A stretch of 64,000 nucleotides of DNA from assembly GCA_963770895.1 (NCBI GenBank), contig CAVYRF010000002.1:5472001-5536000 (forward strand), read 5' to 3'. A program made the position numbers and the translations under genes. Positions 1 to 64,000 of this stretch are shown piece by piece. Numbering within the stretch: position 1 is the first letter of the stretch; every line of letters starts with the position of its first letter. This stretch comes from an uncultured Acidobacteriota bacterium (GTDB lineage Bacteria; Acidobacteriota; Thermoanaerobaculia; Multivoradales; UBA5704). The notes under the pieces were generated by a model. The model was not told where the DNA came from. It saw nothing but the letters and a program-made list of their open reading frames with translations, and ran no database searches.

Positions 1-107
1 GTGGCAAGCAAGCACGACCCGATTCCGCGCAGCCGTGCCGCAAACCGCGCCGCTTTTGAAGGGTCGATCGGGGGGACAGGCACGCGCTGATTAGAAAGGA
101 GACTTGC

Positions 108-545
108 ATGAACCTCAAGAAACGAACTTTGACTTACAGCCTGGCGCTTGCGGCTCTGGCGCTGGGTCTCCTGACCGCCGCACCCGCGCTGGCCGCTTCG
201 GTGTCGCTGGAAGGCATGGTCACCAGCGGTTCCGAACCGCAGTGCGTGGTGGTAAAGGATCACGACGGCAATTCCTTCCTGCTGGAGGGCACCGGCTGGT
301 ACGGCATCGTCGGCAACGACTACGTGCGGCTGGAAGGTTCGATCGTTCCCGAGAACCGCTGCGGCGTCACCAGCGGCATCCAGGTGTCGAGCGTTTCGAC
401 GGTCTGGCGTGACAGCACCCGCAAGGTGATCGTCTACCAGTCGACCGAGGGCAGCTTCGTCGACTGGGTGCGCGCCCATCGCGAACGCGAATGGCGGGAC
501 TGGGAGACGCAGCATCACATCCCGCCGCCTCCTCCGCAGCGCTAG
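108..545 (+). CDS. Secreted hypothetical protein (signal peptide, small beta-rich domain with two Cys)
   Basis: AAGGAG SD before the ATG; basic N-terminus, hydrophobic stretch and ALA-A cleavage-like site; GC3-rich codons. Confidence 0.75.
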   Translation: MNLKKRTLTYSLALAALALGLLTAAPALAASVSLEGMVTSGSEPQCVVVKDHDGNSFLLEGTGWYGIVGNDYVRLEGSIVPENRCGVTSGIQVSSVSTVWRDSTRKVIVYQSTEGSFVDWVRAHREREWRDWETQHHIPPPPPQR

Positions 546-1123
546 GTAGCATTCCAATCAGGTGTTCGCGGGCAGCTCCGCGGCCCGACCGAGCTGGCGC
601 AAGCCGGCCTGGCGACCGCGGAGCTTGCCCGCGTCTGGTGCGCGCCGGCGATCGCTCGATCGCTCATCGATCGCTCATCCGGCGCCGGAGAGCCTGCGTA
701 TATAGTGTGGCGCTCATCCCCTTTTTGGGGGATAGGCGTATAGTGGCAGGCAGATTCACTCCGGGATCGGAGGCTCATGGATCGACCAGCTCCTGCATCA
801 CCAGTCAGTGCGCGCCCGCCCGGCGCCGTCCCCTGGGCGCAGCGCACCTGGGGCCGCAGGTCGTGGGCGATTCCCTGGCCCCGCCCTGGCGAAACAGTCA
901 CAGAGCTTTTCTCTACCTCAGCAGCTCCCGCCGCCTCGCAAGTCTCCACAAGCTCGGTCGTTCCCACCGCCTCAGCCGTTCGCTCCCCCGCCTCACCAGC
1001 TCCCGCATCCGCCCTGCCCTTCAGGCTGCGCTCGCCGGAGGCTTCATCCGGCACGTTTGTCTGCACGATTCTTGCAGACGCTCCATCCAAGGTCGAAACG
1101 CACACACGCGAAGGAGAAAGCAC

Positions 1124-2179
1124 ATGGCGGCAGCACCCACAGGTCCGGTAAAAAAGGAGCCGGATGATGACGTCGTGGTCCATGTTCTCTGGATGAATGC
1201 TGGGTTGAGTTGCGACGGCGACTCGGTGGCGCTCACCGCCGCAACTCAGCCCAGCGTCGAGGACCTGGCGATGAGAGCCCTGCCGGGGCTCCCGAAGGTT
1301 GCGTTCCACTGGCCCCTGGTCGACTACCAGAACGGCGGTGAATTCCTCGACTGGTTCTTCAAGGCCGCCGCCGGGGAGCTGGACCCCTTCGTGCTGGTGG
1401 TGGAAGGGTCGATCCCCAACGAGGCGATCAAGCAGGAAGGCTACTGGTGCGGCTTCGGCAACAACCCCGATACCGGGCAGCCGATGACCACCAGCGAATG
1501 GCTCGACCGGCTGGCGCCCAAGGCGCTGGGCATCCTTTGCGCCGGCACCTGCGCCACCTACGGCGGCATTCACGCCATGGCCGGCAACCCCACCGGCGCC
1601 ATGGGGGTGCCGGACTACCTGGGCTGGAACTGGAAGTCCAAGGCCGGCCTGCCGATCGTCTGCGTGCCCGGCTGCCCGATTCATCCTGACAACCTTGCCG
1701 AGACCATTTTGTATCTCTTGCACCAGGCCGCCGGCCAGGCGCCGATGATTCCGCTCGACGACAAGCTGCGGCCGACCTGGCTGTTCGGCAACACCGTGCA
1801 CGAAGGGTGCGACCGCGCCGGCTACTACGAGCAGGGCGAATTTGCCGATCACTACGGTTCCAAAAAGTGCCTGGTCAAGCTGGGCTGCTGGGGACCGGTC
1901 GTGAAGTGCAACGTCCCCAAGCGCGGCTGGATCAATGGCGTCGGCGGCTGTCCCAACGTGGGCGGCATCTGCATCGCCTGCACCATGCCGGGTTTCCCCG
2001 ACAAGTTCATGCCGTTCATGGACGAACCGCCCGGTGCCAAGATTTCCACCGCGGCCAGCGGCCTCTACGGTTCGATCATCCGCGGTCTGCGCGGAGTTAC
2101 CCAGCGCACGGTGGACCAGGAGCCCAAGTGGCGCCACCGCGGCACGGAGCTGACCACCGGCTACCAGAAGAATTGGTGA
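1124..2179 (+). CDS. hhyS: Group 1h [NiFe]-hydrogenase small subunit
   Basis: AAGGAG SD then ATG at 1124 (track ORF 491 is over-extended); LSCDGDS, GTCATYGGI, VPGCP, VHEGCDR, LGCWGP, GGICIAC Fe-S motifs; no Tat signal; Asp at a proximal-cluster ligand position as in group 1h. Confidence 0.95.
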   Translation: MAAAPTGPVKKEPDDDVVVHVLWMNAGLSCDGDSVALTAATQPSVEDLAMRALPGLPKVAFHWPLVDYQNGGEFLDWFFKAAAGELDPFVLVVEGSIPNEAIKQEGYWCGFGNNPDTGQPMTTSEWLDRLAPKALGILCAGTCATYGGIHAMAGNPTGAMGVPDYLGWNWKSKAGLPIVCVPGCPIHPDNLAETILYLLHQAAGQAPMIPLDDKLRPTWLFGNTVHEGCDRAGYYEQGEFADHYGSKKCLVKLGCWGPVVKCNVPKRGWINGVGGCPNVGGICIACTMPGFPDKFMPFMDEPPGAKISTAASGLYGSIIRGLRGVTQRTVDQEPKWRHRGTELTTGYQKNW

Positions 2180-2288
2180 GCCGATGTGCAGCCGACCCCA
2201 GCGGCCGGAGCGATCCGGCCGTGCCGACCGCGGCCCGGCGCACGGGCTGTGGAACCCGAATATGGACCGGTAAGGAGGTCGTTTACCA

Positions 2289-4061
2289 ATGCCAACGCAG
2301 ACCGGCAATTCCCAGATCGTCGAGATGAACTGGGACCCGATCACCAGGATCGTCGGCAGTCTCGGGATCTACACCAAGATCGACTTCGGCAAGCGCGAAG
2401 TCGTCGAGTGTCATAGCACGTCATCCATCTTCCGCGGCTACAGCATCTTCATGAAGGGCAAGGACCCGCGCGACGCGCACTTCATCACCAGCCGCATCTG
2501 CGGCATCTGCGGCGACAATCACTGCACCTGCTCGTGCTACGCCCAGCAGATGGCCTACGGCGTCAAGCCGCCGGCCCTGGGAGAGTGGATCGTCAACCTC
2601 GGCGAGGCGGCCGAGTACATGTTCGATCACAACATTTTCCAGGAAAACCTGGTGGGCGTCGACTTCTGCGAAAAGATGGTCAAGGAGACTAACCCCGGCG
2701 TGTGGGAAAAGGCGGCCACCACCGAATGTCCGCATGCCTCGGCGCACGGCTACCGCACGATCGGCGACATCATGCGCTCGCTCAACCCCTTCGAGGGCGA
2801 GTTCTACCGCGAAGCGCTGCAGATGAGCCGCATGACGCGCGAAATGTTCTGCCTGATGGAGGGGCGCCACGTCCACCCCTCGACGCTCTACCCCGGCGGC
2901 GTCGGCACCGTCGCCACCATCCAGCTGCTGACCGACTACATGACGCGGCTGATGAAGTACGTGGAATTCATGAAGCGGGTCGTGCCGATGCACGACGACC
3001 TGTTCGACTTCTTCTACCAGGCCCTGCCGGGCTACGAAAAGGTGGGGGACCGCCGCATCCTGCTCGGCTGCTGGGGGAGCTTCCAGGACCCCGACGTGTG
3101 CAATTTCAACTACCGCGACATGACCGACTGGGGCCGCAAGATGTTCGTCACCCCCGGCGTGGTGGTGGACGGCAAGCTGGTCACCAACGACCTGGTCAAG
3201 ATCAACCTGGGCATCCGCATTTTGCTCGGCAGCTCCTATTACGACGACTGGGAAGGCATGGAAACCTTCGTCAAGCAGGACCCGCTGGGCAACCCGGTGG
3301 ATCGCCGCCATCCGTGGAACCAGCACACCGTGCCCAAGCCGCAGAAGCGCGACTTCGGCGGCAAGTACAGCTGGGTCATGTCGCCGCGCTGGTACGACGG
3401 CAAGGACCACCTGGCGCTCGACACCGGCGGCGGCCCGATCGCGCGGCTGTGGGCGACGGCGCTTTCCGGCCTGGTGGACATCGGCTACGTCAAGGCCACG
3501 GGCAGCAGCGTCGTCATCAACCTGCCGCGGACCGCGCTCAAACCCGAAGCGACGTTTGAGTGGAAGATACCGAAATGGAGCAACACCATCGAACGTGACC
3601 GCGCGCGCACGTACTTCCAGGCCTATGCCGCGGGGTGCGCCCTGCACTTCATGGAAAAGGCGCTGGCGGAAGTGCGGGCCGGCCGCACCAAGACCTGGGA
3701 GCCGTTCGAGGTTCCCAAGGACGCCATCGGCTGCGGCTTCACCGAGGCGGTGCGCGGCGTGCTGTCCCATCACGTGGTCATCCGCGACGGCAAGATCGCC
3801 AACTACCATCCCTATCCGCCGACTCCCTGGAACGCCAACCCGCGCGACAGCTACGGCACGCCGGGCCCGTACGAAGACGCGGTCCAGGGCCAGCCGATCT
3901 TCGAGGAAAATCCGCCCGACAAGTTCAAGGGCATCGACGTGATGCGGACGGTGCGCAGCTTCGATCCCTGCCTGCCCTGCGGCGTGCACATGCACCTCGG
4001 CAAGGGCAAGGTGCTGGAGCGCCGCCACTCGCCAATCCTGCCGGTGCACGAGGAGGTGTAG
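2289..4061 (+). CDS. hhyL: Group 1h [NiFe]-hydrogenase large subunit
   Basis: L1 TSRICGICGDNH and L2 SFDPCLPCGVH motifs; WDPITRIVGSLG N-terminus; AAGGAGG SD. Confidence 0.97.
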   Translation: MPTQTGNSQIVEMNWDPITRIVGSLGIYTKIDFGKREVVECHSTSSIFRGYSIFMKGKDPRDAHFITSRICGICGDNHCTCSCYAQQMAYGVKPPALGEWIVNLGEAAEYMFDHNIFQENLVGVDFCEKMVKETNPGVWEKAATTECPHASAHGYRTIGDIMRSLNPFEGEFYREALQMSRMTREMFCLMEGRHVHPSTLYPGGVGTVATIQLLTDYMTRLMKYVEFMKRVVPMHDDLFDFFYQALPGYEKVGDRRILLGCWGSFQDPDVCNFNYRDMTDWGRKMFVTPGVVVDGKLVTNDLVKINLGIRILLGSSYYDDWEGMETFVKQDPLGNPVDRRHPWNQHTVPKPQKRDFGGKYSWVMSPRWYDGKDHLALDTGGGPIARLWATALSGLVDIGYVKATGSSVVINLPRTALKPEATFEWKIPKWSNTIERDRARTYFQAYAAGCALHFMEKALAEVRAGRTKTWEPFEVPKDAIGCGFTEAVRGVLSHHVVIRDGKIANYHPYPPTPWNANPRDSYGTPGPYEDAVQGQPIFEENPPDKFKGIDVMRTVRSFDPCLPCGVHMHLGKGKVLERRHSPILPVHEEV

Positions 4062-4257
4062 CGTCCACGCGACCGGTGGGCAGGGCCGCCGAGTCGTCGC
4101 CGCAGGCTTCTGCACGCCGGCGTCCGCGCTTCCCCGACCGGGAGCGCGGCCGCCGGCGCGATCGCAGGGCGGCGGCGGCGGTGCCACCGGTGTATGGTGG
4201 CGGCATGGGCCGTGAGCGGCGGGCGGCGCAGACCAGAGCTGGCGGAGGGGTGAGGCG

Positions 4258-4998
4258 ATGAGCAACGGTAAGAACCTGCGGGTGGTGGCAGATCGCGTCG
4301 AGGTCCTGATGGGAGAGATCGGCCGCGAAGCCGCCCCCGCGGTGCGCGACAAGTGCGATGAGCTGGTGCGGTCGCTGATGGATCTGTACGGGGCGGGCCT
4401 GGGCCGGCTGCTTGAAATCGTTGCCGGGTCGCCGTCGCCGGTCGCGAACCCCGCGGCCGCGGCGAGCCCTGGGACTGCGGCGAATTCTGCGACTCCTGCG
4501 GACGCCAGGCTTGCCGGGATGCCCGAGGAGCTGATCGAGCGCCTGGCAGACGACGACCTGGTCGCCAGCCTGCTGGTGCTGCACGGATTGCACCCCTGGA
4601 ACCTGGAGCGCCGCATCGATCGGGCGCTCGCGCGGGTGCGGCCCTTCCTGGGCACGCACGCCGGGGACGTCCATCTGCTCGGGGTCCAGGACGGCGTGGT
4701 GCGCCTGCGGCTTGCCGGCAGCTGCAACGGCTGCCCCTCGTCGGCGGTGACCATGGAGCTTTCGATCCGCACCGCCATCCTGGAAGCCGCGCCGGAGGTG
4801 ACGGACATCCAGGTGGAGGGGCTGGCGCCGGAAGCCGCCGCCCACGACGCGGAGGCGGTGGCGTCGCGGCTGGTGCAGATTGAGGGCATCACCGGCCGCG
4901 CCGCCGCGACGCTGGACTGCCCGGTGCCGGGCGCCGCCGTGGTCGGTGGATCGCTGGCGCAGGCAGGCGACCAGGCAGAGGCGCCGGCCCATGGCTGA
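4258..4998 (+). CDS. NifU/NfuA C-terminal-domain Fe-S carrier protein associated with the hydrogenase
   Basis: VRPFLGTHAGDV...LAGSCNGCPSSAVTM NifU-C motif; LLVLHGLHP; directly follows hhyL. Confidence 0.88.
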   Translation: MSNGKNLRVVADRVEVLMGEIGREAAPAVRDKCDELVRSLMDLYGAGLGRLLEIVAGSPSPVANPAAAASPGTAANSATPADARLAGMPEELIERLADDDLVASLLVLHGLHPWNLERRIDRALARVRPFLGTHAGDVHLLGVQDGVVRLRLAGSCNGCPSSAVTMELSIRTAILEAAPEVTDIQVEGLAPEAAAHDAEAVASRLVQIEGITGRAAATLDCPVPGAAVVGGSLAQAGDQAEAPAHG

Positions 4999-5881
4999 CG
5001 GCCCCGCGGAGGATCTGCCGCCGGCGGCGCCGGCCCCGGTTCCGGCTGTCAGCGGCTTCGAGCGGCTGCGGCGCCTGATGCAGCAGCCTGCGCCGGCACG
5101 GCCGGACGGCGCATCGCCGGCGGCTGTCGCCGGCACCTCTGGCGCCGGCAGCGCCGGTGTCGCCGGGACCACCGGCAGCGTTGGGAGCACCGGTGTCGCC
5201 GGGACTGCCGGCGCCGCCTCGCAGGTTCCCGAACGGTGCGACTTCTGCGACGTGCCGATCCCCGAAGAGCACCCGCACGTGGTGGACATGGAGAAGCGCA
5301 GCCTGCTGTGCGCCTGCCGCCCGTGCTACCTGGTGTTCGCTCCCGAGGGCGCCGCCGGCGGCCGCTACCGGGCGGTGCCACAGGTGTGCAAGGCGGCGCC
5401 GGGCCTGGCGCTGACCGACGCGCTGTGGGATGAGCTGCAGATCCCGATCGACATCGCCTTTTTCTTCATCAACTCGGCGGCCGGCCAGACCGTGGCGTTC
5501 TATCCCAGTCCGGGCGGCGCCACCGAGTCGCTGCTGCCGCTGGCCAGCTGGGACCGGCTGGTGGAGGCAAGCCCCGAGCTGCTGGGCGGCCTGAGCCCCG
5601 ACGTCGAGGCGCTGCTGGTCTACCGGCATGCGCCGGGCCGGCACCAGGGGGGAGAGCCCGCCGCGCTGCTGTCGCCCCCGCCGGCCGCCGCGCCGTCCGC
5701 GCCGCCCGGCGAGCCGGCGCCGGTCACGTTCGAGTGCTACATCGTGTCGATCGACGCCTGCTATGAGCTGGTGGGGCGCATCCGGCGCTCCTGGAAGGGT
5801 TTCCACGGCGGCACCGAGGCCTGGCAGGCGATCGGCGAATTCTTTGCCGCCTTGCGCCAGCGCAGCGGGGCAGCGCGGTGA
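4991..5881 (+). CDS. Hydrogenase-cluster conserved protein (DUF5947-like)
   Basis: ERCDFC...CACRPC Cys pairs, AFYPSPGGATES, IDACYELVG..WKGFHGG; overlaps both neighbours. Confidence 0.8.
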   Translation: MADGPAEDLPPAAPAPVPAVSGFERLRRLMQQPAPARPDGASPAAVAGTSGAGSAGVAGTTGSVGSTGVAGTAGAASQVPERCDFCDVPIPEEHPHVVDMEKRSLLCACRPCYLVFAPEGAAGGRYRAVPQVCKAAPGLALTDALWDELQIPIDIAFFFINSAAGQTVAFYPSPGGATESLLPLASWDRLVEASPELLGGLSPDVEALLVYRHAPGRHQGGEPAALLSPPPAAAPSAPPGEPAPVTFECYIVSIDACYELVGRIRRSWKGFHGGTEAWQAIGEFFAALRQRSGAAR

Positions 5882-6630
5882 GCAAACTGTCGTTCTCGGT
5901 CGTCGGCGCGCGCTCCGAACCGTACGCCGCGGTGCCGACGGTGACGTTCAGGCTGCGGGTGGCGGAGTCGACCGGCGAGCGCATCCACGCCATCGCGTTG
6001 CGCTGCCAGGTGCAGATCGAGCCGCGCCGGCGCCTGTACACGCCGGCCGAAAAAGAGCAGCTGCTGGAGCTGTTCGGCGAGCCCGAGCGGTGGGGTGAAA
6101 CGCTGCGCTCGGTTTTGTGGGCGCAGGTGCCGCTGATGGTCCCCGGCTTCGAAGGCAGCGTTGAAGTCGACCTGCCGATGACCTGCACCTACGATTTCGA
6201 AGTGACGGCGGCCAAGTATTTTGCCGCGCTCGCGGGGGGCGAGATCCCGCTGCTGCTGCTGTTCAGCGGCACGGTGTTCCTCAAGGGGCAGCAGGCCTGG
6301 AGCGTCGAGCAGGTGTCGTGGGAGCTGGAGGCTCCCTTCCGGTTGCCGGTCAGCATCTGGCGCGAGACGATGGACCGCTACTTCCCCGGCAGCGCCTGGC
6401 TGCGGCTGCGGCGGGAATCCTACGACGCGCTGGTGCGCTTCAAGGCCCGCCGCGCCCTGCCCACCTGGGAGGAAACCGTCGCCGTGCTGCTCGCCGCGGC
6501 GGGCGCCGACGGTGGCCATGGCACCGATACCGCCGATGCGACCGACGCGACCGGCGCCGCCGATGCAGGCGACGCCGGCGAGCGTGCCGCCGACCGCGGC
6601 GACGACGCGGAAGGGGGCCTGCCGTCATGA
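5878..6630 (+). CDS. Hydrogenase-cluster conserved protein (DUF6084-like)
   Basis: ALRCQVQIEP, ELFGEPERWG, CTYDFEV, PLLLLFSGTVF; GTGA overlap with upstream gene. Confidence 0.8.
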   Translation: MSKLSFSVVGARSEPYAAVPTVTFRLRVAESTGERIHAIALRCQVQIEPRRRLYTPAEKEQLLELFGEPERWGETLRSVLWAQVPLMVPGFEGSVEVDLPMTCTYDFEVTAAKYFAALAGGEIPLLLLFSGTVFLKGQQAWSVEQVSWELEAPFRLPVSIWRETMDRYFPGSAWLRLRRESYDALVRFKARRALPTWEETVAVLLAAAGADGGHGTDTADATDATGAADAGDAGERAADRGDDAEGGLPS

Positions 6631-8180
6631 GCTTCGAGCTGGCCCGCCGGGTGGCCGACGCCGTGCTGTACGAGGGCTACGTCCTCTATCCCTATCGCGC
6701 CTCGGCGGCGAAGAACCGGGTGCGCTGGCAGTTCGGCGTCGTGGCGCCCAGGGATTGCGGCGACGCCAGCGGCGGCGATCCTGTTTTCCAGCAGACGGAG
6801 GTGCTGGTGGCACCGCCGGCGCCGCACCCCGCGGGCAGCGGCGGCCCCGGTCCCGCCACCGAACCCTCGCTCTCCTCCAATATCGAGATCGACCTGCGGG
6901 TGCGCTTCCTCCAGGTGCAGGTCCGCACCATTCAGGTGCTGGCTGCAGACACGGGCGAGTACCAGCCGGTCGAACGCCTGGAGGTGAACGGCCAGACGCT
7001 GATCACCTGGGAAGAGGCCTTCGAGCAGGAGGTGGACTGGCCGGGCCTGCGCCTGGACGACCTGCTGGCGGAGCCGCGCCAGCTGGCGTTCCAGGTCGCC
7101 GGCGGCATCGACGTCGAGCCGGTGGCGACCGACGACCAGGCGGCGCCGGTGCGGGTGGTGCGGCAACGCTGGCCGCTGGCGGGGGTGGTGCGCGCCGCGG
7201 CGTTCCGCGCTGACGACGGTGGGGCCGGCGACGGTACCGGCGCAGGCGGCCTGGTGCGGCTGCAGGTGCGGCTGGAGAATCACACCCCCTGGGACCTGCC
7301 CGCCGGCGCCGGCCGCGACCAGACGACGCGCCGCTCGCTGATCGGCGCTCACACCCTGCTGGCGGTGCGGGGCGGGGAGTTTGCGTCCGCCACCGATCCG
7401 CCGGCCGCGGCGGCCGCGCTGCCGTGTGCCAACCTGCACACCTGGCCGGTGCTGATCGGCGAAGGGCGCCGCGACCTGATGCTGTCGTCGCCGATCATCC
7501 TGAGCGACTACCCCGAGGTGGCGCCGGAGAGCCCCGGCGACCTCTATGACTCGACCGAGATCGACGAGATCCTGACCCTGCGCGTGATGACCCTGACCGA
7601 TGCCGAAAAGCAGGAAGCGCGGGCGACGGACGCGCGTTCCCGCGCGGTGATCGAGCGCTCCGACGCGATCCCGTCGGAGATCTTCGAGCGGCTGCACGGA
7701 GCCATCCGCTACCTGGGCGGCAACCCGCAGGCCGCGCCGCCGGCGGCGCCGGCGACGGGCAGCGCCCCCGCGACGGCACCGGCCGCGGCGCCCGCGGTCG
7801 CGGCGCCGGCGCCGCAGGGGCGGGGTGCGGCTCCCTCGCCGGCGATCGCCGACGCGCTCGCGACCTGGCTGGCCGAAGAGGGCGGCGGCGAAGATGCCGC
7901 GGTCGCCACGGTCGAGGTCGGCGGCGTGCAGATCGGCAAGGGCGCGTCCGTGGTGCTGCGGCCGCGCCGGCGCGCCGACGCCATGGACATGTTCATGGAG
8001 GGCCGCAGCGCGCGCGTCGAGGGCGTGTTCCGCGACGTGGACGGCGCGACGTACGTGGCGGTGACGTTGGAGGACGACCCTGCCGGCGAGCTGCACAGCT
8101 GGTACGGGCGCTATTTCTACTTCTACCCGGAGGAGATCGAACCCGTTCCGTCCAGCGCCGGGAGCCGGCTGGAACGGTAG
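6627..8180 (+). CDS. Hydrogenase-cluster conserved hypothetical protein
   Basis: ATGA overlap; ADAVLYEGYVLYPYRASAAKN, SPIILSDYPEVAPESPGDLYDSTEIDEIL, GRYFYFYPEEIEP resemble the conserved gene in 1h clusters. Confidence 0.8.
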   Translation: MSFELARRVADAVLYEGYVLYPYRASAAKNRVRWQFGVVAPRDCGDASGGDPVFQQTEVLVAPPAPHPAGSGGPGPATEPSLSSNIEIDLRVRFLQVQVRTIQVLAADTGEYQPVERLEVNGQTLITWEEAFEQEVDWPGLRLDDLLAEPRQLAFQVAGGIDVEPVATDDQAAPVRVVRQRWPLAGVVRAAAFRADDGGAGDGTGAGGLVRLQVRLENHTPWDLPAGAGRDQTTRRSLIGAHTLLAVRGGEFASATDPPAAAAALPCANLHTWPVLIGEGRRDLMLSSPIILSDYPEVAPESPGDLYDSTEIDEILTLRVMTLTDAEKQEARATDARSRAVIERSDAIPSEIFERLHGAIRYLGGNPQAAPPAAPATGSAPATAPAAAPAVAAPAPQGRGAAPSPAIADALATWLAEEGGGEDAAVATVEVGGVQIGKGASVVLRPRRRADAMDMFMEGRSARVEGVFRDVDGATYVAVTLEDDPAGELHSWYGRYFYFYPEEIEPVPSSAGSRLER

Positions 8181-8198
8181 CAGGAAAGGAGTGTTCAC

Positions 8199-8300
8199 AT
8201 GGGGCGCATACTTGGGATTCTGGCAACGGTGTTGGTGGCGCTGCTGGTCGTCGCCGCGTTGCCGGATATTGCCCGCTACGTCAAGATCAAGGCGATGTGA
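8199..8300 (+). CDS. 33-aa membrane micro-protein MGRILGILATVLVALLVVAALPDIARYVKIKAM (DUF6893-like)
   Basis: Read from the sequence; AAGGAG SD; stop overlaps the next GTG; paralog at 8875. Confidence 0.8.
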   Translation: MGRILGILATVLVALLVVAALPDIARYVKIKAM

Positions 8301-8842
8301 CAGCCTTGCCGGAATCGATGGAAGCAACGTCCGCATCGCGGCCCGCCGCCGGCGGCGTCCTGATCGCCGGAGTCGGCAACATCTTCCTGGGCGACGACGG
8401 CTTCGGGGTGGAGGTGGCGCAGCGGCTGGTGCGGCAGCAGCTGCCGGCGGGCGTGCAGGTGGCGGATTTCGGCATCCGCGCCCTGCACCTTGCCTACGAG
8501 CTGCTCGACGGCGGCTACGGCACGACGATCCTGGTGGACGCCACCTCGCGCGGCGAGGCGCCGGGGACGGTCTACCTGATCGAACCGGACCTGTCCGACC
8601 TGAACGCCGGGGCGACGGACCCCGAGGGGCTCACCAACGCGCACGGCGTGACGCCGGACTCGGTGTTCCGGCTGCTCGCCTCGCTGGGCGGCAAGCCGGG
8701 GCGCGTGCTGATCGTCGGCTGCGAGCCGGACTCGATCGAAGAGCGGATGGGGCTGAGCGAAACGGTCGACAAGGCGGTGGATGAAGCGGTGGCACTGATC
8801 CTGGACCTGCTGCAAAGGGACGGCGCCGCCTTGACCGGTTAG
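8297..8842 (+). CDS. hupD: Hydrogenase maturation endopeptidase (HupD/HyaD family)
   Basis: LIAGVGNIFLGDDGFGVEV, ILVDA, NAH, IVGCEP; start may be ATG 8318. Confidence 0.92.
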   Translation: MTALPESMEATSASRPAAGGVLIAGVGNIFLGDDGFGVEVAQRLVRQQLPAGVQVADFGIRALHLAYELLDGGYGTTILVDATSRGEAPGTVYLIEPDLSDLNAGATDPEGLTNAHGVTPDSVFRLLASLGGKPGRVLIVGCEPDSIEERMGLSETVDKAVDEAVALILDLLQRDGAALTG

Positions 8843-8874
8843 CAACACCGTACGACACACAAGGAGGATTGCTC

Positions 8875-8982
8875 ATGGACTGGTGGCAATGGGTGCTGAT
8901 CGTGATCGGTCTCGGCGTGGTCTTGGTCGTGGTGATGAGCAGCGGCGACATCGCGCGCTACATCAAGATCAAGAACATGTAA
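8875..8982 (+). CDS. 35-aa membrane micro-protein MDWWQWVLIVIGLGVVLVVVMSSGDIARYIKIKNM (DUF6893-like)
   Basis: AAGGAGG SD; one TM helix plus DIARYxKIKxM tail shared with 8199..8300. Confidence 0.8.
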   Translation: MDWWQWVLIVIGLGVVLVVVMSSGDIARYIKIKNM

Positions 8983-9004
8983 TGCGGACCCCGACAGACG
9001 CGCG

Positions 9005-9877
9005 ATGAATTCGATCCTGATCCTGGGGTTTCTGATCGGCATGCGCCATGCCTTGGAGGCCGACCACCTGGCGGCGGTGGCCTCGATGGCCAGCGGTCAG
9101 ACCAGTCTGCGCTGGGCCGCTTTCCGCGGCGCGGTCTGGGGCATGGGCCACACCCTGACGCTGCTGCTGGTGGGCGGCGCCTGCCTGGTGCTGCGCGCCG
9201 CGGTGCCGCCGCGCCTCGCCCACCTGGCGGAAGCGGCGGTAGGGGTCATGCTGCTGGTTCTGGGCGCACAGGTGTTCTGGCGCATGCGGCGGCAGCGGGT
9301 GCACCTGCACGTCCACCGTCACCACGACGGCACGGTGCACCTGCACGCCCACAGCCACGCCCCTGACGTCGCGCACCCGGAGGAAGGCGATCACGCGCCG
9401 GCGGCGACCCTGGCGCAGCAGCCGCTGCTGGCTCCGTTGCCGACGAGTGTCGTGGCGGATGCGCCCGCCGCACCGCCGGCGCACGTGCATGTTCATGCCC
9501 ATGCCCATGCCCACGGCGAACCGCACCGGCCGCATTCGGCGGTGCCGCACGTCCATGCGCATCCGGCGGGTTTTCCGCGCCGCGCCCTGCTGGTGGGGAC
9601 GGTGCACGGCCTGGCGGGGTCGGGCGCCCTGCTGCTGCTGACCCTGCAAACGGTGGGTTCGGTGTGGTTGGGGATCGGCTATATCCTGGTGTTCGGCGCC
9701 GGATCGATCCTGGGCATGGCCGCGTTGTCGACGGTGATGAGCGTGCCGCTGCGCGCCTCGGCGCGCTTCCTGACCGGCGCCTATGGTCTGCTGGAGGTGG
9801 TCATCGGCGCCACCACGATGGCGCTCGGCGCCTGGATCCTGTATCAGAACCTGTGGGGGGCCGGCACCGCCGGATGA
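9005..9877 (+). CDS. Nickel/cobalt transporter (UreH/NiCoT-like) with His-rich loop
   Basis: MRHALEADHLAAV, WGMGH, VHGLAGSG motifs; HxH repeats; multiple TM helices. Confidence 0.85.
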   Translation: MNSILILGFLIGMRHALEADHLAAVASMASGQTSLRWAAFRGAVWGMGHTLTLLLVGGACLVLRAAVPPRLAHLAEAAVGVMLLVLGAQVFWRMRRQRVHLHVHRHHDGTVHLHAHSHAPDVAHPEEGDHAPAATLAQQPLLAPLPTSVVADAPAAPPAHVHVHAHAHAHGEPHRPHSAVPHVHAHPAGFPRRALLVGTVHGLAGSGALLLLTLQTVGSVWLGIGYILVFGAGSILGMAALSTVMSVPLRASARFLTGAYGLLEVVIGATTMALGAWILYQNLWGAGTAG

Positions 9878-9939
9878 TGCCACTTCGCAGGGCCTCGCAA
9901 ACCCGCGGCCTGCGACAGAACGCAAGAAGGGAATCGACC

Positions 9940-10209
9940 ATGTGCCTAGCCATCCCCGGCAAGATCCTGGAGTTCGTGGAGCCCGCGCGCCAGCTGGCGG
10001 TCGTCGAAGTGTCCGGCGTGCGGCGTAAGATCAACGTCGACCTGCTCAACGACGCCCCCCTGGACCCCGGCGACTGGGTGCTGATCCACGTCGGTTTCGC
10101 GATGAGCAAGATCAGCGTCGAGCAGGCGGAGGAGCAGATGCGGCTCCTGGCGATGCTGGGAGAGGACAGCCAGGCGATGGAAGAGCTGCAAGGGTACAAG
10201 TTCTCATGA
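9940..10209 (+). CDS. hypC: Hydrogenase chaperone HypC
   Basis: MCLAIPGK start; GDWVLIHVGFA. Confidence 0.96.
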   Translation: MCLAIPGKILEFVEPARQLAVVEVSGVRRKINVDLLNDAPLDPGDWVLIHVGFAMSKISVEQAEEQMRLLAMLGEDSQAMEELQGYKFS

Positions 10210-10225
10210 CGGCGGGAGGTGACGC

Positions 10226-11341
10226 GTGAAATTCGTCGACGAGTTCCGGGACCCCCACCTGATCCGGCAGGCCGCGGCGGAGATCCGCCGGCTGGCCGAT
10301 CCGGACCGCCACTACCGCATCATGGAGGTCTGCGGCGGCCACACCCACTCGATCTACCGCTTCGCCCTGGGCGACCTGCTGCCCGAAAACATCGAGCTGG
10401 TGCACGGGCCGGGGTGCCCGGTGTGCGTGCTGCCGATGGGGCGCACCGACGACGGCCTGGCGGTGGCGGAGCGGCCGGAGGTGATCCTGACCGCGTTCGG
10501 CGACGTCATGCGGGTGCCCGGCACCAAGGGGAGCCCGCTGCAGCACAAGGCGCGCGGCGTCGACGTGCGCATGGTCTATTCGCCGCTCGACGCGCTGGCC
10601 CTGGCGCAGCGCGAGCCCGAGCGCCAGGTGGTGTTTTTCTCGATCGGCTTCGAGACCACGGCGCCCTCGACGGCGCTGACGCTGCGGCGCGCCCGCCAGC
10701 TGGGGCTGCGCAACTTCACCGTCTACTGCAACCACGTGACGATCATTCCCGCCATCCGCGCCATCCTGGATTCGCCCGGCATGCGGCTGGACGCCTTCAT
10801 CGGTCCCGGCCACGTCTCGACGGTGATCGGCTGCCGCCCCTACGAATTCGTCACCCAGGACTACGGCAAGCCGATCGTGGTCGCGGGCTTCGAACCGCTC
10901 GACCTGATGCAGTCGATCGTGATGATCCTGCGCCAGCTGCGCGACGGGCGGGCGGAGGTCGAAAACCAGTACTCGCGCGTGGTGCCCTGGGAGGGCAACA
11001 TGCCGGCGCTCCAGGCCATGGCCGAGACGTTCGAGCTGCGCCCCTACTTCGAATGGCGCGGGCTGGGCTTCATCTCGCAGTCGGCGCTCAAGATCCGCGA
11101 CTCCTACGCCGAATGGGACGCCGAGCAGCGCTTCAGCATGCCGGGGGTGCGCGTCACCGACCCCAAGGCGGCGCAATGCGGCGAGGTGCTCAAGGGGGTG
11201 CTCAAGCCGCCGCGCTGCAAGCTGTTCGGCAAGGAGTGCACGCCCGAAACGCCGGTCGGCGCGCTGATGGTCTCTTCCGAGGGCGCCTGCGCCGCCTACC
11301 ACCAATACGTGCTCCAGCGGGCTGCGGCGACGGGTGGCTGA
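10226..11341 (+). CDS. hypD: Hydrogenase maturation factor HypD
   Basis: MEVCGGHTH, GPGCPVCV, GFETT, PGHVS, MVSSEGAC. Confidence 0.97.
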   Translation: MKFVDEFRDPHLIRQAAAEIRRLADPDRHYRIMEVCGGHTHSIYRFALGDLLPENIELVHGPGCPVCVLPMGRTDDGLAVAERPEVILTAFGDVMRVPGTKGSPLQHKARGVDVRMVYSPLDALALAQREPERQVVFFSIGFETTAPSTALTLRRARQLGLRNFTVYCNHVTIIPAIRAILDSPGMRLDAFIGPGHVSTVIGCRPYEFVTQDYGKPIVVAGFEPLDLMQSIVMILRQLRDGRAEVENQYSRVVPWEGNMPALQAMAETFELRPYFEWRGLGFISQSALKIRDSYAEWDAEQRFSMPGVRVTDPKAAQCGEVLKGVLKPPRCKLFGKECTPETPVGALMVSSEGACAAYHQYVLQRAAATGG

Positions 11342-12377
11342 CTCGACCAACCGGCAGGTCCGCTTTCGCGACCCGCAGATCGAGATGGCGCACGGCGCCG
11401 GCGGCAAGGCCAGCCGGCGCCTGGTGGAAGGACTGTTCGCGCCGCTGTTCGGCGGCCCGCTGCTCGAGCCTTTGGGGGACGCCGCCTACCTGGACGTCAA
11501 CGGCAGCCGCCTGGCGCTGACCGCCGACAGCTTCGTGGTGCGGCCGCTGCGCTTCGCCGGCGGCTCCATCGGCGAGCTGGCGGTCAACGGCACCCTGAAC
11601 GACCTGGCGGTCGCCGGCGCCAGCCCGCTCGGCCTGCTGACCACCTTCGTGCTGGAGGCCGGCGTGGCGGGCGCGGTGGTGGAAGCCGAGGCGCGCGCCA
11701 TGGCCGCCGCCGCCGAGCGCGCCGGCGTCGCCATTCTGGGCGGCGACACCAAGGTGGTGGAGCACGGCAAGGCCGACGGCATGTACATCACGACCGCCGG
11801 GATCGGCGCCGTCGACCCGCGGGCGCGCTGCTCGCCGGCCGCGGTGCGCCCCGGCGACCAGGTGCTGCTGTCGGGGCCGATCGGCGATCACGGCATCACC
11901 ATCCTGCTGGCGCGCGGCGACGTCGACCTGGAAGCCGACCTGGCGTCCGACACCCGCCCGGTGTGGCCGCTGGTAGCGGCGCTGCTCGACGCCGCGGGCG
12001 GCGGCGTGCACTGGATGCGCGACCCGACGCGCGGCGGCGTGGCGACCTCGCTCAACGAGCTGGCGCGCGACAGCGGCCTGGGCGTCGTGCTGTTCGAGGA
12101 GCGTGTGCCGGTGCGCGAAGCGGTGCGCGGCGCCTGCGAGCTGCTGGGGCTCGACCCGCTGCACATCGCCAACGAAGGGCAGTTTCTGGCGGTGGTGGCG
12201 CCCGAGCTGGCGGAAGCGGCGCTGGCGGCGCTGCGGGCCGCCCCCGGCGGCCAGGACGCTGTGCTGCTGGGCGAGGTGCGCGCCGAGCCGGTGCGCGCCG
12301 TGCTGGCGATCTCCGCCTACGGCGGCGCGCGCGTGGTGGACATGCTGGTCGGCGACCCGCTGCCCAGGATCTGCTAG
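11334..12377 (+). CDS. hypE: Carbamoyl dehydratase HypE
   Basis: AHGAGG, GGDTKVV, RDPTRGG, ANEG, C-terminal LPRIC. Confidence 0.97.
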   Translation: MADSTNRQVRFRDPQIEMAHGAGGKASRRLVEGLFAPLFGGPLLEPLGDAAYLDVNGSRLALTADSFVVRPLRFAGGSIGELAVNGTLNDLAVAGASPLGLLTTFVLEAGVAGAVVEAEARAMAAAAERAGVAILGGDTKVVEHGKADGMYITTAGIGAVDPRARCSPAAVRPGDQVLLSGPIGDHGITILLARGDVDLEADLASDTRPVWPLVAALLDAAGGGVHWMRDPTRGGVATSLNELARDSGLGVVLFEERVPVREAVRGACELLGLDPLHIANEGQFLAVVAPELAEAALAALRAAPGGQDAVLLGEVRAEPVRAVLAISAYGGARVVDMLVGDPLPRIC

Positions 12378-12422
12378 GGGAAGCAGCGGGATGCCCGGCA
12401 GACAAAGAGTGGACCGCTGCCA

Positions 12423-13766
12423 ATGACGCCGACAACTCCGATCACACCGACGCCGCCGCCAGCTCCGACGGCGCCGGAGGACGGGCTGGCCCTGGAAGCG
12501 GCTGCCGGGCGGGCCGCGGATGCGGCGGGTGCCGCGGCCGGCGCGGATGCGGAGTCGACGTTGCTGGCGGCGCTGGCGGCACAGGTGGCGGCGGGGCTGC
12601 GCGAGCGCAACCGGATCTCGCGCCAGCTGTTTCCGCGCGAGGCGGGGCGCCTGGCGGCGGCGTGCCGCGAGATGTCCGAGCGGTTCTTGCGCGGCGGGCG
12701 GCTGCTGGCGTTCGGGCGGGCACACGCGGCGACCGATGCGCAGCACGTGGCGGTGGAATTTGTGCACCCGGTGATCGTCGGCAAGCGGGCGCTGCCGGCC
12801 CTGGACCTGTCGGCGGCGTTCCGCGAGTGGTTGCCGGCGATCGTGCGGCCGGAAGACATCGTGATGGGGTTTGGACCGCCGGCGGGGGACGCGGAGGTCG
12901 CGGCGGCGCTGGCCGTGGCGCGGCAGCGCGGGGCGATGACCTTCGCGTTGCCGGCGAGCGGCGCGGAGGCCGACTACGCGGTGGCGTCGCCGTCGGCCGA
13001 TCCGTACATCCACCAGGAGCTGCTGGAAGTCCTGTACCACACGCTGTGGGAGAGCGTGCACGTATTTTTCGAGCACCGCGAGATGGGGCACGACGTCGGC
13101 AGCTCCGGCTTTCTCTACCCGTTCCTGGGGCGGCAGAAGCAGGACACTTCCGGCATCGTCGAGCAGGTCGCGGCGTCGATCCTGGCCAAGGCGGCGGACG
13201 ACGAAGCGCTGCGCGAGACGACGGCGGAGCGCGACGCCGGCGCCATCGCCGCCGCCGCCCTGGCCATCCACCGCAGCGTCGCCGCCGGCGGCACGCTGCT
13301 GCTCTTCGGCAACGGCGGTTCGGCCACCGACGCCAACGATTGGGCGCTCGACTGCGCCGTGCCGGCCAAGCCGCGGCGGCCGATCGCCGCCGTATCGCTG
13401 TCCATGGAGCCGGCCAGCCTGAGCGCCATCGCCAACGACGTGGGCGCCGAGGCGGTGTTCCTGCGCCAGCTGATCGCCCAGGCGCGGCGCGGCGACGTGG
13501 CGGTCGCGATTTCGACCAGCGGCGGCTCGGCCAACATCCTGGCGGCGCTCGAAGAGGCGCGCAAGCGGGGCATGCTGACCGTGGCCCTCCTGGGCTACGA
13601 CGGTGGGGAAGTGGTGCGGCGGGGGCTCGCGGACCACGCGCTGGTGGTGCGCTGCGACTACGTGCCGCGCATCCAGGAGATCCAGGCGTCGATCTATCAC
13701 GCTATCCTGGACGCCATGGAGAGCTGCGGCGGCGGCGCCGCCGCGGCCGACGACGACCATGGCTAG
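12423..13766 (+). CDS. Tandem SIS-domain (GmhA-like) protein of hydrogenase clusters
   Basis: Degenerate first SIS domain (DAQHVAVEFVHPVIVGKRALPA) fused to a second (FGNGGSATDA, ISTSGGSAN, PRIQE); start uncertain. Confidence 0.82.
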   Translation: MTPTTPITPTPPPAPTAPEDGLALEAAAGRAADAAGAAAGADAESTLLAALAAQVAAGLRERNRISRQLFPREAGRLAAACREMSERFLRGGRLLAFGRAHAATDAQHVAVEFVHPVIVGKRALPALDLSAAFREWLPAIVRPEDIVMGFGPPAGDAEVAAALAVARQRGAMTFALPASGAEADYAVASPSADPYIHQELLEVLYHTLWESVHVFFEHREMGHDVGSSGFLYPFLGRQKQDTSGIVEQVAASILAKAADDEALRETTAERDAGAIAAAALAIHRSVAAGGTLLLFGNGGSATDANDWALDCAVPAKPRRPIAAVSLSMEPASLSAIANDVGAEAVFLRQLIAQARRGDVAVAISTSGGSANILAALEEARKRGMLTVALLGYDGGEVVRRGLADHALVVRCDYVPRIQEIQASIYHAILDAMESCGGGAAAADDDHG

Positions 13767-14058
13767 CAAAATCGAGCTGTACGGCACCGACAGCTGCCCG
13801 TTCACCGCCGAGCTGCGCGAGCAGCTGCAGTGGGACGGCGTCAGCTTCGTCGAATACGACGTGGAAGCCGACCCGGAGGCGGCGCGGCGGCTGGCGGCGC
13901 TGATCGAAGCGCCGGCGCGGGTGCCGGTGCTGGTCGAAGACGGGCGCGTGACCACGGTCGGCTGGCAGGGCCGCACCTGCATGGTCGATCTGAGCGCGGT
14001 GCCGGCGCCCTTGCCGCCGCCGCCGTCGCCCGATTCCGAGCCTTCCGGGAGCCACTGA
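13759..14058 (+). CDS. Glutaredoxin/NrdH-like redoxin
   Basis: MASKIELYGTDSCPFT, EYDVE, cis-Pro motif RVPVL, second Cys in GWQGRTC. Confidence 0.8.
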   Translation: MASKIELYGTDSCPFTAELREQLQWDGVSFVEYDVEADPEAARRLAALIEAPARVPVLVEDGRVTTVGWQGRTCMVDLSAVPAPLPPPPSPDSEPSGSH

Positions 14059-14059
14059 C

Positions 14060-16951
14060 GTGACGCCAGCCGACCCGCCACCCAGCCGCGCGGTGGGTGA
14101 CGCGGCCGCGGCGCCTCCGGCAACCTTGGCCACTGCCGCGACACCGGCGACCGAGGCAACTCAGGCGAAGTCGGCCACCCCGACTGCCGCGGAAGCACCG
14201 GTCGCCTTGGCAGATCCGACTGCTCCGGCCAACCCTGATACTTTTCGGACCCCGGCGACGCAGGCGAAATCGGCTACGGCTGCCGCCCCGGAAGGAGCGA
14301 TCTCCCCGGCGACGGCAGCAGATCTGGCCACACCGGCCGCTGCGGCCGCCCCGGCGGCTGCCGGCAGCTCGGCGTCCCCTGTGGACGCCTTGGCCGCCGT
14401 TGCGCCAGGGCCGCCGCCGCCGGCGCTGCCGACGGTCAACGCGCGGCGGCTGCGGGTCGCAGGCGTCGTGCAGGGGGTGGGTTTCAGGCCGTTCGTGTAC
14501 CGGCTGGCGCGCGACGCCGGAGTTACCGGCTGGGTGCGCAACGGCGCCGGCGGGGTCGAGATCCACGTCGAGGGGCACGCGGCGGCGCTGGACCGCTTCG
14601 TCGCGCGGCTGCAAGCGGAGCCGCCGGCGGCGGCGCGCATTTCCCAGGTCGAGATCGCCGCGGCGACCGCCACCGGCGCCGTGGGGTTCCACATCCACGA
14701 CAGTGCCGCGACCGACCGGCCGACGGCGCGCATCGCGCCCGATCTGCCAGTGTGCGACGCTTGCCTGGCCGAGCTGGCCGATGCGGCCGACCGGCGCTTC
14801 CGCTATCCGTACATCAACTGCACCGACTGCGGACCGCGCTATTCGCTCGTCCTGGGGCTGCCCTACGACCGCGCGCAGACCACCATGCGGGAATGGCCGC
14901 TGTGCGCAGACTGCGCGGGCGAGTATGCCGACCCCGGCGAACGCCGCTTTCATGCCGAACCGGTCGCCTGCCCGGCATGCGGTCCGCGCTACCGGCTGGT
15001 GCGTGCAGACGGGGTGGCTGCCGACGGCGGCGCCAGTTCCGTCTCCGACGACTCCGGGGGGTGGGAGGCGATCGTCGAGGCCGCCCGGCTTCTTGCCCAG
15101 GGCGCCCTGGTTGCGGTCAAGGGAGTGGGGGGGTACCACCTGGCGTGCGATGCCGTCAATGGCGCGGCGGTGGCCGCGTTGCGTGAGCGCAAGTTCCGCA
15201 AGGAGAAGCCGTTCGCGGTGATGGCGCGCGACCTGGCGGCGGCGCGGCGGGCGGTCGAGCTGGATGCCGCCGGCGAGGCGCTGCTTGTCGCAGCGGCGCG
15301 GCCGATCGTGCTGGCGCCGGCGCGGCGCGACCTGGACCAGGTCGCGCCCGGCAACCGTGACCTGGGGGTGATGCTGCCCTATACGCCGCTGCATCACCTG
15401 CTGTTCGCGGCGGGCGCGCCCGAGCTGCTGGTGATGACCAGCGCCAACCGGTCGAGCGAGCCGATCGCCTACCGCGACGCGGAGGCACTGGAGCGGCTGG
15501 CCGGCATCGCCGACGCGTTCCTGGTGGGCGAGCGCCCGATCGCGCGGCGGGTGGACGATTCGGTGGCGCGCGCCGGGGTGCTGGGTCCCGCGATCCTGCG
15601 CCGCTCCCGCGGCTACGCCCCCGGTATCGTGGCGCGCCTGCCGGACGCAGGGCCGCTGCTGGCGGTCGGCGCCGATCTCAAGAACACCGTGACGCTGGTC
15701 GTCGGCGGCGAGGCGCTGGTCAGCCAGCACGTCGGTGACCTGGATCAGCTGGCGGCGCTGGAGGCGTTCCGCGACACCGCCCGCGACCTGGTGGCGATGT
15801 ACGGGCTGCGCTTTGAGGAGCTGACGGTGGTGCACGACCTGCACCCCCAGTATGCATCCACCCTGTACGCCCGCGACCTGCCGGCGCGGCGGACGCTCGC
15901 GGTGCAGCACCACCGCGCCCACGTCGCGTCGGTGCTGGCCGAGCGCGGCGAGCTGGCGCGGCGGGTCCTGGGCGTCGCCCTGGACGGCACCGGCTACGGC
16001 GACGACGGCACGATCTGGGGCGGCGAGGTGTTCTGCGGCAGCGTCGCCGCGGGTTTCGAGCGGGTCGCCGCGCTGCGCCCGGCGGCGCTGCCGGGCGGCG
16101 ACGCCGCGGCGCTGCACCCGGTGCAGGCGGCGGCCGGCCTGCTGGCCGAGATCGACGGCCTCCCCGACCTGCTGGCGGCGCCGTTTCACTTCCCGGCGCG
16201 CTACACGCAGGCCCGCCAGCTGGTGGACAAGGGGGTGCGCACGTTCCGCACCAGCTCGGCGGGGCGGCTGTTCGACACCGCCGCGGCGCTGCTCGGCTTC
16301 ACCCGCGCGGTCAGCTACGAAGGACAGGCCGCGATCTGGCTCGAACAGCTGGCGCGCGCCGCGCCGCCGGTGGCGGACCTGCCGTTCGGGGTCGTCGCGC
16401 CAGGACCTGGCGGTGCCGGACGTGACGGCGCGGAAGCCGGCGGCATGGCGTACGGCACGGGCGGCGCGATGGGCGGCGCGGGCGCGGGGGCCGCCGGCAG
16501 CGCGGCCGCTGGCGCCATCCTGGAGCTGGACCCGCGGCCGGCGCTTCTCGCCCTGGCAACCGAACGCCGCCGCGGGCGTGACGTAGGCGAGCTGGCGCGC
16601 GCGTTTCACGGCGCCGTCGCCGCGGGACTTGCCGTCTGCCTGGTGGACCTGGGCGCCGCGCACGGCGTCGACACGGTGGTGCTGTCGGGCGGCGTCTTCC
16701 AGAACGAGCTGCTGCTGGGCGAGCTGGCGCGCCGCCTGGCCGCGGCCGGGATGGCGCCGTGGACCAACCAGCAGGTGCCGCCCAACGACGGCGGCATCAG
16801 CCTGGGACAGGCGGCGCTAGTGGCCTGTGCCGCCCCAGCCGTCGAGGGCAAGCCAGGCGCTATGGATTTTGCTGGACCAGGCCGCTCAGCTGCGGCTTCG
16901 CCGGCCGCGCCGGCCCCTGCCGGGGCGGCGCCGGTCGGGCCCGCCGCCTAA
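14060..16951 (+). CDS. hypF: Carbamoyltransferase HypF
   Basis: GVVQGVGFRPFVY acylphosphatase domain, zinc-finger Cys pairs, KGVGGYHL, HDLHP, QHHRAH, NDGGISLGQ; Ala/Pro/Thr-rich N-terminus makes the start uncertain. Confidence 0.95.
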   Translation: MTPADPPPSRAVGDAAAAPPATLATAATPATEATQAKSATPTAAEAPVALADPTAPANPDTFRTPATQAKSATAAAPEGAISPATAADLATPAAAAAPAAAGSSASPVDALAAVAPGPPPPALPTVNARRLRVAGVVQGVGFRPFVYRLARDAGVTGWVRNGAGGVEIHVEGHAAALDRFVARLQAEPPAAARISQVEIAAATATGAVGFHIHDSAATDRPTARIAPDLPVCDACLAELADAADRRFRYPYINCTDCGPRYSLVLGLPYDRAQTTMREWPLCADCAGEYADPGERRFHAEPVACPACGPRYRLVRADGVAADGGASSVSDDSGGWEAIVEAARLLAQGALVAVKGVGGYHLACDAVNGAAVAALRERKFRKEKPFAVMARDLAAARRAVELDAAGEALLVAAARPIVLAPARRDLDQVAPGNRDLGVMLPYTPLHHLLFAAGAPELLVMTSANRSSEPIAYRDAEALERLAGIADAFLVGERPIARRVDDSVARAGVLGPAILRRSRGYAPGIVARLPDAGPLLAVGADLKNTVTLVVGGEALVSQHVGDLDQLAALEAFRDTARDLVAMYGLRFEELTVVHDLHPQYASTLYARDLPARRTLAVQHHRAHVASVLAERGELARRVLGVALDGTGYGDDGTIWGGEVFCGSVAAGFERVAALRPAALPGGDAAALHPVQAAAGLLAEIDGLPDLLAAPFHFPARYTQARQLVDKGVRTFRTSSAGRLFDTAAALLGFTRAVSYEGQAAIWLEQLARAAPPVADLPFGVVAPGPGGAGRDGAEAGGMAYGTGGAMGGAGAGAAGSAAAGAILELDPRPALLALATERRRGRDVGELARAFHGAVAAGLAVCLVDLGAAHGVDTVVLSGGVFQNELLLGELARRLAAAGMAPWTNQQVPPNDGGISLGQAALVACAAPAVEGKPGAMDFAGPGRSAAASPAAPAPAGAAPVGPAA
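16830..16890. repeat. Copy of a dispersed ~60-bp element inside the hypF 3' end
   Basis: GCCGTCGAGGGCAAGCCAGGCGC (16838-16860) is the exact reverse complement of 18730-18752; similarity extends on both sides. Confidence 0.7.
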
Positions 16952-17022
16952 ACCTTCCGGCGCCGCCTGCGTAGCTTTCGTGACAGCGGTTTTCATCGCC
17001 AACGATCCTCGCAGGAGGTGCC

Positions 17023-18168
17023 ATGCAGCGACGTGTTTCCTTGTTGTCCGTACTCTTGACGGCGGGCGCGCTTGCCGCCGTGCCGGCCACAGCGCAGTTC
17101 GTCAACCTGCCGCCTTCGGGCGGCAACCAGCGGGCGGAGGTGGAGCAGCACCTCGGCCTGGTCAGCGTCAGCATCGAGTACAGCAGCCCGCACGTGCATA
17201 GCGCGGCGGGGGTGGATCGCAAGGGCCAGATCTGGGGGAAGCTGGTGCCGTATGGCATGGCCAACCTGGGCTTCGGCACCTGCGGCGATCAGTGCCCGTG
17301 GCGCGGCGGCGCCAACGAGAACACGGTGTTCACCACCTCGCACGACATCCTGGTGCAGGGTCAGCCGCTGCCGGCTGGCAGGTACGGCCTGCACTTCATT
17401 CCCGGCCCCGACGAATGGACCATCATCTTTTCGAAGAACTCGACGTCGTGGGGAAGCTTTTTCTATGACGCCAAGGAAGACATGTTGCGGGTCAAGGCAA
17501 AGCCCGAGGCGGCCGAGTACCGCGAGGTGCTGACCTACGAGTTCCCGGAGCGGCGCCTGGACACGGCGACGGCGGCCCTGGAATGGGAAAACCTCAAGCT
17601 GCCCTTCGTCATCACGGTCAGCGACGTGCCGGGCCTGTACGTGGAATCGCTGCGCAAGCAGCTGCAATCGACCGCCGGTTTCAGCTGGGAAGGGCGTCAT
17701 GCGGCCGCCCAGTACTGCCTGACCAACAAGACGCACCTGGATCAGGGGCTGCGCTGGGCGGAGGAATCGATCGACGCCAACCTCGGCGGCCAGACGAACT
17801 TTGCCAATTACCTGCTGATCTCGCAGTTGCAGGAGGCGACCGGCAAATCCGCCGAAGCGCACGCCACGCTCGAAAAAGCTCTGGCCGATCCGAACGCCGG
17901 CGCGGTCGAGGTGCACGTGTACGGGCGCCAGCTGCTGGCGGAGCACAAGACCCAGGAAGCCATGAAGGTCTTCGAGATGAACGCCAAGCGCCACCCCAAC
18001 CAATGGCCGGTTCACCTGGGCCTGGGGCGCGGGTACGCGGCGCTGGGCCGCACCCAGGAGGCGATCGCCGAGCTGAAGCTGGCCCAGCCCCAGGCGCCGG
18101 ACGACGTCAACCGCAAGAACATCGGCGACCTGATCGACAAGCTGAAGGCGGGCAAATCGATCGATTGA
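17023..18168 (+). CDS. Exported DUF2911-domain protein with C-terminal TPRs
   Basis: AGGAGG SD, signal peptide, YSSP..IWGKLVPYG, WRGGANENT, TPR-like helices. Confidence 0.85.
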   Translation: MQRRVSLLSVLLTAGALAAVPATAQFVNLPPSGGNQRAEVEQHLGLVSVSIEYSSPHVHSAAGVDRKGQIWGKLVPYGMANLGFGTCGDQCPWRGGANENTVFTTSHDILVQGQPLPAGRYGLHFIPGPDEWTIIFSKNSTSWGSFFYDAKEDMLRVKAKPEAAEYREVLTYEFPERRLDTATAALEWENLKLPFVITVSDVPGLYVESLRKQLQSTAGFSWEGRHAAAQYCLTNKTHLDQGLRWAEESIDANLGGQTNFANYLLISQLQEATGKSAEAHATLEKALADPNAGAVEVHVYGRQLLAEHKTQEAMKVFEMNAKRHPNQWPVHLGLGRGYAALGRTQEAIAELKLAQPQAPDDVNRKNIGDLIDKLKAGKSID

Positions 18169-18266
18169 CCGCACACGGGCATCCAGCTTGCAAACTGTTC
18201 ATGCCGCGGGGGCCGCAAGGCCCCCGATCTCAAACGCGGGCCGCATGGGCTCGCAGGAGGAGGCGT

Positions 18267-18626
18267 ATGAGCATCCAAGCAAGCAGGCAGCTGAGGGCGT
18301 TGGTCGTGGCGGTGGGCGTGGTGGTCGCGTGCCTGAGCGTGGCCGGCTGCTACGCGGGACCGGCGGGTGTGGAAGTCGGCGCCGACTACGAAGTCGGTGG
18401 ACCGCCGCCGCCGTTGCAGGACGAGGTCGTCGTTGCGACACCCGGCCCCGATTTCGTCTGGGTAGGCGGTCACTACGAATATGGTGTCGACGCCAAGTCC
18501 TACACCTGGAGAGCGGGATCCTGGCAGCATCCGCCGCATGCGGGCGCGACCTGGGTGGCGCCCCGCTACGAAGAGCGCGGCGGCAAGCGGATCTATCACG
18601 CCGGCCATTGGGATCACCACCGGTAG
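18267..18626 (+). CDS. YXWGXW-repeat lipoprotein
   Basis: AGGAGG SD; lipobox VAGC; PPPLQDE, FVWVGGHY, YTWRAGSW, TWVAPRY, AGHW repeats. Confidence 0.85.
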   Translation: MSIQASRQLRALVVAVGVVVACLSVAGCYAGPAGVEVGADYEVGGPPPPLQDEVVVATPGPDFVWVGGHYEYGVDAKSYTWRAGSWQHPPHAGATWVAPRYEERGGKRIYHAGHWDHHR

Positions 18627-18700
18627 CCCGGAGCAGGTTTGAGCTGGAGGATTTTCCGTCCCAGGGGCGGCGCTGCCTGAGGCAGCGGCCGCCTCGCTCT

Positions 18701-18868
18701 GCTGGTGGCCTGTCCTGTTCGAATCGAAAGCGCCTGGCTTGCCCTCGACGGCGGGTGCGGCGTTGCGCCTCCTCGACATAGTTCCGACTATGCCTGCGTC
18801 GGCGCGCCTGGCCCCCGCCGCCGAATGGCGGCGCCATCCGCTTTCGATTTCTCCAGGACAGGCCACTC
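18701..18868. repeat. Intergenic palindromic (REP/MITE-like) element
   Basis: GTGGCCTGTCCTG..AATCGAAAGCG (~18705-18732) pairs with CGCTTTCGATT..CAGGACAGGCCAC (~18839-18866). Confidence 0.6.
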
Positions 18869-19113
18869 GTCTTCCCGCCTTTGCCCGATCGCCCGCAAGT
18901 CGGGCCTGCAACATCTCGGTGACAGCACTTTAGACGGCACCGCAAGGGGGGGCTGTCGCGCTTTGGACGTTGCTCCACACTTTATAGGCATGGTACGGCC
19001 CTGCCGGGTCTGAACAGTACCCGCAGCGTGGCGCCGCCGGTGCGCAGCAATCCTTCGTCAGCATTTGCCGGCCGGACAGATAAGCGTTGCGACTCATCGT
19101 GGAGGCAACAGAG

Positions 19114-19932
19114 ATGAACCTTACGCAAGAGCAGGTTGAGCTCTATCGCAAAGACGGATATCTGTTCCTGCCGTCGCTGTTCTCGGCGGCGGAGCTGGAG
19201 CTGTTGAAGGCCGAGGTGCGCGCCGAATTCGCGGAGGAGTCGGATCGCACGGTCAAGGAAAAGGGCAGCGCGACGGTGCGTTCCGTCTATGGCTCGCACT
19301 TAAAAAATGATGTGTTCAAGCGTCTGTCGCGGTTGCCTCGCCTGGTGGGGCCGGCGCAGCAGCTGCTCGACGACGACGACGTGTACGTCTACCAGTTCAA
19401 GATCAACGCCAAGGTGGCGTTCGAAGGCGACCTGTGGCAGTGGCACCAGGACTACATCTTCTGGTTGAAGGAGGACGGGCTGCCGCAGCCGCGCGCGGTC
19501 AACGTGGTGGTGTATTTCGACGAAGTCAACGAGTTCAACGGTCCGCTGCTCTTCATCCCGGGCTCGCAGGAAGAAGGCGTGCTGGATCCTTCGGCCAGCA
19601 GCGGCCGGCCCGCCGGTTACGAAGACAAGCCGGATTGGGTTTCCGATCTGACCGCCGACCTCAAGTTCACCATCCACCGCGACACCCTGGCGCGCCTGGT
19701 CAATCAGCATCAGATCGTCGCGCCCAAGGGCGCCGCCGGCTCCGTGCTGTTTTTCCATCCCAACGTGGTGCACGGGTCGACGCAGAACATGTCGCCGTTC
19801 GATCGCACCCTGACGATCGTCACCTACAGCAGCGTCGGCAACGTACCGAAGCATGTGGTCAGGCCGGACTTTCTGGTCAGCCGCGACTACTCGGCGGTCG
19901 TGCCGCTCAGCCACGACGCGCTGGTGCCGTAA
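19114..19932 (+). CDS. Fe(II)/2-oxoglutarate dioxygenase, PhyH family (EctD/proline-hydroxylase-related)
   Basis: YQFKINAK, WHQD (HxD), NGPLLFIPGS, VVHGS..N.SPFDR; GGAGG SD. Confidence 0.88.
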   Translation: MNLTQEQVELYRKDGYLFLPSLFSAAELELLKAEVRAEFAEESDRTVKEKGSATVRSVYGSHLKNDVFKRLSRLPRLVGPAQQLLDDDDVYVYQFKINAKVAFEGDLWQWHQDYIFWLKEDGLPQPRAVNVVVYFDEVNEFNGPLLFIPGSQEEGVLDPSASSGRPAGYEDKPDWVSDLTADLKFTIHRDTLARLVNQHQIVAPKGAAGSVLFFHPNVVHGSTQNMSPFDRTLTIVTYSSVGNVPKHVVRPDFLVSRDYSAVVPLSHDALVP

Positions 19933-19942
19933 TCCCGCGCTG

Positions 19943-19982
19943 CCGGTATCCCGATCCCGATCCTGCCGGGTCGGGATACCGG
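19943..19982. terminator. Hairpin between convergent genes
   Basis: CCGGTATCCCGA ... TCGGGATACCGG perfect 12-bp stem; no U tract. Confidence 0.5.
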
Positions 19983-19992
19983 GCGGTGGCTC

Positions 19993-20841
19993 CTACCGCG
20001 GATGGTCGGAGGAGGCCGCGGGCGATGTCACCGCGGCGGCAGCCGCGGCCGGAGCGGTGGAGGAGGCGGCGGCCAGGCGGGCAAAGCTCTCCTTGAACTG
20101 CGGCATCCAGTTTTTGGGCACCGAGAAACCGTGCCCCACCTTGTGCAGCCAGACCAGCTCGCCGTGCGGCACCTGGTGGACGTACGTCCGGGTGTCGGCG
20201 GGCGTGCAGATCTGGTCGACGTCGCCCTGCATCGCGATCCAGGGCACCTCCAGCAGGTCGCTGGGCAGGAAATCGATGCCCTTGTGGTCGGGGTCCCGCT
20301 TCCACGCCAGACCGTTGCCCTTGCAGATCGGCATATTGACGATGAGGTCGGGGCAGAACCCCAGGCTGAGCGCGCCGCCGAAGGCGTGCGGCGGCGCCTG
20401 CACCAGGGCGGCGTAAACCAGGGTCGCGCCCGACGAGTAGCCCACCAGCAACGGCGGCCGGTGGCTCTTCCTGCCCAGCCGCTCTTCGACCGCCCTGCCC
20501 AGCGCCGCGAAGTCCTTGGCGGGATCGAAGCAGCTGTCGGGGGTCGCCCCTCCCACCACCGTCTTTACGTAGCGGGTGATGTCGACCCCGACCACCACCG
20601 CCCCCATCCCTGCCAGCTCGCGCGCCATGTCGACGACGCCCAGCTTCCAGCCGCCGTCGCCGGACACGAACAGCACCAGCGGCGCCGTGCGCCCGCCCGC
20701 CGTCCCCGACGTCCCCGGCGCGGGGTGGTACAGCGTCAACGGGCCGAACGGCGCCAGCGAGAACCGCTCCTCCAGGCCCGCGCCAAAACCGGCCGGCGCC
20801 AGCGCCAGCATCGCGAACAGCACCACCGCTGAACTCTTCAT
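19993..20841 (-). CDS. AcvB/VirJ family alpha/beta hydrolase (lysyl-phosphatidylglycerol hydrolase-like)
   Basis: Signal peptide MKSSAVV..; FVSGDGGW, LVGYSSGA nucleophile motif, GHGF. Confidence 0.82.
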   Translation of the reverse strand: MKSSAVVLFAMLALAPAGFGAGLEERFSLAPFGPLTLYHPAPGTSGTAGGRTAPLVLFVSGDGGWKLGVVDMARELAGMGAVVVGVDITRYVKTVVGGATPDSCFDPAKDFAALGRAVEERLGRKSHRPPLLVGYSSGATLVYAALVQAPPHAFGGALSLGFCPDLIVNMPICKGNGLAWKRDPDHKGIDFLPSDLLEVPWIAMQGDVDQICTPADTRTYVHQVPHGELVWLHKVGHGFSVPKNWMPQFKESFARLAAASSTAPAAAAAAVTSPAASSDHPR

Positions 20842-21143
20842 ACCTGCCACACCTCCATGCGCGGGGGTGTGCGACCTCCCGCCGGCCGCGCCCGGCTGCG
20901 AGCGCAGCAAGAAAGGGACCAGCGCTTCGCCGCAAGCGCCCAGCCCGCGCCAGCAGTCTATCGCCTGGAATGCCATCGGATTGTGGCATGGGTCTGGCAT
21001 ACTGATTGCCGTTCGACTACGAGCGCCATGGCCACGCCAGCACACGGAAGCGGAGCCACTACGATCCCCGCGCTGCCTTTGCGCAGCCGCCCCTGCCGGG
21101 ATGCAGCGGGCGGCTGGCGCTCCTCGTGAGGAAAGGATGAAAC

Positions 21144-22440
21144 ATGGCTGAAGACACGCCGCACCCGCCGGCTCACGGCGAAGCCACACCCGCCGCGCCA
21201 GCGGATGCGCATCGATCCTCGCCGTCGCGGCACCGCGTCTGGGTGTGGATCCTGGCTGTCGCCGCCGTCCTGGTGGTCATCATCCTGTTCGTCTACTGGC
21301 GCCACGCGGCGGCCAAGGCAAAGGCGGCGGCGGCGGCAAAGCGCAATGCCAACACGGCGGTGGCGATCACCACGGCGACGGCCACCAGGGGTGACATCGG
21401 CGTCTACATCGACTCGATCGGCACCGTCACGCCGTTGCAGACCGATTCCATCACCAGCCTGGTGAGCGGCCTGATCTTTTCCGTGCACTACCACGAAGGG
21501 CAGCTGGTCCACATCGGCGATCCGCTGGTCGACGATCGATCCGCGTCCCTACCGGGCGACGCTGCTGCAGGCGCAGGGGACGCTCGAAAAGGATGAGAAC
21601 GTGCTGGGGCAGGCGCGCATGGACCTGGTGCGCTACCGCGCCGCGCTGGCGCGCAACGCCATCGCCGAGCAGCAGGCGGCGGACCAGGAAAAGATCGTGC
21701 TGCAGGACGAAGGCGTGGTCAAAAACGACCAGGGCACCGTGCAGTACGACGAGCTGCAGGTCGCCAACTGCCATATCGTGGCGCCGATCAGCGGTCAGGT
21801 GGGCTTGCGGCTGGTCGACCCCGGCAACGTGGTGCAGGCCAACAGCACCGTCACCCTGGTGGTGATCACCCAGCTGCAGCCCATCACCGTGGTCTTCACG
21901 GTTTCGGAGGACGGCCTGGGGCCCGTGGCGACGCGCCTGCGCAGCCAGGCCAAGCTGGCGGTGGACGTGTTCGATCGCACGGCGCAGACCAAGATCGCGA
22001 GCGGCGTGCTGGTGGCGCTGGACAACCAGGTGGACACGACGACCGGCACGGTCAAGGGGCGCGCGCAATTTGACAACGCCAACCTGGCGCTCTTTCCCAA
22101 TCAATTCGTCAACACGCGGCTGCTGGTCGATACCATCCGCGGAGCGACGCTGGTGCCGACCTCGACCATCCAGCACAATGGCCAGGCGTCCTTCGTCTAC
22201 GTGATCCAGAACGGCACGGCGCTGATGAAGCCGGTCAAGCCGGGAGTCAACAACGGCGCCATCACCCAGGTCGAAGGTATCAACCCCGGCGACGTGCTGG
22301 CCAACAGCAACTTCGACAAGCTGCAGAACAACACCAAGGTCGCGGTGAGCAACCCGGCGGCACCCGGCGCCGCCGCTGCCGCTCCCGCCGCCGCTCCCGC
22401 CGTCAAGGCGAAGACCCCGCGCAGGAACCCGCTGCCGTGA
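21144..22440 (+). CDS. mdtA: RND periplasmic adaptor MdtA-like (one frameshift near 21533)
   Basis: TM anchor, [41 protein letters not shown]; removing one base restores xIDPRPY. Confidence 0.85.
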
Positions 22441-25400
22441 ACCCGTCGCGCCCGTTCATCGTCCGGCCGGTGGCAACGGCGTTGCTGATGGCCGCGATCT
22501 TTCTGGTCGGGGTGGTCGGCTACACCCAGCTGCCGGTGTCGGCGCTGCCCGAAGTCGACTATCCCACCATCCAGGTGGTGACGTTCTACCCCGGTGCCAG
22601 CCCGGACGTCATGGCCACCACGGTCACGGCGCCGCTGGAACGCCAGTTCGGCGAAATGCAGGGCCTCAGCCAGATGACGTCGACCAGCGCCGGCGGCACG
22701 TCGGTGGTGGTGCTGCAGTTCAACCTCACGCTCGACATCGACGTCGCCGAAGAAGAGGTGCAGTCGGCGATCAACGCTTCGCAAAGCGTGCTGCCGGCCA
22801 ACCTGCCGGCGCCGCCGGTCTACAGCAAGACCAACCCCGCCGACGCGCCGGTGCTGACCCTGGCCGTCACCTCGGCCACGGTGCCGCTGTCGCAGGTCGA
22901 GGACCTGGTGGACACCCGCCTGGCACCCAAGATCTCGCAGCTCAACGGCGTCGGCCTGGTCACCATCAGCGGCGGCCAGAAGCCGGCGGTGCGCATCCAG
23001 GCCAACCCCAGGGCGCTGTCGTCGTACGGCATCAACCTGGAGGACCTGCGCACGGCGTTGACCCAGGCGAGCGTCAACGCCGCCAAGGGCAACTTCGACG
23101 GCCCGCGCCAGGACTATCAGATCGATTCCAACGACCAGCTGGTCACCAGCGCCGACTATCGCAAGGTGGTGGTCGCCTACCGCAACGGCGCGCCGGTGAT
23201 GCTGAGCGACGTGGCGCGCATCGTCGACGGCGTGGAAAACAACGTCCAGGCGGCGTGGATGAACATGACGCCGGCGATCATCGTCAACGTGCAACGGCAG
23301 CCCGGTGCCAACACCATCAGCGTGGTCAGGACCATCAAGAACCTGCTGCCGCAGCTGCAGGTGAACCTGCCCAAGGGTATCGAGGTCACGACGCTGACCG
23401 ACCTGACCACGTCGATCCAGGCGTCGGTGACCGACGTCGAGCTCGACCTGTTCCTGACCGTGGCGCTGGTGGTCCTGATCATCTTCCTGTTTCTACGCAG
23501 CCTGCGCGCCACGATCATCCCCAGCATCGCCGTGCCGCTGTCGCTGGTCGGCACCCTGGCGGTGATGTACCTGCTGGGGTACAGCCTGGACAACCTGTCG
23601 CTGATGGCCCTGACCATCGCCACCGGCTTCGTCGTCGACGATGCGATCGTCATGATGGAGAACATCTCGCGCTACATGGAGAGGGCGAAAAGCCGATGGC
23701 CGCGGCGCTCAAGGGCGCGGAGCAGATCGGCTTCACCATCGTTTCGCTGACGGTGTCGCTGATCGCGGTGCTGATCCCGCTGCTCTTCATGGGCGACGTG
23801 GTGGGGCGGCTGTTCCGCGAGTTCGCGGTGACCCTGGCGGTGACGATCATCTTTTCGGCGATCGTGTCGCTGACCCTCACACCGATGATGAGCGCGCGCA
23901 TCCTGCGGCAGGAGTCGGAGGAGAAGCGCGGTCGCTTCTATCAGGCATCGGAACGCGTCTTCAATCGTCTGATCGACTTCTACGGCCGCACGCTCAAGTT
24001 CGTCCTGGGCTACCAGACGGTGACGCTGCTGATCGCGCTGGCGACGCTCATCCTTACCGTCATTCTCTACATCGTGATCCCCAAGGGGTTCTTCCCGGTG
24101 CAGGACACCGGCGTCATCCAGGGTATTTCCCAGGCGCCGCAGGACATCGGCGCCAAGGCCATGGCCGCCAGGCAGCAGGAGGTGGCGAAGATCGTGCTGG
24201 CCGACCCGGCCGTCGCCAGCCTGTCGTCGTTCATCGGCGCCGACGGCACCAATACCACCACCAACAGCGGCAGGATGTCGATCAACCTCAAGCCGCTCGA
24301 CCAGCGCGACCTGAGCGCCGCGGACGTGGTGCGCAGGCTCAAGGGCTCGCTCAGCCAGGTGCAGGGCATCGAGCTGTTCATGGAGCCGGTGCAGAACATC
24401 ACGGTCGACGACCGCGTGAGCCGCACCCAGTACCAGTACACGCTGGAAGACCCCGACGTCAACGAGCTCAACGATTGGACCAACCGGTTCGTCGCCAAGC
24501 TCAAGGAGCTGCCCGACCTGGAAGACGTCGCGACCGACCAGCAGACCGGCGGCCTGGCCGTGTCGCTGGTGATCGACCGGGTGAGCGCCTCGCGTCTGGG
24601 CATCGCGCCGGCGACGATGGACAACACGCTGTACGACGCCTTCGGCCAGCGCCAGATCAACACCATGTACACCCAGGTCAACCAGTACCACGTGATCCTG
24701 GAAAGCGATCCCAAGTTCCAGCAGGACCCGAGCAGCCTCAACAACCTTTACATCCAGGCCAACGCTTCGGCCGGGACGAGCGGCGCCGCCGCCTCGTCGT
24801 CGTTTTCCGCCTCCGCGTCGGCCTCGGCCGGTTCGAACGCGTTGACCGGGTCGGCGCTGTACACGCCGTCGGCCACCACGCTGTCGCCGCCCAACGGCGC
24901 GCTGGCCGCGGCCGGCGGGGGCGCTGCCACCACCAGCCGCGGCGTGACGTCGGCCGGCAGCACCAGCTCGGTGATGAGCAACGCCGTGCCGCTCAGCGCC
25001 TTCTCGCACTTTGTGCGGACCACCGAGCCGCTGGCCATCACCCACCAGGGGCAGTTCCCGGCGATCACGGTGTCCTTCAACCTGGCCGCGGACGCGTCGC
25101 TGGGCTCCGCCATTTCGGAGGTCAACCGGGTGCAGCGGGAGCTGCAAATGCCGCCCAGCGTCCAGGCCAGCTTTCAGGGCACCGCGGCATCGTTCACCAA
25201 TTCGCTGACCAACGAACCGCTGCTGATCCTGGCGGCGCTGGTTGCGGTGTACATCGTGCTGGGCATCCTGTACGAAAGCTTCATCCACCCCATCACCATC
25301 CTGTCGACGCTGCCCTCGGCGGGCGTCGGGGCGCTGCTGGCGCTGATGCTGTTCCGCCAGGACCTCAACGTGGTGGCGCTGATCGGCATCATCCTGCTGA

Positions 25401-25867
25401 TCGGCATCGTCAAGAAAAACGGCATCATGATGGTCGACTTCGCCCTGGACGCCGAGCGCAACCAGGGCAAGAGCCCGACCGACGCGATGTACGAGTCGTG
25501 CCTGCTGCGCTTCCGCCCCATCATGATGACTACCATGGCGGCGCTGCTGGCCGGCATCCCGCTGGCCTTCGGCAGCGGCGTGGGGTCCGAGCTGCGCAAG
25601 CCCCTGGGCATCGCGATGGTGGGCGGCCTGCTGCTGAGCCAGGTGCTGACGCTGTATACGACGCCGGTGATCTACATCTTCTTCGACACCCTGGCGCAGC
25701 GCTTCGGCCACGGCAAGGAGCGCGACCGCGACAGGGACAGGGAAGGGGAGGGCGGCTCCAGCCAGGATGGTGAGGCGCGGAAGGGGGCCGACGGGCGGGC
25801 GCGCAGCGACCGCGCAAACGATCGGCGCGGCGGAGCGGGGGAGCCGCAGCCGGCAGGGCAATCGTGA
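22437..25867 (+). CDS. mdtB: RND transporter MdtB-like (one frameshift near 23680)
   Basis: [55 protein letters not shown]. Confidence 0.88.
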
Positions 25868-28800
25868 ACATCAGCGCACCCTTCATTCATCGGCCGGTCG
25901 CCACGACGCTGCTGACGGTGGCGATCGCGCTGACCGGCGTCGTCGCATTTCTGGTGCTGCCGGTATCGCCCCTGCCGCAGGTGGATTTTCCGACCATCTC
26001 GGTCAGCTCCTCGCTGCCGGGCGGCAGCGCCGAGATCATGGCCTCGTCGGTCGCCACCCCCCTGGAGCGGCAGTTCGGCGCACATCGCCGGGGTGACCGA
26101 GATGACGTCGGCCAGCTCGCTGGGCAGCACCTCGATCACCATCCAGTTCGACCTCAGCCGCGACATCAACGGCGCGGCGCGCGACGTGGAGGCGGCGATC
26201 AACGGCGCGCGAGCCTACCTGCCGGCCAACCTGCCGTCCAATCCGACCTATCGCAAGGTCAATCCGGCGGACGCGCCGATCATGATCCTGGGCCTGACGT
26301 CCGACAAATACGGCCCGGACAAGCTGTACGACGTCGCCTCTACGGTCATGCAGCAGAAGCTGTCGCAGCTGCAGGGCGTCGGCCAGGTGAACGTCGGCGG
26401 CGGCGCCCTGCCCTCGGTGCGCGTCGACGCCAATCCGACGCAGCTGGCCCACTACGGCCTCACCATCGCCAACCTGCAATCGGCGCTGTCGCTGCAAAAC
26501 GCCGACCTGCCGAAGGGGCAGATCTCCGACGGTATCGTCACCGCCGACATCCTGGCCAACGACCAGATCTCGCACGCCGCGGATTACAAGCCGCTGGTCG
26601 TCGGCTACACCAACGGCGCCGCGGTGCGCCTGGCGGACGTCGCCCAGGTGACCGACTCGGTGCAGAACATCCGCGCCGCCGGGTATCTGAACGGCAAGCG
26701 GGCGGTGACGCTGATCATCTTCCGCCAGCCGGGCGCCAACATCATCCAGACGGTCGACACCATCCGCGCGGCGCTGCCTTCGATCAAGGCGTCGATCCCG
26801 TTTGGCATCGACGTCACCATGGTGCTGGATCGCACCACCACCATCCGCGCTTCGATCGTCGACGTCGAACGCACGCTGATCATCTCGATCGTGCTGGTGA
26901 TCGTGGTGGTGTTCCTGTTCCTGCGCAACGGCCGCGCCACGCTCATCCCCGGCGTCGCGATGCCGGTGTCGCTGATCGGCACCTTTGCCGTGATGTATCT
27001 CTTCGGCTACAGCATCGACAACCTGTCGCTGATGGCGCTCACCATCGCCACCGGCTTCGTGGTCGACGACGCCATCGTGGTGATGGAGAACGTCTCGCGC
27101 CACCTGGAAGCCGGCATGAAGCCGTTCGCGGCGGCGCTCAAGGGCGCCCAGGAGATCGGCTTCACGGTGCTGTCGATCAGCATCTCGCTGGTGGCCGTGT
27201 TCATCCCGCTGCTGCTGATGGGCGGCATCGTCGGGCGGCTGTTCCGCGAGTTCGCGGTGACGCTGTCGACCGCCATCGTGGTGTCGATGTTCATCACCCT
27301 GACCACGACGCCGATGATGTGCGCCTACCTGCTGCGCAGCGAGCGCGAGCGTCAAGCACGGGCGTCTCTACCGGGCGAGCGAAAAGGCTTTCGATTGGAT
27401 GCTGTCGGTGTATCGCCGCAGCCTGCACTGGGTGCTGGACAATCCGGGCCTGACCCTGGTGGTGCTGGTGCTCACCATCGCGGTCAACGTCTGGCTGGTG
27501 ATCAAGATCCCCAAGGGATTCTTCCCCGAGCAGGATACCGGCGCGATCACCGGCGCGGTGCGCGGGCCGCAGGACTCTTCGTTCCCGGTGATGAACGACT
27601 CGCCGCCCAGCAGATCGTCGGCGTGATCAAGGCGGACAAGGCGGTGCAAAACGTGATCGCCTTCACCGGCGGCCAGCGGCGCCACCAACACCGGCTTCAT
27701 CTACATCGCGCTCAAGCCGCTGTCGGTGCGCAAGGTCAGCGCCGCGCAGATCATCGCCCGCCTGCGGCCGCAAATTGAACGCCTCGCCGGCGGCCTCCGC
27801 CTTCCTGCAGGCGGCGCAGGACCTGCGCATCGGCGGCGCGGTCCAGCAACGCCATGTACCAATACACCCTGCAGTCCGACAACGTGCAGGATCTGACCAA
27901 GTGGGGACCGATCGCTGCTGGCGCAGATGAAGAAGCTGCCGGGGATGCAGGACGTCAGCTCCGACCAGCAGAACGGCGGCCTCGACGAGATGCTGACGTT
28001 CGACCGGGTCACCGCCGCCAAGCTGGGGCAGACCACGCAGTCGCTGGATGCGGCGCTGTACAGCGCCTTCGGCCAATCCGAAGTGTCGGTCATCTACACC
28101 CAGCTCAACCAGTATTACGTCGTGCTGGAGGTGGCGCCGCAGTACTGGCAGAGCCCGGAAGGGCTCAAGTCGCATCTACCTGCACAGTCCCGGCGGCGGC
28201 ATGATCCCGCTGCTCGCGGTCGCCAAGAGCCAGGTCAGCAACGTCGCTCTGGCGATCAACCATACGGGGCTGTTCCCCATCGGTCACCACGTCCTTCAAT
28301 CTGGCGCCGAACGTATCGCTGAGCGATGCCACCAAGAGCATCAACCAGATGCAGACCCGCCTGGGCACCCCCGCGACGATGCACGGGTTCTTCGCCGGCA
28401 CGCTGCTGGCCTACCAGCAGTCGCTGAGCAGCGAACCGATGCTGGTCCTGGCGGCCCTGCTGTCCGTCTACATCGTGCTGGGCATCCTGTACGAAAGCCT
28501 GGTCCACCCGCTGACGATCATCTCCAGCCTGCCGCCGGCCAGCGTCGGCGCGATGCTGGCGCTGATGCTTTTGGGCGAGGACCTCAACGTCATCTCGATC
28601 ATCGGCATCGTGCTGCTGATCGGCATCGTCAAGAAAAACGCCATCATGATGATCGACTTCGCCCTGGCAGGCCGAGCGCGACGAGGGCAAGAGCACCGAG
28701 GACTCCATCTTCGAAGCCTGCATGCTGCGCTTCCGCCCCATCCTGATGACCACCATGGCCGCCTTGTTCGGCGCCGTGCCGCTCGCCTTCGGCACCGGCA

Positions 28801-29009
28801 CCGGCTCGGAGCTGCGCCGCCCGCTGGGCATCACCATCATCGGCGGCCTGATCATGAGCCAGCTGCTGACGCTCTACACGACGCCCGTCGTCTACCTGAC
28901 CTTCGACCGCCTCCGCCTGCGCATGCAAAAGCGGCGGCGCCTGGCCAAGGGCGGCCGCCGCGCGCCGGCGGCGTCTGGAGCCAGCGGCGCAAGCGGCGCC
29001 AGCGCGTAA
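25864..29009 (+). CDS. mdtC: RND transporter MdtC-like (about nine frameshifts; read errors or pseudogene)
   Basis: [55 protein letters not shown] spread over successive frames. Confidence 0.82.
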
Positions 29010-29109
29010 CCGGCCCGCCGGGTGCCGCGAGGCTTGCGGCGGCCCTGGCCGGCGGGGGACAATGCGGCATCGTCCCTGAGCGTGGTCGAGGCGGTACGGC
29101 CGTGGCGGT

Positions 29110-30465
29110 ATGATCGAGACCCTTCCCCAACAGAAGAGCCTTCCCCACAGCGAGGAATCCGAACGGGCGGTGCTCGGCGGCATTCTGCTCGACTCCGGGG
29201 TGCTGCCGACCATCTCGGGGCGGCTGCGCCCCGACGATTTCTACCTGGACCGGCACCGGGTGCTGTACCAGGCGATGCTCGACCTGCAGGACGCGCGGGT
29301 GACGATCGACCTGCGCACCGTGCAGGCGAAGCTGGAGCAGCAGGGCAGCTTCGACGAGATCGGCGGCCTGGCCTACATGGCGGGCCTGGACCTGGACCTG
29401 CCGGATCTGGGGCGGATCGACGCCTACGTCGAGATCGTCAAGGAGCGGTCGGTGCGCCGGCGGCTCATCCAGGCGTCGGGGCAGATCATCCGCGACTGCC
29501 TGGACGGCGGGCTCGACGCGCGCGACGCGCTGGGGCGCGCCGAGCAGGCCGTGCTCGGTCTGGGGGAAGAGGCGGTGCAGCGCGGCTTCGTGTCGCTCGG
29601 CCACGTCTTCCACGAAACGCTGGAAAACCTGGAGGAGCGGCCGGGCAGCCTGCTGACCGGCGTGCCCACCGGGTTCATCGACCTGGACCGCATCAGCCAC
29701 GGGCTGCACCGCGGCAACCTGGTCATCATCGCCGGCCGGCCCGGCATGGGCAAGACCAGCTTCGCCCTCAACATCGCCCAGCACGTGGCGATCCGCGAGC
29801 GCCACACGGTGGGGATCTTCTCGCTGGAGATGGGGCAGCAGGAGCTCGCCCTGCGCATCCTCTGCTCCGAAGCCGACATCTCCTTCGGCCGCCTGCGCGG
29901 CGGCCGGGTGGCGCAGAAGGAGTGGACGCGCATCGTGCAGACGGTGCGCGCCAACAACGAATCGCCGCTGTTCATCGACGACTCGGCCAACCCGTCGCTG
30001 CTGGAGGTGGCCTCCAAGGCGCGCCGCCTGAAGGCCGAAAAGGGGTTGGCGCTGCTCATCCTGGACTACCTGCAGCTGATGCAGGCCGGCGGCAAGTACG
30101 AAAACCGCAACCTGGAGATCGCCGCCATCAGCCGCGGCTTGAAGCAGCTCGCCAAGGAGCTGGACATCCCGGTCATCGCGCTGTCGCAGCTCTCCCGCCA
30201 GCCCGAGCGGCGAGGCAGCGACCACCGGCCGCAGCTTGCCGACCTGCGCGAAAGCGGCTCTATCGAACAGGACGCCGACCTGGTGGCCTTCATCTACCGC
30301 GACGAGGTGTACAACCCCACCGACGACAACAAGGGCCTGGCCGAGCTGATCATCGCCAAGCACCGCAACGGCGAGACCGGCACCATCGAGCTGGTCTTCC
30401 TGGGCGACACCACCAGCTTCCGCAACCTCGATCGCCACGGCGCCGCGCCGTCGGCGCCCTTCTGA
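29110..30465 (+). CDS. dnaB: Replicative DNA helicase DnaB
   Basis: PHSEESERAVLG, AGRPGMGKT, ILDYLQLM, LSQLSR, DLRESGSIEQDAD, AKHRNG. Confidence 0.97.
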   Translation: MIETLPQQKSLPHSEESERAVLGGILLDSGVLPTISGRLRPDDFYLDRHRVLYQAMLDLQDARVTIDLRTVQAKLEQQGSFDEIGGLAYMAGLDLDLPDLGRIDAYVEIVKERSVRRRLIQASGQIIRDCLDGGLDARDALGRAEQAVLGLGEEAVQRGFVSLGHVFHETLENLEERPGSLLTGVPTGFIDLDRISHGLHRGNLVIIAGRPGMGKTSFALNIAQHVAIRERHTVGIFSLEMGQQELALRILCSEADISFGRLRGGRVAQKEWTRIVQTVRANNESPLFIDDSANPSLLEVASKARRLKAEKGLALLILDYLQLMQAGGKYENRNLEIAAISRGLKQLAKELDIPVIALSQLSRQPERRGSDHRPQLADLRESGSIEQDADLVAFIYRDEVYNPTDDNKGLAELIIAKHRNGETGTIELVFLGDTTSFRNLDRHGAAPSAPF

Positions 30466-30513
30466 GCCCGGCGCGGCGGCGCCGGTCGATCGACCGGGCC
30501 GGCTGCGATCCGG

Positions 30514-30712
30514 CCCCCATCCCCTTCGATTTGGCCTCCCTCCCCTTCGATTCGGCACCCCTCCCCCTTCGGTTCGGCCTTCCCCTCCCCTTCGATTTGG
30601 CCCCCCCCTTCGGTTGGCCTTCCCCTCCCCTTCGATTTGGCCCCCCCTTCGGTTCGGCCTTCCCCTCCCCTTCGATTTGGCCCCCCCTTCGGTTCGGCCT
30701 TCCCCTCCCCCC
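30514..30712. repeat. Pyrimidine-rich tandem repeat
   Basis: Nine CCTTCGRTT(Y)GG cores separated by C runs; ~40-bp higher-order unit CCTTCCCCTCCCCTTCGATTTGGCCCCCCCTTCGGTTCGG repeated about three times. Confidence 0.9.
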
Positions 30713-30854
30713 GCCGGCACTTGGTGGACTTGGAAACTGTTTACGAGTGAAGTACTCTCGCGGGGTAGGCAGCATCACAGCCGGCGGGGCTCCTGCGTGG
30801 GCACGCCAAGTGCATCCAACTTGCGCGTCGATTCGCGGCAGGAGAGCGCAGACG

Positions 30855-31655
30855 GTGGAGGCCCGGGTAGCCAGAGGTGGCGGTGCAGGCTTGGCGGGGT
30901 GGTTCCTGCCCGGGCCGGTGCAGCGCTTCGCCGTGCAGATGGGGCGGTTCGTGCAGATGCTGGGGCGGGTTTTCGCCTGGACGCCGCGGCCGCCCTACGA
31001 CGTGCGCGAGCTGCTGCGCCAGATGGTGCGGATCGGCGTGTCGTCGACGCCGGTGGTGCTGCTGACGGCACTTTTTACCGGCATGGTCCTGGCCCTGCAG
31101 ACGTTCACGGTGCTCAAGCGCTTCAATGCGGAGAGCTATGTCGGGTCGCTGGTGGCGCTGTCGATGGTGCGCGAGCTGGCGGCCGTGCTGTCCAGCCTGA
31201 TCGTCGCCGGGCGCGCCGGCTCGGCGATGGGGGCCGAGCTGGGCACCATGCGGGTGACCGAGCAGATCGACGCGCTGGAGGTGATGGCGACCGACCCGGT
31301 GCAGTACCTGGTGGTGCCGCGGGTGTGGGCCACCACCCTGACGCTGCCGCTGCTGGTGGTGCTGGCGGACGGCGTGGGCATCGCCGGCGGCTATCTGGTG
31401 TCGGTGGTGCTGATGGGGGCCAACCCGGTCAGCTACGTCAATACGTCGTTCCAGTTCATGGAGATCAAGGACCTGATGTCGGGGCTGATCAAGGCCGCGG
31501 CGTTCGGCATGCTGCTGGCGACGATCGGCTGCCAGCAGGGATTCCACACGACCGGCGGCGCCGAGGGCGTCGGCCGCTCGACCACATCGGCGGTGGTTTT
31601 GGCCAGCATCGCCATCCTGATCGCCGACTTCTTCCTGACCAAGCTGCTGTTCTAG
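30855..31655 (+). CDS. mlaE: MlaE family ABC permease
   Basis: RELAAVL, GRAGSAMGAELGTMRVTEQIDALEVMA, GAEGVGRSTT; GTG start inferred from the AGGAG SD. Confidence 0.9.
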   Translation: MEARVARGGGAGLAGWFLPGPVQRFAVQMGRFVQMLGRVFAWTPRPPYDVRELLRQMVRIGVSSTPVVLLTALFTGMVLALQTFTVLKRFNAESYVGSLVALSMVRELAAVLSSLIVAGRAGSAMGAELGTMRVTEQIDALEVMATDPVQYLVVPRVWATTLTLPLLVVLADGVGIAGGYLVSVVLMGANPVSYVNTSFQFMEIKDLMSGLIKAAAFGMLLATIGCQQGFHTTGGAEGVGRSTTSAVVLASIAILIADFFLTKLLF

Positions 31656-31708
31656 GGCGCACCCCGCGACCTCGCCGCCACCGTCCGTCCGCCAGCCAGC
31701 CAGCCGCC

Positions 31709-32662
31709 ATGTCGTCGCGACCCATCTCCCGTAGCTCCGGCGCCCAGGCCGGGCCGGCGGCGTCCGCCGGCGACGGCGGGGGCAATGGCAGCGCTGGCGC
31801 CGCTGGAGCCAATGGCGCCGACCGCGACGGCCAGGTCAAGATCCTGTTGCGCGACGTCACCAAGTCGTTCGGCCCCAAGAAGGTGCTCGACGGGGTGAAC
31901 CTGGAGGTGGCGAGCGGCGAATCGCTGGTGGTGATCGGCGCTTCCGGCACCGGCAAGAGCGTGACCCTCAAGCACATCGTCGGCCTGATGCGACCCGACT
32001 CGGGCACCGTCGAGATCGACGGCGTGGCGATCGAGCGGCTGGGCAACCGCGAGATCACCGAATTTCGCCGCCGCTTCGGCATGGCGTTTCAAGAGGGCGC
32101 GCTGTTCGATTCGATGAACGTGTTCGACAACGTGGCGTTCCCCCTGCGCCGGCTGTCGCGCAAGTCGGCGGGGGAGATCCGCCAGCGGGTGGAGGAGTGC
32201 CTGGCGCTGGTGCGGCTGGAAGGGCTGGGCCCGAAGGACATCTCGGAGCTGTCGGGCGGCATGCGGCGGCGGGTCGGCTTCGCGCGCGCCATCGCGCACG
32301 AACCCGAGATCCTGCTGTTCGACGAGCCGACGACCGGTCTGGACCCGGTGACCACGGCGCTCATCGGGGAGGTCATCCGCGACATCGGCGAGCGGCTCAG
32401 CACCACCATGGTGACGATCACCCACGACATGCAGGTGGCGTTTCGCGTCGCCGACCGCATCGCCATGCTGGATCGTGGCAAAATCATCGCCGAAGCGCCG
32501 CCCGAAGAGTTCAAGCAGCTGGAGGATGCGCGCGTCCGGCAGTTCATTCACGGCGACGCGGAAGGACCGCTGTCCAGAGACATGCAGACAGGCAGGGAGG
32601 ACGCGCCGGGCGCCAGGGATGGGGCGGCCGGCGCCGCGGAGGCCGGCGGCGACCGCCGCTGA
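31709..32662 (+). CDS. mlaF: MlaF family ABC ATPase
   Basis: GASGTGKS, FQEGALFDSM, LSGGMRRRV, DEPTTGLDP. Confidence 0.9.
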   Translation: MSSRPISRSSGAQAGPAASAGDGGGNGSAGAAGANGADRDGQVKILLRDVTKSFGPKKVLDGVNLEVASGESLVVIGASGTGKSVTLKHIVGLMRPDSGTVEIDGVAIERLGNREITEFRRRFGMAFQEGALFDSMNVFDNVAFPLRRLSRKSAGEIRQRVEECLALVRLEGLGPKDISELSGGMRRRVGFARAIAHEPEILLFDEPTTGLDPVTTALIGEVIRDIGERLSTTMVTITHDMQVAFRVADRIAMLDRGKIIAEAPPEEFKQLEDARVRQFIHGDAEGPLSRDMQTGREDAPGARDGAAGAAEAGGDRR

Positions 32663-32722
32663 CAAACACCAGGTTGGCGGCCGGCCGCACAAGGCCGGGT
32701 CCGCTCGCTCGCGGGAGAGGTT

Positions 32723-34192
32723 ATGGCGCAAACGATCAAGGTCGGGCTCTTCGCAACCCTTTGCCTGGCCATTCTTGCGGTCTTGATCTGGAAGGTCGAA
32801 GACATCGATCCGTTCCACAAGGGCGGGCGGCGCATCTACGCCATCTTTCCGTCGGTCGCCGGCCTGGACGACAAGTCGGCGGTGCGCATGGCCGGCGTGC
32901 GCGTCGGCCGCGTGGACGGGATCACCCTGGCTTCCGACGGCCGCAGCGCCAAGGTGCGCCTGCAGCTGGAGCAGCCGGTGACGCTGACCGAAGGGGCCTC
33001 GGCGCGCATCGCCAACCTGGGCCTGCTGGGCGACAAATACGTCGAGCTGGTGCCGGGACCTGCCGGCGCGCCGGCGCTGCCGGCCGAAGCCGAGCTCAAG
33101 GGCACCACGCCGGTCAGCTTCGACGACGCCATGGCCAAGCTCGACAACATCGGCAGCTCGATCGAAAAGATGACCGGTTCGTTCGGCGGCGGCAACCTGG
33201 GAGGCAACATCAACAACCTGGTGCAGGATCTCCAGCTGACCAGCGCCGAGATCCGCGCCCTGGTGGCCGAAAACCGTGCAAACCTGGCTTCGACGGTGCG
33301 CAACTTCGACGCCTTGAGCGCCACGCTCGCCCGCGAGCTGCCGATGATCTCCGCCCAAACCCAGCGGGCGCTCGACCAGATCGCTTCGGTGATCGCCGAA
33401 AACCGCGGCGACCTGTCCGCCAGCATGGGCAACGTCAAGGAGATCACCGGCAGCCTGCAGACCTCGGTGGAAAACCTCAACAAGATCACCGGCGAGATCG
33501 CCAGCGGCCACGGCACGGTCGGCAAGCTGGTCAACAGCGAAGAGGCCTACAACAGCGCCGTCTCGACCCTCGACAGCATCAAGTCGGGCGTCGAAAGCCT
33601 GAGCGGCACGATCGGCGCCATCCAGCGCTTCAAGATGGACCTGGATCTGCAAGGCTACCTGTTGCAGCGCCAACCCAACACCTTTTCCGCCTCGCACAGC
33701 GCGTTCTCGGTGGTCATCGATCCGCAGGACAACCAGCGCCTGTACAAGGTCGGCATCGTCACCACCCCCGAAGGCACCACGCGCAACCGCATCGACACCG
33801 TCGCCTACACCTCGCCCACCGGCCAGACCTACAACGCCGTGGTCAACGACGTCATCACCGAAGACCACCTGCAATACGACGCCCTGCTGGGCTTTCACAC
33901 CGACAACGACCTGCGCTTCTGGGGCGGCATCATCGAAAGCACCGGCGGCGTACAGGTCGAATATCCCTTCCTGCGCCGCTACTGGCTCTCCTTCGAAGCT
34001 TTCGACTTCAACCGCCCCAACAACGAGCGAGCCCACCTCCGCCTGACCGCCAAGTGGCAGTTCCACCCCAACCTCTACGTCATCGGCGGCTACGACGACC
34101 CCCTGCAGCAGCGCGCCTTCTTCATCGGCGCCGGCATCCGCTGGAAGGACGACAACCTCAAGTACCTGCTGGGGGCGGCCTCCAAGTTCTAG
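32723..34192 (+). CDS. mlaD: Long MlaD/MCE protein (TM-MCE-helical stalk-beta-rich C-terminus)
   Basis: VAGLDDKSAVRMAGVRVGRV, GLLGDKYVEL, GTVGKLV, aromatic-rich beta C-terminus. Confidence 0.88.
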   Translation: MAQTIKVGLFATLCLAILAVLIWKVEDIDPFHKGGRRIYAIFPSVAGLDDKSAVRMAGVRVGRVDGITLASDGRSAKVRLQLEQPVTLTEGASARIANLGLLGDKYVELVPGPAGAPALPAEAELKGTTPVSFDDAMAKLDNIGSSIEKMTGSFGGGNLGGNINNLVQDLQLTSAEIRALVAENRANLASTVRNFDALSATLARELPMISAQTQRALDQIASVIAENRGDLSASMGNVKEITGSLQTSVENLNKITGEIASGHGTVGKLVNSEEAYNSAVSTLDSIKSGVESLSGTIGAIQRFKMDLDLQGYLLQRQPNTFSASHSAFSVVIDPQDNQRLYKVGIVTTPEGTTRNRIDTVAYTSPTGQTYNAVVNDVITEDHLQYDALLGFHTDNDLRFWGGIIESTGGVQVEYPFLRRYWLSFEAFDFNRPNNERAHLRLTAKWQFHPNLYVIGGYDDPLQQRAFFIGAGIRWKDDNLKYLLGAASKF

Positions 34193-34257
34193 CGGCACTT
34201 TCCATGACTCCTGCAAGCAGGCGAGGCGTCGAATTGGCATAGACTAAGAAGCCAATC

Positions 34258-35619
34258 ATGCCTTACCCCCTGCCCGAGAGGGACTGGCGCGATCTGCTGC
34301 GCCGGGTCCACCATCGCCAGGTCATCCCGGTGGTGGGGCCCAGCCTTGTTACGGTGCCCGACCCGGCGAGCGGCGAACTGGTTCCCCTGCACCGGCACCT
34401 CGCGCCCTCGCTCGCTCGCGGGCTGGGTCTGGCCGCGCCTGAGAGCTTCACGTCCTGGAACGACGTCGCGCGCGCCCACCTTCTGGGAGGTGGCAAGCGC
34501 GAGCTCGTTTACGACGAGCTGCGCGCGCTCCTCGACCAGGTGCCGGCCGACCCGCCCCCTGCCTTGCTGGCGCTGGCGAGCATCACCGACTTCGATCTCT
34601 TCATCAGCAGCACTCCGGACGGCCTCCTCGCGCACGCGCTCAGGCGCCAGAGACCGGAATTCTCGCCGAAAACGGGCGTCATCCGCTTTCATCCACGCGG
34701 TCTTGGCGGCGAGTCTTGCGATCTGCCGGCGAAGTTCAATGGTCCGCTCCTGCACCACATCCTGGGCGACGCCGACACCTACCCGGACTTCGCGGTGTGG
34801 GAAGAGGACTACATGGAGTTCATCTGCGGCTTGCTCGAACAGGCAGATACGCTCGAGAATCTCTTTCGCGTCCTCAAGAGCCGTCACCTCCTGCTGCTGG
34901 GCGCCCCGTCGGAGGACTGGATCGTGCGCTTCTTCCTGCGAGTGGCACGCCAGCAGCGGCTGTCCGAGTGCAACCAGCACGACTACCTTGCCGATCAGGC
35001 CGCGAGTCTGGGCGATCCGATGATCCTCTTCTTCGACCAGGCGGTGAAGGCGGCGCGCGTGATCGCCGGTCCGCCCGCGGCATTCGTCCAGACCTTGGAG
35101 TGCGCTTGGCGCGAGAAATACGGCGCGGCAGGCAGCGACGAGGAGTTCCTTGGTCGGATGCCGGCAGAGATTCCCCGCGGCGCCGTCTTCATCAGCTATG
35201 CGCGCGACGATCTCGGTGCGGCCGTCAAGCTCGCGCGGGCGCTTGAGAGCGCCGGTGTGCCGGTGTGGCTGGACAGGATCCGCCTGGAGGTTGGCGCCAA
35301 CTACGAGCGCAGCCTGCAGCACGAGGTCAAGGACGCCTGCAGCTTCTTCATCTCGCTCATCTCCAAGGCGACGGAAGCCGATCCGTTACGGTATGTCCAC
35401 CGTGAACGCGCCTGGGCAGCACAGCGGCACGTCGACGGATTCGTTTTCTACCTGCCCCTGGTGCTCGACCTGGACGAAGCGACGCCGGCTCGCCTCGAGC
35501 CCGAGTGCATCCGCCAGAGCCACTACGATCGGTGGAACGATACGACCCTCGGCAACTTCGTGCTGCGCGTGCGGGACCTGGTGGACGAGTTCCGGCGCGC
35601 GGGGCGGCCTCGGGGTTGA
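34258..35619 (+). CDS. Degenerate SIR2-like domain fused to a TIR domain
   Basis: VIPVVGPSL, FISSTPDGLL, LHHILG, LLLLGAPSEDW resemble eroded SIR2 motifs; TIR VFISYARDD, VPVWLD, FISLISK, YVHRE. Confidence 0.8.
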   Translation: MPYPLPERDWRDLLRRVHHRQVIPVVGPSLVTVPDPASGELVPLHRHLAPSLARGLGLAAPESFTSWNDVARAHLLGGGKRELVYDELRALLDQVPADPPPALLALASITDFDLFISSTPDGLLAHALRRQRPEFSPKTGVIRFHPRGLGGESCDLPAKFNGPLLHHILGDADTYPDFAVWEEDYMEFICGLLEQADTLENLFRVLKSRHLLLLGAPSEDWIVRFFLRVARQQRLSECNQHDYLADQAASLGDPMILFFDQAVKAARVIAGPPAAFVQTLECAWREKYGAAGSDEEFLGRMPAEIPRGAVFISYARDDLGAAVKLARALESAGVPVWLDRIRLEVGANYERSLQHEVKDACSFFISLISKATEADPLRYVHRERAWAAQRHVDGFVFYLPLVLDLDEATPARLEPECIRQSHYDRWNDTTLGNFVLRVRDLVDEFRRAGRPRG

Positions 35620-38240
35620 TGCCGATGGCCGAAAGAGGCTCAGACCCGAAGGTCGATCCAGAGCTGCCCTGGCTCGGCCTGCTGCCGTTCACCGAGGCAA
35701 CCCAACGCTTCTTCTTCGGCCGCAACCAGGAGATTTTGGAGGGTTTCCTGCGCGTGCGCGAGCACCCGCTGACGGTGCTCTACGGCCCGTCGGGTCTGGG
35801 CAAGAGCTCCCTGCTCGGCGCCGGACTGATCCCCAAGCTGCGCGTCGAGGGCTACCGGCCCGTCCTCATCCGGCTGCGCTTCGAGGATGGCGATCCGCCG
35901 CTTCTTGCACAGGTCGAGGGGGCGCTTGCCGCGCTGCTGCAAGCGCGCGGCGATGCAGTGGCGGTCGGCAGGGGAGAGGCGGGCCGATCCACGGATCCGA
36001 CCCTGTGGGAGCGCTTCCACCACCTGGCGACACGGCCACCCGATCTGGCCGCCGCGCCGCCGGTGCTGCTCTTCGACCAGTTCGAAGAGGTGTTCACCCT
36101 TGCCGAGCGTTCGGCCGCGCGCCAGGGCGAGGCCAAGGCTCTCTTCGACCAGCTGGCCGACCTGATCGAGAACCGGCCGCCCGCCCCGCTCCAGGATCGC
36201 CTGCGGGTGCAGCGCGAGCTGGCGCGGGATTTCGACTTCGCGGCCAGCCCCGTGCGCGTCGTGCTGACGCTGCGCGAGGACTACCTGTCGCAGCTCGAAG
36301 CCTGGAAGAAAGTGCTGCCAGCGCTGATGCGCAACCGCATGGGCCTGCGCCTCCTCGACGGAGTCAACGCCCTGGCCGCCGTCGTCGAGCCCGGACGCCT
36401 GGGCGATCACCAGCTGGTCAGCCGCAGCGTCGGCGAGCGCATCGTGCGCTTCGTCGCCCGGCGTCCCGAAGGCACCCCGCTTGCGGAGATCGGCGCGGTC
36501 CCCCCCTTGCTCAGCCTGCTCTGTTACGAGCTCAACGCAGCGCGCATCGCAGCGGGGGCAGCAGTCGTCGGCGCCGAGCAGGTGGACCAGCAAGGCACCG
36601 ATATCCTGCAAAATTTCTACGACCGCAGCTTCACCGGGTTGGGCCCAGCGGTCCGCAGCTACGTCGAAGACCGCATGATCACCGTCGGCGGCCACCGCAA
36701 CGCGGTGGCTCGCGAGGACGCCGTTGCCGCTCTTCTCGATGCCGGTGTCGAGCATCCCGCGGCTGCCCTGGACCAGCTGGTGGATGGGCGCCTGCTGGCG
36801 GCGGAAGACTTGGGAGGGCTCCAGCGGCTGGAGATCAGCCACGACGTGCTGGCGCCGCTCGCGGAGCGCTCGCGCGAGCAGCGGCGGGCGCGGGAACGCG
36901 CCGAGCGCGCCGAGGCCGAGGAGCGCGAGGCGGCGGCGCGCGAGGCGGCCGCCCGGCGTCAGCGCGCCCGCCTGCGCTGGATTGTCGTGGCCATGTCGGT
37001 CCTTGCCCTGGCCGCATTGATACTCGCCGGCGCCGCCTATCGCGCCGGCCAGCGGGCGGCGAGACTGCTTGAAGAGGCTTCGCGCAAGGCGACAGGGAGC
37101 GCCCTATCGAGCTTCGACCGGCAGGACCCTCGCGCCGGCATGGCCTACCTGGCGGAGGCCATCCGTTATCGCCCCGACGACGTTTTTCCGCGAACCGCTG
37201 CAGCTTCCTACCTGCTCAGGCTGCCGACGATCGCACCCATGCTGGTGGGCGAGCCCCTGCACCACGACGGGTGGGTGACGGCAGCGAGCTTCAGTCCCGA
37301 TAGCCGCTTGGTGGTGACGGCGAGCACGAACAATACGGCGCGAGTATGGGAGGTGGCGAGCGGTCGACCGGTCGGCGCGTCCCTGCGCCATGCCGACACG
37401 GTCTGGGCTGCGAGCTTCAGTCCCAATGGCCGCTGGGTGGTGACGGCGAGCGCGGACAAGACGGCGCGGGTGTGGGATGCGGCGAGCGGCCGACCGGTCG
37501 GCGAGCCCCTACGCCATGCCGACAGGGTGACGGCTGCGAGCTTCAGTCCCGATGGTCGCTGGGTGGTGACGGCGAGCGATGACCATACGGCGCGAGTGTG
37601 GGATGCGGCGAGCGGCCGACCGGTCGGCGAGCCCCTACGCCATGCCGACAGGGTGACGGCAGCGAGCTTCAGTCCCGATAGCCGCTTGGTGGTGACGGCG
37701 AGCGATGACCATACGGCGCGAGTATGGGAGGCGGCGAGCGGTCGACCGATCGCGAAACCCCTGCGTCATGGCGGCACGGTACTGGCAGCGAGCTTCAGTC
37801 CTGATGGCCGCTGGGTGGTGACGGCGAGCGATGCCGGCACGGCGCGAGTATGGGAGGTGGCGAGCGGTCGACCGGTCGGCGAGCCCCTGCGCCATGACGG
37901 CGCAGTCTGGGCAGCGAGCTTCAGTCCCGATGGTCGCTGGGTGGTGACGGCGAGCGATGACCATACGGCGCGAGTGTGGGAGGCGGCAAGCGGTCGTCTT
38001 GTCGGCGAGCCCTTACGCCATGGCGACAAGGTGGGGGTTGCGAGCTTCAGTCCCGATGGTCGCTGGGTGGTGACGGCGAGCGATGACAAAACGGTGCGAG
38101 TGTGGGAGGCGGCTAGCGGTCGACCGGTCGGCGAGCCCCTGCGCCATGGTGGGAGTGTGCTGGCTGCGAGCTTCAGTTCCGATGGTCGCTGGGTGGTGAC
38201 GGCGAGCGCGGACAAGACGGTGTGGATGTGGGAGGCGGCG

Positions 38241-39685
38241 CAGTAATGTCCGGTTAGAAGTCGAACAGAATGAGTTGGTTAGCCGCAGTGCGCAGTTCTC
38301 GCTGGGACCGGTCAGGCTGGAAAGCGCATGAAACCTCGGTTTTCTCGAAGACCGAGACCGACAAGATCTGTAGACATGTGTAGAGCGAGGCATCGAGTTG
38401 AAGCTCCTTCTTAAGGATGGCAATCAGCACGTAGGTCGCGACGGCGCACCAGATTTGCGTCTTCACGGCGTTCTCGCTGGTGCCCAGGAATCGCTTGATG
38501 CGCAGATGTTGCTTGATCCACTTGAAGAACAGCTCGACCTGCCATCGGCTCTTGTACAAGGCAGCGATCGCCAACGGTGGCAAAGTCGTGTTGTTTGTCA
38601 GGAAAACAAGCGTCTTGCCCGAAAAGGGGTCCTTGAAACGGACGCGCCGCAAATGCTCCGGGTAGGCCTTGGCCGAGTAGAAGCCATTGAGCATCACGCG
38701 CTGGTCGCAGATCACGCCAGTGGCGCGTTGCGTCTCAAACGAATACACCCGCCGGGCGGCCATTCCATGCTTGGCGCGGGTGACGAAGAAGGCTCCGGTC
38801 TGATGCATCGCATAGAGCCGCGCGAAGTCGACATAGCCGCGATCCATGACGTAGAAGGCTCCAGCCTCGACGGGCAGGATGTCGAGCACGTTCACATCGT
38901 GAAGTTTGCCGTCGCTGATGAGGATGAACGTTGGAATCGCGCCGCGCAGGTCCAGAAGCGTATGCAGCTTGACCGCCGCCCTGGTCGATTGAAACGGCGC
39001 CCAGTCGAACAGGCTCAGGCACAGATCGATGGTGGTGGAGTCGAGGGCGTAGACGCTGGTGTCGAGATCGAGGACCGAAGGCTCTTGCGCATAGAGTGCT
39101 CTGGCGCGCACGATCAGCCGCTGAGCCAGCGCCTGATAGATACGCCAGTCGCGACGCTCGAGCGCGTCGGCCAGCGTCGAGCGGGCGGGCGCTGCCTTGA
39201 TTCCCATGTGGAAGAGCTTGCCTTGATTGGCAGCGAGGCAAGCCTCGATGTCGCGCAGAGACTCGCGCCAAGTGAGCTGCGCGAAGGCCATGATACGGAA
39301 CAGGTCGGCGCAACTGAGGGTACGAACGCCAGCATCGCCCTTGTGTCGCTCGATGATGCGTCCGAAGGTCTTCCAGGGGACGAACTCCATCACCTGTGCG
39401 AACAGCGTCTTGCCCACGTTCATGCGTCACCTCGGATCGGTCTGACCCGAGAGCATCGCAAATCGTCTGCTCAAGATGGGGCATCGCGGTGAAGTGCGGG
39501 GAGCGTGCCTCAGGCCTCAACCGCGGTCTCGAGCCGTCGAGCTCGGAGCCGCCCTTTGCACCGGACTCCAGGTCATCCTGTACGCAAGGCCAGGAATTCA
39601 AATCGTGGACACCCATCGGAGGCCGCAAGTGCCAGTCACTGCCACGTTTGTGGCAACAGGTCGCCAAAACAACCGGACACTACTG
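38241..39685 (-). mobile_element. IS4-family insertion sequence, 1445 bp
   Basis: Terminal IRs CAGTAATGTCCGGTT / AACCGGACACTACTG (14/15); 9-bp direct repeat GAGGCGGCG at 38232-38240 and 39686-39694. Confidence 0.95.
38254..39423 (-). CDS. IS4-family DDE transposase (DUF4372-like N-terminus)
   Basis: ALDSTTIDL, VKLHTLLD, VMDRGY, YKSRWQVELFFKWIKQ (YREK motif). Confidence 0.95.
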   Translation of the reverse strand: MNVGKTLFAQVMEFVPWKTFGRIIERHKGDAGVRTLSCADLFRIMAFAQLTWRESLRDIEACLAANQGKLFHMGIKAAPARSTLADALERRDWRIYQALAQRLIVRARALYAQEPSVLDLDTSVYALDSTTIDLCLSLFDWAPFQSTRAAVKLHTLLDLRGAIPTFILISDGKLHDVNVLDILPVEAGAFYVMDRGYVDFARLYAMHQTGAFFVTRAKHGMAARRVYSFETQRATGVICDQRVMLNGFYSAKAYPEHLRRVRFKDPFSGKTLVFLTNNTTLPPLAIAALYKSRWQVELFFKWIKQHLRIKRFLGTSENAVKTQIWCAVATYVLIAILKKELQLDASLYTCLQILSVSVFEKTEVSCAFQPDRSQRELRTAANQLILFDF

Positions 39686-41645
39686 GAGGCGGCGAGTAGT
39701 CGACCGGTCGGCGAGCCCCTGCGCCATGACCGGAAGGTGAGGGCAGCGAGCTTCAGTCCCGATGGCCGTTGGGTGGTGACGGCGAGCGCGGACGGTATGG
39801 CGCGAGTGTGGGAGGCGGCTAGCGGTCAACCGGTCGGCGAGTACCTGCGCCATGAAGGCTCGGTTTTGGCAGCGAGCTTCAGTCCCAATGGCCGCTGGGT
39901 GGTGACGGCGAGCGCGGACGGGACGGCGCAGGTGTGGGAGCCGGTGAGCGGTCGTCGGGTCGGTGCGCCCCTGCGCCATGACTCCACGATCTGGGCTGCG
40001 AGCTTCAGTCCTGATGGCCGCTGGGTGGTGACGGCGAGCGCGGATCATACGGCGCGGGTGTGGGAAGCGGCGAGCGGTCGCCTTGTCGGCAAGCCCCTGC
40101 GCCATGAAGGCTCGGTTTTGGCTGCGAGGTTCAGTCCCGATGGCCGCTGGGTGGTGACGGCGAGCGATGATCATACGGCGCGACTGTGGGAGGCGGCGAG
40201 CGGTCGAGCGGTCGGCGAGCCCCTACACCATGGCGGCAAGGTGACGGATGCGAGGTTCAGTCCCGATGGCCGTTGGGTGGTGACGGCGAGCGCGGACGGG
40301 ACGGCGCGGGTGTGGGAGGCGGCGAACGGTCAGGCGGTCGGTAAGCCGCTGCGCCATGGCTCCTTCGTGCTGTCTGCGAGCTTCAGTCCCGATGGCCTCT
40401 GGGTGGTGACGGCGAGCGCGGACGGGACGGCGCAGGTGTGGGAGGCGGCGAATGGTCAGGCGGTCGGTAAGCCGTTGCGCCATGGCTCCTTCGTGCTGTC
40501 TGCGAGCTTCAGTCCCAACGGCCTCTGGGTGGTGACGGCGAGCGGTGACCGTACGGCGCAAGTGTGGGAGGCGGCGAGTGGTCGACCGGTCGGCGAGCCC
40601 CTGCGCCATGGCCGCACGGTCTGGGCAGCGAGCTTCAGTCCCGATGGCCGCTGGGTGGTGACGGCAAGCGATGACCAGACAGCGCGGGTGTGGGAGGCGC
40701 CGAGTGGTGATCTGGGTAAGGCCGCGTCCTCTGCGCTGATGGCGGTCGCAGGCCGCCGGGTTTCCGACGATGGCTTGCTGGTAGACGTGCCCCTCAAGGA
40801 CCGCTTGGAGTGGCGCGAACGGCTTCGGGCCAAACCCCAGGACGGCGCGGAGGGGGATCGCATCCTGCGTTGGTATCTGGCTCAACCGCGCACGCGCCTA
40901 ATCTCGCCACGCGCCACGCTCACAGTGCCGCAGCTGATCGAGCGCGAGATCGATTGGGGAATGGCTCACCTGCTGGAAGACCCCGACAGCGTTTTCAACG
41001 CTGCCTACGACCTCGACCCCGCTCATCCGCTGATCCTCTTCGCCCTGAGTGCGATCGAGCACAACCCGGCGACTCTCAAGCTGTATCGCGACCTCGGCCT
41101 GAAGCGCCTGCCCGCGGATGCGCGCCTCTGCACCCGCGCCGCGGAGATCCTGAAGGCCGCGGGCGACCGGCCGCGCGCCGCCGCCGCTGCCGAGAAGGCG
41201 CTTGCCCTCGATCCGCGCTACCCCCCGGCTCTGGCCGTGCGAACCTGGGCTGCCGCGGGCCATTGAAGAGCAGGAAGCCCACGCCGCGCGAGAAGCACCG
41301 CGGCTCGAGCCAGCGCCTACCCCTCGCATTGCGCCGCCTTCTTCTTTTACAGGAAATCGGCTGAGTCGCGGGCTGGTGCGGCTCAGGATACTCACCGGCG
41401 CGACTGCCAGGTCGAGCGCAGCCCGCGGTGTTGCGGAAGGGAGATGGGCTCGGAAAGGGCGTTGCGGCGGCGCGGGCAGGTTGTGGCGAGGAGGCGTGCG
41501 TCAGCTGGGTGGGTGACGAGCCGCCTGCGGCGCTGCGCTCCACGCGGCCGTGGCAGTCCCGCCGGCGTTTGCCGGTGCGGGAATCCTCCAACCATGTCCG
41601 TCCACTATGGTGACGGGGAGTCACGCCGACAAGGAGAGGATGCCC

Positions 41646-42629
41646 ATGGCCGGACCGCTCAACTTCGCCCAGATCAAGACCGAGATCGCCGACAAGCTCG
41701 ACATCCTTGACCGCACGCACGCAGCGCGGATGGCGGTGAGGGGCTACAACGCCGCTCCCGTCCCCCAACAGGCTGTGGAGCTTGCCGCCGTGCCTGCACT
41801 CGGCGCGGCGCCGGCAGCGCCGGGTCGCCGCACCTTTTCGCTGCTGGCACAGGGCGACTCCTGGTTCGATTATCCGCCGGGCACGGATCTCATCGACTGC
41901 TTGCACTCGAATCACGGCCATCGCATCACCAATATCGCCGTGGCCGGATCCACTTTAAATGACGAAGCCTACGGGCCGGTCCCGCGTGAGCTCTTCGGAC
42001 TGCCCTTCGGCTCGCCGCAGTCCGACGACCCATCGCGAATCGTCGAGTTGGTGCATCGCATCCAGACCGACAGGCCGCAGGGACTCCTGCTTTCCGCCGG
42101 GGGCAACGACGTGGCTGGCGACCCATTCTTCTCGTTCCTCAACAATTCCGAATCAGGCCTCAACCCGCTCAACCCCCAGGTGCTGCAGGGTGTTGTCACC
42201 GAGACGTTCCAAGCTGGCTACGAATACATCATTGATCATGCTCTGGCCGCCGCCCAGGAGGTCCACATCACCCTGCCGATCTTCCTCCACGGCTACGACT
42301 ATCCCTGGCCCGATGGCCGCGCGGTCATCTCTTTCCTTGGCTGGGGAGTCGGTCCCTGGTTCGATCCCGTGTTCAAGGTCAAGAACTTCCCCAACAACAA
42401 CGCGCAGGACCTGCAGCGGCGCCACGACATCCTGATACCGCTCATCGATGCCGTGAACGCGATGCAGCTGGCCCTGGCGCAGAAATATCCTGGGCAGGTC
42501 TTCCACGTGGACCTCACCCACACGCTCCAAACCCAAGGCGATTGGGCTAACGAGCTGCATCCGGGCAACCCCGGATTTGCCGCCCTCGCCGCCAAGATCG
42601 ACGCCAGCCTGCAACAGCACATGCCCTAG
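41646..42629 (+). CDS. SGNH/GDSL-hydrolase-like protein
   Basis: LAQGDSWFDYP (block I), LSAGGNDV (block III), HGYDY, WANELHP (block V); AAGGAGAGG SD, ATG 41640 or 41646. Confidence 0.82.
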   Translation: MAGPLNFAQIKTEIADKLDILDRTHAARMAVRGYNAAPVPQQAVELAAVPALGAAPAAPGRRTFSLLAQGDSWFDYPPGTDLIDCLHSNHGHRITNIAVAGSTLNDEAYGPVPRELFGLPFGSPQSDDPSRIVELVHRIQTDRPQGLLLSAGGNDVAGDPFFSFLNNSESGLNPLNPQVLQGVVTETFQAGYEYIIDHALAAAQEVHITLPIFLHGYDYPWPDGRAVISFLGWGVGPWFDPVFKVKNFPNNNAQDLQRRHDILIPLIDAVNAMQLALAQKYPGQVFHVDLTHTLQTQGDWANELHPGNPGFAALAAKIDASLQQHMP

Positions 42630-42842
42630 AGTGATCGTCGCGGCTGGTTGCGGACGCGGCCGCCGGCTTAGGCCGTTGGCCGTGGTGGCGCCGGGGAGGG
42701 CTCGGGCTGCCGGTGGCCGACGCACCGCGGCGGGTGCAGTGCCAGCGCGGTCGAGAAGGTGCCATCTGAGGTCTTAACTGGGCTCCCAGCCTGGCCGCAG
42801 CGGGATTCGGCTATCATCAGCCCGAGGACAGCAGAGGGAGGT

Positions 42843-43320
42843 ATGGACTTTGCGGAGGCGAAACAGATCCTGCAGGCCCTGGAACGGGAGCACGTTCGGT
42901 ACGTGCTCGTCGGTTCGATGGCCATGGCCGCACAGGGTATCGTGAGAGCGACCCGGGACATTGACCTCTTTGTAGCTCCGGATCACGAGAACGTGGAGCG
43001 TCTCCGCCGGGCGCTCGGCAGCGTCTTTGACGGCGACCCGAACCTCGATCAGATCACCGCCGACGACCTGGGTGGCGACTATCCGGCGATCGAGTATGTG
43101 CCACCTCACGGCGCCTACTCGCTCGACATTCTCGCTCGGCTCGGTGACGCTTTCAGCTACGATCAGATCGAGTTGGAGGTAACTGGTCGTTGACGGGACC
43201 CGCGTGCGTGTCGCGACTCCCCAGATGCCCCACCGCATGAAGCGCAATACCGTCCGTCCGCTTGACAGGGCCGATGCGGCGGCGCTCCGCGAACGCTTCA
43301 GTCTTTCCGAGGACGGTTGA
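42843..43320 (+). CDS. Pol-beta-superfamily nucleotidyltransferase (DUF6036/AbiEii-like), frameshifted near 43180
   Basis: YVLVGSMAM..G..RATRDIDL; +1 frame continues LVVDGTRVRVATPQM..MKRNTVRPLDRADAAAL to TGA 43320. Confidence 0.72.
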
Positions 43321-43556
43321 TGGGGGTACGGAAGTTCCGGTCGGTCGCCGACATGCCCGGACCGGCTCCACGGGCGCCATTGGACCCCGAAAACCTGCGG
43401 ATCGGCGTGGGGCTCATGGATCTCGCCTGCCGGCTGAGCGGCTTCCGCCACACTCCCGGCGTGCGCAGGTTCCGCTCCATCGAGGAGGCGAACGCCCATC
43501 GCCGCCGCTGGGAGGAGGACGAGACGCGGCGCCTCCACGGTAGACCCCGGGTTTGA
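43320..43556 (+). CDS. Small basic protein with duplicated V(R/K)xFRS motif, putative partner of the nucleotidyltransferase
   Basis: TGATG overlap; MGVRKFRSVADM ... PGVRRFRSIEEA. Confidence 0.65.
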   Translation: MGVRKFRSVADMPGPAPRAPLDPENLRIGVGLMDLACRLSGFRHTPGVRRFRSIEEANAHRRRWEEDETRRLHGRPRV

Positions 43557-43776
43557 CCGTCGAAGGAGTCGCGTTGGCCTTGGACGCTACCTCGTGTCGA
43601 ACTGTGTTGCTGCTGGACTTTGCTGCCTCGTGGCCAATGCGCCGGTTCCGCAGAACTTCTTGACGAGGCGCGCTTGGGAGCTTGCTTGGCCACCTCACTT
43701 CTTATTCTCCCGCGCTTCGCCAGCCCTGATGTTGCCGCGAGACACGCACCGGCGGCCACGGGCGTTTCCACCTGGG

Positions 43777-43816
43777 CCCACTCACGCCGAGCTGAAGCGG
43801 CGCCGGCGTGAGCGGG
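43777..43816 (-). terminator. Hairpin downstream of the Cys-rich peptide ORF
   Basis: Minus-strand CCCGCTCACGCCG / CGGCGTGAGTGGG 13-bp stem with one G-U pair, 22 nt after the stop. Confidence 0.5.
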
Positions 43817-43838
43817 GGAGGAGAACGCTAGAGGATCC

Positions 43839-44042
43839 TCAACAGGTACCGGTCAGAACGCATTCGACGACACCGGTGGGATCGCCGGTGCCACCACCAC
43901 CACCCGTGTTTCCACAGGCCCCGGAGCAACCGTTCTGGCAAGGCACTGCGGTATTACAGGCCATTCCAGGTGAGCTGGCGCATGCCGTCAATGGGGTTGA
44001 AGCCGGTTGAGCTTTGCCTCCAACCACGCGGTCCAGATTCAT
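43839..44042 (-). CDS. Cys/Ser/Thr-rich peptide with double-glycine motif (RiPP precursor-like, leader probably truncated)
   Basis: MNLDRVVGG followed by a 58-aa core with 7 Cys and 12 Ser/Thr; no clear SD. Confidence 0.55.
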   Translation of the reverse strand: MNLDRVVGGKAQPASTPLTACASSPGMACNTAVPCQNGCSGACGNTGGGGGTGDPTGVVECVLTGTC

Positions 44043-44260
44043 CACACTGCGCCCCGCCACGGTGGTGGGGCCCCCCGAGCGGCGCGAGAGGCACCGGTCG
44101 CCCGCCCGCGGCCTGCGGCCAGGCGTCGACGATTTTGCGCTGGCTCGGGCCGGAACGACGGTATAGCCTTAGAGCAACCCTTGGCACTCGGCTGGGGCGG
44201 CGGCGCCGGCCTCATGTCCTTGTTGCTGCCCTGCATTGCCTGGCCAGAAGATAGGCACCT

Positions 44261-46231
44261 ATGGGAAAAACCGCAGCAGAGGCTGATTTCGCTCTTGCGG
44301 CACGAAGGGTCGCCAACGCGCTTCAAAACGAGCAGCCCGTTGTCTTTTTCGGCGCCGGGGTGTCACGCGCGTCAGGACTCCCCATGGCGGCCGACCTCAA
44401 GAACTTCGTGCTGCGGGCGCTCTGCCCTGTAGCGGCCGATCGAAAAGTCATAGCTGAGGCGCAGCTGCCGTTCGAGGCGTTTATCGAGAGCATCGCTGCA
44501 CATGTGGACATTGGCGGACTCATCTGCGTGTATGAGCTTGGCGAGCCGGACGCTGCGCATATGTTCATGGCAAGACTCGCGCGCGCCGGCCTGGTCAAGC
44601 TGTTTGTGACCACCAACTTCGATCGGCTCCTTGAAGATGCGTTACTTGACCAGAAAGTCAGATTTGCCGTGCATGCCACGGACCGCCAGCTCGCCTCAGC
44701 GAGCGGTGCCGCTCGGACTGTGGCTGTTCTCAAGTTGCACGGGAGCATCGAGAACAAGCCCAGCATTCGGGCGACGCTCAGGTCAGTGGCAAGCAGGGAG
44801 TGGTCAGTCGGCAGAGAACGAGCAATCCACCATGCCCTTCAGCGTCGCGTGCCGGTCATCGTAATGGGCTATAGCGCTTCTGACGCGTTCGATATCACGC
44901 CAATAATCAAGGGCGCTGGCAGATCAGCCACAGTTCTCTACATAGACCACGCAGACGGCCGGCTACCGCGTGGTACGCGACTGAGCGAGCTCCCGCGGAC
45001 GAATCCCTTCCGCGACTTCGCCGGAGTACGAATCCACGGCGACACGGACCAGCTGGTTCGCGAAGTCTGGCGACGGCTGCGGCCCACCCTGGGAGAGGAG
45101 CGCAGGTCGACGTGTGCCGCCAACTGGAGGCAGCATGTGGAGCGATGGCTTGCGGACATGCCGGTTGGAATTCGTAACTTGATTGTCGCGACGCTGCTCT
45201 TCCAGATATCGCAATCTCGTAAGAGTCTTCGTTACAGCCAGGCTGCGCTGGAGTCCCTTCCTCGCCCGCAGTCCGTGGCCCGTGCGTCCTGCTGGACGCT
45301 GAGGGCTCAGGCGTACCACACGCTCGGCGACTTCGAGGAGAGTATCAGGTGTTGCCGTGCCGCATTGAGAATGATCAAGAGCTCCGATCATCAAGCCCGT
45401 GCATCGGTGCACGAAAAGTTAGGTGGGGCTGCGCACAGTCTTGGAAGGTATGCGCTTGCGCGCTCTCAGTACGAGCACGCCTTACACCTGGCGAAAGGCG
45501 ACCGTCGTCGTCAGTCACTGTGCTATTCCGGGTTGGGTAGCATCGGATACCGTCTTCAGGACTTTGGATCAGCGATCGTGAACTATCGCAAAGCAACTAG
45601 ACTGGCACGGCGGATCGGTTTCAAGGTCGGTGAGGCAGCCTACCTGATCAACCTCGCGAATGTCGCCGCCGCTCAGCACTCCTATGAGGAGGCACGCCGG
45701 GCGTATGTGCAGGCCAGCGAGGTGGCTACACAAGTGGCTTACGCCGCGGGCGAAATCACCGCTCGGGTCGCATTGGCCGACCTTGATTTGGCTGTCGGGA
45801 AGTACGGTGACGCGTGGGATTCTTACAACGCCGCGCTCTCGCGTGCACGGGAGCTACGATATGTCGTCCGCGTAGTGAATTGCCTGATCGGCTTGGGGAG
45901 AGTCAGCATTGCCCGGCAGCGTTCTTTCGAAGCACTCAGATATCTCCGGCGGGCTCGTGCGATCGCGAGACGACATGCGAAGCGCGCCGAAGAGGCAGAG
46001 GCATGCGAGGGGCTCGGTGACACCCACTTCGCTGCTCAGCGGCCGAGATTCGCAATACAGTACTACTTGGATGCCGCGGCAATCTACAGACAGACGCGGC
46101 AATATAGAACTCTGGTCGCAGTGCTCTCGAGGGTGGCGATGTGCTACGAACTCTTGGGAGATGGGCGTAGGCGTGGCGCCGTTGCTCGGCAGATGAAGTC
46201 GTTGCAGCGAAGGCTTGGCGCTGCGCTATAG
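44261..46231 (+). CDS. SIR2-family (sirtuin-like NADase) domain plus TPR repeats
   Basis: FFGAGVSRASGLP, VTTNFDRLLE, LKLHGS, MGYSASD intact; C-terminal TPR repeats (LGD/LGS..A..Y); lower GC3 than core genes. Confidence 0.85.
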   Translation: MGKTAAEADFALAARRVANALQNEQPVVFFGAGVSRASGLPMAADLKNFVLRALCPVAADRKVIAEAQLPFEAFIESIAAHVDIGGLICVYELGEPDAAHMFMARLARAGLVKLFVTTNFDRLLEDALLDQKVRFAVHATDRQLASASGAARTVAVLKLHGSIENKPSIRATLRSVASREWSVGRERAIHHALQRRVPVIVMGYSASDAFDITPIIKGAGRSATVLYIDHADGRLPRGTRLSELPRTNPFRDFAGVRIHGDTDQLVREVWRRLRPTLGEERRSTCAANWRQHVERWLADMPVGIRNLIVATLLFQISQSRKSLRYSQAALESLPRPQSVARASCWTLRAQAYHTLGDFEESIRCCRAALRMIKSSDHQARASVHEKLGGAAHSLGRYALARSQYEHALHLAKGDRRRQSLCYSGLGSIGYRLQDFGSAIVNYRKATRLARRIGFKVGEAAYLINLANVAAAQHSYEEARRAYVQASEVATQVAYAAGEITARVALADLDLAVGKYGDAWDSYNAALSRARELRYVVRVVNCLIGLGRVSIARQRSFEALRYLRRARAIARRHAKRAEEAEACEGLGDTHFAAQRPRFAIQYYLDAAAIYRQTRQYRTLVAVLSRVAMCYELLGDGRRRGAVARQMKSLQRRLGAAL

Positions 46232-46432
46232 ATCACAGGCCACGCGCTCGCGATCGCACAAGCGAGGTCGAATGTAGGCCGGAACGCGATTGGGAGAGTC
46301 ATTGGCGGTTCGCCAGCTGCTGCCGGCCAGGCAGGGGCTCGGATTGACCGATATCCCGAGGGACGAACCCTGACGCACGGAGAGGTCAAGCGGCGCTTTA
46401 CCTCGGCGTGACCGTGCCGGGGCCCGGCTTAG

Positions 46433-47935
46433 CTCTACTTTGTCAGATTCGTCGACGAGGTGGAGGCCCTGGATTGTTGCTGTCGGCGAGAGGCAGAGTC
46501 GATAGCGGCTTGACGTTGGCGGTGCCGGTTCTGCACCTGACGGATCGACTCCTCGATGTCGAGGTCCCGCCGGGGTAAGAGCCGAACGAGAAGATGCTTC
46601 ACGTCGGCAGCACTCAGGAGAGGAAGAGCCTCGCTCTGCAAGTGCTTCTCTTTCAGAATGAAAAGCAGCGCCATCATGACGAGGGCCATGTGGTGATACC
46701 AAGCTTGCCAGCTTCGCGCCTGGTATTCGTCCATGCCGGCCTCGTTCTTGGCTTCCTGGAAGGTACGTTCGACCCAGTAGCGCTGCCGCTGCATATAGGC
46801 CAACCGTTGCAAAGAGGTCTGCTCGACGGCATTGCTGAAGCTGTACTTGGTGGTGTCGGGCGCACCGATCTCGCGCGTCACGATCAACTGCCAACAGCGG
46901 GCTTGTGTCTCCGTGGCTTCGCGCACCCAGACGCGGCAACGCAGGGCTTGAACATGAAGCTCCCCTTGGGTCCCGCGCCGGACCCATACTTCTTGCCACG
47001 CTGCGGCCGGTTGGCGAGCAACCCATTCGTCCACGCGCACGTCTTCAGCGCGAGACTCCGGTGTCGCCCGACGTCGTTTGGCCCGACGCGGGTTGTCGAG
47101 AAAGACTCGTTGGTCTCGGTGAACATCGATGACAAACGTCTCATCGGCGTCGTCGAGGGCGCGCAGAAGAGCGCGATCCTGACCATACGTCCCATCCGCC
47201 GCTACCCAGGCAAAGTGCACTCCGTTGCGTCGTGCTCGTCGAACAAGATCCAGAGCCAACGCTGGCTTCGTCTTCATCACTCGGCGCTCAACCGGCACAC
47301 CCGCCGCGGCACATCGCGTTGGATCCTCGACCCACTCCCGCGGCAGGTACAGTTCGGCATCGATCAGGCTGACCCGCTTGCCTCGCGCCAATGCGGCGAA
47401 GACCGCCACCTGGCAGTTATCCGTCTTGCCCTGCAAGCCGAACCACTGCCGAGCTACGCCCACCGACCGAACGCCTTTCTTCGCAAAGCAGGTCTCGTCC
47501 AGCAGCAGGCAGGTGTCCTGATCACCGCCCAACAGCCCGCCGACCTCCTTCGCCACTTGATCCATGACGGCTCTCGCATCCCAAGGCGAGTGAGCGAGAA
47601 AGTGGTGCAGTGCCTGAGCCTCGGTGCCGGGCACCACCTCGGCCATCCGCTGGACGTTGCGCTTTGCGGCCTGCAACAAACCGCTCAGATACGCCCGTGC
47701 TTGCAAGTTCACGTCTCGGGTCCGCAGGCGGAAAAGAAGCGCAAATCCCTGCTGAAAGGCCAGGAATCGCGCTCCCAGCTCTTGCAGGGGAGCTGGGGCA
47801 TGGCGTCTCTCCTTCCGACTATGGTCCTTTGAGGGGAGGAAGCATCTGGTCTCGGCGAGAAATCATACTTTCTAGCCCAATTCTACGAGCTAACTGCCTT
47901 GGAATCAACTGCTTCCGAAGTCTGACAAAGTAGAG
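46433..47935 (-). mobile_element. IS701-family insertion sequence, full length (1503 bp)
   Basis: Perfect 15-bp IRs CTCTACTTTGTCAGA / TCTGACAAAGTAGAG enclosing a transposase. Confidence 0.93.
46435..47712 (-). CDS. IS701-family transposase
   Basis: LHHFLAHSPWD, LDETCFAKKGVRSVGVARQW, NCQVAV, ADGTYG, RYWVERTFQEAKNEAGMDEYQARSW. Confidence 0.93.
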   Translation of the reverse strand: MNLQARAYLSGLLQAAKRNVQRMAEVVPGTEAQALHHFLAHSPWDARAVMDQVAKEVGGLLGGDQDTCLLLDETCFAKKGVRSVGVARQWFGLQGKTDNCQVAVFAALARGKRVSLIDAELYLPREWVEDPTRCAAAGVPVERRVMKTKPALALDLVRRARRNGVHFAWVAADGTYGQDRALLRALDDADETFVIDVHRDQRVFLDNPRRAKRRRATPESRAEDVRVDEWVARQPAAAWQEVWVRRGTQGELHVQALRCRVWVREATETQARCWQLIVTREIGAPDTTKYSFSNAVEQTSLQRLAYMQRQRYWVERTFQEAKNEAGMDEYQARSWQAWYHHMALVMMALLFILKEKHLQSEALPLLSAADVKHLLVRLLPRRDLDIEESIRQVQNRHRQRQAAIDSASRRQQQSRASTSSTNLTK

Positions 47936-48146
47936 TCAACCAGCTGTGCCGGGGCGCTGACCGAGCGGCTGGACTTCCAGGAGGCTTCGGGCCGGCCGCG
48001 GCGGCACTTCGCGTAGAGTTTTTGCATTGGCCCTCCGGCGCAGATGATCCTGATCCCAAGCCAAGCGAGCCGTCGCCAGACCGGCTTGTTGACGCGCTGC
48101 GCTTAACTCGCTAAACTACATACCACGCTAAGGAAAGGACGGAGCA

Positions 48147-48308
48147 ATGACGGAATCTGGTAAGCGCGGCGAGCGTCGGGAGCAACCCAGCGGGGCCGCA
48201 AGCGAGAAAAAGCGCATTGACGAAAGCACGCGCACGGAAATCCGCAAGCGATTGGACGGCGACCCGACGACACACGCACCCGACCCTAAGCCCAAGCCTA
48301 ACAAGTGA
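48147..48308 (+). CDS. 53-aa highly charged peptide (MTESGKRGERREQPSG...DPKPKPNK)
   Basis: GGAG SD; stop lies 3 nt before the next ATG; absent from the ORF track. Confidence 0.5.
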   Translation: MTESGKRGERREQPSGAASEKKRIDESTRTEIRKRLDGDPTTHAPDPKPKPNK

Positions 48309-48311
48309 ACG

Positions 48312-49277
48312 ATGGTCGACCTACCCAAGCTCTTTGATCGCAACTTTGTCATCGGATTTTTTCTCCCGCTTGCAGTATTTTTAGCCGCTGCCGCTTGGTT
48401 CGCCGAAGCTCTTGGTGTATATCGCGGAGGGAAGGCACTTGTAATTGCAAATCCTTTTTTAAGCGGATTTCTTGTGTGGCTAGGCGCTGTTCTCCTTTTA
48501 GGCGTGAATCGCCAGATTGTGCGAGCGCTTGAAGGCTATGGCAGGTACAACCCCATTCGCCTCTGGCACGTAGTCGAAGTGCGACGCTATAAGTCCTTTC
48601 ACAAGAGGCTCGATGATCTCAATGATAGATTTTTTTGCGCCAGCGAGGAAGAGAAGGAACTGATTCGTAGCAAGCGCAGCAAGCTGCTTGCGGTTCTATC
48701 CGAGCGGTTTCCCGGCTCTTTGGAACATGTGCTGCCGACAGCATTTGGAAATGTTCTTAGGGCGTTTGAGTCATATCCGCGAATTATTTATGGGTTTGAG
48801 GGTGTCTGTGGTTGGAGTCGACTCTTGGCTGTCGTTCCGAAGGACTACCGCGACTTAATTGACAGTGCTAGAGCGCAGGTTGATTTTTGGCTGAACGCTT
48901 GGGCTCTATCCTCGTTCTTCTGTTTTGTATCAATAGGTGCAATTGCCAGCTCGCGCGCGTACCGCTTGGCGCCGTTCGCCGCTGGAGCTGCCTTGGTTTG
49001 GTGGATTTCATCTCGCTGTTCGAGGACTGCAGCCGCAGGATGGGGTGAGATGGTTAAGGCAGCCTTCGATGTCTTCTTGCCTACTCTCCGAATACAACTC
49101 GGCTATAAGGAGGAAATGACCCGGGCTGAGGAGCGAGAGCTCTGGGTCGGATTTAGTAACGTAATGACCTTCCGCTTACAAGAGTCACTCCCAGAGGCGC
49201 AGAAATCTCACGAGAAGAAGCCTATTCTGATAGAAAGACTATGGACTTGGCTTAACTCTACTTTGTCAGATTCATAG
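48312..49277 (+). CDS. Uncharacterised multi-pass membrane protein; 3' end runs into the IS
   Basis: About 4 TM segments; LEGY, LPTAFGNVLRAFESYP..YG....WSRL, AAFD motifs; markedly AT-richer than flanks. Confidence 0.8.
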   Translation: MVDLPKLFDRNFVIGFFLPLAVFLAAAAWFAEALGVYRGGKALVIANPFLSGFLVWLGAVLLLGVNRQIVRALEGYGRYNPIRLWHVVEVRRYKSFHKRLDDLNDRFFCASEEEKELIRSKRSKLLAVLSERFPGSLEHVLPTAFGNVLRAFESYPRIIYGFEGVCGWSRLLAVVPKDYRDLIDSARAQVDFWLNAWALSSFFCFVSIGAIASSRAYRLAPFAAGAALVWWISSRCSRTAAAGWGEMVKAAFDVFLPTLRIQLGYKEEMTRAEERELWVGFSNVMTFRLQESLPEAQKSHEKKPILIERLWTWLNSTLSDS

Positions 49278-50420
49278 ACGCGGTGGAGGCCCTGGATTCC
49301 TGTCGGCGATGGGCAGAGTCGATGGCAGCCTGACGTTGGCGGTGCCGGTTCTGGGCTTGACGGATCGACTCTTCGATATCGAGGTCCCGTCGGGGTAGGA
49401 GTCGAGCGAGGAGCAGCTTCACGTCGGTGGCGCTGAGCAGGGGGAGTGCTTCGCTCTGCAACTGTTTTTCTTTCAGAGTGAAGAGCAGCGCCATCATGAC
49501 GAGGGCCATGTGGTGGTACCAGGCTTGCCAGCTTCGCGCCTGGTATTCGTCCATGCCGGCCGCGTTCTTGGCTTCCTGGAAGGTCCGCTCGATCCAGTAG
49601 CGCAGCCGCTGCATATAGGCCAGTCGCTGCAAAGAGGTCTTCTCGGCGGCATTGGTGAAGCTGTACTTGGTGGTATCAGGCGCCCCGATCTCGCGCGTCA
49701 CGATCACTTGCCAACAGCGGGCCTGCGTTTCCCTGGCTTCACGAACCCAGACGCGGCATCATAATTCGGCGCTCCTCCGGTACTCCCGCCGCTGCGCATC
49801 GAGCCGGATCCTCGACCCATTTCCGCGGCAGATACAGCTCCGCGTCGATCAGGCTGACCCACTTGTCTCGCGCCAGCGCGGCGAAGACTGCCACCTGGCA
49901 GTTATCCGTCCTGCCTTGCAAGCCGAACCACTGCCGAGCTACACCCACCGACCGAGTGCCCTTCTTCGCAAAGCAGGTTTCGTCGAGCAGAAGGCAGGTG
50001 TCTTGATCACGGCCGAGGAGCGCGCCGACCTCTTGTGCCACCTGGTCCATCACCGCCCGCGCATCCCACGGCGAGTGAGCCAGAAAGTGATGCAGCGCCT
50101 GAGCGTCGGTGCCAGGCACCACCTCCGCCATCCGCTGAACGTTTCGCTTCGCAGCCTGCACCAAACCGCTCAGATACGCCCGTGCTTGCAGGTTCACCTC
50201 TCGGGTCCGCAGGCGAAAAAGAAGCGCAAATCCCTGCTGAAAAGCCAGGAATCGCGCTCCCAGCTCTTGCAGGGGAGCTGGCGCATGGCGCCTCTTCTTC
50301 TGACTACGGTCCTTTGAGGGGGGAAAGCATCTGGCCTCGGCGCAAATTCATACTATCCACGCCAATCCTACGAGCTAACTACCTTGGAATCAAATGCTTC
50401 TGAAGTCTGACAAAGTAGAG
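49256..50420 (-). mobile_element. IS701-family element, diverged copy with 338-bp internal deletion (transposase pseudogene)
   Basis: Same IRs; 1165 bp vs 1503 bp; junction near 49758 lacks the equivalent of 46939-47276. Confidence 0.9.
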
Positions 50421-53090
50421 TTAGAAGCCGACGTAGACGCGCTGGATGCGGGGGCCCAGGCGAGCGAGGAGCTCGTAGGGGATGGTGTTGGCTTGGGCGG
50501 CGACGGATTCGGGGCGGAGGAGGGCGCCGTGGTGGGTGCCGAAGAGGAGGGCTTCGTCGCCGGCGGTGGCGGCGGGGGCGTTGGTGAGGTCGACGACCAG
50601 GGAATCCATCGAGATGCGGCCGAGGATGGGGGCGGGGTGGCCGGCGACCAGGGCGGCGCCGCGGTTGGAGAGGGACCAGGGGATGCCGTCGTGGTAGCCC
50701 AGGGGCAGGATGCCGGCGCGGACGTGGTCGCGATCGACCAGGTAGGTGCCGTTGTAGCCGACGCGGTCGCCGCGGGTGAGGGTGCGCACCTCGGCGATGC
50801 GGGATAGCAGGGTGACGGCGAGCTGGAGGGGCAGGGCCTGGGCGACGGCGGGGGAGGGGTAGAGGCCGTAGAGGCCCAGGCCCAGGCGCACCATGTCGTA
50901 GCGGGCTTGGGGGACGCGGGCGGCGGCGGCGGTGGCGGCGGCGTGGGTGAGCAGGGCGTGGAAGCCGGCGGCAGCCAGGGCGGCGCGCGCGGTGTCGAAG
51001 CGGGCCAGCTGGCGGCGGGTGTCGTCGTCGGCGCCGGGATCGTCGGCGCTGGCCAGGTGGGTCATGACTCCGGTGACGCGCAGGCCGGCGGCGACGGCGG
51101 CGCGGGCCAGCGGGACGGCCTGGTCCGGTGCGACGCCGACGCGGTGCATGCCGGTGTCGAGCTTCAGGTGGACGGTCAGCGGCAGGTCCGCCGGCCGCAG
51201 GGCGCGCGCTGCCGCTGCCAGCGGGGCGACCAGGGCGAAGGAGTAGAGGGCCGGGGTGAGGTCGAAGCGGGCCAGCTTTTCGGCTTCCTCGGCGGTGGGC
51301 AGGGTCACCAGGATGGGCAGGCGGATGCCCGCGCGGCGCAGCTCGGCTCCTTCGTCGGCGGTGGAGACCCCGAGGTGCTCGATGCCCGCTTCGGACAGCC
51401 AGGACGACAGGCGCACCAGGTCGCTGCCGTAGGCGACGGCCTTGACCATCGCCATGATGCGGGTCCGCGGGCCGCAGGCGCGGCGGAAGGCGGCGATGTT
51501 GCCCGCTACCGCGGCCAGGTCGACGATCAGGCGGTTGGGCGCCATCGCATCCACCAGGTCGAGCGCCGCGGCGTCGATGCCGCTGTGGCGCGGCCCCTTG
51601 AGCAGCAGGGTGTCGCCCGGGGCCAGGCGCCGCCGCAGCTCCTGCCGCACCGCGGCGACCGAATCGACAGCCAGCGCTTCGCCCTGCGGATAGGCTTCCA
51701 GGTAGGCCTGGCGGGTCGGCTCCATTTCGCCCGCGGAGGGGGGCGCGGCCAGGGCCTGGGGCTGGACCAGCAGCAGGGTGTCGAAGCGGTATTCGCCGGC
51801 GAGCGCGCCGACGGCGGCGTATTCGGCGGCGGCGCGCTGGCCCAGGTCGCGCATGCCGCCGAAGACGAAGAGCTTGCGGCGGTCCGGACGGGACAGCTCG
51901 GAGGTGGTGCGCAGCGCGGCGCGGACCGAGATCGGATCGGCGCTCACCAGGTCGTTGACCAGCGTGATGCCGCTGGGCGAGCGCCACACCTCCAGCCGGG
52001 TCGGCGGCGGGGCGTAGTCCTGCAGGCTGGCGACGATCTGGTCGTCGCTCACCCCCAGCAGGTGCGCGGCGCCGATCGCCATCATCAGGTCGTCGACGAT
52101 CTCCGCCGAGCGCGTGCGCACCCGCACGCGGTGGCGGGCGCCGGAAGGAAACAGGATCTCCAGCCGCTCGCTGAGGCCGCCGCCGGCGGGCCCGCCGGCC
52201 GGCAACAGGTCCGCCGCGCCGTCGGCGGGGTCCGCGCTGTCTGCGCCATCGGGCAGGCGGCCGGCCAGGCGGGGCAGCAGGGGGTCGTCGGGGTACGGCA
52301 CCAGCCGGCAGGCCAGGTGGGCGGCCTGGGCGGCGATCTCGGGATCGCCGCCCGGCAGCAGCAGCCAGCCGGCCATGGCGGCGAAGAGCGACAGCTTTTC
52401 GCGCGCCAGCTGGGCGCGGCCGGTGAAGGCGGCGATGTGCGCCAGGCCGACGTTGGTCAGGATGCCGCAGTCGGGGGCCAGGATGTCGGCCAGCGTTGCC
52501 ATCTCACCGGGAGCGGAGATACCGGCTTCGAAGACCGCGAGCGGGGTGCCCGGCGGGGCGGCGAGGACGGCCAGCGGCACGCCCAACTGGCTGTTGAAGC
52601 TGCCCGGGCTGGCGGCCACCTGGAACGTGCCGGCCAGCTGGTTGTAAAGCGCATCCTTGACCACCGTCTTGCCGTTGCTGCCGGTGATCGCCACCACCGT
52701 TCCCAGGTGGGCGCGGCGGTACCAGGCCGCCAGGCGTTGCAGTGCGGCGAGCGGCGATGCGACCGCGATCGACGGCAGGCCGGCGACCGCGGGCGTGCCG
52801 GCGGCGACCAGGGCCGCAGCCGCGCCCCCCGCCGCCGCCTGGGCGAGATACGCGTGGCCATCCACCAGCCGCCCCGGCAGCGCCACGAACAGCGACCGCG
52901 GCGCCATCCGGCGCGTATCGATGGCGATCGCTTCGACGCCGGGCCACGCCCCCGGATCGGTCGCGCCCACATCACCGGCATGGCTGGCGCCGACGGCGGC
53001 CGCCGTACCTATCCTCGCGGCATCCCCAGCGGCGGGGCGTAGTGTGCCGCCCACGATTTCCGCCACCTGGTCCGGTGCAAGGCGGATCAT
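50421..53090 (-). CDS. alr: Bifunctional MurF-like ligase / alanine racemase
   Basis: AITGSNGKTVVK, SFNSQLGVP, LLKG; MAMVKAVAYG (PLP Lys), HLKLDTGMHRVG, VGY, GRISMD. Confidence 0.92.
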   Translation of the reverse strand: MIRLAPDQVAEIVGGTLRPAAGDAARIGTAAAVGASHAGDVGATDPGAWPGVEAIAIDTRRMAPRSLFVALPGRLVDGHAYLAQAAAGGAAAALVAAGTPAVAGLPSIAVASPLAALQRLAAWYRRAHLGTVVAITGSNGKTVVKDALYNQLAGTFQVAASPGSFNSQLGVPLAVLAAPPGTPLAVFEAGISAPGEMATLADILAPDCGILTNVGLAHIAAFTGRAQLAREKLSLFAAMAGWLLLPGGDPEIAAQAAHLACRLVPYPDDPLLPRLAGRLPDGADSADPADGAADLLPAGGPAGGGLSERLEILFPSGARHRVRVRTRSAEIVDDLMMAIGAAHLLGVSDDQIVASLQDYAPPPTRLEVWRSPSGITLVNDLVSADPISVRAALRTTSELSRPDRRKLFVFGGMRDLGQRAAAEYAAVGALAGEYRFDTLLLVQPQALAAPPSAGEMEPTRQAYLEAYPQGEALAVDSVAAVRQELRRRLAPGDTLLLKGPRHSGIDAAALDLVDAMAPNRLIVDLAAVAGNIAAFRRACGPRTRIMAMVKAVAYGSDLVRLSSWLSEAGIEHLGVSTADEGAELRRAGIRLPILVTLPTAEEAEKLARFDLTPALYSFALVAPLAAAARALRPADLPLTVHLKLDTGMHRVGVAPDQAVPLARAAVAAGLRVTGVMTHLASADDPGADDDTRRQLARFDTARAALAAAGFHALLTHAAATAAAARVPQARYDMVRLGLGLYGLYPSPAVAQALPLQLAVTLLSRIAEVRTLTRGDRVGYNGTYLVDRDHVRAGILPLGYHDGIPWSLSNRGAALVAGHPAPILGRISMDSLVVDLTNAPAATAGDEALLFGTHHGALLRPESVAAQANTIPYELLARLGPRIQRVYVGF

Positions 53091-53296
53091 GCGCGCATCG
53101 TATCGCGACGGAGGGTTGGGCCAGTCCGCGCCGGGCGCCGCCGCGGCGGGGCCGCGGGGCGGCGCGCCGGCGGGCGGCGCTTTCGTGTCGCGGCTCCAGG
53201 CTGCGCAGCGGGAGACGGTGGGATCGCGCGGTCGCCTACAATACGGGGCGGCGCGAACCCCCGACGGGTGGCGGGTTCGTGGGGAGGAGATCGTCC

Positions 53297-53815
53297 ATGA
53301 CGAAGGGCTTTATCGTCGGTTTTGTGTCCGCGCTGGTGATCCTGATTGGCGGCGGCTACCTGTTTCTGGTCGGCGGCGGGCTGTATGGCGGACAGGACGT
53401 GAAGCCTGGCGGCCTGGAGAAGTGGGGCGCCAGGAGCATGCAGCATGCGACGATGCGCGGGGCCGGCGCGCTGAACAGCCCCTTGCAGCCGACGGACGAC
53501 AACCTGACGGCCGGCATCGCGCTCTACGACCGGCACTGCCGGGTGTGCCATGGCGGGTCGGACGGCGCCGCGTCGTCGATCGCCAAGGGCCTGACGCCGG
53601 AGGCTCCGCAGCTGGCGAAGGACGGCGTCGAAGACGATGCGGTGGGGATCACCTACTGGAAGATCGCCCACGGCATTCGCTTCACCGGCATGCCCGCCTT
53701 CCGCGACAGCCTCAGCGACCAGCAGATGTGGCAGATCGCGCTGTTTGCCGCGCACATGAGCTCGCTGCCCCCCGGTGCGCAGCGTGCGTGGGCGGCGCAG
53801 ACCGCGGCGCCCTGA
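53297..53815 (+). CDS. Membrane-anchored monoheme cytochrome c
   Basis: GGAGGAG SD; N-terminal TM; CRVCH; GIRFTGMPAF. Confidence 0.88.
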   Translation: MTKGFIVGFVSALVILIGGGYLFLVGGGLYGGQDVKPGGLEKWGARSMQHATMRGAGALNSPLQPTDDNLTAGIALYDRHCRVCHGGSDGAASSIAKGLTPEAPQLAKDGVEDDAVGITYWKIAHGIRFTGMPAFRDSLSDQQMWQIALFAAHMSSLPPGAQRAWAAQTAAP

Positions 53816-53901
53816 CCTGTCCGCCGGGGTCGGCGAGCAGCCGAACAGGAGGGCGCCGCGGCTGCTTGCCGCGCCGCGGATTTGTCCCGCGCCTGGGCCC
53901 T

Positions 53902-55473
53902 CTACGGATGCACGACGGAATCGTAGAAGGCGGCGATGTCGGCCTTGAACTGCTGGAGCGACGGCTGGTGGACGTACATCATGTGGCCGGCCTGGTAGTA
54001 CTTGAGGTGGACGTGGGAGCGCAGCTCCGGTTCCAGGCCCAGGTGGTCGAAGGTCGATTCGGTGCCCAGGAAGGGCGTCGCCAGGTCGAAGTAGCCGTTG
54101 AGCGCCAGGACCTGCAGGTTGGGGTTGTAGCCCATGGCGTGGGCCAGGTCCAGGGCGGTGTCGGGGATGGGCAGGGGGAAGGGGAAGCCGGGCGGCCGGT
54201 GCTTGAAATCCCAGCCCATGAAGTCATCGGCGACCGCGGCCTGCACGTTGTAGGTCTTGCCGAGGCCGAATTTCAGCTCGCCGTGCAGGTAGTCGAGCCA
54301 GGCGGCGGTGAAGGCGGCGCTGATGGCGTTGGACTGCGGGTCGTCGTCGGTGGCTTCGGCCAGGCGGTCGAAGGACACGCCCAGGAAGCGGGCGTCCAGC
54401 CGGCCCACGGTCTTGTGCTGCCGGCGCAGCAGCTCCTGGGTGAACTGCGCTTCCCGCACGCGCAGGTTGGCCAGCTTGATGTAGTCGACCGAAAGACCGG
54501 TGTACTGGTGGAGCTTGGCGGCCAGGGCGTCCCTTTCAGCTTCGGTCAGGGTGTCGCCCTTGAGCAGGGCGGTGGCGTACTCGCCCAGGGCGAACCGGCG
54601 CACCTCGGCCAGGAACGGCTCCAGGTCCGCCGGCTGGCTGGGCAGCGCGTGGTGGTACCAGGCGACCGCGGCGAAGGTGGGCAGGAAGTAGACGTACGTC
54701 CTGTCGTTGCCGGGCGACTCGAAGATCGATTCGAAGTCGAGCGCCACCGACACCAGGATGACGCCGTTGAACGCCATGTTTTCGCGGGTCTGCAGGTATT
54801 CGACGACGCCTGCCGAGCGGGTGGTGCCGTAGCTTTCGCCGAGCAGGAACTTGGGTGAGTTCCAGCGCAGGTTGTCGCTGACGTATTGCTTGATGAAGCG
54901 GCCGATCGAATCGATATCCTGATCGGTGCCCCAGAACTCGCTGTCCTTGTGGTCGCCCACGGCGTGGCTCAAGCCGGTGCCGATGGGATCGATCATCACC
55001 AGGTCGGTCTTGTCCAGGATGCTCCAGGCGTTGTCGACCACCTGGTAGGGCGGCGGCGGGGTCGGCCCGGCGTCGCTGGTGACGATGCGTCGCGGGCCCA
55101 AGGCGCCCATGTGCAGCCACAGCGAGGCGGAGCCGGGCCCGCCGTTGTAGGCGAAGGTGACGGGGCGCCTGCCCAGGTCGCGCACGTCGCGCTCGGTGTA
55201 GGCGACGTATTCCATCGCCGCGGTGGGCTTGTCCTTGGCGTCGCGCAGGATGAGCGTGCCGGCGGTGGCGGTGTACTGGACGGTCTTGCCGCCGATCACC
55301 ACGCTGTGCTGGGTGACCGACTGCTCGGGTTTGGGCGCTTCCTGCTGCGCCGGCTTGCTGCCGGCGGCGGCGTCCGGCTTGTCGTCCGCGGCGGTGGCGC
55401 GGGCCGCGCCGGCGCCGGCGGCCAGGGCGGCCACGGTGAGCAGGGCGATCAGACCTGTGGGTGCTTTGTTCAC
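53902..55473 (-). CDS. Secreted serine carboxypeptidase (S10 family)
   Basis: Signal peptide; YNGGPGSAS, IDPIGTGLS, GESYG, GHMMY. Confidence 0.92.
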   Translation of the reverse strand: MNKAPTGLIALLTVAALAAGAGAARATAADDKPDAAAGSKPAQQEAPKPEQSVTQHSVVIGGKTVQYTATAGTLILRDAKDKPTAAMEYVAYTERDVRDLGRRPVTFAYNGGPGSASLWLHMGALGPRRIVTSDAGPTPPPPYQVVDNAWSILDKTDLVMIDPIGTGLSHAVGDHKDSEFWGTDQDIDSIGRFIKQYVSDNLRWNSPKFLLGESYGTTRSAGVVEYLQTRENMAFNGVILVSVALDFESIFESPGNDRTYVYFLPTFAAVAWYHHALPSQPADLEPFLAEVRRFALGEYATALLKGDTLTEAERDALAAKLHQYTGLSVDYIKLANLRVREAQFTQELLRRQHKTVGRLDARFLGVSFDRLAEATDDDPQSNAISAAFTAAWLDYLHGELKFGLGKTYNVQAAVADDFMGWDFKHRPPGFPFPLPIPDTALDLAHAMGYNPNLQVLALNGYFDLATPFLGTESTFDHLGLEPELRSHVHLKYYQAGHMMYVHQPSLQQFKADIAAFYDSVVHP

Positions 55474-55620
55474 GATTCCTCCTTGCGGTGAGAGAGACCA
55501 GCCTGATCCGCCGCCTCGGCACGTGGACGGAGATCCAGCCCTGAAGTACGGCCCGCCCGCGATGGAGGTTGCGCCAGGCGCGGCTCCGGGCGTGGCTGCC
55601 GGGTGCGCCTGCCGGAGCGG

Positions 55621-56532
55621 CTACAGCTGGGGGTCGCGGCCGGTGAGGCGGCGGAACGCTTCGACGTAGCGGTCCTGGGTGCCGCGCACGACGTCGGGCG
55701 GCAGCTCGGGAGGGGCGGACTGGTGGTCCCAGGTGGTGGAGTCGAGCCAGTTGCGGACGAACTGCTTGTCGAAGGAGACCGGCTCGGTGCCGGGCTGCCA
55801 GTGGGCGGCGTCCCAATAGCGCGACGAATCCGGCGTGAGGGCTTCGTCGATCAGCAGCACCAGACCGTCGGACAGCAGGCCGAACTCGAACTTGGTGTCG
55901 GCCAGGATCAGGCCGGATTGCGCGGCCAGCGTCGCGGCGCGCCCGTAGAGCTCCAGGGTGAGGGTGCGCAGACGGGCGGCCAGCGGATCGCCGGCGCCGG
56001 CGGCCATGGTGGCAAAGTCGATGTTTTCATCGTGGCCGACGTCGGCCTTGGTGGCGGGGGTGAACAGCGGCTGCGGCAGGCGGCTGGCGAGGGCCAGGCC
56101 GGGGGGCAGCGCGATGCCGCAGACGGCGCCGTCGCGGCGGTACTCGCGATAGCCGCTGCCGGCCAGGTACCCGCGCGCCACGCATTCGAACGGCACCACC
56201 TGGGTTTTGCGCACCAGCACGGCGCGCCCCGCGAGCAGCGCGGCGTGCGGGCGCAGCGCGGCGGGGAAGTCGGCCGGGTCGGTCGCCAGCAGGTGGTGCG
56301 GCGCCAGGTCGGCCAGGCGCTCGAACCAGAAGCTGGACAGCTGGGTGAGGATCTTGCCCTTGCCGGGGATGGCGGGGCGCAGCACGTAGTCGTAGGCGGA
56401 CAGGCGGTCGCTGGCCACCAGCAGCAGGACGTCGCCCAGGTCGTAGACGTCGCGCACCTTGCCGCGGCGCGGCGGCGGCAGCCCCGGCAGGTCGGTGCTC
56501 CACACCGCTCCGGCGTCCGAGGTGGCGGTCAT
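55621..56532 (-). CDS. purC: SAICAR synthetase
   Basis: GKVRDVY, SDRLSAYD, ECVARGYLAGS, ADTKFEFG, TPDSSRYW, SFDKQFVR. Confidence 0.96.
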   Translation of the reverse strand: MTATSDAGAVWSTDLPGLPPPRRGKVRDVYDLGDVLLLVASDRLSAYDYVLRPAIPGKGKILTQLSSFWFERLADLAPHHLLATDPADFPAALRPHAALLAGRAVLVRKTQVVPFECVARGYLAGSGYREYRRDGAVCGIALPPGLALASRLPQPLFTPATKADVGHDENIDFATMAAGAGDPLAARLRTLTLELYGRAATLAAQSGLILADTKFEFGLLSDGLVLLIDEALTPDSSRYWDAAHWQPGTEPVSFDKQFVRNWLDSTTWDHQSAPPELPPDVVRGTQDRYVEAFRRLTGRDPQL

Positions 56533-58547
56533 CGGGCGTCCCGCTGGGTGAGCGGCCGGGAGAATTCGCGGTCGGCGGCGGCGATCAGGCGCTCGCCGCG
56601 CAGGGCGCGCAGCGAGTCGGGATCGAACTTGGCGCCGTCGACGATTTCATAGACGGCCAGCTGTTCCAGCCCCTTGAGGCGGGCGACGCCCAGCCGGCGC
56701 AGGCCGCACGACAGACGCTCGGAGCCGTCGTCGACCGGGAAGACGACGTAGGTGCGGTCGCCGTCGGCGCCGCGGGCGAGGGAGCGCTGGCCGATCTCCT
56801 TGTCCAGGCGCTCGACGTAGGCGCCGGTGGCGACCAGGCCGTTGTTGTGCAGGGTACCGTTGCGGTTGATGTAGGCGTAGAAGCGCCGCGACTCTTCCTG
56901 CTTGTCCACCACGTCGAGGTTGGTGGCGGCCAGCGGCGCGAAAAAGCGGTGGACGGTCGGCTCGGGGTAGCCCTGGGCGATCAGCATGGTTTTCACTTCG
57001 TCGATCTCCTGGGTCGCCTTGCCGGTGACCAGCCGCGACAGCTCGACCATGCCGTGGCCGAAGAATTCGTAGCGTTCGCCTTCGTGGCTGCCGCCGCTGC
57101 CCATGGGGATCAGCCGGTAGGCGCCGAAGTTGAGGGCGATGCGCATGCCGCGGTCGAAGACAAAACCCTCGCGCAGCGCCTGCTCATAGTACCGCTGCAG
57201 GTGGATGGCGCACACCAGCAGGTTGACCGCTTCGCGGCTGGAGTAGAAGGCGCCGTCGCCCAGGTACTTTTCGAGCTTGACGCGGCGCGCGCCGGCCAGA
57301 CGGTTGACCCGCCGCTGGAAGCGGAACATGGCGCGAAACGCTTCGTCCTGGCTCTCCGCGCCGGAGCGCTGCAGGTAGCTGACGGTCTGCGAGAACTCGC
57401 TGATGTCGTAGATCAGGCCGAAGCGCTCGACCCGCGGATCGACCACCCAGGGCTCCATGAAGTCGAGCGGCCGGGTCACCGGCGACAGCACGATCGACGC
57501 CCGCATGCCGCCGCGGCTGCCCGGCACGTCGTGCGCCACCATGGCGCCGTCGGGCTGGCGCTCGACGCGCAGGATGGTGCGCCGCACCGCGTGCATGAGC
57601 TCGAATTCCTTCAGCTTGATCAGCAGGTTTTCCCACACCTGCACCAGGATGGGCGGCAGCAGGCGCACCAGGTTGTAAGCCGGTCGCGTCGCCAGGAACG
57701 AGACGTAGCCCGGCCGGTTGAGCAGGTCGCGCGGGTCGCCCTTGGGATCGGCGTGGTAGATGTTGGCGGCGACTGAGCGCAGCTCGTGATCGGTCGCGAG
57801 CTGCTCGACGTGCCAGCGCGCCAGCTCTTCGAGCCGCTGGCGGATCTCGCGGCCGTCGATCTTGAGGTAGCCGGCGAAGTAGCCGCCCAGTTCCGCCAGG
57901 TCGGGGCTGATGTGGTCCTCGGTGAAGATCAGCACGTTGTCCCGCATGCGCGTCAGCAGGCGGGGGAACAGCTCTTCTTCGACCTCTTCGGTGGCGCCGG
58001 CGACCTTTTGCACCAGGTCGTAGACGGTCGAAAAGGTGCGGTCCAGGAAGCGCTCGAGCACCCGGTACTTCATCGCGTCGCCCAGCCGGCGGCCGATTTC
58101 AAGGTCGGCGCGCAGGATGCGCTTGGGAGTGTCCTTGAGCAGGCGCGCCAGGTCGAACGAGTGGTGCAGCCAGAAGATCGCCGGGTAGAGCCGGCCATAG
58201 TTGGAGATCGTGGCGTTTTCGACGGCGCGCGTCAGCAGGGTGCGGTACCGCTCCCATGCAGTATTGTATAATTTTCGATCATAGGTGTCGCGCCGGTGGA
58301 TGGCCAGCTGGACCGCCTCCTCGCACAGGATGTACTGGCGCAGCGCCGCGGCGAGCGCCGCCATGCCTTGCGACAGCAGCACCGGGAAGCCGTGGAGCGG
58401 GGTGGCGCCTTCGTCTTCCAGGAAGACCGGCTGCGGCGCCGGCAGAGCGCGGTGCGGGTCGAGCGCCAGGCGGGTCAGCTCTTCGGGGTCACGCCGCAGG
58501 AAATTGAACGGTCCCGGTAGCAGGGGCAGGAGCGACGACGAGTTCAT
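56529..58547 (-). CDS. Large protein with C-terminal class III nucleotide-cyclase-like domain
   Basis: From MNSSSLL (track ORF is over-extended); IYDISEFS, EKYLGDG, MRIALNFG, FFGHGMVELSRL, LKGL..AVYEI. Confidence 0.7.
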   Translation of the reverse strand: MNSSSLLPLLPGPFNFLRRDPEELTRLALDPHRALPAPQPVFLEDEGATPLHGFPVLLSQGMAALAAALRQYILCEEAVQLAIHRRDTYDRKLYNTAWERYRTLLTRAVENATISNYGRLYPAIFWLHHSFDLARLLKDTPKRILRADLEIGRRLGDAMKYRVLERFLDRTFSTVYDLVQKVAGATEEVEEELFPRLLTRMRDNVLIFTEDHISPDLAELGGYFAGYLKIDGREIRQRLEELARWHVEQLATDHELRSVAANIYHADPKGDPRDLLNRPGYVSFLATRPAYNLVRLLPPILVQVWENLLIKLKEFELMHAVRRTILRVERQPDGAMVAHDVPGSRGGMRASIVLSPVTRPLDFMEPWVVDPRVERFGLIYDISEFSQTVSYLQRSGAESQDEAFRAMFRFQRRVNRLAGARRVKLEKYLGDGAFYSSREAVNLLVCAIHLQRYYEQALREGFVFDRGMRIALNFGAYRLIPMGSGGSHEGERYEFFGHGMVELSRLVTGKATQEIDEVKTMLIAQGYPEPTVHRFFAPLAATNLDVVDKQEESRRFYAYINRNGTLHNNGLVATGAYVERLDKEIGQRSLARGADGDRTYVVFPVDDGSERLSCGLRRLGVARLKGLEQLAVYEIVDGAKFDPDSLRALRGERLIAAADREFSRPLTQRDAR

Positions 58548-58667
58548 GCGCTGGGCCGCGGGTACTTGGAGGGTTGGCGATGAAGTGGCACGTATACCAT
58601 ATACCGTTCGCTTCTGGGCATACCTGCTAAACTCTGCCGCCGGTACGGCATTCGAGGAGATCGTGCG

Positions 58668-60158
58668 ATGAAGGAAATACCGTCGCTGGCGGTGGCAGCC
58701 GATGGGCGCACCAGGGCAGATTTGCTGGTGGCCGGCTGCTTTCAGGGCGCGCCGCCCGACGTGGAGCTGCTGCCCGAGGCGGCACGCCGCGCCGTGCTGG
58801 GGGTGGCCGCGCGCACCGGCTGGAGCGGACGCGACGAGCAGGTGGGGCAGACCGCCGGCGAGGGCGGCCAGGTGCTGGCGCTGTACGGCCTGGGGCCGGT
58901 CGCCGAGCTGACCTTCGCCAAGCTGGCGCGCTGGCTGGCGCGGGTGGCCGAGGACGCCCGCATGGCCGGGGTGCGCCGCCTGGCGGTGGCCCTGCCGCGG
59001 CACGCCGAAACCCTGGGCGAGCCGGCGGCGCTGCGCATCACGCGGGCGGTGGCGCTGTGCGGCTACCGCTTCGAGCGCTACCGGAGCGACCCCGACAACG
59101 GCCGCCTGGAATCGATCGAGCTGGTGCCGCCCGCCGGCGCCGAGGCGGCCTATCGCGCCGTCCTGGGCGTGGCCGCCAAGGTCGCCGCCGCGGTCGCCTA
59201 TGCGCGCGACCTGGCCAACGCCCCCGGCAACGAGGCGACGCCGGCATGGTTGGAGGAGCAGGCGCGCCAGCTGGCCGCCAGCCACGGCTTGAGCTGCACC
59301 GTGCTGGACGCCGCCGAGCTGACGCGCCGCCGCATGGGGGGGCTGCTGGCGGTCGGCGCCGGTTCGGCGCACCCGCCGCGCCTGCTGCGCCTGGCGCTGG
59401 GCGACGACGGGCCGGGCGAATTGCTGGCCCTGGTCGGCAAGGGCATCACCTTCGACACCGGCGGCATCTCGCTCAAGCCCGCCGCCGACATGGAGCAGAT
59501 GAAGTTCGACAAGTCCGGCGCCTGCGTGGTCCTGGGCGCCCTGCGCGCCGCGGCCGAGCTGGGTCTGCCGGGGCGCCTGCGCGCCTATCTGCCGGTGGCG
59601 GAAAACATGCTCAGCGGCGACGCCTACCGGCCGGGCGACATCGTGCGCTGCTACAACGGCAAGACCGTCGAGATCACCAACACCGACTGCGAGGGCCGCA
59701 TGATCCTGGCCGACGCCCTGGCCCTGGCGGCCGAAGAGGGGCCGCCCGACGCCATGGTCGAGCTGTCCACCCTGACCGGCGGCTGCGTCGTCGCGCTGGG
59801 CAGCCAGGCTGCCGGCCTGTTCGCTCCCGACGACGCCTTTGCCGCCGAGCTGCAGCAGGTCGCCGCCGGCAGCGGCGAGCGCCTTTGGCGGCTGCCGCTG
59901 CTGCCCGAGTTTCTCGAAGACATGAAGTCGCTGCACGCCGACCTGCGCAATTCGGCGGGCCGCTGGGGCTCCGCCTGCACCGCCGCCGCCTTTCTGTCGC
60001 AGTTCGTCGGCCGGGTGCGGCATTGGGCCCACCTGGACATCGCCGGCGTCGCCTACGCGCGTTCCGAGGACAGCCGCGGCACCGCCGCCACCGGCTTCGG
60101 CGTCGCCTCCCTGGTGGACTGGCTGCGCCATCGCGGCGGCCTGTCGCCCTCGGTCTGA
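58668..60158 (+). CDS. pepA: Leucyl aminopeptidase (M17)
   Basis: LVGKGITFDTGGISLK, MKFDKSG, NTDCEGR, TLTG, WAHLDIAG. Confidence 0.93.
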   Translation: MKEIPSLAVAADGRTRADLLVAGCFQGAPPDVELLPEAARRAVLGVAARTGWSGRDEQVGQTAGEGGQVLALYGLGPVAELTFAKLARWLARVAEDARMAGVRRLAVALPRHAETLGEPAALRITRAVALCGYRFERYRSDPDNGRLESIELVPPAGAEAAYRAVLGVAAKVAAAVAYARDLANAPGNEATPAWLEEQARQLAASHGLSCTVLDAAELTRRRMGGLLAVGAGSAHPPRLLRLALGDDGPGELLALVGKGITFDTGGISLKPAADMEQMKFDKSGACVVLGALRAAAELGLPGRLRAYLPVAENMLSGDAYRPGDIVRCYNGKTVEITNTDCEGRMILADALALAAEEGPPDAMVELSTLTGGCVVALGSQAAGLFAPDDAFAAELQQVAAGSGERLWRLPLLPEFLEDMKSLHADLRNSAGRWGSACTAAAFLSQFVGRVRHWAHLDIAGVAYARSEDSRGTAATGFGVASLVDWLRHRGGLSPSV

Positions 60159-60174
60159 GCGTGGGGGCACGTCG

Positions 60175-61302
60175 ATGAACGCGTCGTCGGAAGCGGCGGC
60201 AGCGGCCGAGCGGACGCCGGTGGCGGCATCACATGGGGCAGCGGCGCCAGCTGGGGCCGCGGTGCCGCTGCTGGCGATCGAGGACCTGCGGGTGTCGTTC
60301 CCCGGCGAGCGCGGCTGGGTGGAGGCGGTGCGCGGCGTATCGCTCACCGTCGGGCGCGGCGAATGCGTCGGCCTGGTGGGCGAATCGGGTTCGGGCAAGA
60401 GCTTGACGGCGCTGGCGGTGCTGCGCCTGGTGCCGCCGCCGGCCAGGGTCGCCGGGCGGGTGCTGCTCGACGGCGCGGACCTGCTCAGCCTGCCCCCCAA
60501 GGCGGTGCGCGCGGTGCGCGGCGCCCGCGTGGGGATGGTCTTTCAGGAGCCGATGACGGCGCTCAACCCCTACTACACGATCGGCTTCCAGATCGGCGAA
60601 GCGCTGGCGGCGCACCGGCCGCGCGCCGCGCGCTCGCGGCGGCAGCTGCGTGCCGAGGCGGCGCGGCTGCTCGACCGGATGGCGATCCCGGACGCCCGCC
60701 GGCGTCTCGACGCCTATCCCCACCAGCTGTCCGGCGGCCAGCGCCAGCGCGTGCTGATGGCCATGGCGCTGGCCGGCGGCCCCGACCTGCTGATCGCCGA
60801 CGAGCCGACGACGGCGCTCGACGTGACGCTGCAGGCGCAGATCCTGGGCCTGCTCGACGAGCTGCGCGCCGAGCTCGGTCTGGCGATCCTGCTCATCACC
60901 CACGATCTGGGGGTGGTGGCCGCGGTCTGCGACCGGGTGGCGGTCGCCTATGCGGGCCAGGTGGTGGAGGAAGCCGGCGCCGCCGATCTCTTCGGCGAGC
61001 CGCAGCATCCCTATACCCGCGGCCTGCTGGCGACCCTGCCGCGGCTGGGCGCGCCGCGGCGCCGCGGCCATCTGCCGGTGCTGCCCGGCCAGCCGACCGA
61101 GGCCGCGGCGCGCCCCGCGGGCTGCGCCTTCCACCCGCGCTGCGCCGAAGCGATGCCGATCTGCGCCACCGACGAGCCGCCGCCCTTCGGCCCCCGCCGC
61201 AACCGCTGCTGGCTGGCGGCGGGCGGCACCGACGCCGACAACGCCGGCGCCGGCGCCGCCGCACAGGGCGGCTGGGGCGGCGGCGCAGGGAGCCGGCAGT
61301 GA
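60175..61302 (+). CDS. Oligopeptide/dipeptide ABC ATPase (OppD/DppD-like)
   Basis: [42 protein letters not shown]. Confidence 0.92.
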
Positions 61303-62531
61303 GCGGTGACGCCATCGGCGGCCGTGGCGGCAGCCTTGCCAAGGGTGGCGGCGGGGCGGCGGTGCTGCTGTCGGCGGTCGGGCTGGCAAAACGCTACGTG
61401 CGCCGCTCGTGGCTGGCGGGCGCCGGCGGGGGAGGCCCCGTGGCGGCCGGCGCCGGCGGCGCCGGCTCCGCCGGCAGCGTGGCCGCCCTGGCCGGCGTCG
61501 ACCTGGAGGTGCGGCGCGGCGAATGCCTGGGCATCGTCGGCGAGTCGGGCAGCGGCAAGACCACCCTGGCGCTGTGCCTGCTGCGCCTGCTGGAGCCGAC
61601 GGCGGGGCGGGTGCTGTTCGACGGCGAGGACCTGACGGCGCTGTCGCCGCGCGAGCTGCGCCGGCGGCGGCGGCACTTCCAGATGATCTACCAGGACCCC
61701 TTCGATTCGCTCGACCCGCGCCAGAAGGTCGGCGCCGCCGTGGCCGAGCCGCTGCGCGTCCGCAGCGCCTTTGCGCCGCCCGGCGAGCGCCCGCCCCGCC
61801 GGCTGCGCGGCGCCGCGGCCCGCACCGCGGCGCACGCGCTGCTGGCCACGGTCGGCCTGCCGGCCCACCTGGCCGGCCGCCTGCCGCACGAGCTGTCGGG
61901 CGGCCAGCGCCAGCGGGTGGGGATCGCCCGCGCCCTGGCGATGGAACCGCAGCTGCTGATCGCCGACGAGCCGGTGTCGGCGCTGGACATCTCGGTGCGC
62001 AGCCAGATCCTCAACCTGCTTGCCGACCTGCAGCGGCGCATGGGGCTCACCCTGTTGCTCATCGCCCACGACCTGTCGGTCGTCGAACAGATGGCAGACC
62101 GCGTGGCGGTGTTCTACTGCGGCCGGATCGTCGAGCTGGGACCCTGCCAGGCGCTGTTCGCCCATCCCCTGCACCCCTATACCGCAAGCCTGATCGCGGC
62201 GGTGCCGGCGGCACTCCCGGCGGCAGCGGCGGCGCTTGCAGGGGAGGGGGCCGCCGCCCGGCGCGTCCGCCCGCCGATTTCCGGCGAGGCCCCCAGCGCC
62301 GAAGCGCCGCCCCCTGGCTGCCCCTTCCATCCACGCTGCCCCCTGGCGCAAGATCGCTGCCGCGTCGAGCTGCCGCCGCTGCTGGCGGCCGCCGCGCCGG
62401 AGCCGGACCTCGCGGCGCCGCGGGCCGGCGACTCCACCGCGGCGGCGCCGGCGCCGGGAGAGCGGCAGGTCGCCTGCTTTTTCCCCCTGGCGCCGGGGGT
62501 GGCCCCATTGCAGGCGCTTGCGGCACCGTAA
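61299..62531 (+). CDS. Oligopeptide/dipeptide ABC ATPase (OppF/DppF-like)
   Basis: GTGA overlap; [42 protein letters not shown]. Confidence 0.92.
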   Translation: MSGDAIGGRGGSLAKGGGGAAVLLSAVGLAKRYVRRSWLAGAGGGGPVAAGAGGAGSAGSVAALAGVDLEVRRGECLGIVGESGSGKTTLALCLLRLLEPTAGRVLFDGEDLTALSPRELRRRRRHFQMIYQDPFDSLDPRQKVGAAVAEPLRVRSAFAPPGERPPRRLRGAAARTAAHALLATVGLPAHLAGRLPHELSGGQRQRVGIARALAMEPQLLIADEPVSALDISVRSQILNLLADLQRRMGLTLLLIAHDLSVVEQMADRVAVFYCGRIVELGPCQALFAHPLHPYTASLIAAVPAALPAAAAALAGEGAAARRVRPPISGEAPSAEAPPPGCPFHPRCPLAQDRCRVELPPLLAAAAPEPDLAAPRAGDSTAAAPAPGERQVACFFPLAPGVAPLQALAAP

Positions 62532-62638
62532 ACTTTGATAGTTGTGAAACGTACATCGGCCAGGCAGGCTCGAAGTGCGGTCACGTGGCGAAATACAAGC
62601 GTAACGTCGATCGAAGCCAGATCTGAGGGGTTCTCCGA

Positions 62639-64000
62639 ATGACCAAGTCTTCCTCTTCGCAATCGCGTCCGGCACGGCCGGCAAGCGTCGCCTGCCTTGG
62701 TGCACTGCGCTCGTCGCGCTCGTTGCGCGCCGTCAACCGGGTCCTGGCCGTCATGGCGCTGCTCTCGGTCGTCGCCAACCCCCTGCCGGTGGCGGCCCAG
62801 TCCATGGGCACCGCCCAGCAGCCGCCGCCCCCCACGCCGACCCAGGCACCGACTCCGTCGGCGCCCTCTGCGGCCGTCCCCGCGGCGCCGGGTTCCGCCG
62901 GCGACGCCAACGGCCCCATGACCTCGTGGCCGAGCACCTTCGGGCAGCCGCCGGCCGCCGCGGGACCTCCCAAGCCCGCGGTCAAGCCGTCGCCGGCGGG
63001 ATCGCTGGGCAGTCTGCCGCCGACGCAAAAGGTCAAGGTGGACGTCTGGGACCTGGACCCGGAAGCCCAGGAGCTGCACCTGGACATCAAGGACAACGTG
63101 CTGTCGCTGACCCTGGAGCAGGCGGTCGATATCGGGTTGCAAAGGAACCTGTCGACCGTGCTGCAGCGCTACATCCGCAACGAGGCGCGCCTGTCGGTGC
63201 TGGCGGCCTACGGCATCTACGACCTCACCCTGACCGGGCTGGCCCAGGCTAACTACCAGAAGAGCCCTGACACCTCGCTGTCGAGCGCCGGCACCGCCCG
63301 CCAGGACAATTTGAACCTGGGGCTGTCCCAGCTGCTGCCGTCCGGCGGCACGGTCTCGCTGGCCTACAACAATCCGCGCACCGAGGAGATCATCCCGGGC
63401 ACCACCAGCTCGTTCTACGCCTTCAACGGCGTCTACTTCTGGGAGCCGTCCGCGACCTTCACCCTCAGCCAGCCGCTGCTCAACGGTTTCGGCCGCATCC
63501 CGACGGAAAAGACCATCCTCCAGGCGCGCAACGGCAGCGACAGCAACCGCTGCCTGTTCGAGTTCACGGCGATCACCAACTCCATCACGGTGATCGACGA
63601 TTACTGGGCGCTGGTCAACGCCCGCGAGCAGCTGGTGGTGGCGCAGGAAGCGCTGCAGCTGGCGCGCGACCTCAACGAGCGCAACCGCATCCAGGTGCAG
63701 GTGGGCACCCTGGCGCCGCTTGAAATGGCGCAGAGCGAAGCCGCCATCGCCACCGACGAAGAGAACATCATCACCGCCCAGGCGGCGGTCGGCGACGCCG
63801 CCGACGCGCTGCGCCAGGCGATGAACCTGCCGCCCGACCTGTGGCACCTGGACATCCTGCCGACCACCCCGCCCGAAACCGACACCATCCAGATCGACCT
63901 GGACAGCTCGATCAAGACGGCGCTGGAAAACCGGGTGGAGATCAAATACGAGGTCCTCAAGGTGGATTCGGCCAAGGTCACCGCCGCCGTGGCGCACAAC
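62639..64000 (+). CDS. TolC-family outer-membrane protein, truncated by the window end
   Basis: Open + frame: signal-like segment, Pro-rich linker, LSLTLEQAVDIGLQRN, LSQPLLNGFG, YWALVNARE, VQVGTLAPLE; start uncertain. Confidence 0.82.
   Translation, partial: MTKSSSSQSRPARPASVACLGALRSSRSLRAVNRVLAVMALLSVVANPLPVAAQSMGTAQQPPPPTPTQAPTPSAPSAAVPAAPGSAGDANGPMTSWPSTFGQPPAAAGPPKPAVKPSPAGSLGSLPPTQKVKVDVWDLDPEAQELHLDIKDNVLSLTLEQAVDIGLQRNLSTVLQRYIRNEARLSVLAAYGIYDLTLTGLAQANYQKSPDTSLSSAGTARQDNLNLGLSQLLPSGGTVSLAYNNPRTEEIIPGTTSSFYAFNGVYFWEPSATFTLSQPLLNGFGRIPTEKTILQARNGSDSNRCLFEFTAITNSITVIDDYWALVNAREQLVVAQEALQLARDLNERNRIQVQVGTLAPLEMAQSEAAIATDEENIITAQAAVGDAADALRQAMNLPPDLWHLDILPTTPPETDTIQIDLDSSIKTALENRVEIKYEVLKVDSAKVTAAVAHN

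What the first reader, a model, noticed from the sequence alone, without database searches (positions are those of the whole stretch)
34258..41266. Candidate transmembrane NLR-like immune system: pseudo-sirtuin-TIR effector coupled to an nSTAND1-TM-WD40 receptor
Seen: the two genes overlap by TGATG (35617-35621). Gene 1 has a SIR2-like N-terminus whose catalytic motifs are eroded (STPD for TNYD, HILG for KLHG) and a TIR domain that keeps the catalytic-type Glu (YVHRE). Gene 2 has a STAND NTPase with no effector domain of its own, a coiled coil, one TM helix, 16 WD40 repeats and a TPR-like tail. Established: STAND/NLR proteins oligomerise on ligand binding, and bacterial TIR domains cleave NAD+ when clustered. 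Inference: a split system in which a periplasm-facing propeller senses a ligand, the cytoplasmic STAND oligomerises, and the TIR is recruited through the inactive sirtuin as adaptor or nucleotide sensor. Characterised bacterial NLR-like defences (Avs, NACHT) are mostly single cytoplasmic proteins, so this topology is unusual. Similar pairs may already exist in domain surveys.
Basis: partly seen in the sequence, partly recalled or inferred. Interest (0 to 1): 0.85.

Follow-up and report, generated by a model that had tools for sequence, protein, structure and literature searches.

The report
IS-broken transmembrane STAND receptor with TIR partner
Two overlapping genes encode a TIR enzyme fused to a dead sirtuin-like domain and a membrane-spanning NLR-like ATPase whose WD40 sensor probably faces the periplasm; the pair is widespread in bacteria and untested, but in this genome a mobile element has split the receptor gene.

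Summary
Gene 1 (34258-35619) has a defence-type SIR2 fold without the catalytic His and Asn, plus a TIR domain that keeps the catalytic Glu. Gene 2 starts in the TGATG overlap. It encodes an nSTAND1 NTPase, a long charged helix, one TM helix, 16 WD40 repeats of 42 aa and a short tail. An IS4-family element (38241-39685, 9-bp duplication) splits it cleanly; the intact gene would encode 1397 aa.

The pair is a conserved module. In 77 of 80 related loci from several phyla, an nSTAND1 gene follows the pseudo-SIR2-TIR gene; the three exceptions are contig ends. All 70 partners long enough to judge have exactly one hydrophobic helix after the NTPase. The region beyond it varies: WD40, TPR, helical repeats, and once a five-haem cytochrome c, which argues for a periplasmic location. 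No third gene is conserved.

Best reading (about 0.6): a two-gene NLR-like conflict system with an extracytoplasmic sensor and a TIR NADase output, inactivated here by the IS. The adaptor role of the dead sirtuin has only weak support. No description of this pair turned up in the text searches I ran. I rate it a new variant of a known kind, interest 0.65.

The parts
34258..35619 (+). Gene 1: pseudo-SIR2 + TIR protein, 453 aa (P0001)
   Evidence: ORF and translation; Pfam TIR_2 8.1e-14 and SIR2_2 6.7e-4; AF2 model pLDDT 82.1; fold matches to Avs5, ThsA and DSR2 SIR2 domains and to PdTIR and BtTir
34258..35142 (+). SIR2-like domain (about residues 1-295) lacking the catalytic Asn and His
   Evidence: Aligned with the intact SIR2_2 protein P0124, T119 sits at the Asn position and L169 at the His position. 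Among 119 representatives, 0 have His and 3 have Asn; D121 is kept in 118 and G170 in 119
35179..35547 (+). TIR domain (about residues 308-430) with conserved Glu383
   Evidence: Pfam TIR_2. A profile of A1 aligns E383 with Glu77 of the SPARTA TIR-APAZ chains, and Glu77 is the residue whose Ala substitution abolishes NADase (PMC9097488 passages). Glu is kept in 113 of 119 representatives
35619..38240 (+). Gene 2, 5' part (codons 1-874): nSTAND1 NTPase, charged helix, TM, WD40 repeats 1-8
   Evidence: Translation; Pfam nSTAND1 1.6e-35 and WD40 2.5e-74; model pLDDT 82.9
35667..36926 (+). nSTAND1 NTPase domain (residues 17-436), Walker A and Walker B intact
   Evidence: Pfam. G59, G61, K62, D153, E156 and E157 are invariant in 26 homologues
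36843..36953 (+). Long Arg/Glu/Ala-rich helix (residues 409-445) before the membrane helix
   Evidence: DSSP on the AF2 model: H409-445; sequence
36978..37040 (+). Single predicted transmembrane helix (residues 454-474)
   Evidence: The only Kyte-Doolittle segment in P0002. It lies within model helix 449-500. One such segment is present in 70 of 70 assessable homologues
37244..38240 (+). WD40 repeats 1-8 (126-nt period), predicted eight-bladed propeller
   Evidence: TRF 7.9 copies, 85% matches; repeat list; propeller pLDDT above 90, matches eight-bladed Tako8 at TMt 0.93
38232..38240 (.). Left copy of the 9-bp target-site duplication
   Evidence: Read from the sequence
38241..39685 (-). IS4-family insertion sequence, 1445 bp, 15-nt terminal inverted repeats
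   Evidence: Inverted repeat I2. There are 3 full-length copies in the genome (two at 100% over 1445 nt with equal score, one listed as 100% with a slightly lower score), plus 1 partial. In run X1 the same ends carry a different 9-bp duplication in another context
38254..39423 (-). IS4-family transposase, 389 aa (P0003)
   Evidence: NCBIfam NF033592 4.1e-82, 275.9 bits against cut-off 115; Pfam DUF4372 + DDE_Tnp_1
39686..39694 (.). Right copy of the 9-bp target-site duplication
   Evidence: Read from the sequence
39695..41266 (+). Gene 2, 3' part (523 codons + stop): WD40 repeats 9-16 and a roughly 190-aa tail, in frame with the 5' part once the IS and one duplication copy are removed
   Evidence: Frame arithmetic; TRF 8.1 copies at 39685-40708; tail TPR_2 1.7e-3, below cut-off; intact orthologues of 1320-1426 aa, for example P0276 at 1401 aa with the same tail

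Best explanation
This is a two-gene, NLR-like conflict (probably anti-invader) module of a widespread, uncharacterised family.

Gene 2 is a type-II single-pass membrane STAND NTPase. The nSTAND1 ATPase and a charged helix sit in the cytoplasm. A variable repeat ectodomain sits in the periplasm; here it is two eight-bladed WD40 propellers built from near-identical repeats. Gene 1 is a cytoplasmic protein with a catalytically dead SIR2-fold domain fused to a TIR domain that looks catalytically competent.

Inferred mechanism: a ligand or envelope disturbance in the periplasm clusters or releases the ectodomains. This lets the cytoplasmic NTPase domains oligomerise in an NTP-dependent way. The oligomer recruits or concentrates the pseudo-SIR2-TIR protein, and the clustered TIR domains then hydrolyse NAD+ (growth arrest or abortive death) or make an ADPR-derived signal. 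The pseudo-sirtuin most likely serves as a docking or assembly scaffold, or as a nucleotide-binding regulatory domain.

In this genome an IS4-family element has split gene 2 between the two propellers, so this copy is most likely inactive. Two intact paralogous systems lie elsewhere in the genome.

Shown: the architecture, the conserved pairing, the conserved TM helix, the dead SIR2 site, the retained TIR Glu, and the IS with its duplication. Inferred: the topology (strongly), binding, NADase output, and the immune role.
For: Pairing:
- 488 related loci were found in species-representative genomes and 80 were kept.
- 77 of the 80 have an nSTAND1 homologue downstream on the same strand. In 75 it starts within about 450 nt; in 2 there is a 3-5 kb insert. 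The 3 misses are contig ends.
- The largest flanking gene cluster is in only 9 of 80 loci.
- All three nSTAND1 copies of this type in the genome follow a pseudo-SIR2-TIR gene.

Topology:
- Exactly one hydrophobic segment lies 26-61 aa after the conserved ELTHD motif in 70 of 70 assessable partners.
- There are more K/R residues on the N side in 62 of 70.
- Gene 1 has no hydrophobic segment.
- Homologue L029 carries Pfam cytochrome c554/c7/MtrC-like matches and five CxxCH motifs after its TM helix.

Variable sensor: WD40 in 15 of 66 and TPR_2 in 13 of 66 post-TM regions; among the 8 full-length partners scanned one by one, three (L005, L021, L047) showed nothing beyond nSTAND1. The three paralogues in this genome have different ectodomains.

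Enzymology:
- Walker A and B are invariant.
- The TIR Glu aligns with SPARTA Glu77 and is kept in 113 of 119 representatives.
- The SIR2 His position holds His in 0 of 119.
- The SIR2-like domain is nevertheless strongly conserved (60% mean column identity in A1).

Link between the proteins:
- One natural fusion has the order nSTAND1, helix, pseudo-SIR2, TIR (P0354).
- The complex prediction of nSTAND1(1-440) with gene 1 gave weak support: score 0.42 against a best control of 0.00. That mark was reached by 58 of 80 solved complexes and 2 of 110 mismatched pairs. At 0.60 or under it was reached by only 7 of the 80, and by both mismatches that passed. The runs agree in at least 91% of contacts and the partner pLDDT is at least 81.

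Conflict-system affinity:
- A variant has a bacterial Death-like domain (bDLD3) between the pseudo-SIR2 and the TIR (P0168). bDLD3 and nSTAND1 belong to the counter-invader systems of PMC8195603 (section 7 read).
- The locus lies in a low-GC3 island with transposases, an intact SIR2_2-TPR gene and an AbiEii-like fragment.
- Distribution among relatives is patchy: 10 of 18 genomes of the same family, 0 of 12 genomes from other families of the order, best identity 37%.

IS.
Against: No experiment exists for any member.

PADLOC has no model matching gene 2, and only generic TIR hits for gene 1, so nothing ties the family to a validated defence system.

The complex prediction is only weak, and no interface was returned.

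In classical STAND proteins the repeat domain folds back on the NTPase to autoinhibit it. A membrane between the two rules that out, so the activation step is conjecture.

Some relatives replace the TM and ectodomain with a TIR, a pseudo-SIR2-TIR, a receiver domain or a cyclase (P0373, P0354, P0376, P0384). The region after the NTPase is therefore not always a sensor.

Topology rests on hydropathy, charge bias and one cytochrome-bearing homologue. No dedicated topology predictor was available.

The window copy of the SIR2-like domain is below the Pfam cut-off.
Confidence: 0.6

Rival explanations
1. A non-immune transmembrane signalling receptor. The periplasmic repeats sense an envelope, nutrient, redox or kin-recognition cue. 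The STAND NTPase acts as a switch, and the TIR acts as a signalling enzyme or scaffold for physiology or development rather than for defence.
For: One homologue has a multihaem cytochrome ectodomain, which suggests redox sensing. Relatives of the NTPase carry receiver or nucleotide cyclase domains (P0376, P0384). Kinase + pseudo-SIR2 proteins exist (P0196, P0226). There is no PADLOC match for the receptor.
Against: No DNA-binding or other regulatory output is conserved in the module. The catalytic TIR Glu is kept in 113 of 119. Copy number is variable and distribution among relatives is patchy. The ectodomains vary, with near-identical tandem repeats. The setting is an island with transposases. 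There is a bDLD3 variant. All of these are typical of conflict systems.
Confidence: 0.2
2. A Thoeris-like signalling arrangement. The TIR makes an ADPR-derived second messenger. The dead SIR2-fold domain is its receptor or a feedback sensor, taking the place that the SLOG domain has in ThsA. Killing is done by an unlinked effector, or by assembly of the protein itself.
For: The whole gene 1 model aligns over 427-462 columns with ThsA chains (SIR2 + SLOG) at TMq 0.39-0.44 for 8bto_A, 7uxt_B and 8btp_A. D121 and the glycines of the nucleotide-binding loops are kept, although the catalytic residues are lost. In 9 of 80 loci a neighbouring gene has a weak DUF4231 match at 1.4e-3, below cut-off.
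Against: No effector gene is conserved beside the pair. The NCBIfam Thoeris ThcB4 match is 23.3 bits against a cut-off of 220. The structural match to ThsA has rmsd 12-14 A and reflects two Rossmann-like domains in tandem.
Confidence: 0.12
3. The hydrophobic helix is only a membrane anchor, or is not membrane-spanning at all, and the WD40 repeats are cytoplasmic. That would make this an ordinary Apaf-1-like cytoplasmic sensor tethered to the membrane.
For: The full-length model aligns with Apaf-1 chains over about 1000 columns. WD40 and TPR repeats are the usual cytoplasmic sensors of STAND proteins (PMC8195603). The model confidence around the helix is low (pLDDT 47-79).
Against: A single helix of about 21 hydrophobic residues in mid-protein, with a cytoplasmic ATPase before it, places what follows on the other side. 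It is conserved in 70 of 70 with a positive-inside bias in 62 of 70. The L029 homologue has five c-type haem motifs after the helix, and by established knowledge such haems are attached outside the cytoplasm.
Confidence: 0.08

Closest known systems
nSTAND1-centred counter-invader systems (Kaur, Iyer, Burroughs, Aravind 2021, PMC8195603; section 7 read)
   Same: The same NTPase family (Pfam nSTAND1). Effectors such as TIR are supplied on a separate or fused polypeptide. The sensor regions are variable. A bDLD3-bearing variant of gene 1 exists. FGE-sulfatase lectin domains follow the WD40 in 14 of the 120 listed homologues.
   Different: The systems described there have an N-terminal adaptor or effector on the NTPase, and the section read mentions neither a membrane helix nor a SIR2-like partner. 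Here the NTPase starts 16 residues before the domain, a TM helix separates it from the repeats, and the partner is a pseudo-SIR2-TIR.
PCTM system: ParA with a C-terminal TM domain (bioRxiv 10.64898/2026.10.19.760177; passages read)
   Same: [quoted passage not shown]
   Different: The NTPase there is ParA (SIMIBI), not a STAND AAA+. The upstream partner is different. No TIR or SIR2-like domain is described for it in the passages seen.
Avs5 / SIR2-STAND and TIR-STAND (AVAST) defence proteins
   Same: A STAND NTPase coupled to an NAD+-consuming domain. The gene 1 SIR2-like domain is structurally closest to EfAvs5 (9jap, E 2.7e-8).
   Different: Avs proteins are single cytoplasmic polypeptides with an active N-terminal effector (my own knowledge). 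Here the effector is a separate protein, the SIR2 fold is catalytically dead, the sensor lies beyond a TM helix, and no PADLOC model matches gene 2.
Apaf-1 (NB-ARC + two WD40 propellers)
   Same: An NTPase followed by two WD40 propellers. Full-length structural alignment to 3j2t, 5juy, 3shf and 3sfz.
   Different: Apaf-1 is soluble, has an N-terminal CARD, and its propellers touch the NTPase. Here a membrane intervenes and there is no N-terminal adaptor.
Toll-like receptors (analogy only; my own knowledge)
   Same: A repeat ectodomain, a single TM helix, and a cytoplasmic TIR output.
   Different: In TLRs the TIR is on the receptor chain and there is no NTPase. The ectodomain is LRR, not WD40. 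No homology of the receptor is implied.
Type I Thoeris ThsA/ThsB
   Same: A SIR2 fold and a TIR working in one system. The gene 1 model aligns with ThsA chains.
   Different: In Thoeris the SIR2 is the active effector and the TIR is a separate sensor/synthase. Here both are on one chain, the SIR2 is dead, and a STAND receptor is the partner. The NCBIfam Thoeris model scores far below its cut-off.

Membership tests
nSTAND1 STAND NTPase (PF20703) | Profile match above the curated cut-off | tested here: met
   123.9 bits against 27.1, residues 17-436
nSTAND1 STAND NTPase (PF20703) | Intact Walker A and Walker B | tested here: met
   G59, G61, K62, D153, E156 and E157 are invariant in 26 homologues
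Classical tripartite STAND/NLR (effector, NTPase, repeats in one soluble chain) | N-terminal effector or adaptor domain on the NTPase chain | tested here: not met
   The NTPase profile starts at residue 17; homologues align from the same point
Classical tripartite STAND/NLR (effector, NTPase, repeats in one soluble chain) | C-terminal superstructure-forming repeats | tested here: met
   16 WD40 repeats, but they lie beyond a TM helix
TIR NADase | TIR profile match above cut-off, and TIR fold | tested here: met
   TIR_2 52.6 bits against 28; PdTIR and BtTir at TMt 0.70
TIR NADase | Catalytic glutamate | tested here: met
   E383 aligns with Glu77 of SPARTA TIR-APAZ; kept in 113 of 119 representatives
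TIR NADase | NAD+ hydrolysis | not testable with these tools
   Needs an enzyme assay
SIR2 / sirtuin enzymes (SIR2_2) | SIR2 fold | tested here: met
   Foldseek matches to Avs5, ThsA, DSR2 and KomBC, E 2.7e-8 to 1e-5
SIR2 / sirtuin enzymes (SIR2_2) | Profile match above the curated cut-off | tested here: not met
   20.2 bits against 24.5 in the window copy. The paralogues pass at 40.4 and 30.3 bits
SIR2 / sirtuin enzymes (SIR2_2) | Catalytic His and Asn | tested here: not met
   L169 and T119 sit at the positions of His and Asn in P0124. His in 0 of 119 and Asn in 3 of 119 representatives
Thoeris | A TIR gene with a linked effector that carries a signal-binding domain | tested here: not met
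   No conserved third gene; ThcB4 model 23.3 bits against 220
AVAST/Avs, bNACHT and other PADLOC-listed STAND defences | Match to a defence-system model | tested here: not met
   0 PADLOC families for P0002; only TIR-region hits for P0001
IS4 family insertion sequence | IS4 transposase, terminal inverted repeats, target-site duplication | tested here: met
   NF033592 275.9 bits against 115; 15-nt inverted repeats; 9-bp duplication; a second insertion with another 9-bp duplication

The most novel reading that the evidence does not exclude
This family is a bacterial hybrid of a Toll-like receptor and an NLR. Hypervariable WD40, TPR or other ectodomains recognise non-self in the periplasm (phage parts during entry, a periplasmic predator, a competitor's toxin), so detection comes before anything reaches the cytoplasm. 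A single TM helix relays clustering to a STAND ATPase. The ATPase oligomer nucleates a filament of the dead-sirtuin scaffold, which in turn switches on the TIR NADase. That would be the first extracytoplasmic pattern-recognition NLR in prokaryotes, and a new use for a pseudo-sirtuin.
Probability: 0.3. Interest if true: 0.85.

Novelty: new variant of a known kind. Interest (0 to 1): 0.65.

Why it matters
The characterised bacterial NLR-like defences I know of sense their triggers inside the cytoplasm. This module puts the sensor outside the inner membrane and hands the signal to a TIR enzyme. If that is what it does, it would show that bacteria also carry out receptor-type surveillance of the envelope with NLR machinery.

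It would also give a tractable model for two questions: how a STAND ATPase can be switched on across a membrane, and what a conserved, catalytically dead sirtuin fold is for.

The family is large. The pseudo-SIR2 domain alone has 1326 clusters at 50% identity with E up to 1e-3. There are 488 loci in species-representative genomes. It spans Acidobacteriota, Planctomycetota, Verrucomicrobiota and Pseudomonadota, going by the record titles. A functional result would therefore annotate many genomes.

The locus in this window is a broken copy. Experiments should use an intact paralogue or orthologue.

Tried and rejected
- hhalign of A1 against the single sequence P0124 gave no useful alignment (probability 1.5). 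A MAFFT alignment of the SIR2 regions was used instead.
- The profile search of PDB sequences found only TIR chains and nothing for the SIR2-like part.
- Apparent long ORFs reaching upstream of gene 2 in six loci are out-of-frame open frames of GC-rich DNA, not fusions. I checked this by frame arithmetic on the coordinates.
- The 922-aa ORF beside the L085 paralogue is a low-complexity antisense frame with no Pfam match.
- Reads: contigs of four runs were laid on 36800-41300. No contig joined 38240 to 39695, so an IS-free allele was not seen. Coverage outside the IS was sparse, so this says nothing either way. The shares may reflect the IS half of the query alone, so I draw no habitat conclusion.
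- Literature. Six paper runs found no description of a pseudo-SIR2-TIR + nSTAND1-TM pair. The terms covered nSTAND1; SIR2-TIR and TIR-SIR2; transmembrane and membrane-anchored NLR and STAND; and inactive SIR2 and pseudo-sirtuin. For four of the six papers in which I searched passages (PMC7159879, PMC8195603, 10.1101/2023.09.22.558884, 10.64898/2025.12.03.692087), the passages seen did not describe it either. Supplementary tables are closed and may list such architectures.
- No dedicated TM-topology or coiled-coil predictor was available. Hydropathy windows and the AF2 secondary structure were used instead.


Full report
WHAT IS IN THE WINDOW

Gene 1 runs from 34258 to 35619 on the + strand and encodes 453 aa. 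Gene 2 starts at the ATG at 35619, which shares one base with the gene 1 stop, giving TGATG. Its frame is open to 38246, where a stop lies inside foreign DNA. It resumes in the same reading register at 39695 and ends at 41266.

An IS4-family element sits between the two parts, at 38241-39685:
- 15-nt terminal inverted repeats.
- A 9-bp direct duplication of the target, at 38232-38240 and 39686-39694 (read).
- A 389-aa transposase on the minus strand. It scores 275.9 bits on NCBIfam NF033592 against a cut-off of 115 and matches Pfam DUF4372 + DDE_Tnp_1.

Removing the element and one copy of the duplication joins codon 874 to the codon at 39695 without a frame change. The join restores the repeat consensus WEAAS.. 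and gives a gene of 1397 codons. This is arithmetic; I did not write the joined sequence. Intact orthologues are 1320-1426 aa long and have the same C-terminal tail.

The genome holds 3 full-length copies of the IS, all listed at 100% identity over 1445 nt although one scores slightly lower, plus one partial copy. In contigs of a public run the same ends are flanked by a different 9-bp duplication. So the element boundaries are sound and the insertion looks recent.

DOMAINS

Gene 1 matches Pfam TIR_2 (8.1e-14, residues 310-411). It also has a sub-threshold SIR2_2 match (6.7e-4, 20.2 bits against a cut-off of 24.5). An AlphaFold2 model built from 26 homologues has mean pLDDT 82.1. Its N-terminal domain matches defence sirtuins: EfAvs5 9jap at 2.7e-8, ThsA, DSR2 and KomBC. 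Its C-terminal domain matches bacterial TIRs: PdTIR and BtTir at TMt 0.70.

Gene 2 matches nSTAND1 (1.6e-35, residues 17-436) and WD40, with 8 matched stretches in each half. In an alignment of 26 homologues the Walker A residues (G59, G61, K62) and Walker B residues (D153, E156, E157) are invariant.

A model of the first 875 residues (pLDDT 82.9) shows, in order:
- the NTPase;
- a helix at 409-445;
- a helix at 449-500, which contains the only hydrophobic segment (454-474);
- two short helices;
- a propeller with pLDDT above 90.

The propeller matches eight-bladed designs at TMt 0.93, and the whole chain aligns with Apaf-1.

There are 16 repeats of exactly 42 aa (126 nt, 83-85% matches), so two eight-bladed propellers are likely. 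The IS sits in the last strand of blade 8. The roughly 190-aa tail has only one sub-threshold TPR match.

THE DEAD SIRTUIN AND THE LIVE TIR

The window also holds an intact SIR2_2-TPR gene (44261-46231, P0124) with the motifs GAGVS, TTNFD and KLHGS. Aligned against it, gene 1 and its two paralogues in the genome have Thr at the Asn position and Leu or Phe at the His position. The glycine loop is altered too.

I searched all cluster representatives with residues 1-300 of gene 1. This gave 1326 clusters with E up to 1e-3 and 817 up to 1e-10. Of the 150 best, 119 are at least 400 aa long and were aligned; the 31 shorter ones were left out. Counts among the 119:
- His-equivalent position: His in 0 (Leu 68, Phe 44, Met 7).
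- Asn-equivalent position: Asn in 3.
- D121: kept in 118.
- G170: kept in 119.
- TIR glutamate: kept in 113.

A profile of the family aligns that glutamate (E383) with Glu77 of the SPARTA TIR-APAZ chains. Passages of PMC9097488 show that Ala substitution of Glu77 abolishes NADase activity.

The SIR2-like domain is nonetheless highly conserved. It is therefore a pseudo-enzyme under selection, not decay.

THE PAIR IS A CONSERVED MODULE

A scan of one genome per species found 488 loci encoding a relative of gene 1, and the best 80 were kept. In 77 of the 80 an nSTAND1 homologue lies downstream on the same strand. In 75 it starts within about 450 nt; in 2 it lies after a 3-5 kb insert. The other 3 loci end at a contig edge just after gene 1.

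No other gene is conserved. The largest cluster of flanking ORFs occurs in 9 of 80 loci, in mixed positions and orientations.

The host genome has three such pairs. A profile search for the NTPase found no further copy above a weak partial hit.

Among 30 relatives the family is patchy: 10 of 18 genomes in the same family, and 0 of 12 genomes from other families of the order. None is closer than 37% identity to the window copy. The closest homologues elsewhere, by contrast, reach 87%. Together with the lower GC3 of 34243 to about 49300 compared with the flanking DnaB, Mla and Mur genes, this points to horizontal acquisition.

TOPOLOGY

- All 70 partner proteins long enough to judge have exactly one hydrophobic segment, 26-61 residues after the conserved ELTHD motif that ends the NTPase module.
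- The 15 residues before it hold more Lys/Arg than the 15 after it in 62 of 70, with 7 ties and 1 reversal.
- Gene 1 has no such segment.
- The region after the helix is not conserved in kind. WD40 occurs in 15 of 66 and TPR_2 in 13 of 66; among the 8 full-length partners scanned one by one, three (L005, L021, L047) showed nothing beyond nSTAND1.
- One Planctomycetaceae homologue (L029) has Pfam cytochrome c554, c7 and MtrC-like matches with five CxxCH motifs. By established knowledge, c-type haem is attached outside the cytoplasm, so this independently argues that the post-helix region is periplasmic.

An ATPase and a signal-less TIR partner must be cytoplasmic. The receptor is therefore best read as N-in, C-out.

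LINK BETWEEN THE TWO PROTEINS

Three observations bear on this.

1. A natural protein (P0354, 928 aa) carries nSTAND1, the charged helix, the pseudo-SIR2 and the TIR on one chain, with no TM helix.
2. A variant of gene 1 has a bacterial Death-like domain 3 between the pseudo-SIR2 and the TIR (P0168). Death-like adaptors and nSTAND1 belong to the counter-invader systems described in PMC8195603 (section 7 read).
3. A complex prediction of nSTAND1(1-440) with gene 1 gave weak support: score 0.42 against a best control of 0.00. That mark was reached by 58 of 80 solved complexes and 2 of 110 mismatched pairs. At 0.60 or under it was reached by only 7 of the 80, and by both mismatches that passed. 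The runs agree in at least 91% of contacts and the partner pLDDT is at least 81. No interface was returned.

Which domain of gene 1 docks on the receptor is therefore open. Kinase + pseudo-SIR2 proteins without a TIR (P0196, P0226) fit the idea that the pseudo-SIR2 is a constant module carrying different enzymes. They are only 2 of the 150 listed.

MECHANISM

I commit to the following reading, at about 0.6. It is a two-gene NLR-like conflict system. Its sensor lies in the periplasm. Its switch is the cytoplasmic nSTAND1 ATPase. Its output is the TIR domain, brought together by the oligomerised receptor, with the pseudo-sirtuin as scaffold or regulatory nucleotide-binding domain.

The membrane prevents the usual fold-back autoinhibition of STAND proteins. 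Activation therefore most likely works by ligand-driven clustering or release of the ectodomains, as in single-pass receptors. This step is inference.

The near-identical tandem WD40 repeats differ at a few positions, and the three different ectodomains in one genome fit a diversifying recognition surface.

In this genome the IS cuts the receptor after the first propeller, so this copy is probably dead. Gene 1 stays intact.

RIVALS

- A non-immune envelope or redox signalling receptor (0.2).
- A Thoeris-like signal-producing TIR with the pseudo-SIR2 as signal receptor (0.12).
- A merely membrane-tethered cytoplasmic sensor (0.08).

Evidence for and against each is given in its own section.

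COMPARISON AND NOVELTY

The NTPase is a member of nSTAND1. The TIR meets the sequence criteria of a TIR NADase. The SIR2-like domain has the fold but fails the catalytic criteria.

The module is not a member of Thoeris, Avs or any PADLOC family. It works most like two things:
- the STAND-centred systems of PMC8195603;
- in topology, the ParA-based PCTM system proposed in a 2026 preprint (passages read).

Six full-text searches turned up no description of this pair. Of the six papers in which I searched passages, the four that bear on this did not describe it in the passages seen. Supplementary tables could not be opened and may list it.

I rate it a new variant of a known kind. It is interesting for the extracytoplasmic sensor on an NLR-like switch and for the conserved pseudo-sirtuin. 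Two things temper that: nothing has been tested by experiment, and this copy is broken.

Noticed in passing
window 44261-46231 (+): A 656-aa protein with an intact SIR2_2 domain (2.3e-11; GAGVS, TTNFD and KLHGS present) fused to TPR repeats (TPR_12 1.9e-28). It is probably a separate NAD+-targeting defence gene in the same island.
   Followed up: partly
window 34243 to about 49300: A stretch with lower third-position GC (0.5-0.83) than the flanking core genes (about 0.9). It lies between MlaD (32723-34192) and a Mur-ligase + alanine-racemase fusion gene (50421-53090, minus strand). It also holds a DDE_5/IS701-like transposase (46435-47712, minus strand), a weak AbiEii-like nucleotidyltransferase fragment (42759-43193) and a weak GDSL-like ORF (41550-42629).
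   Followed up: partly
L085 (G000:C2:5673000-5684500) and L086 (G000:C1:418000-429500): Two further pseudo-SIR2-TIR + nSTAND1-TM pairs in the same genome, 34-35% identical to gene 1. One has a roughly 200-aa ectodomain with no Pfam match, the other has WD40 repeats. Both appear uninterrupted.
   Followed up: partly
L029:9454-12774: A Planctomycetaceae homologue of gene 2 whose post-TM region is a multihaem cytochrome c (five CxxCH; c554, c7 and MtrC-like Pfam matches). This is a STAND NTPase with a possible redox-sensing ectodomain.
   Followed up: partly
proteins P0354, P0373, P0376, P0384: nSTAND1 relatives without the TM and ectodomain. P0354 carries a pseudo-SIR2-TIR at the C-terminus, and P0373 a different TIR. 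P0376 lists a receiver domain and P0384 a nucleotide cyclase domain, going by their precomputed Pfam lists.
   Followed up: partly
proteins P0196, P0226, P0168, P0272: Variants of the pseudo-SIR2 module: Ser/Thr kinase + pseudo-SIR2 without a TIR (two clusters); pseudo-SIR2 + bDLD3 + TIR; and TIR + pseudo-SIR2 + TIR.
   Followed up: no
L020:12375-14288 and relatives in 9 of 80 loci: A neighbouring 637-aa ORF with a weak DUF4231 match (1.4e-3, below cut-off) recurs near some pairs, in mixed positions and orientations.
   Followed up: no
gene 1 C-terminus, window 35599-35616: The last residues of gene 1 form a nearly invariant tail (consensus SGRPRG; G449, P451 and R452 conserved across phyla). 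It may be a docking peptide.
   Followed up: no
window 38241-39685; run X1: The same IS occurs in contigs of the public runs laid. In X1 it is flanked by unrelated sequence and its own 9-bp duplication. In X2 a contig bridges the gene 2/IS left junction without differences.
   Followed up: partly
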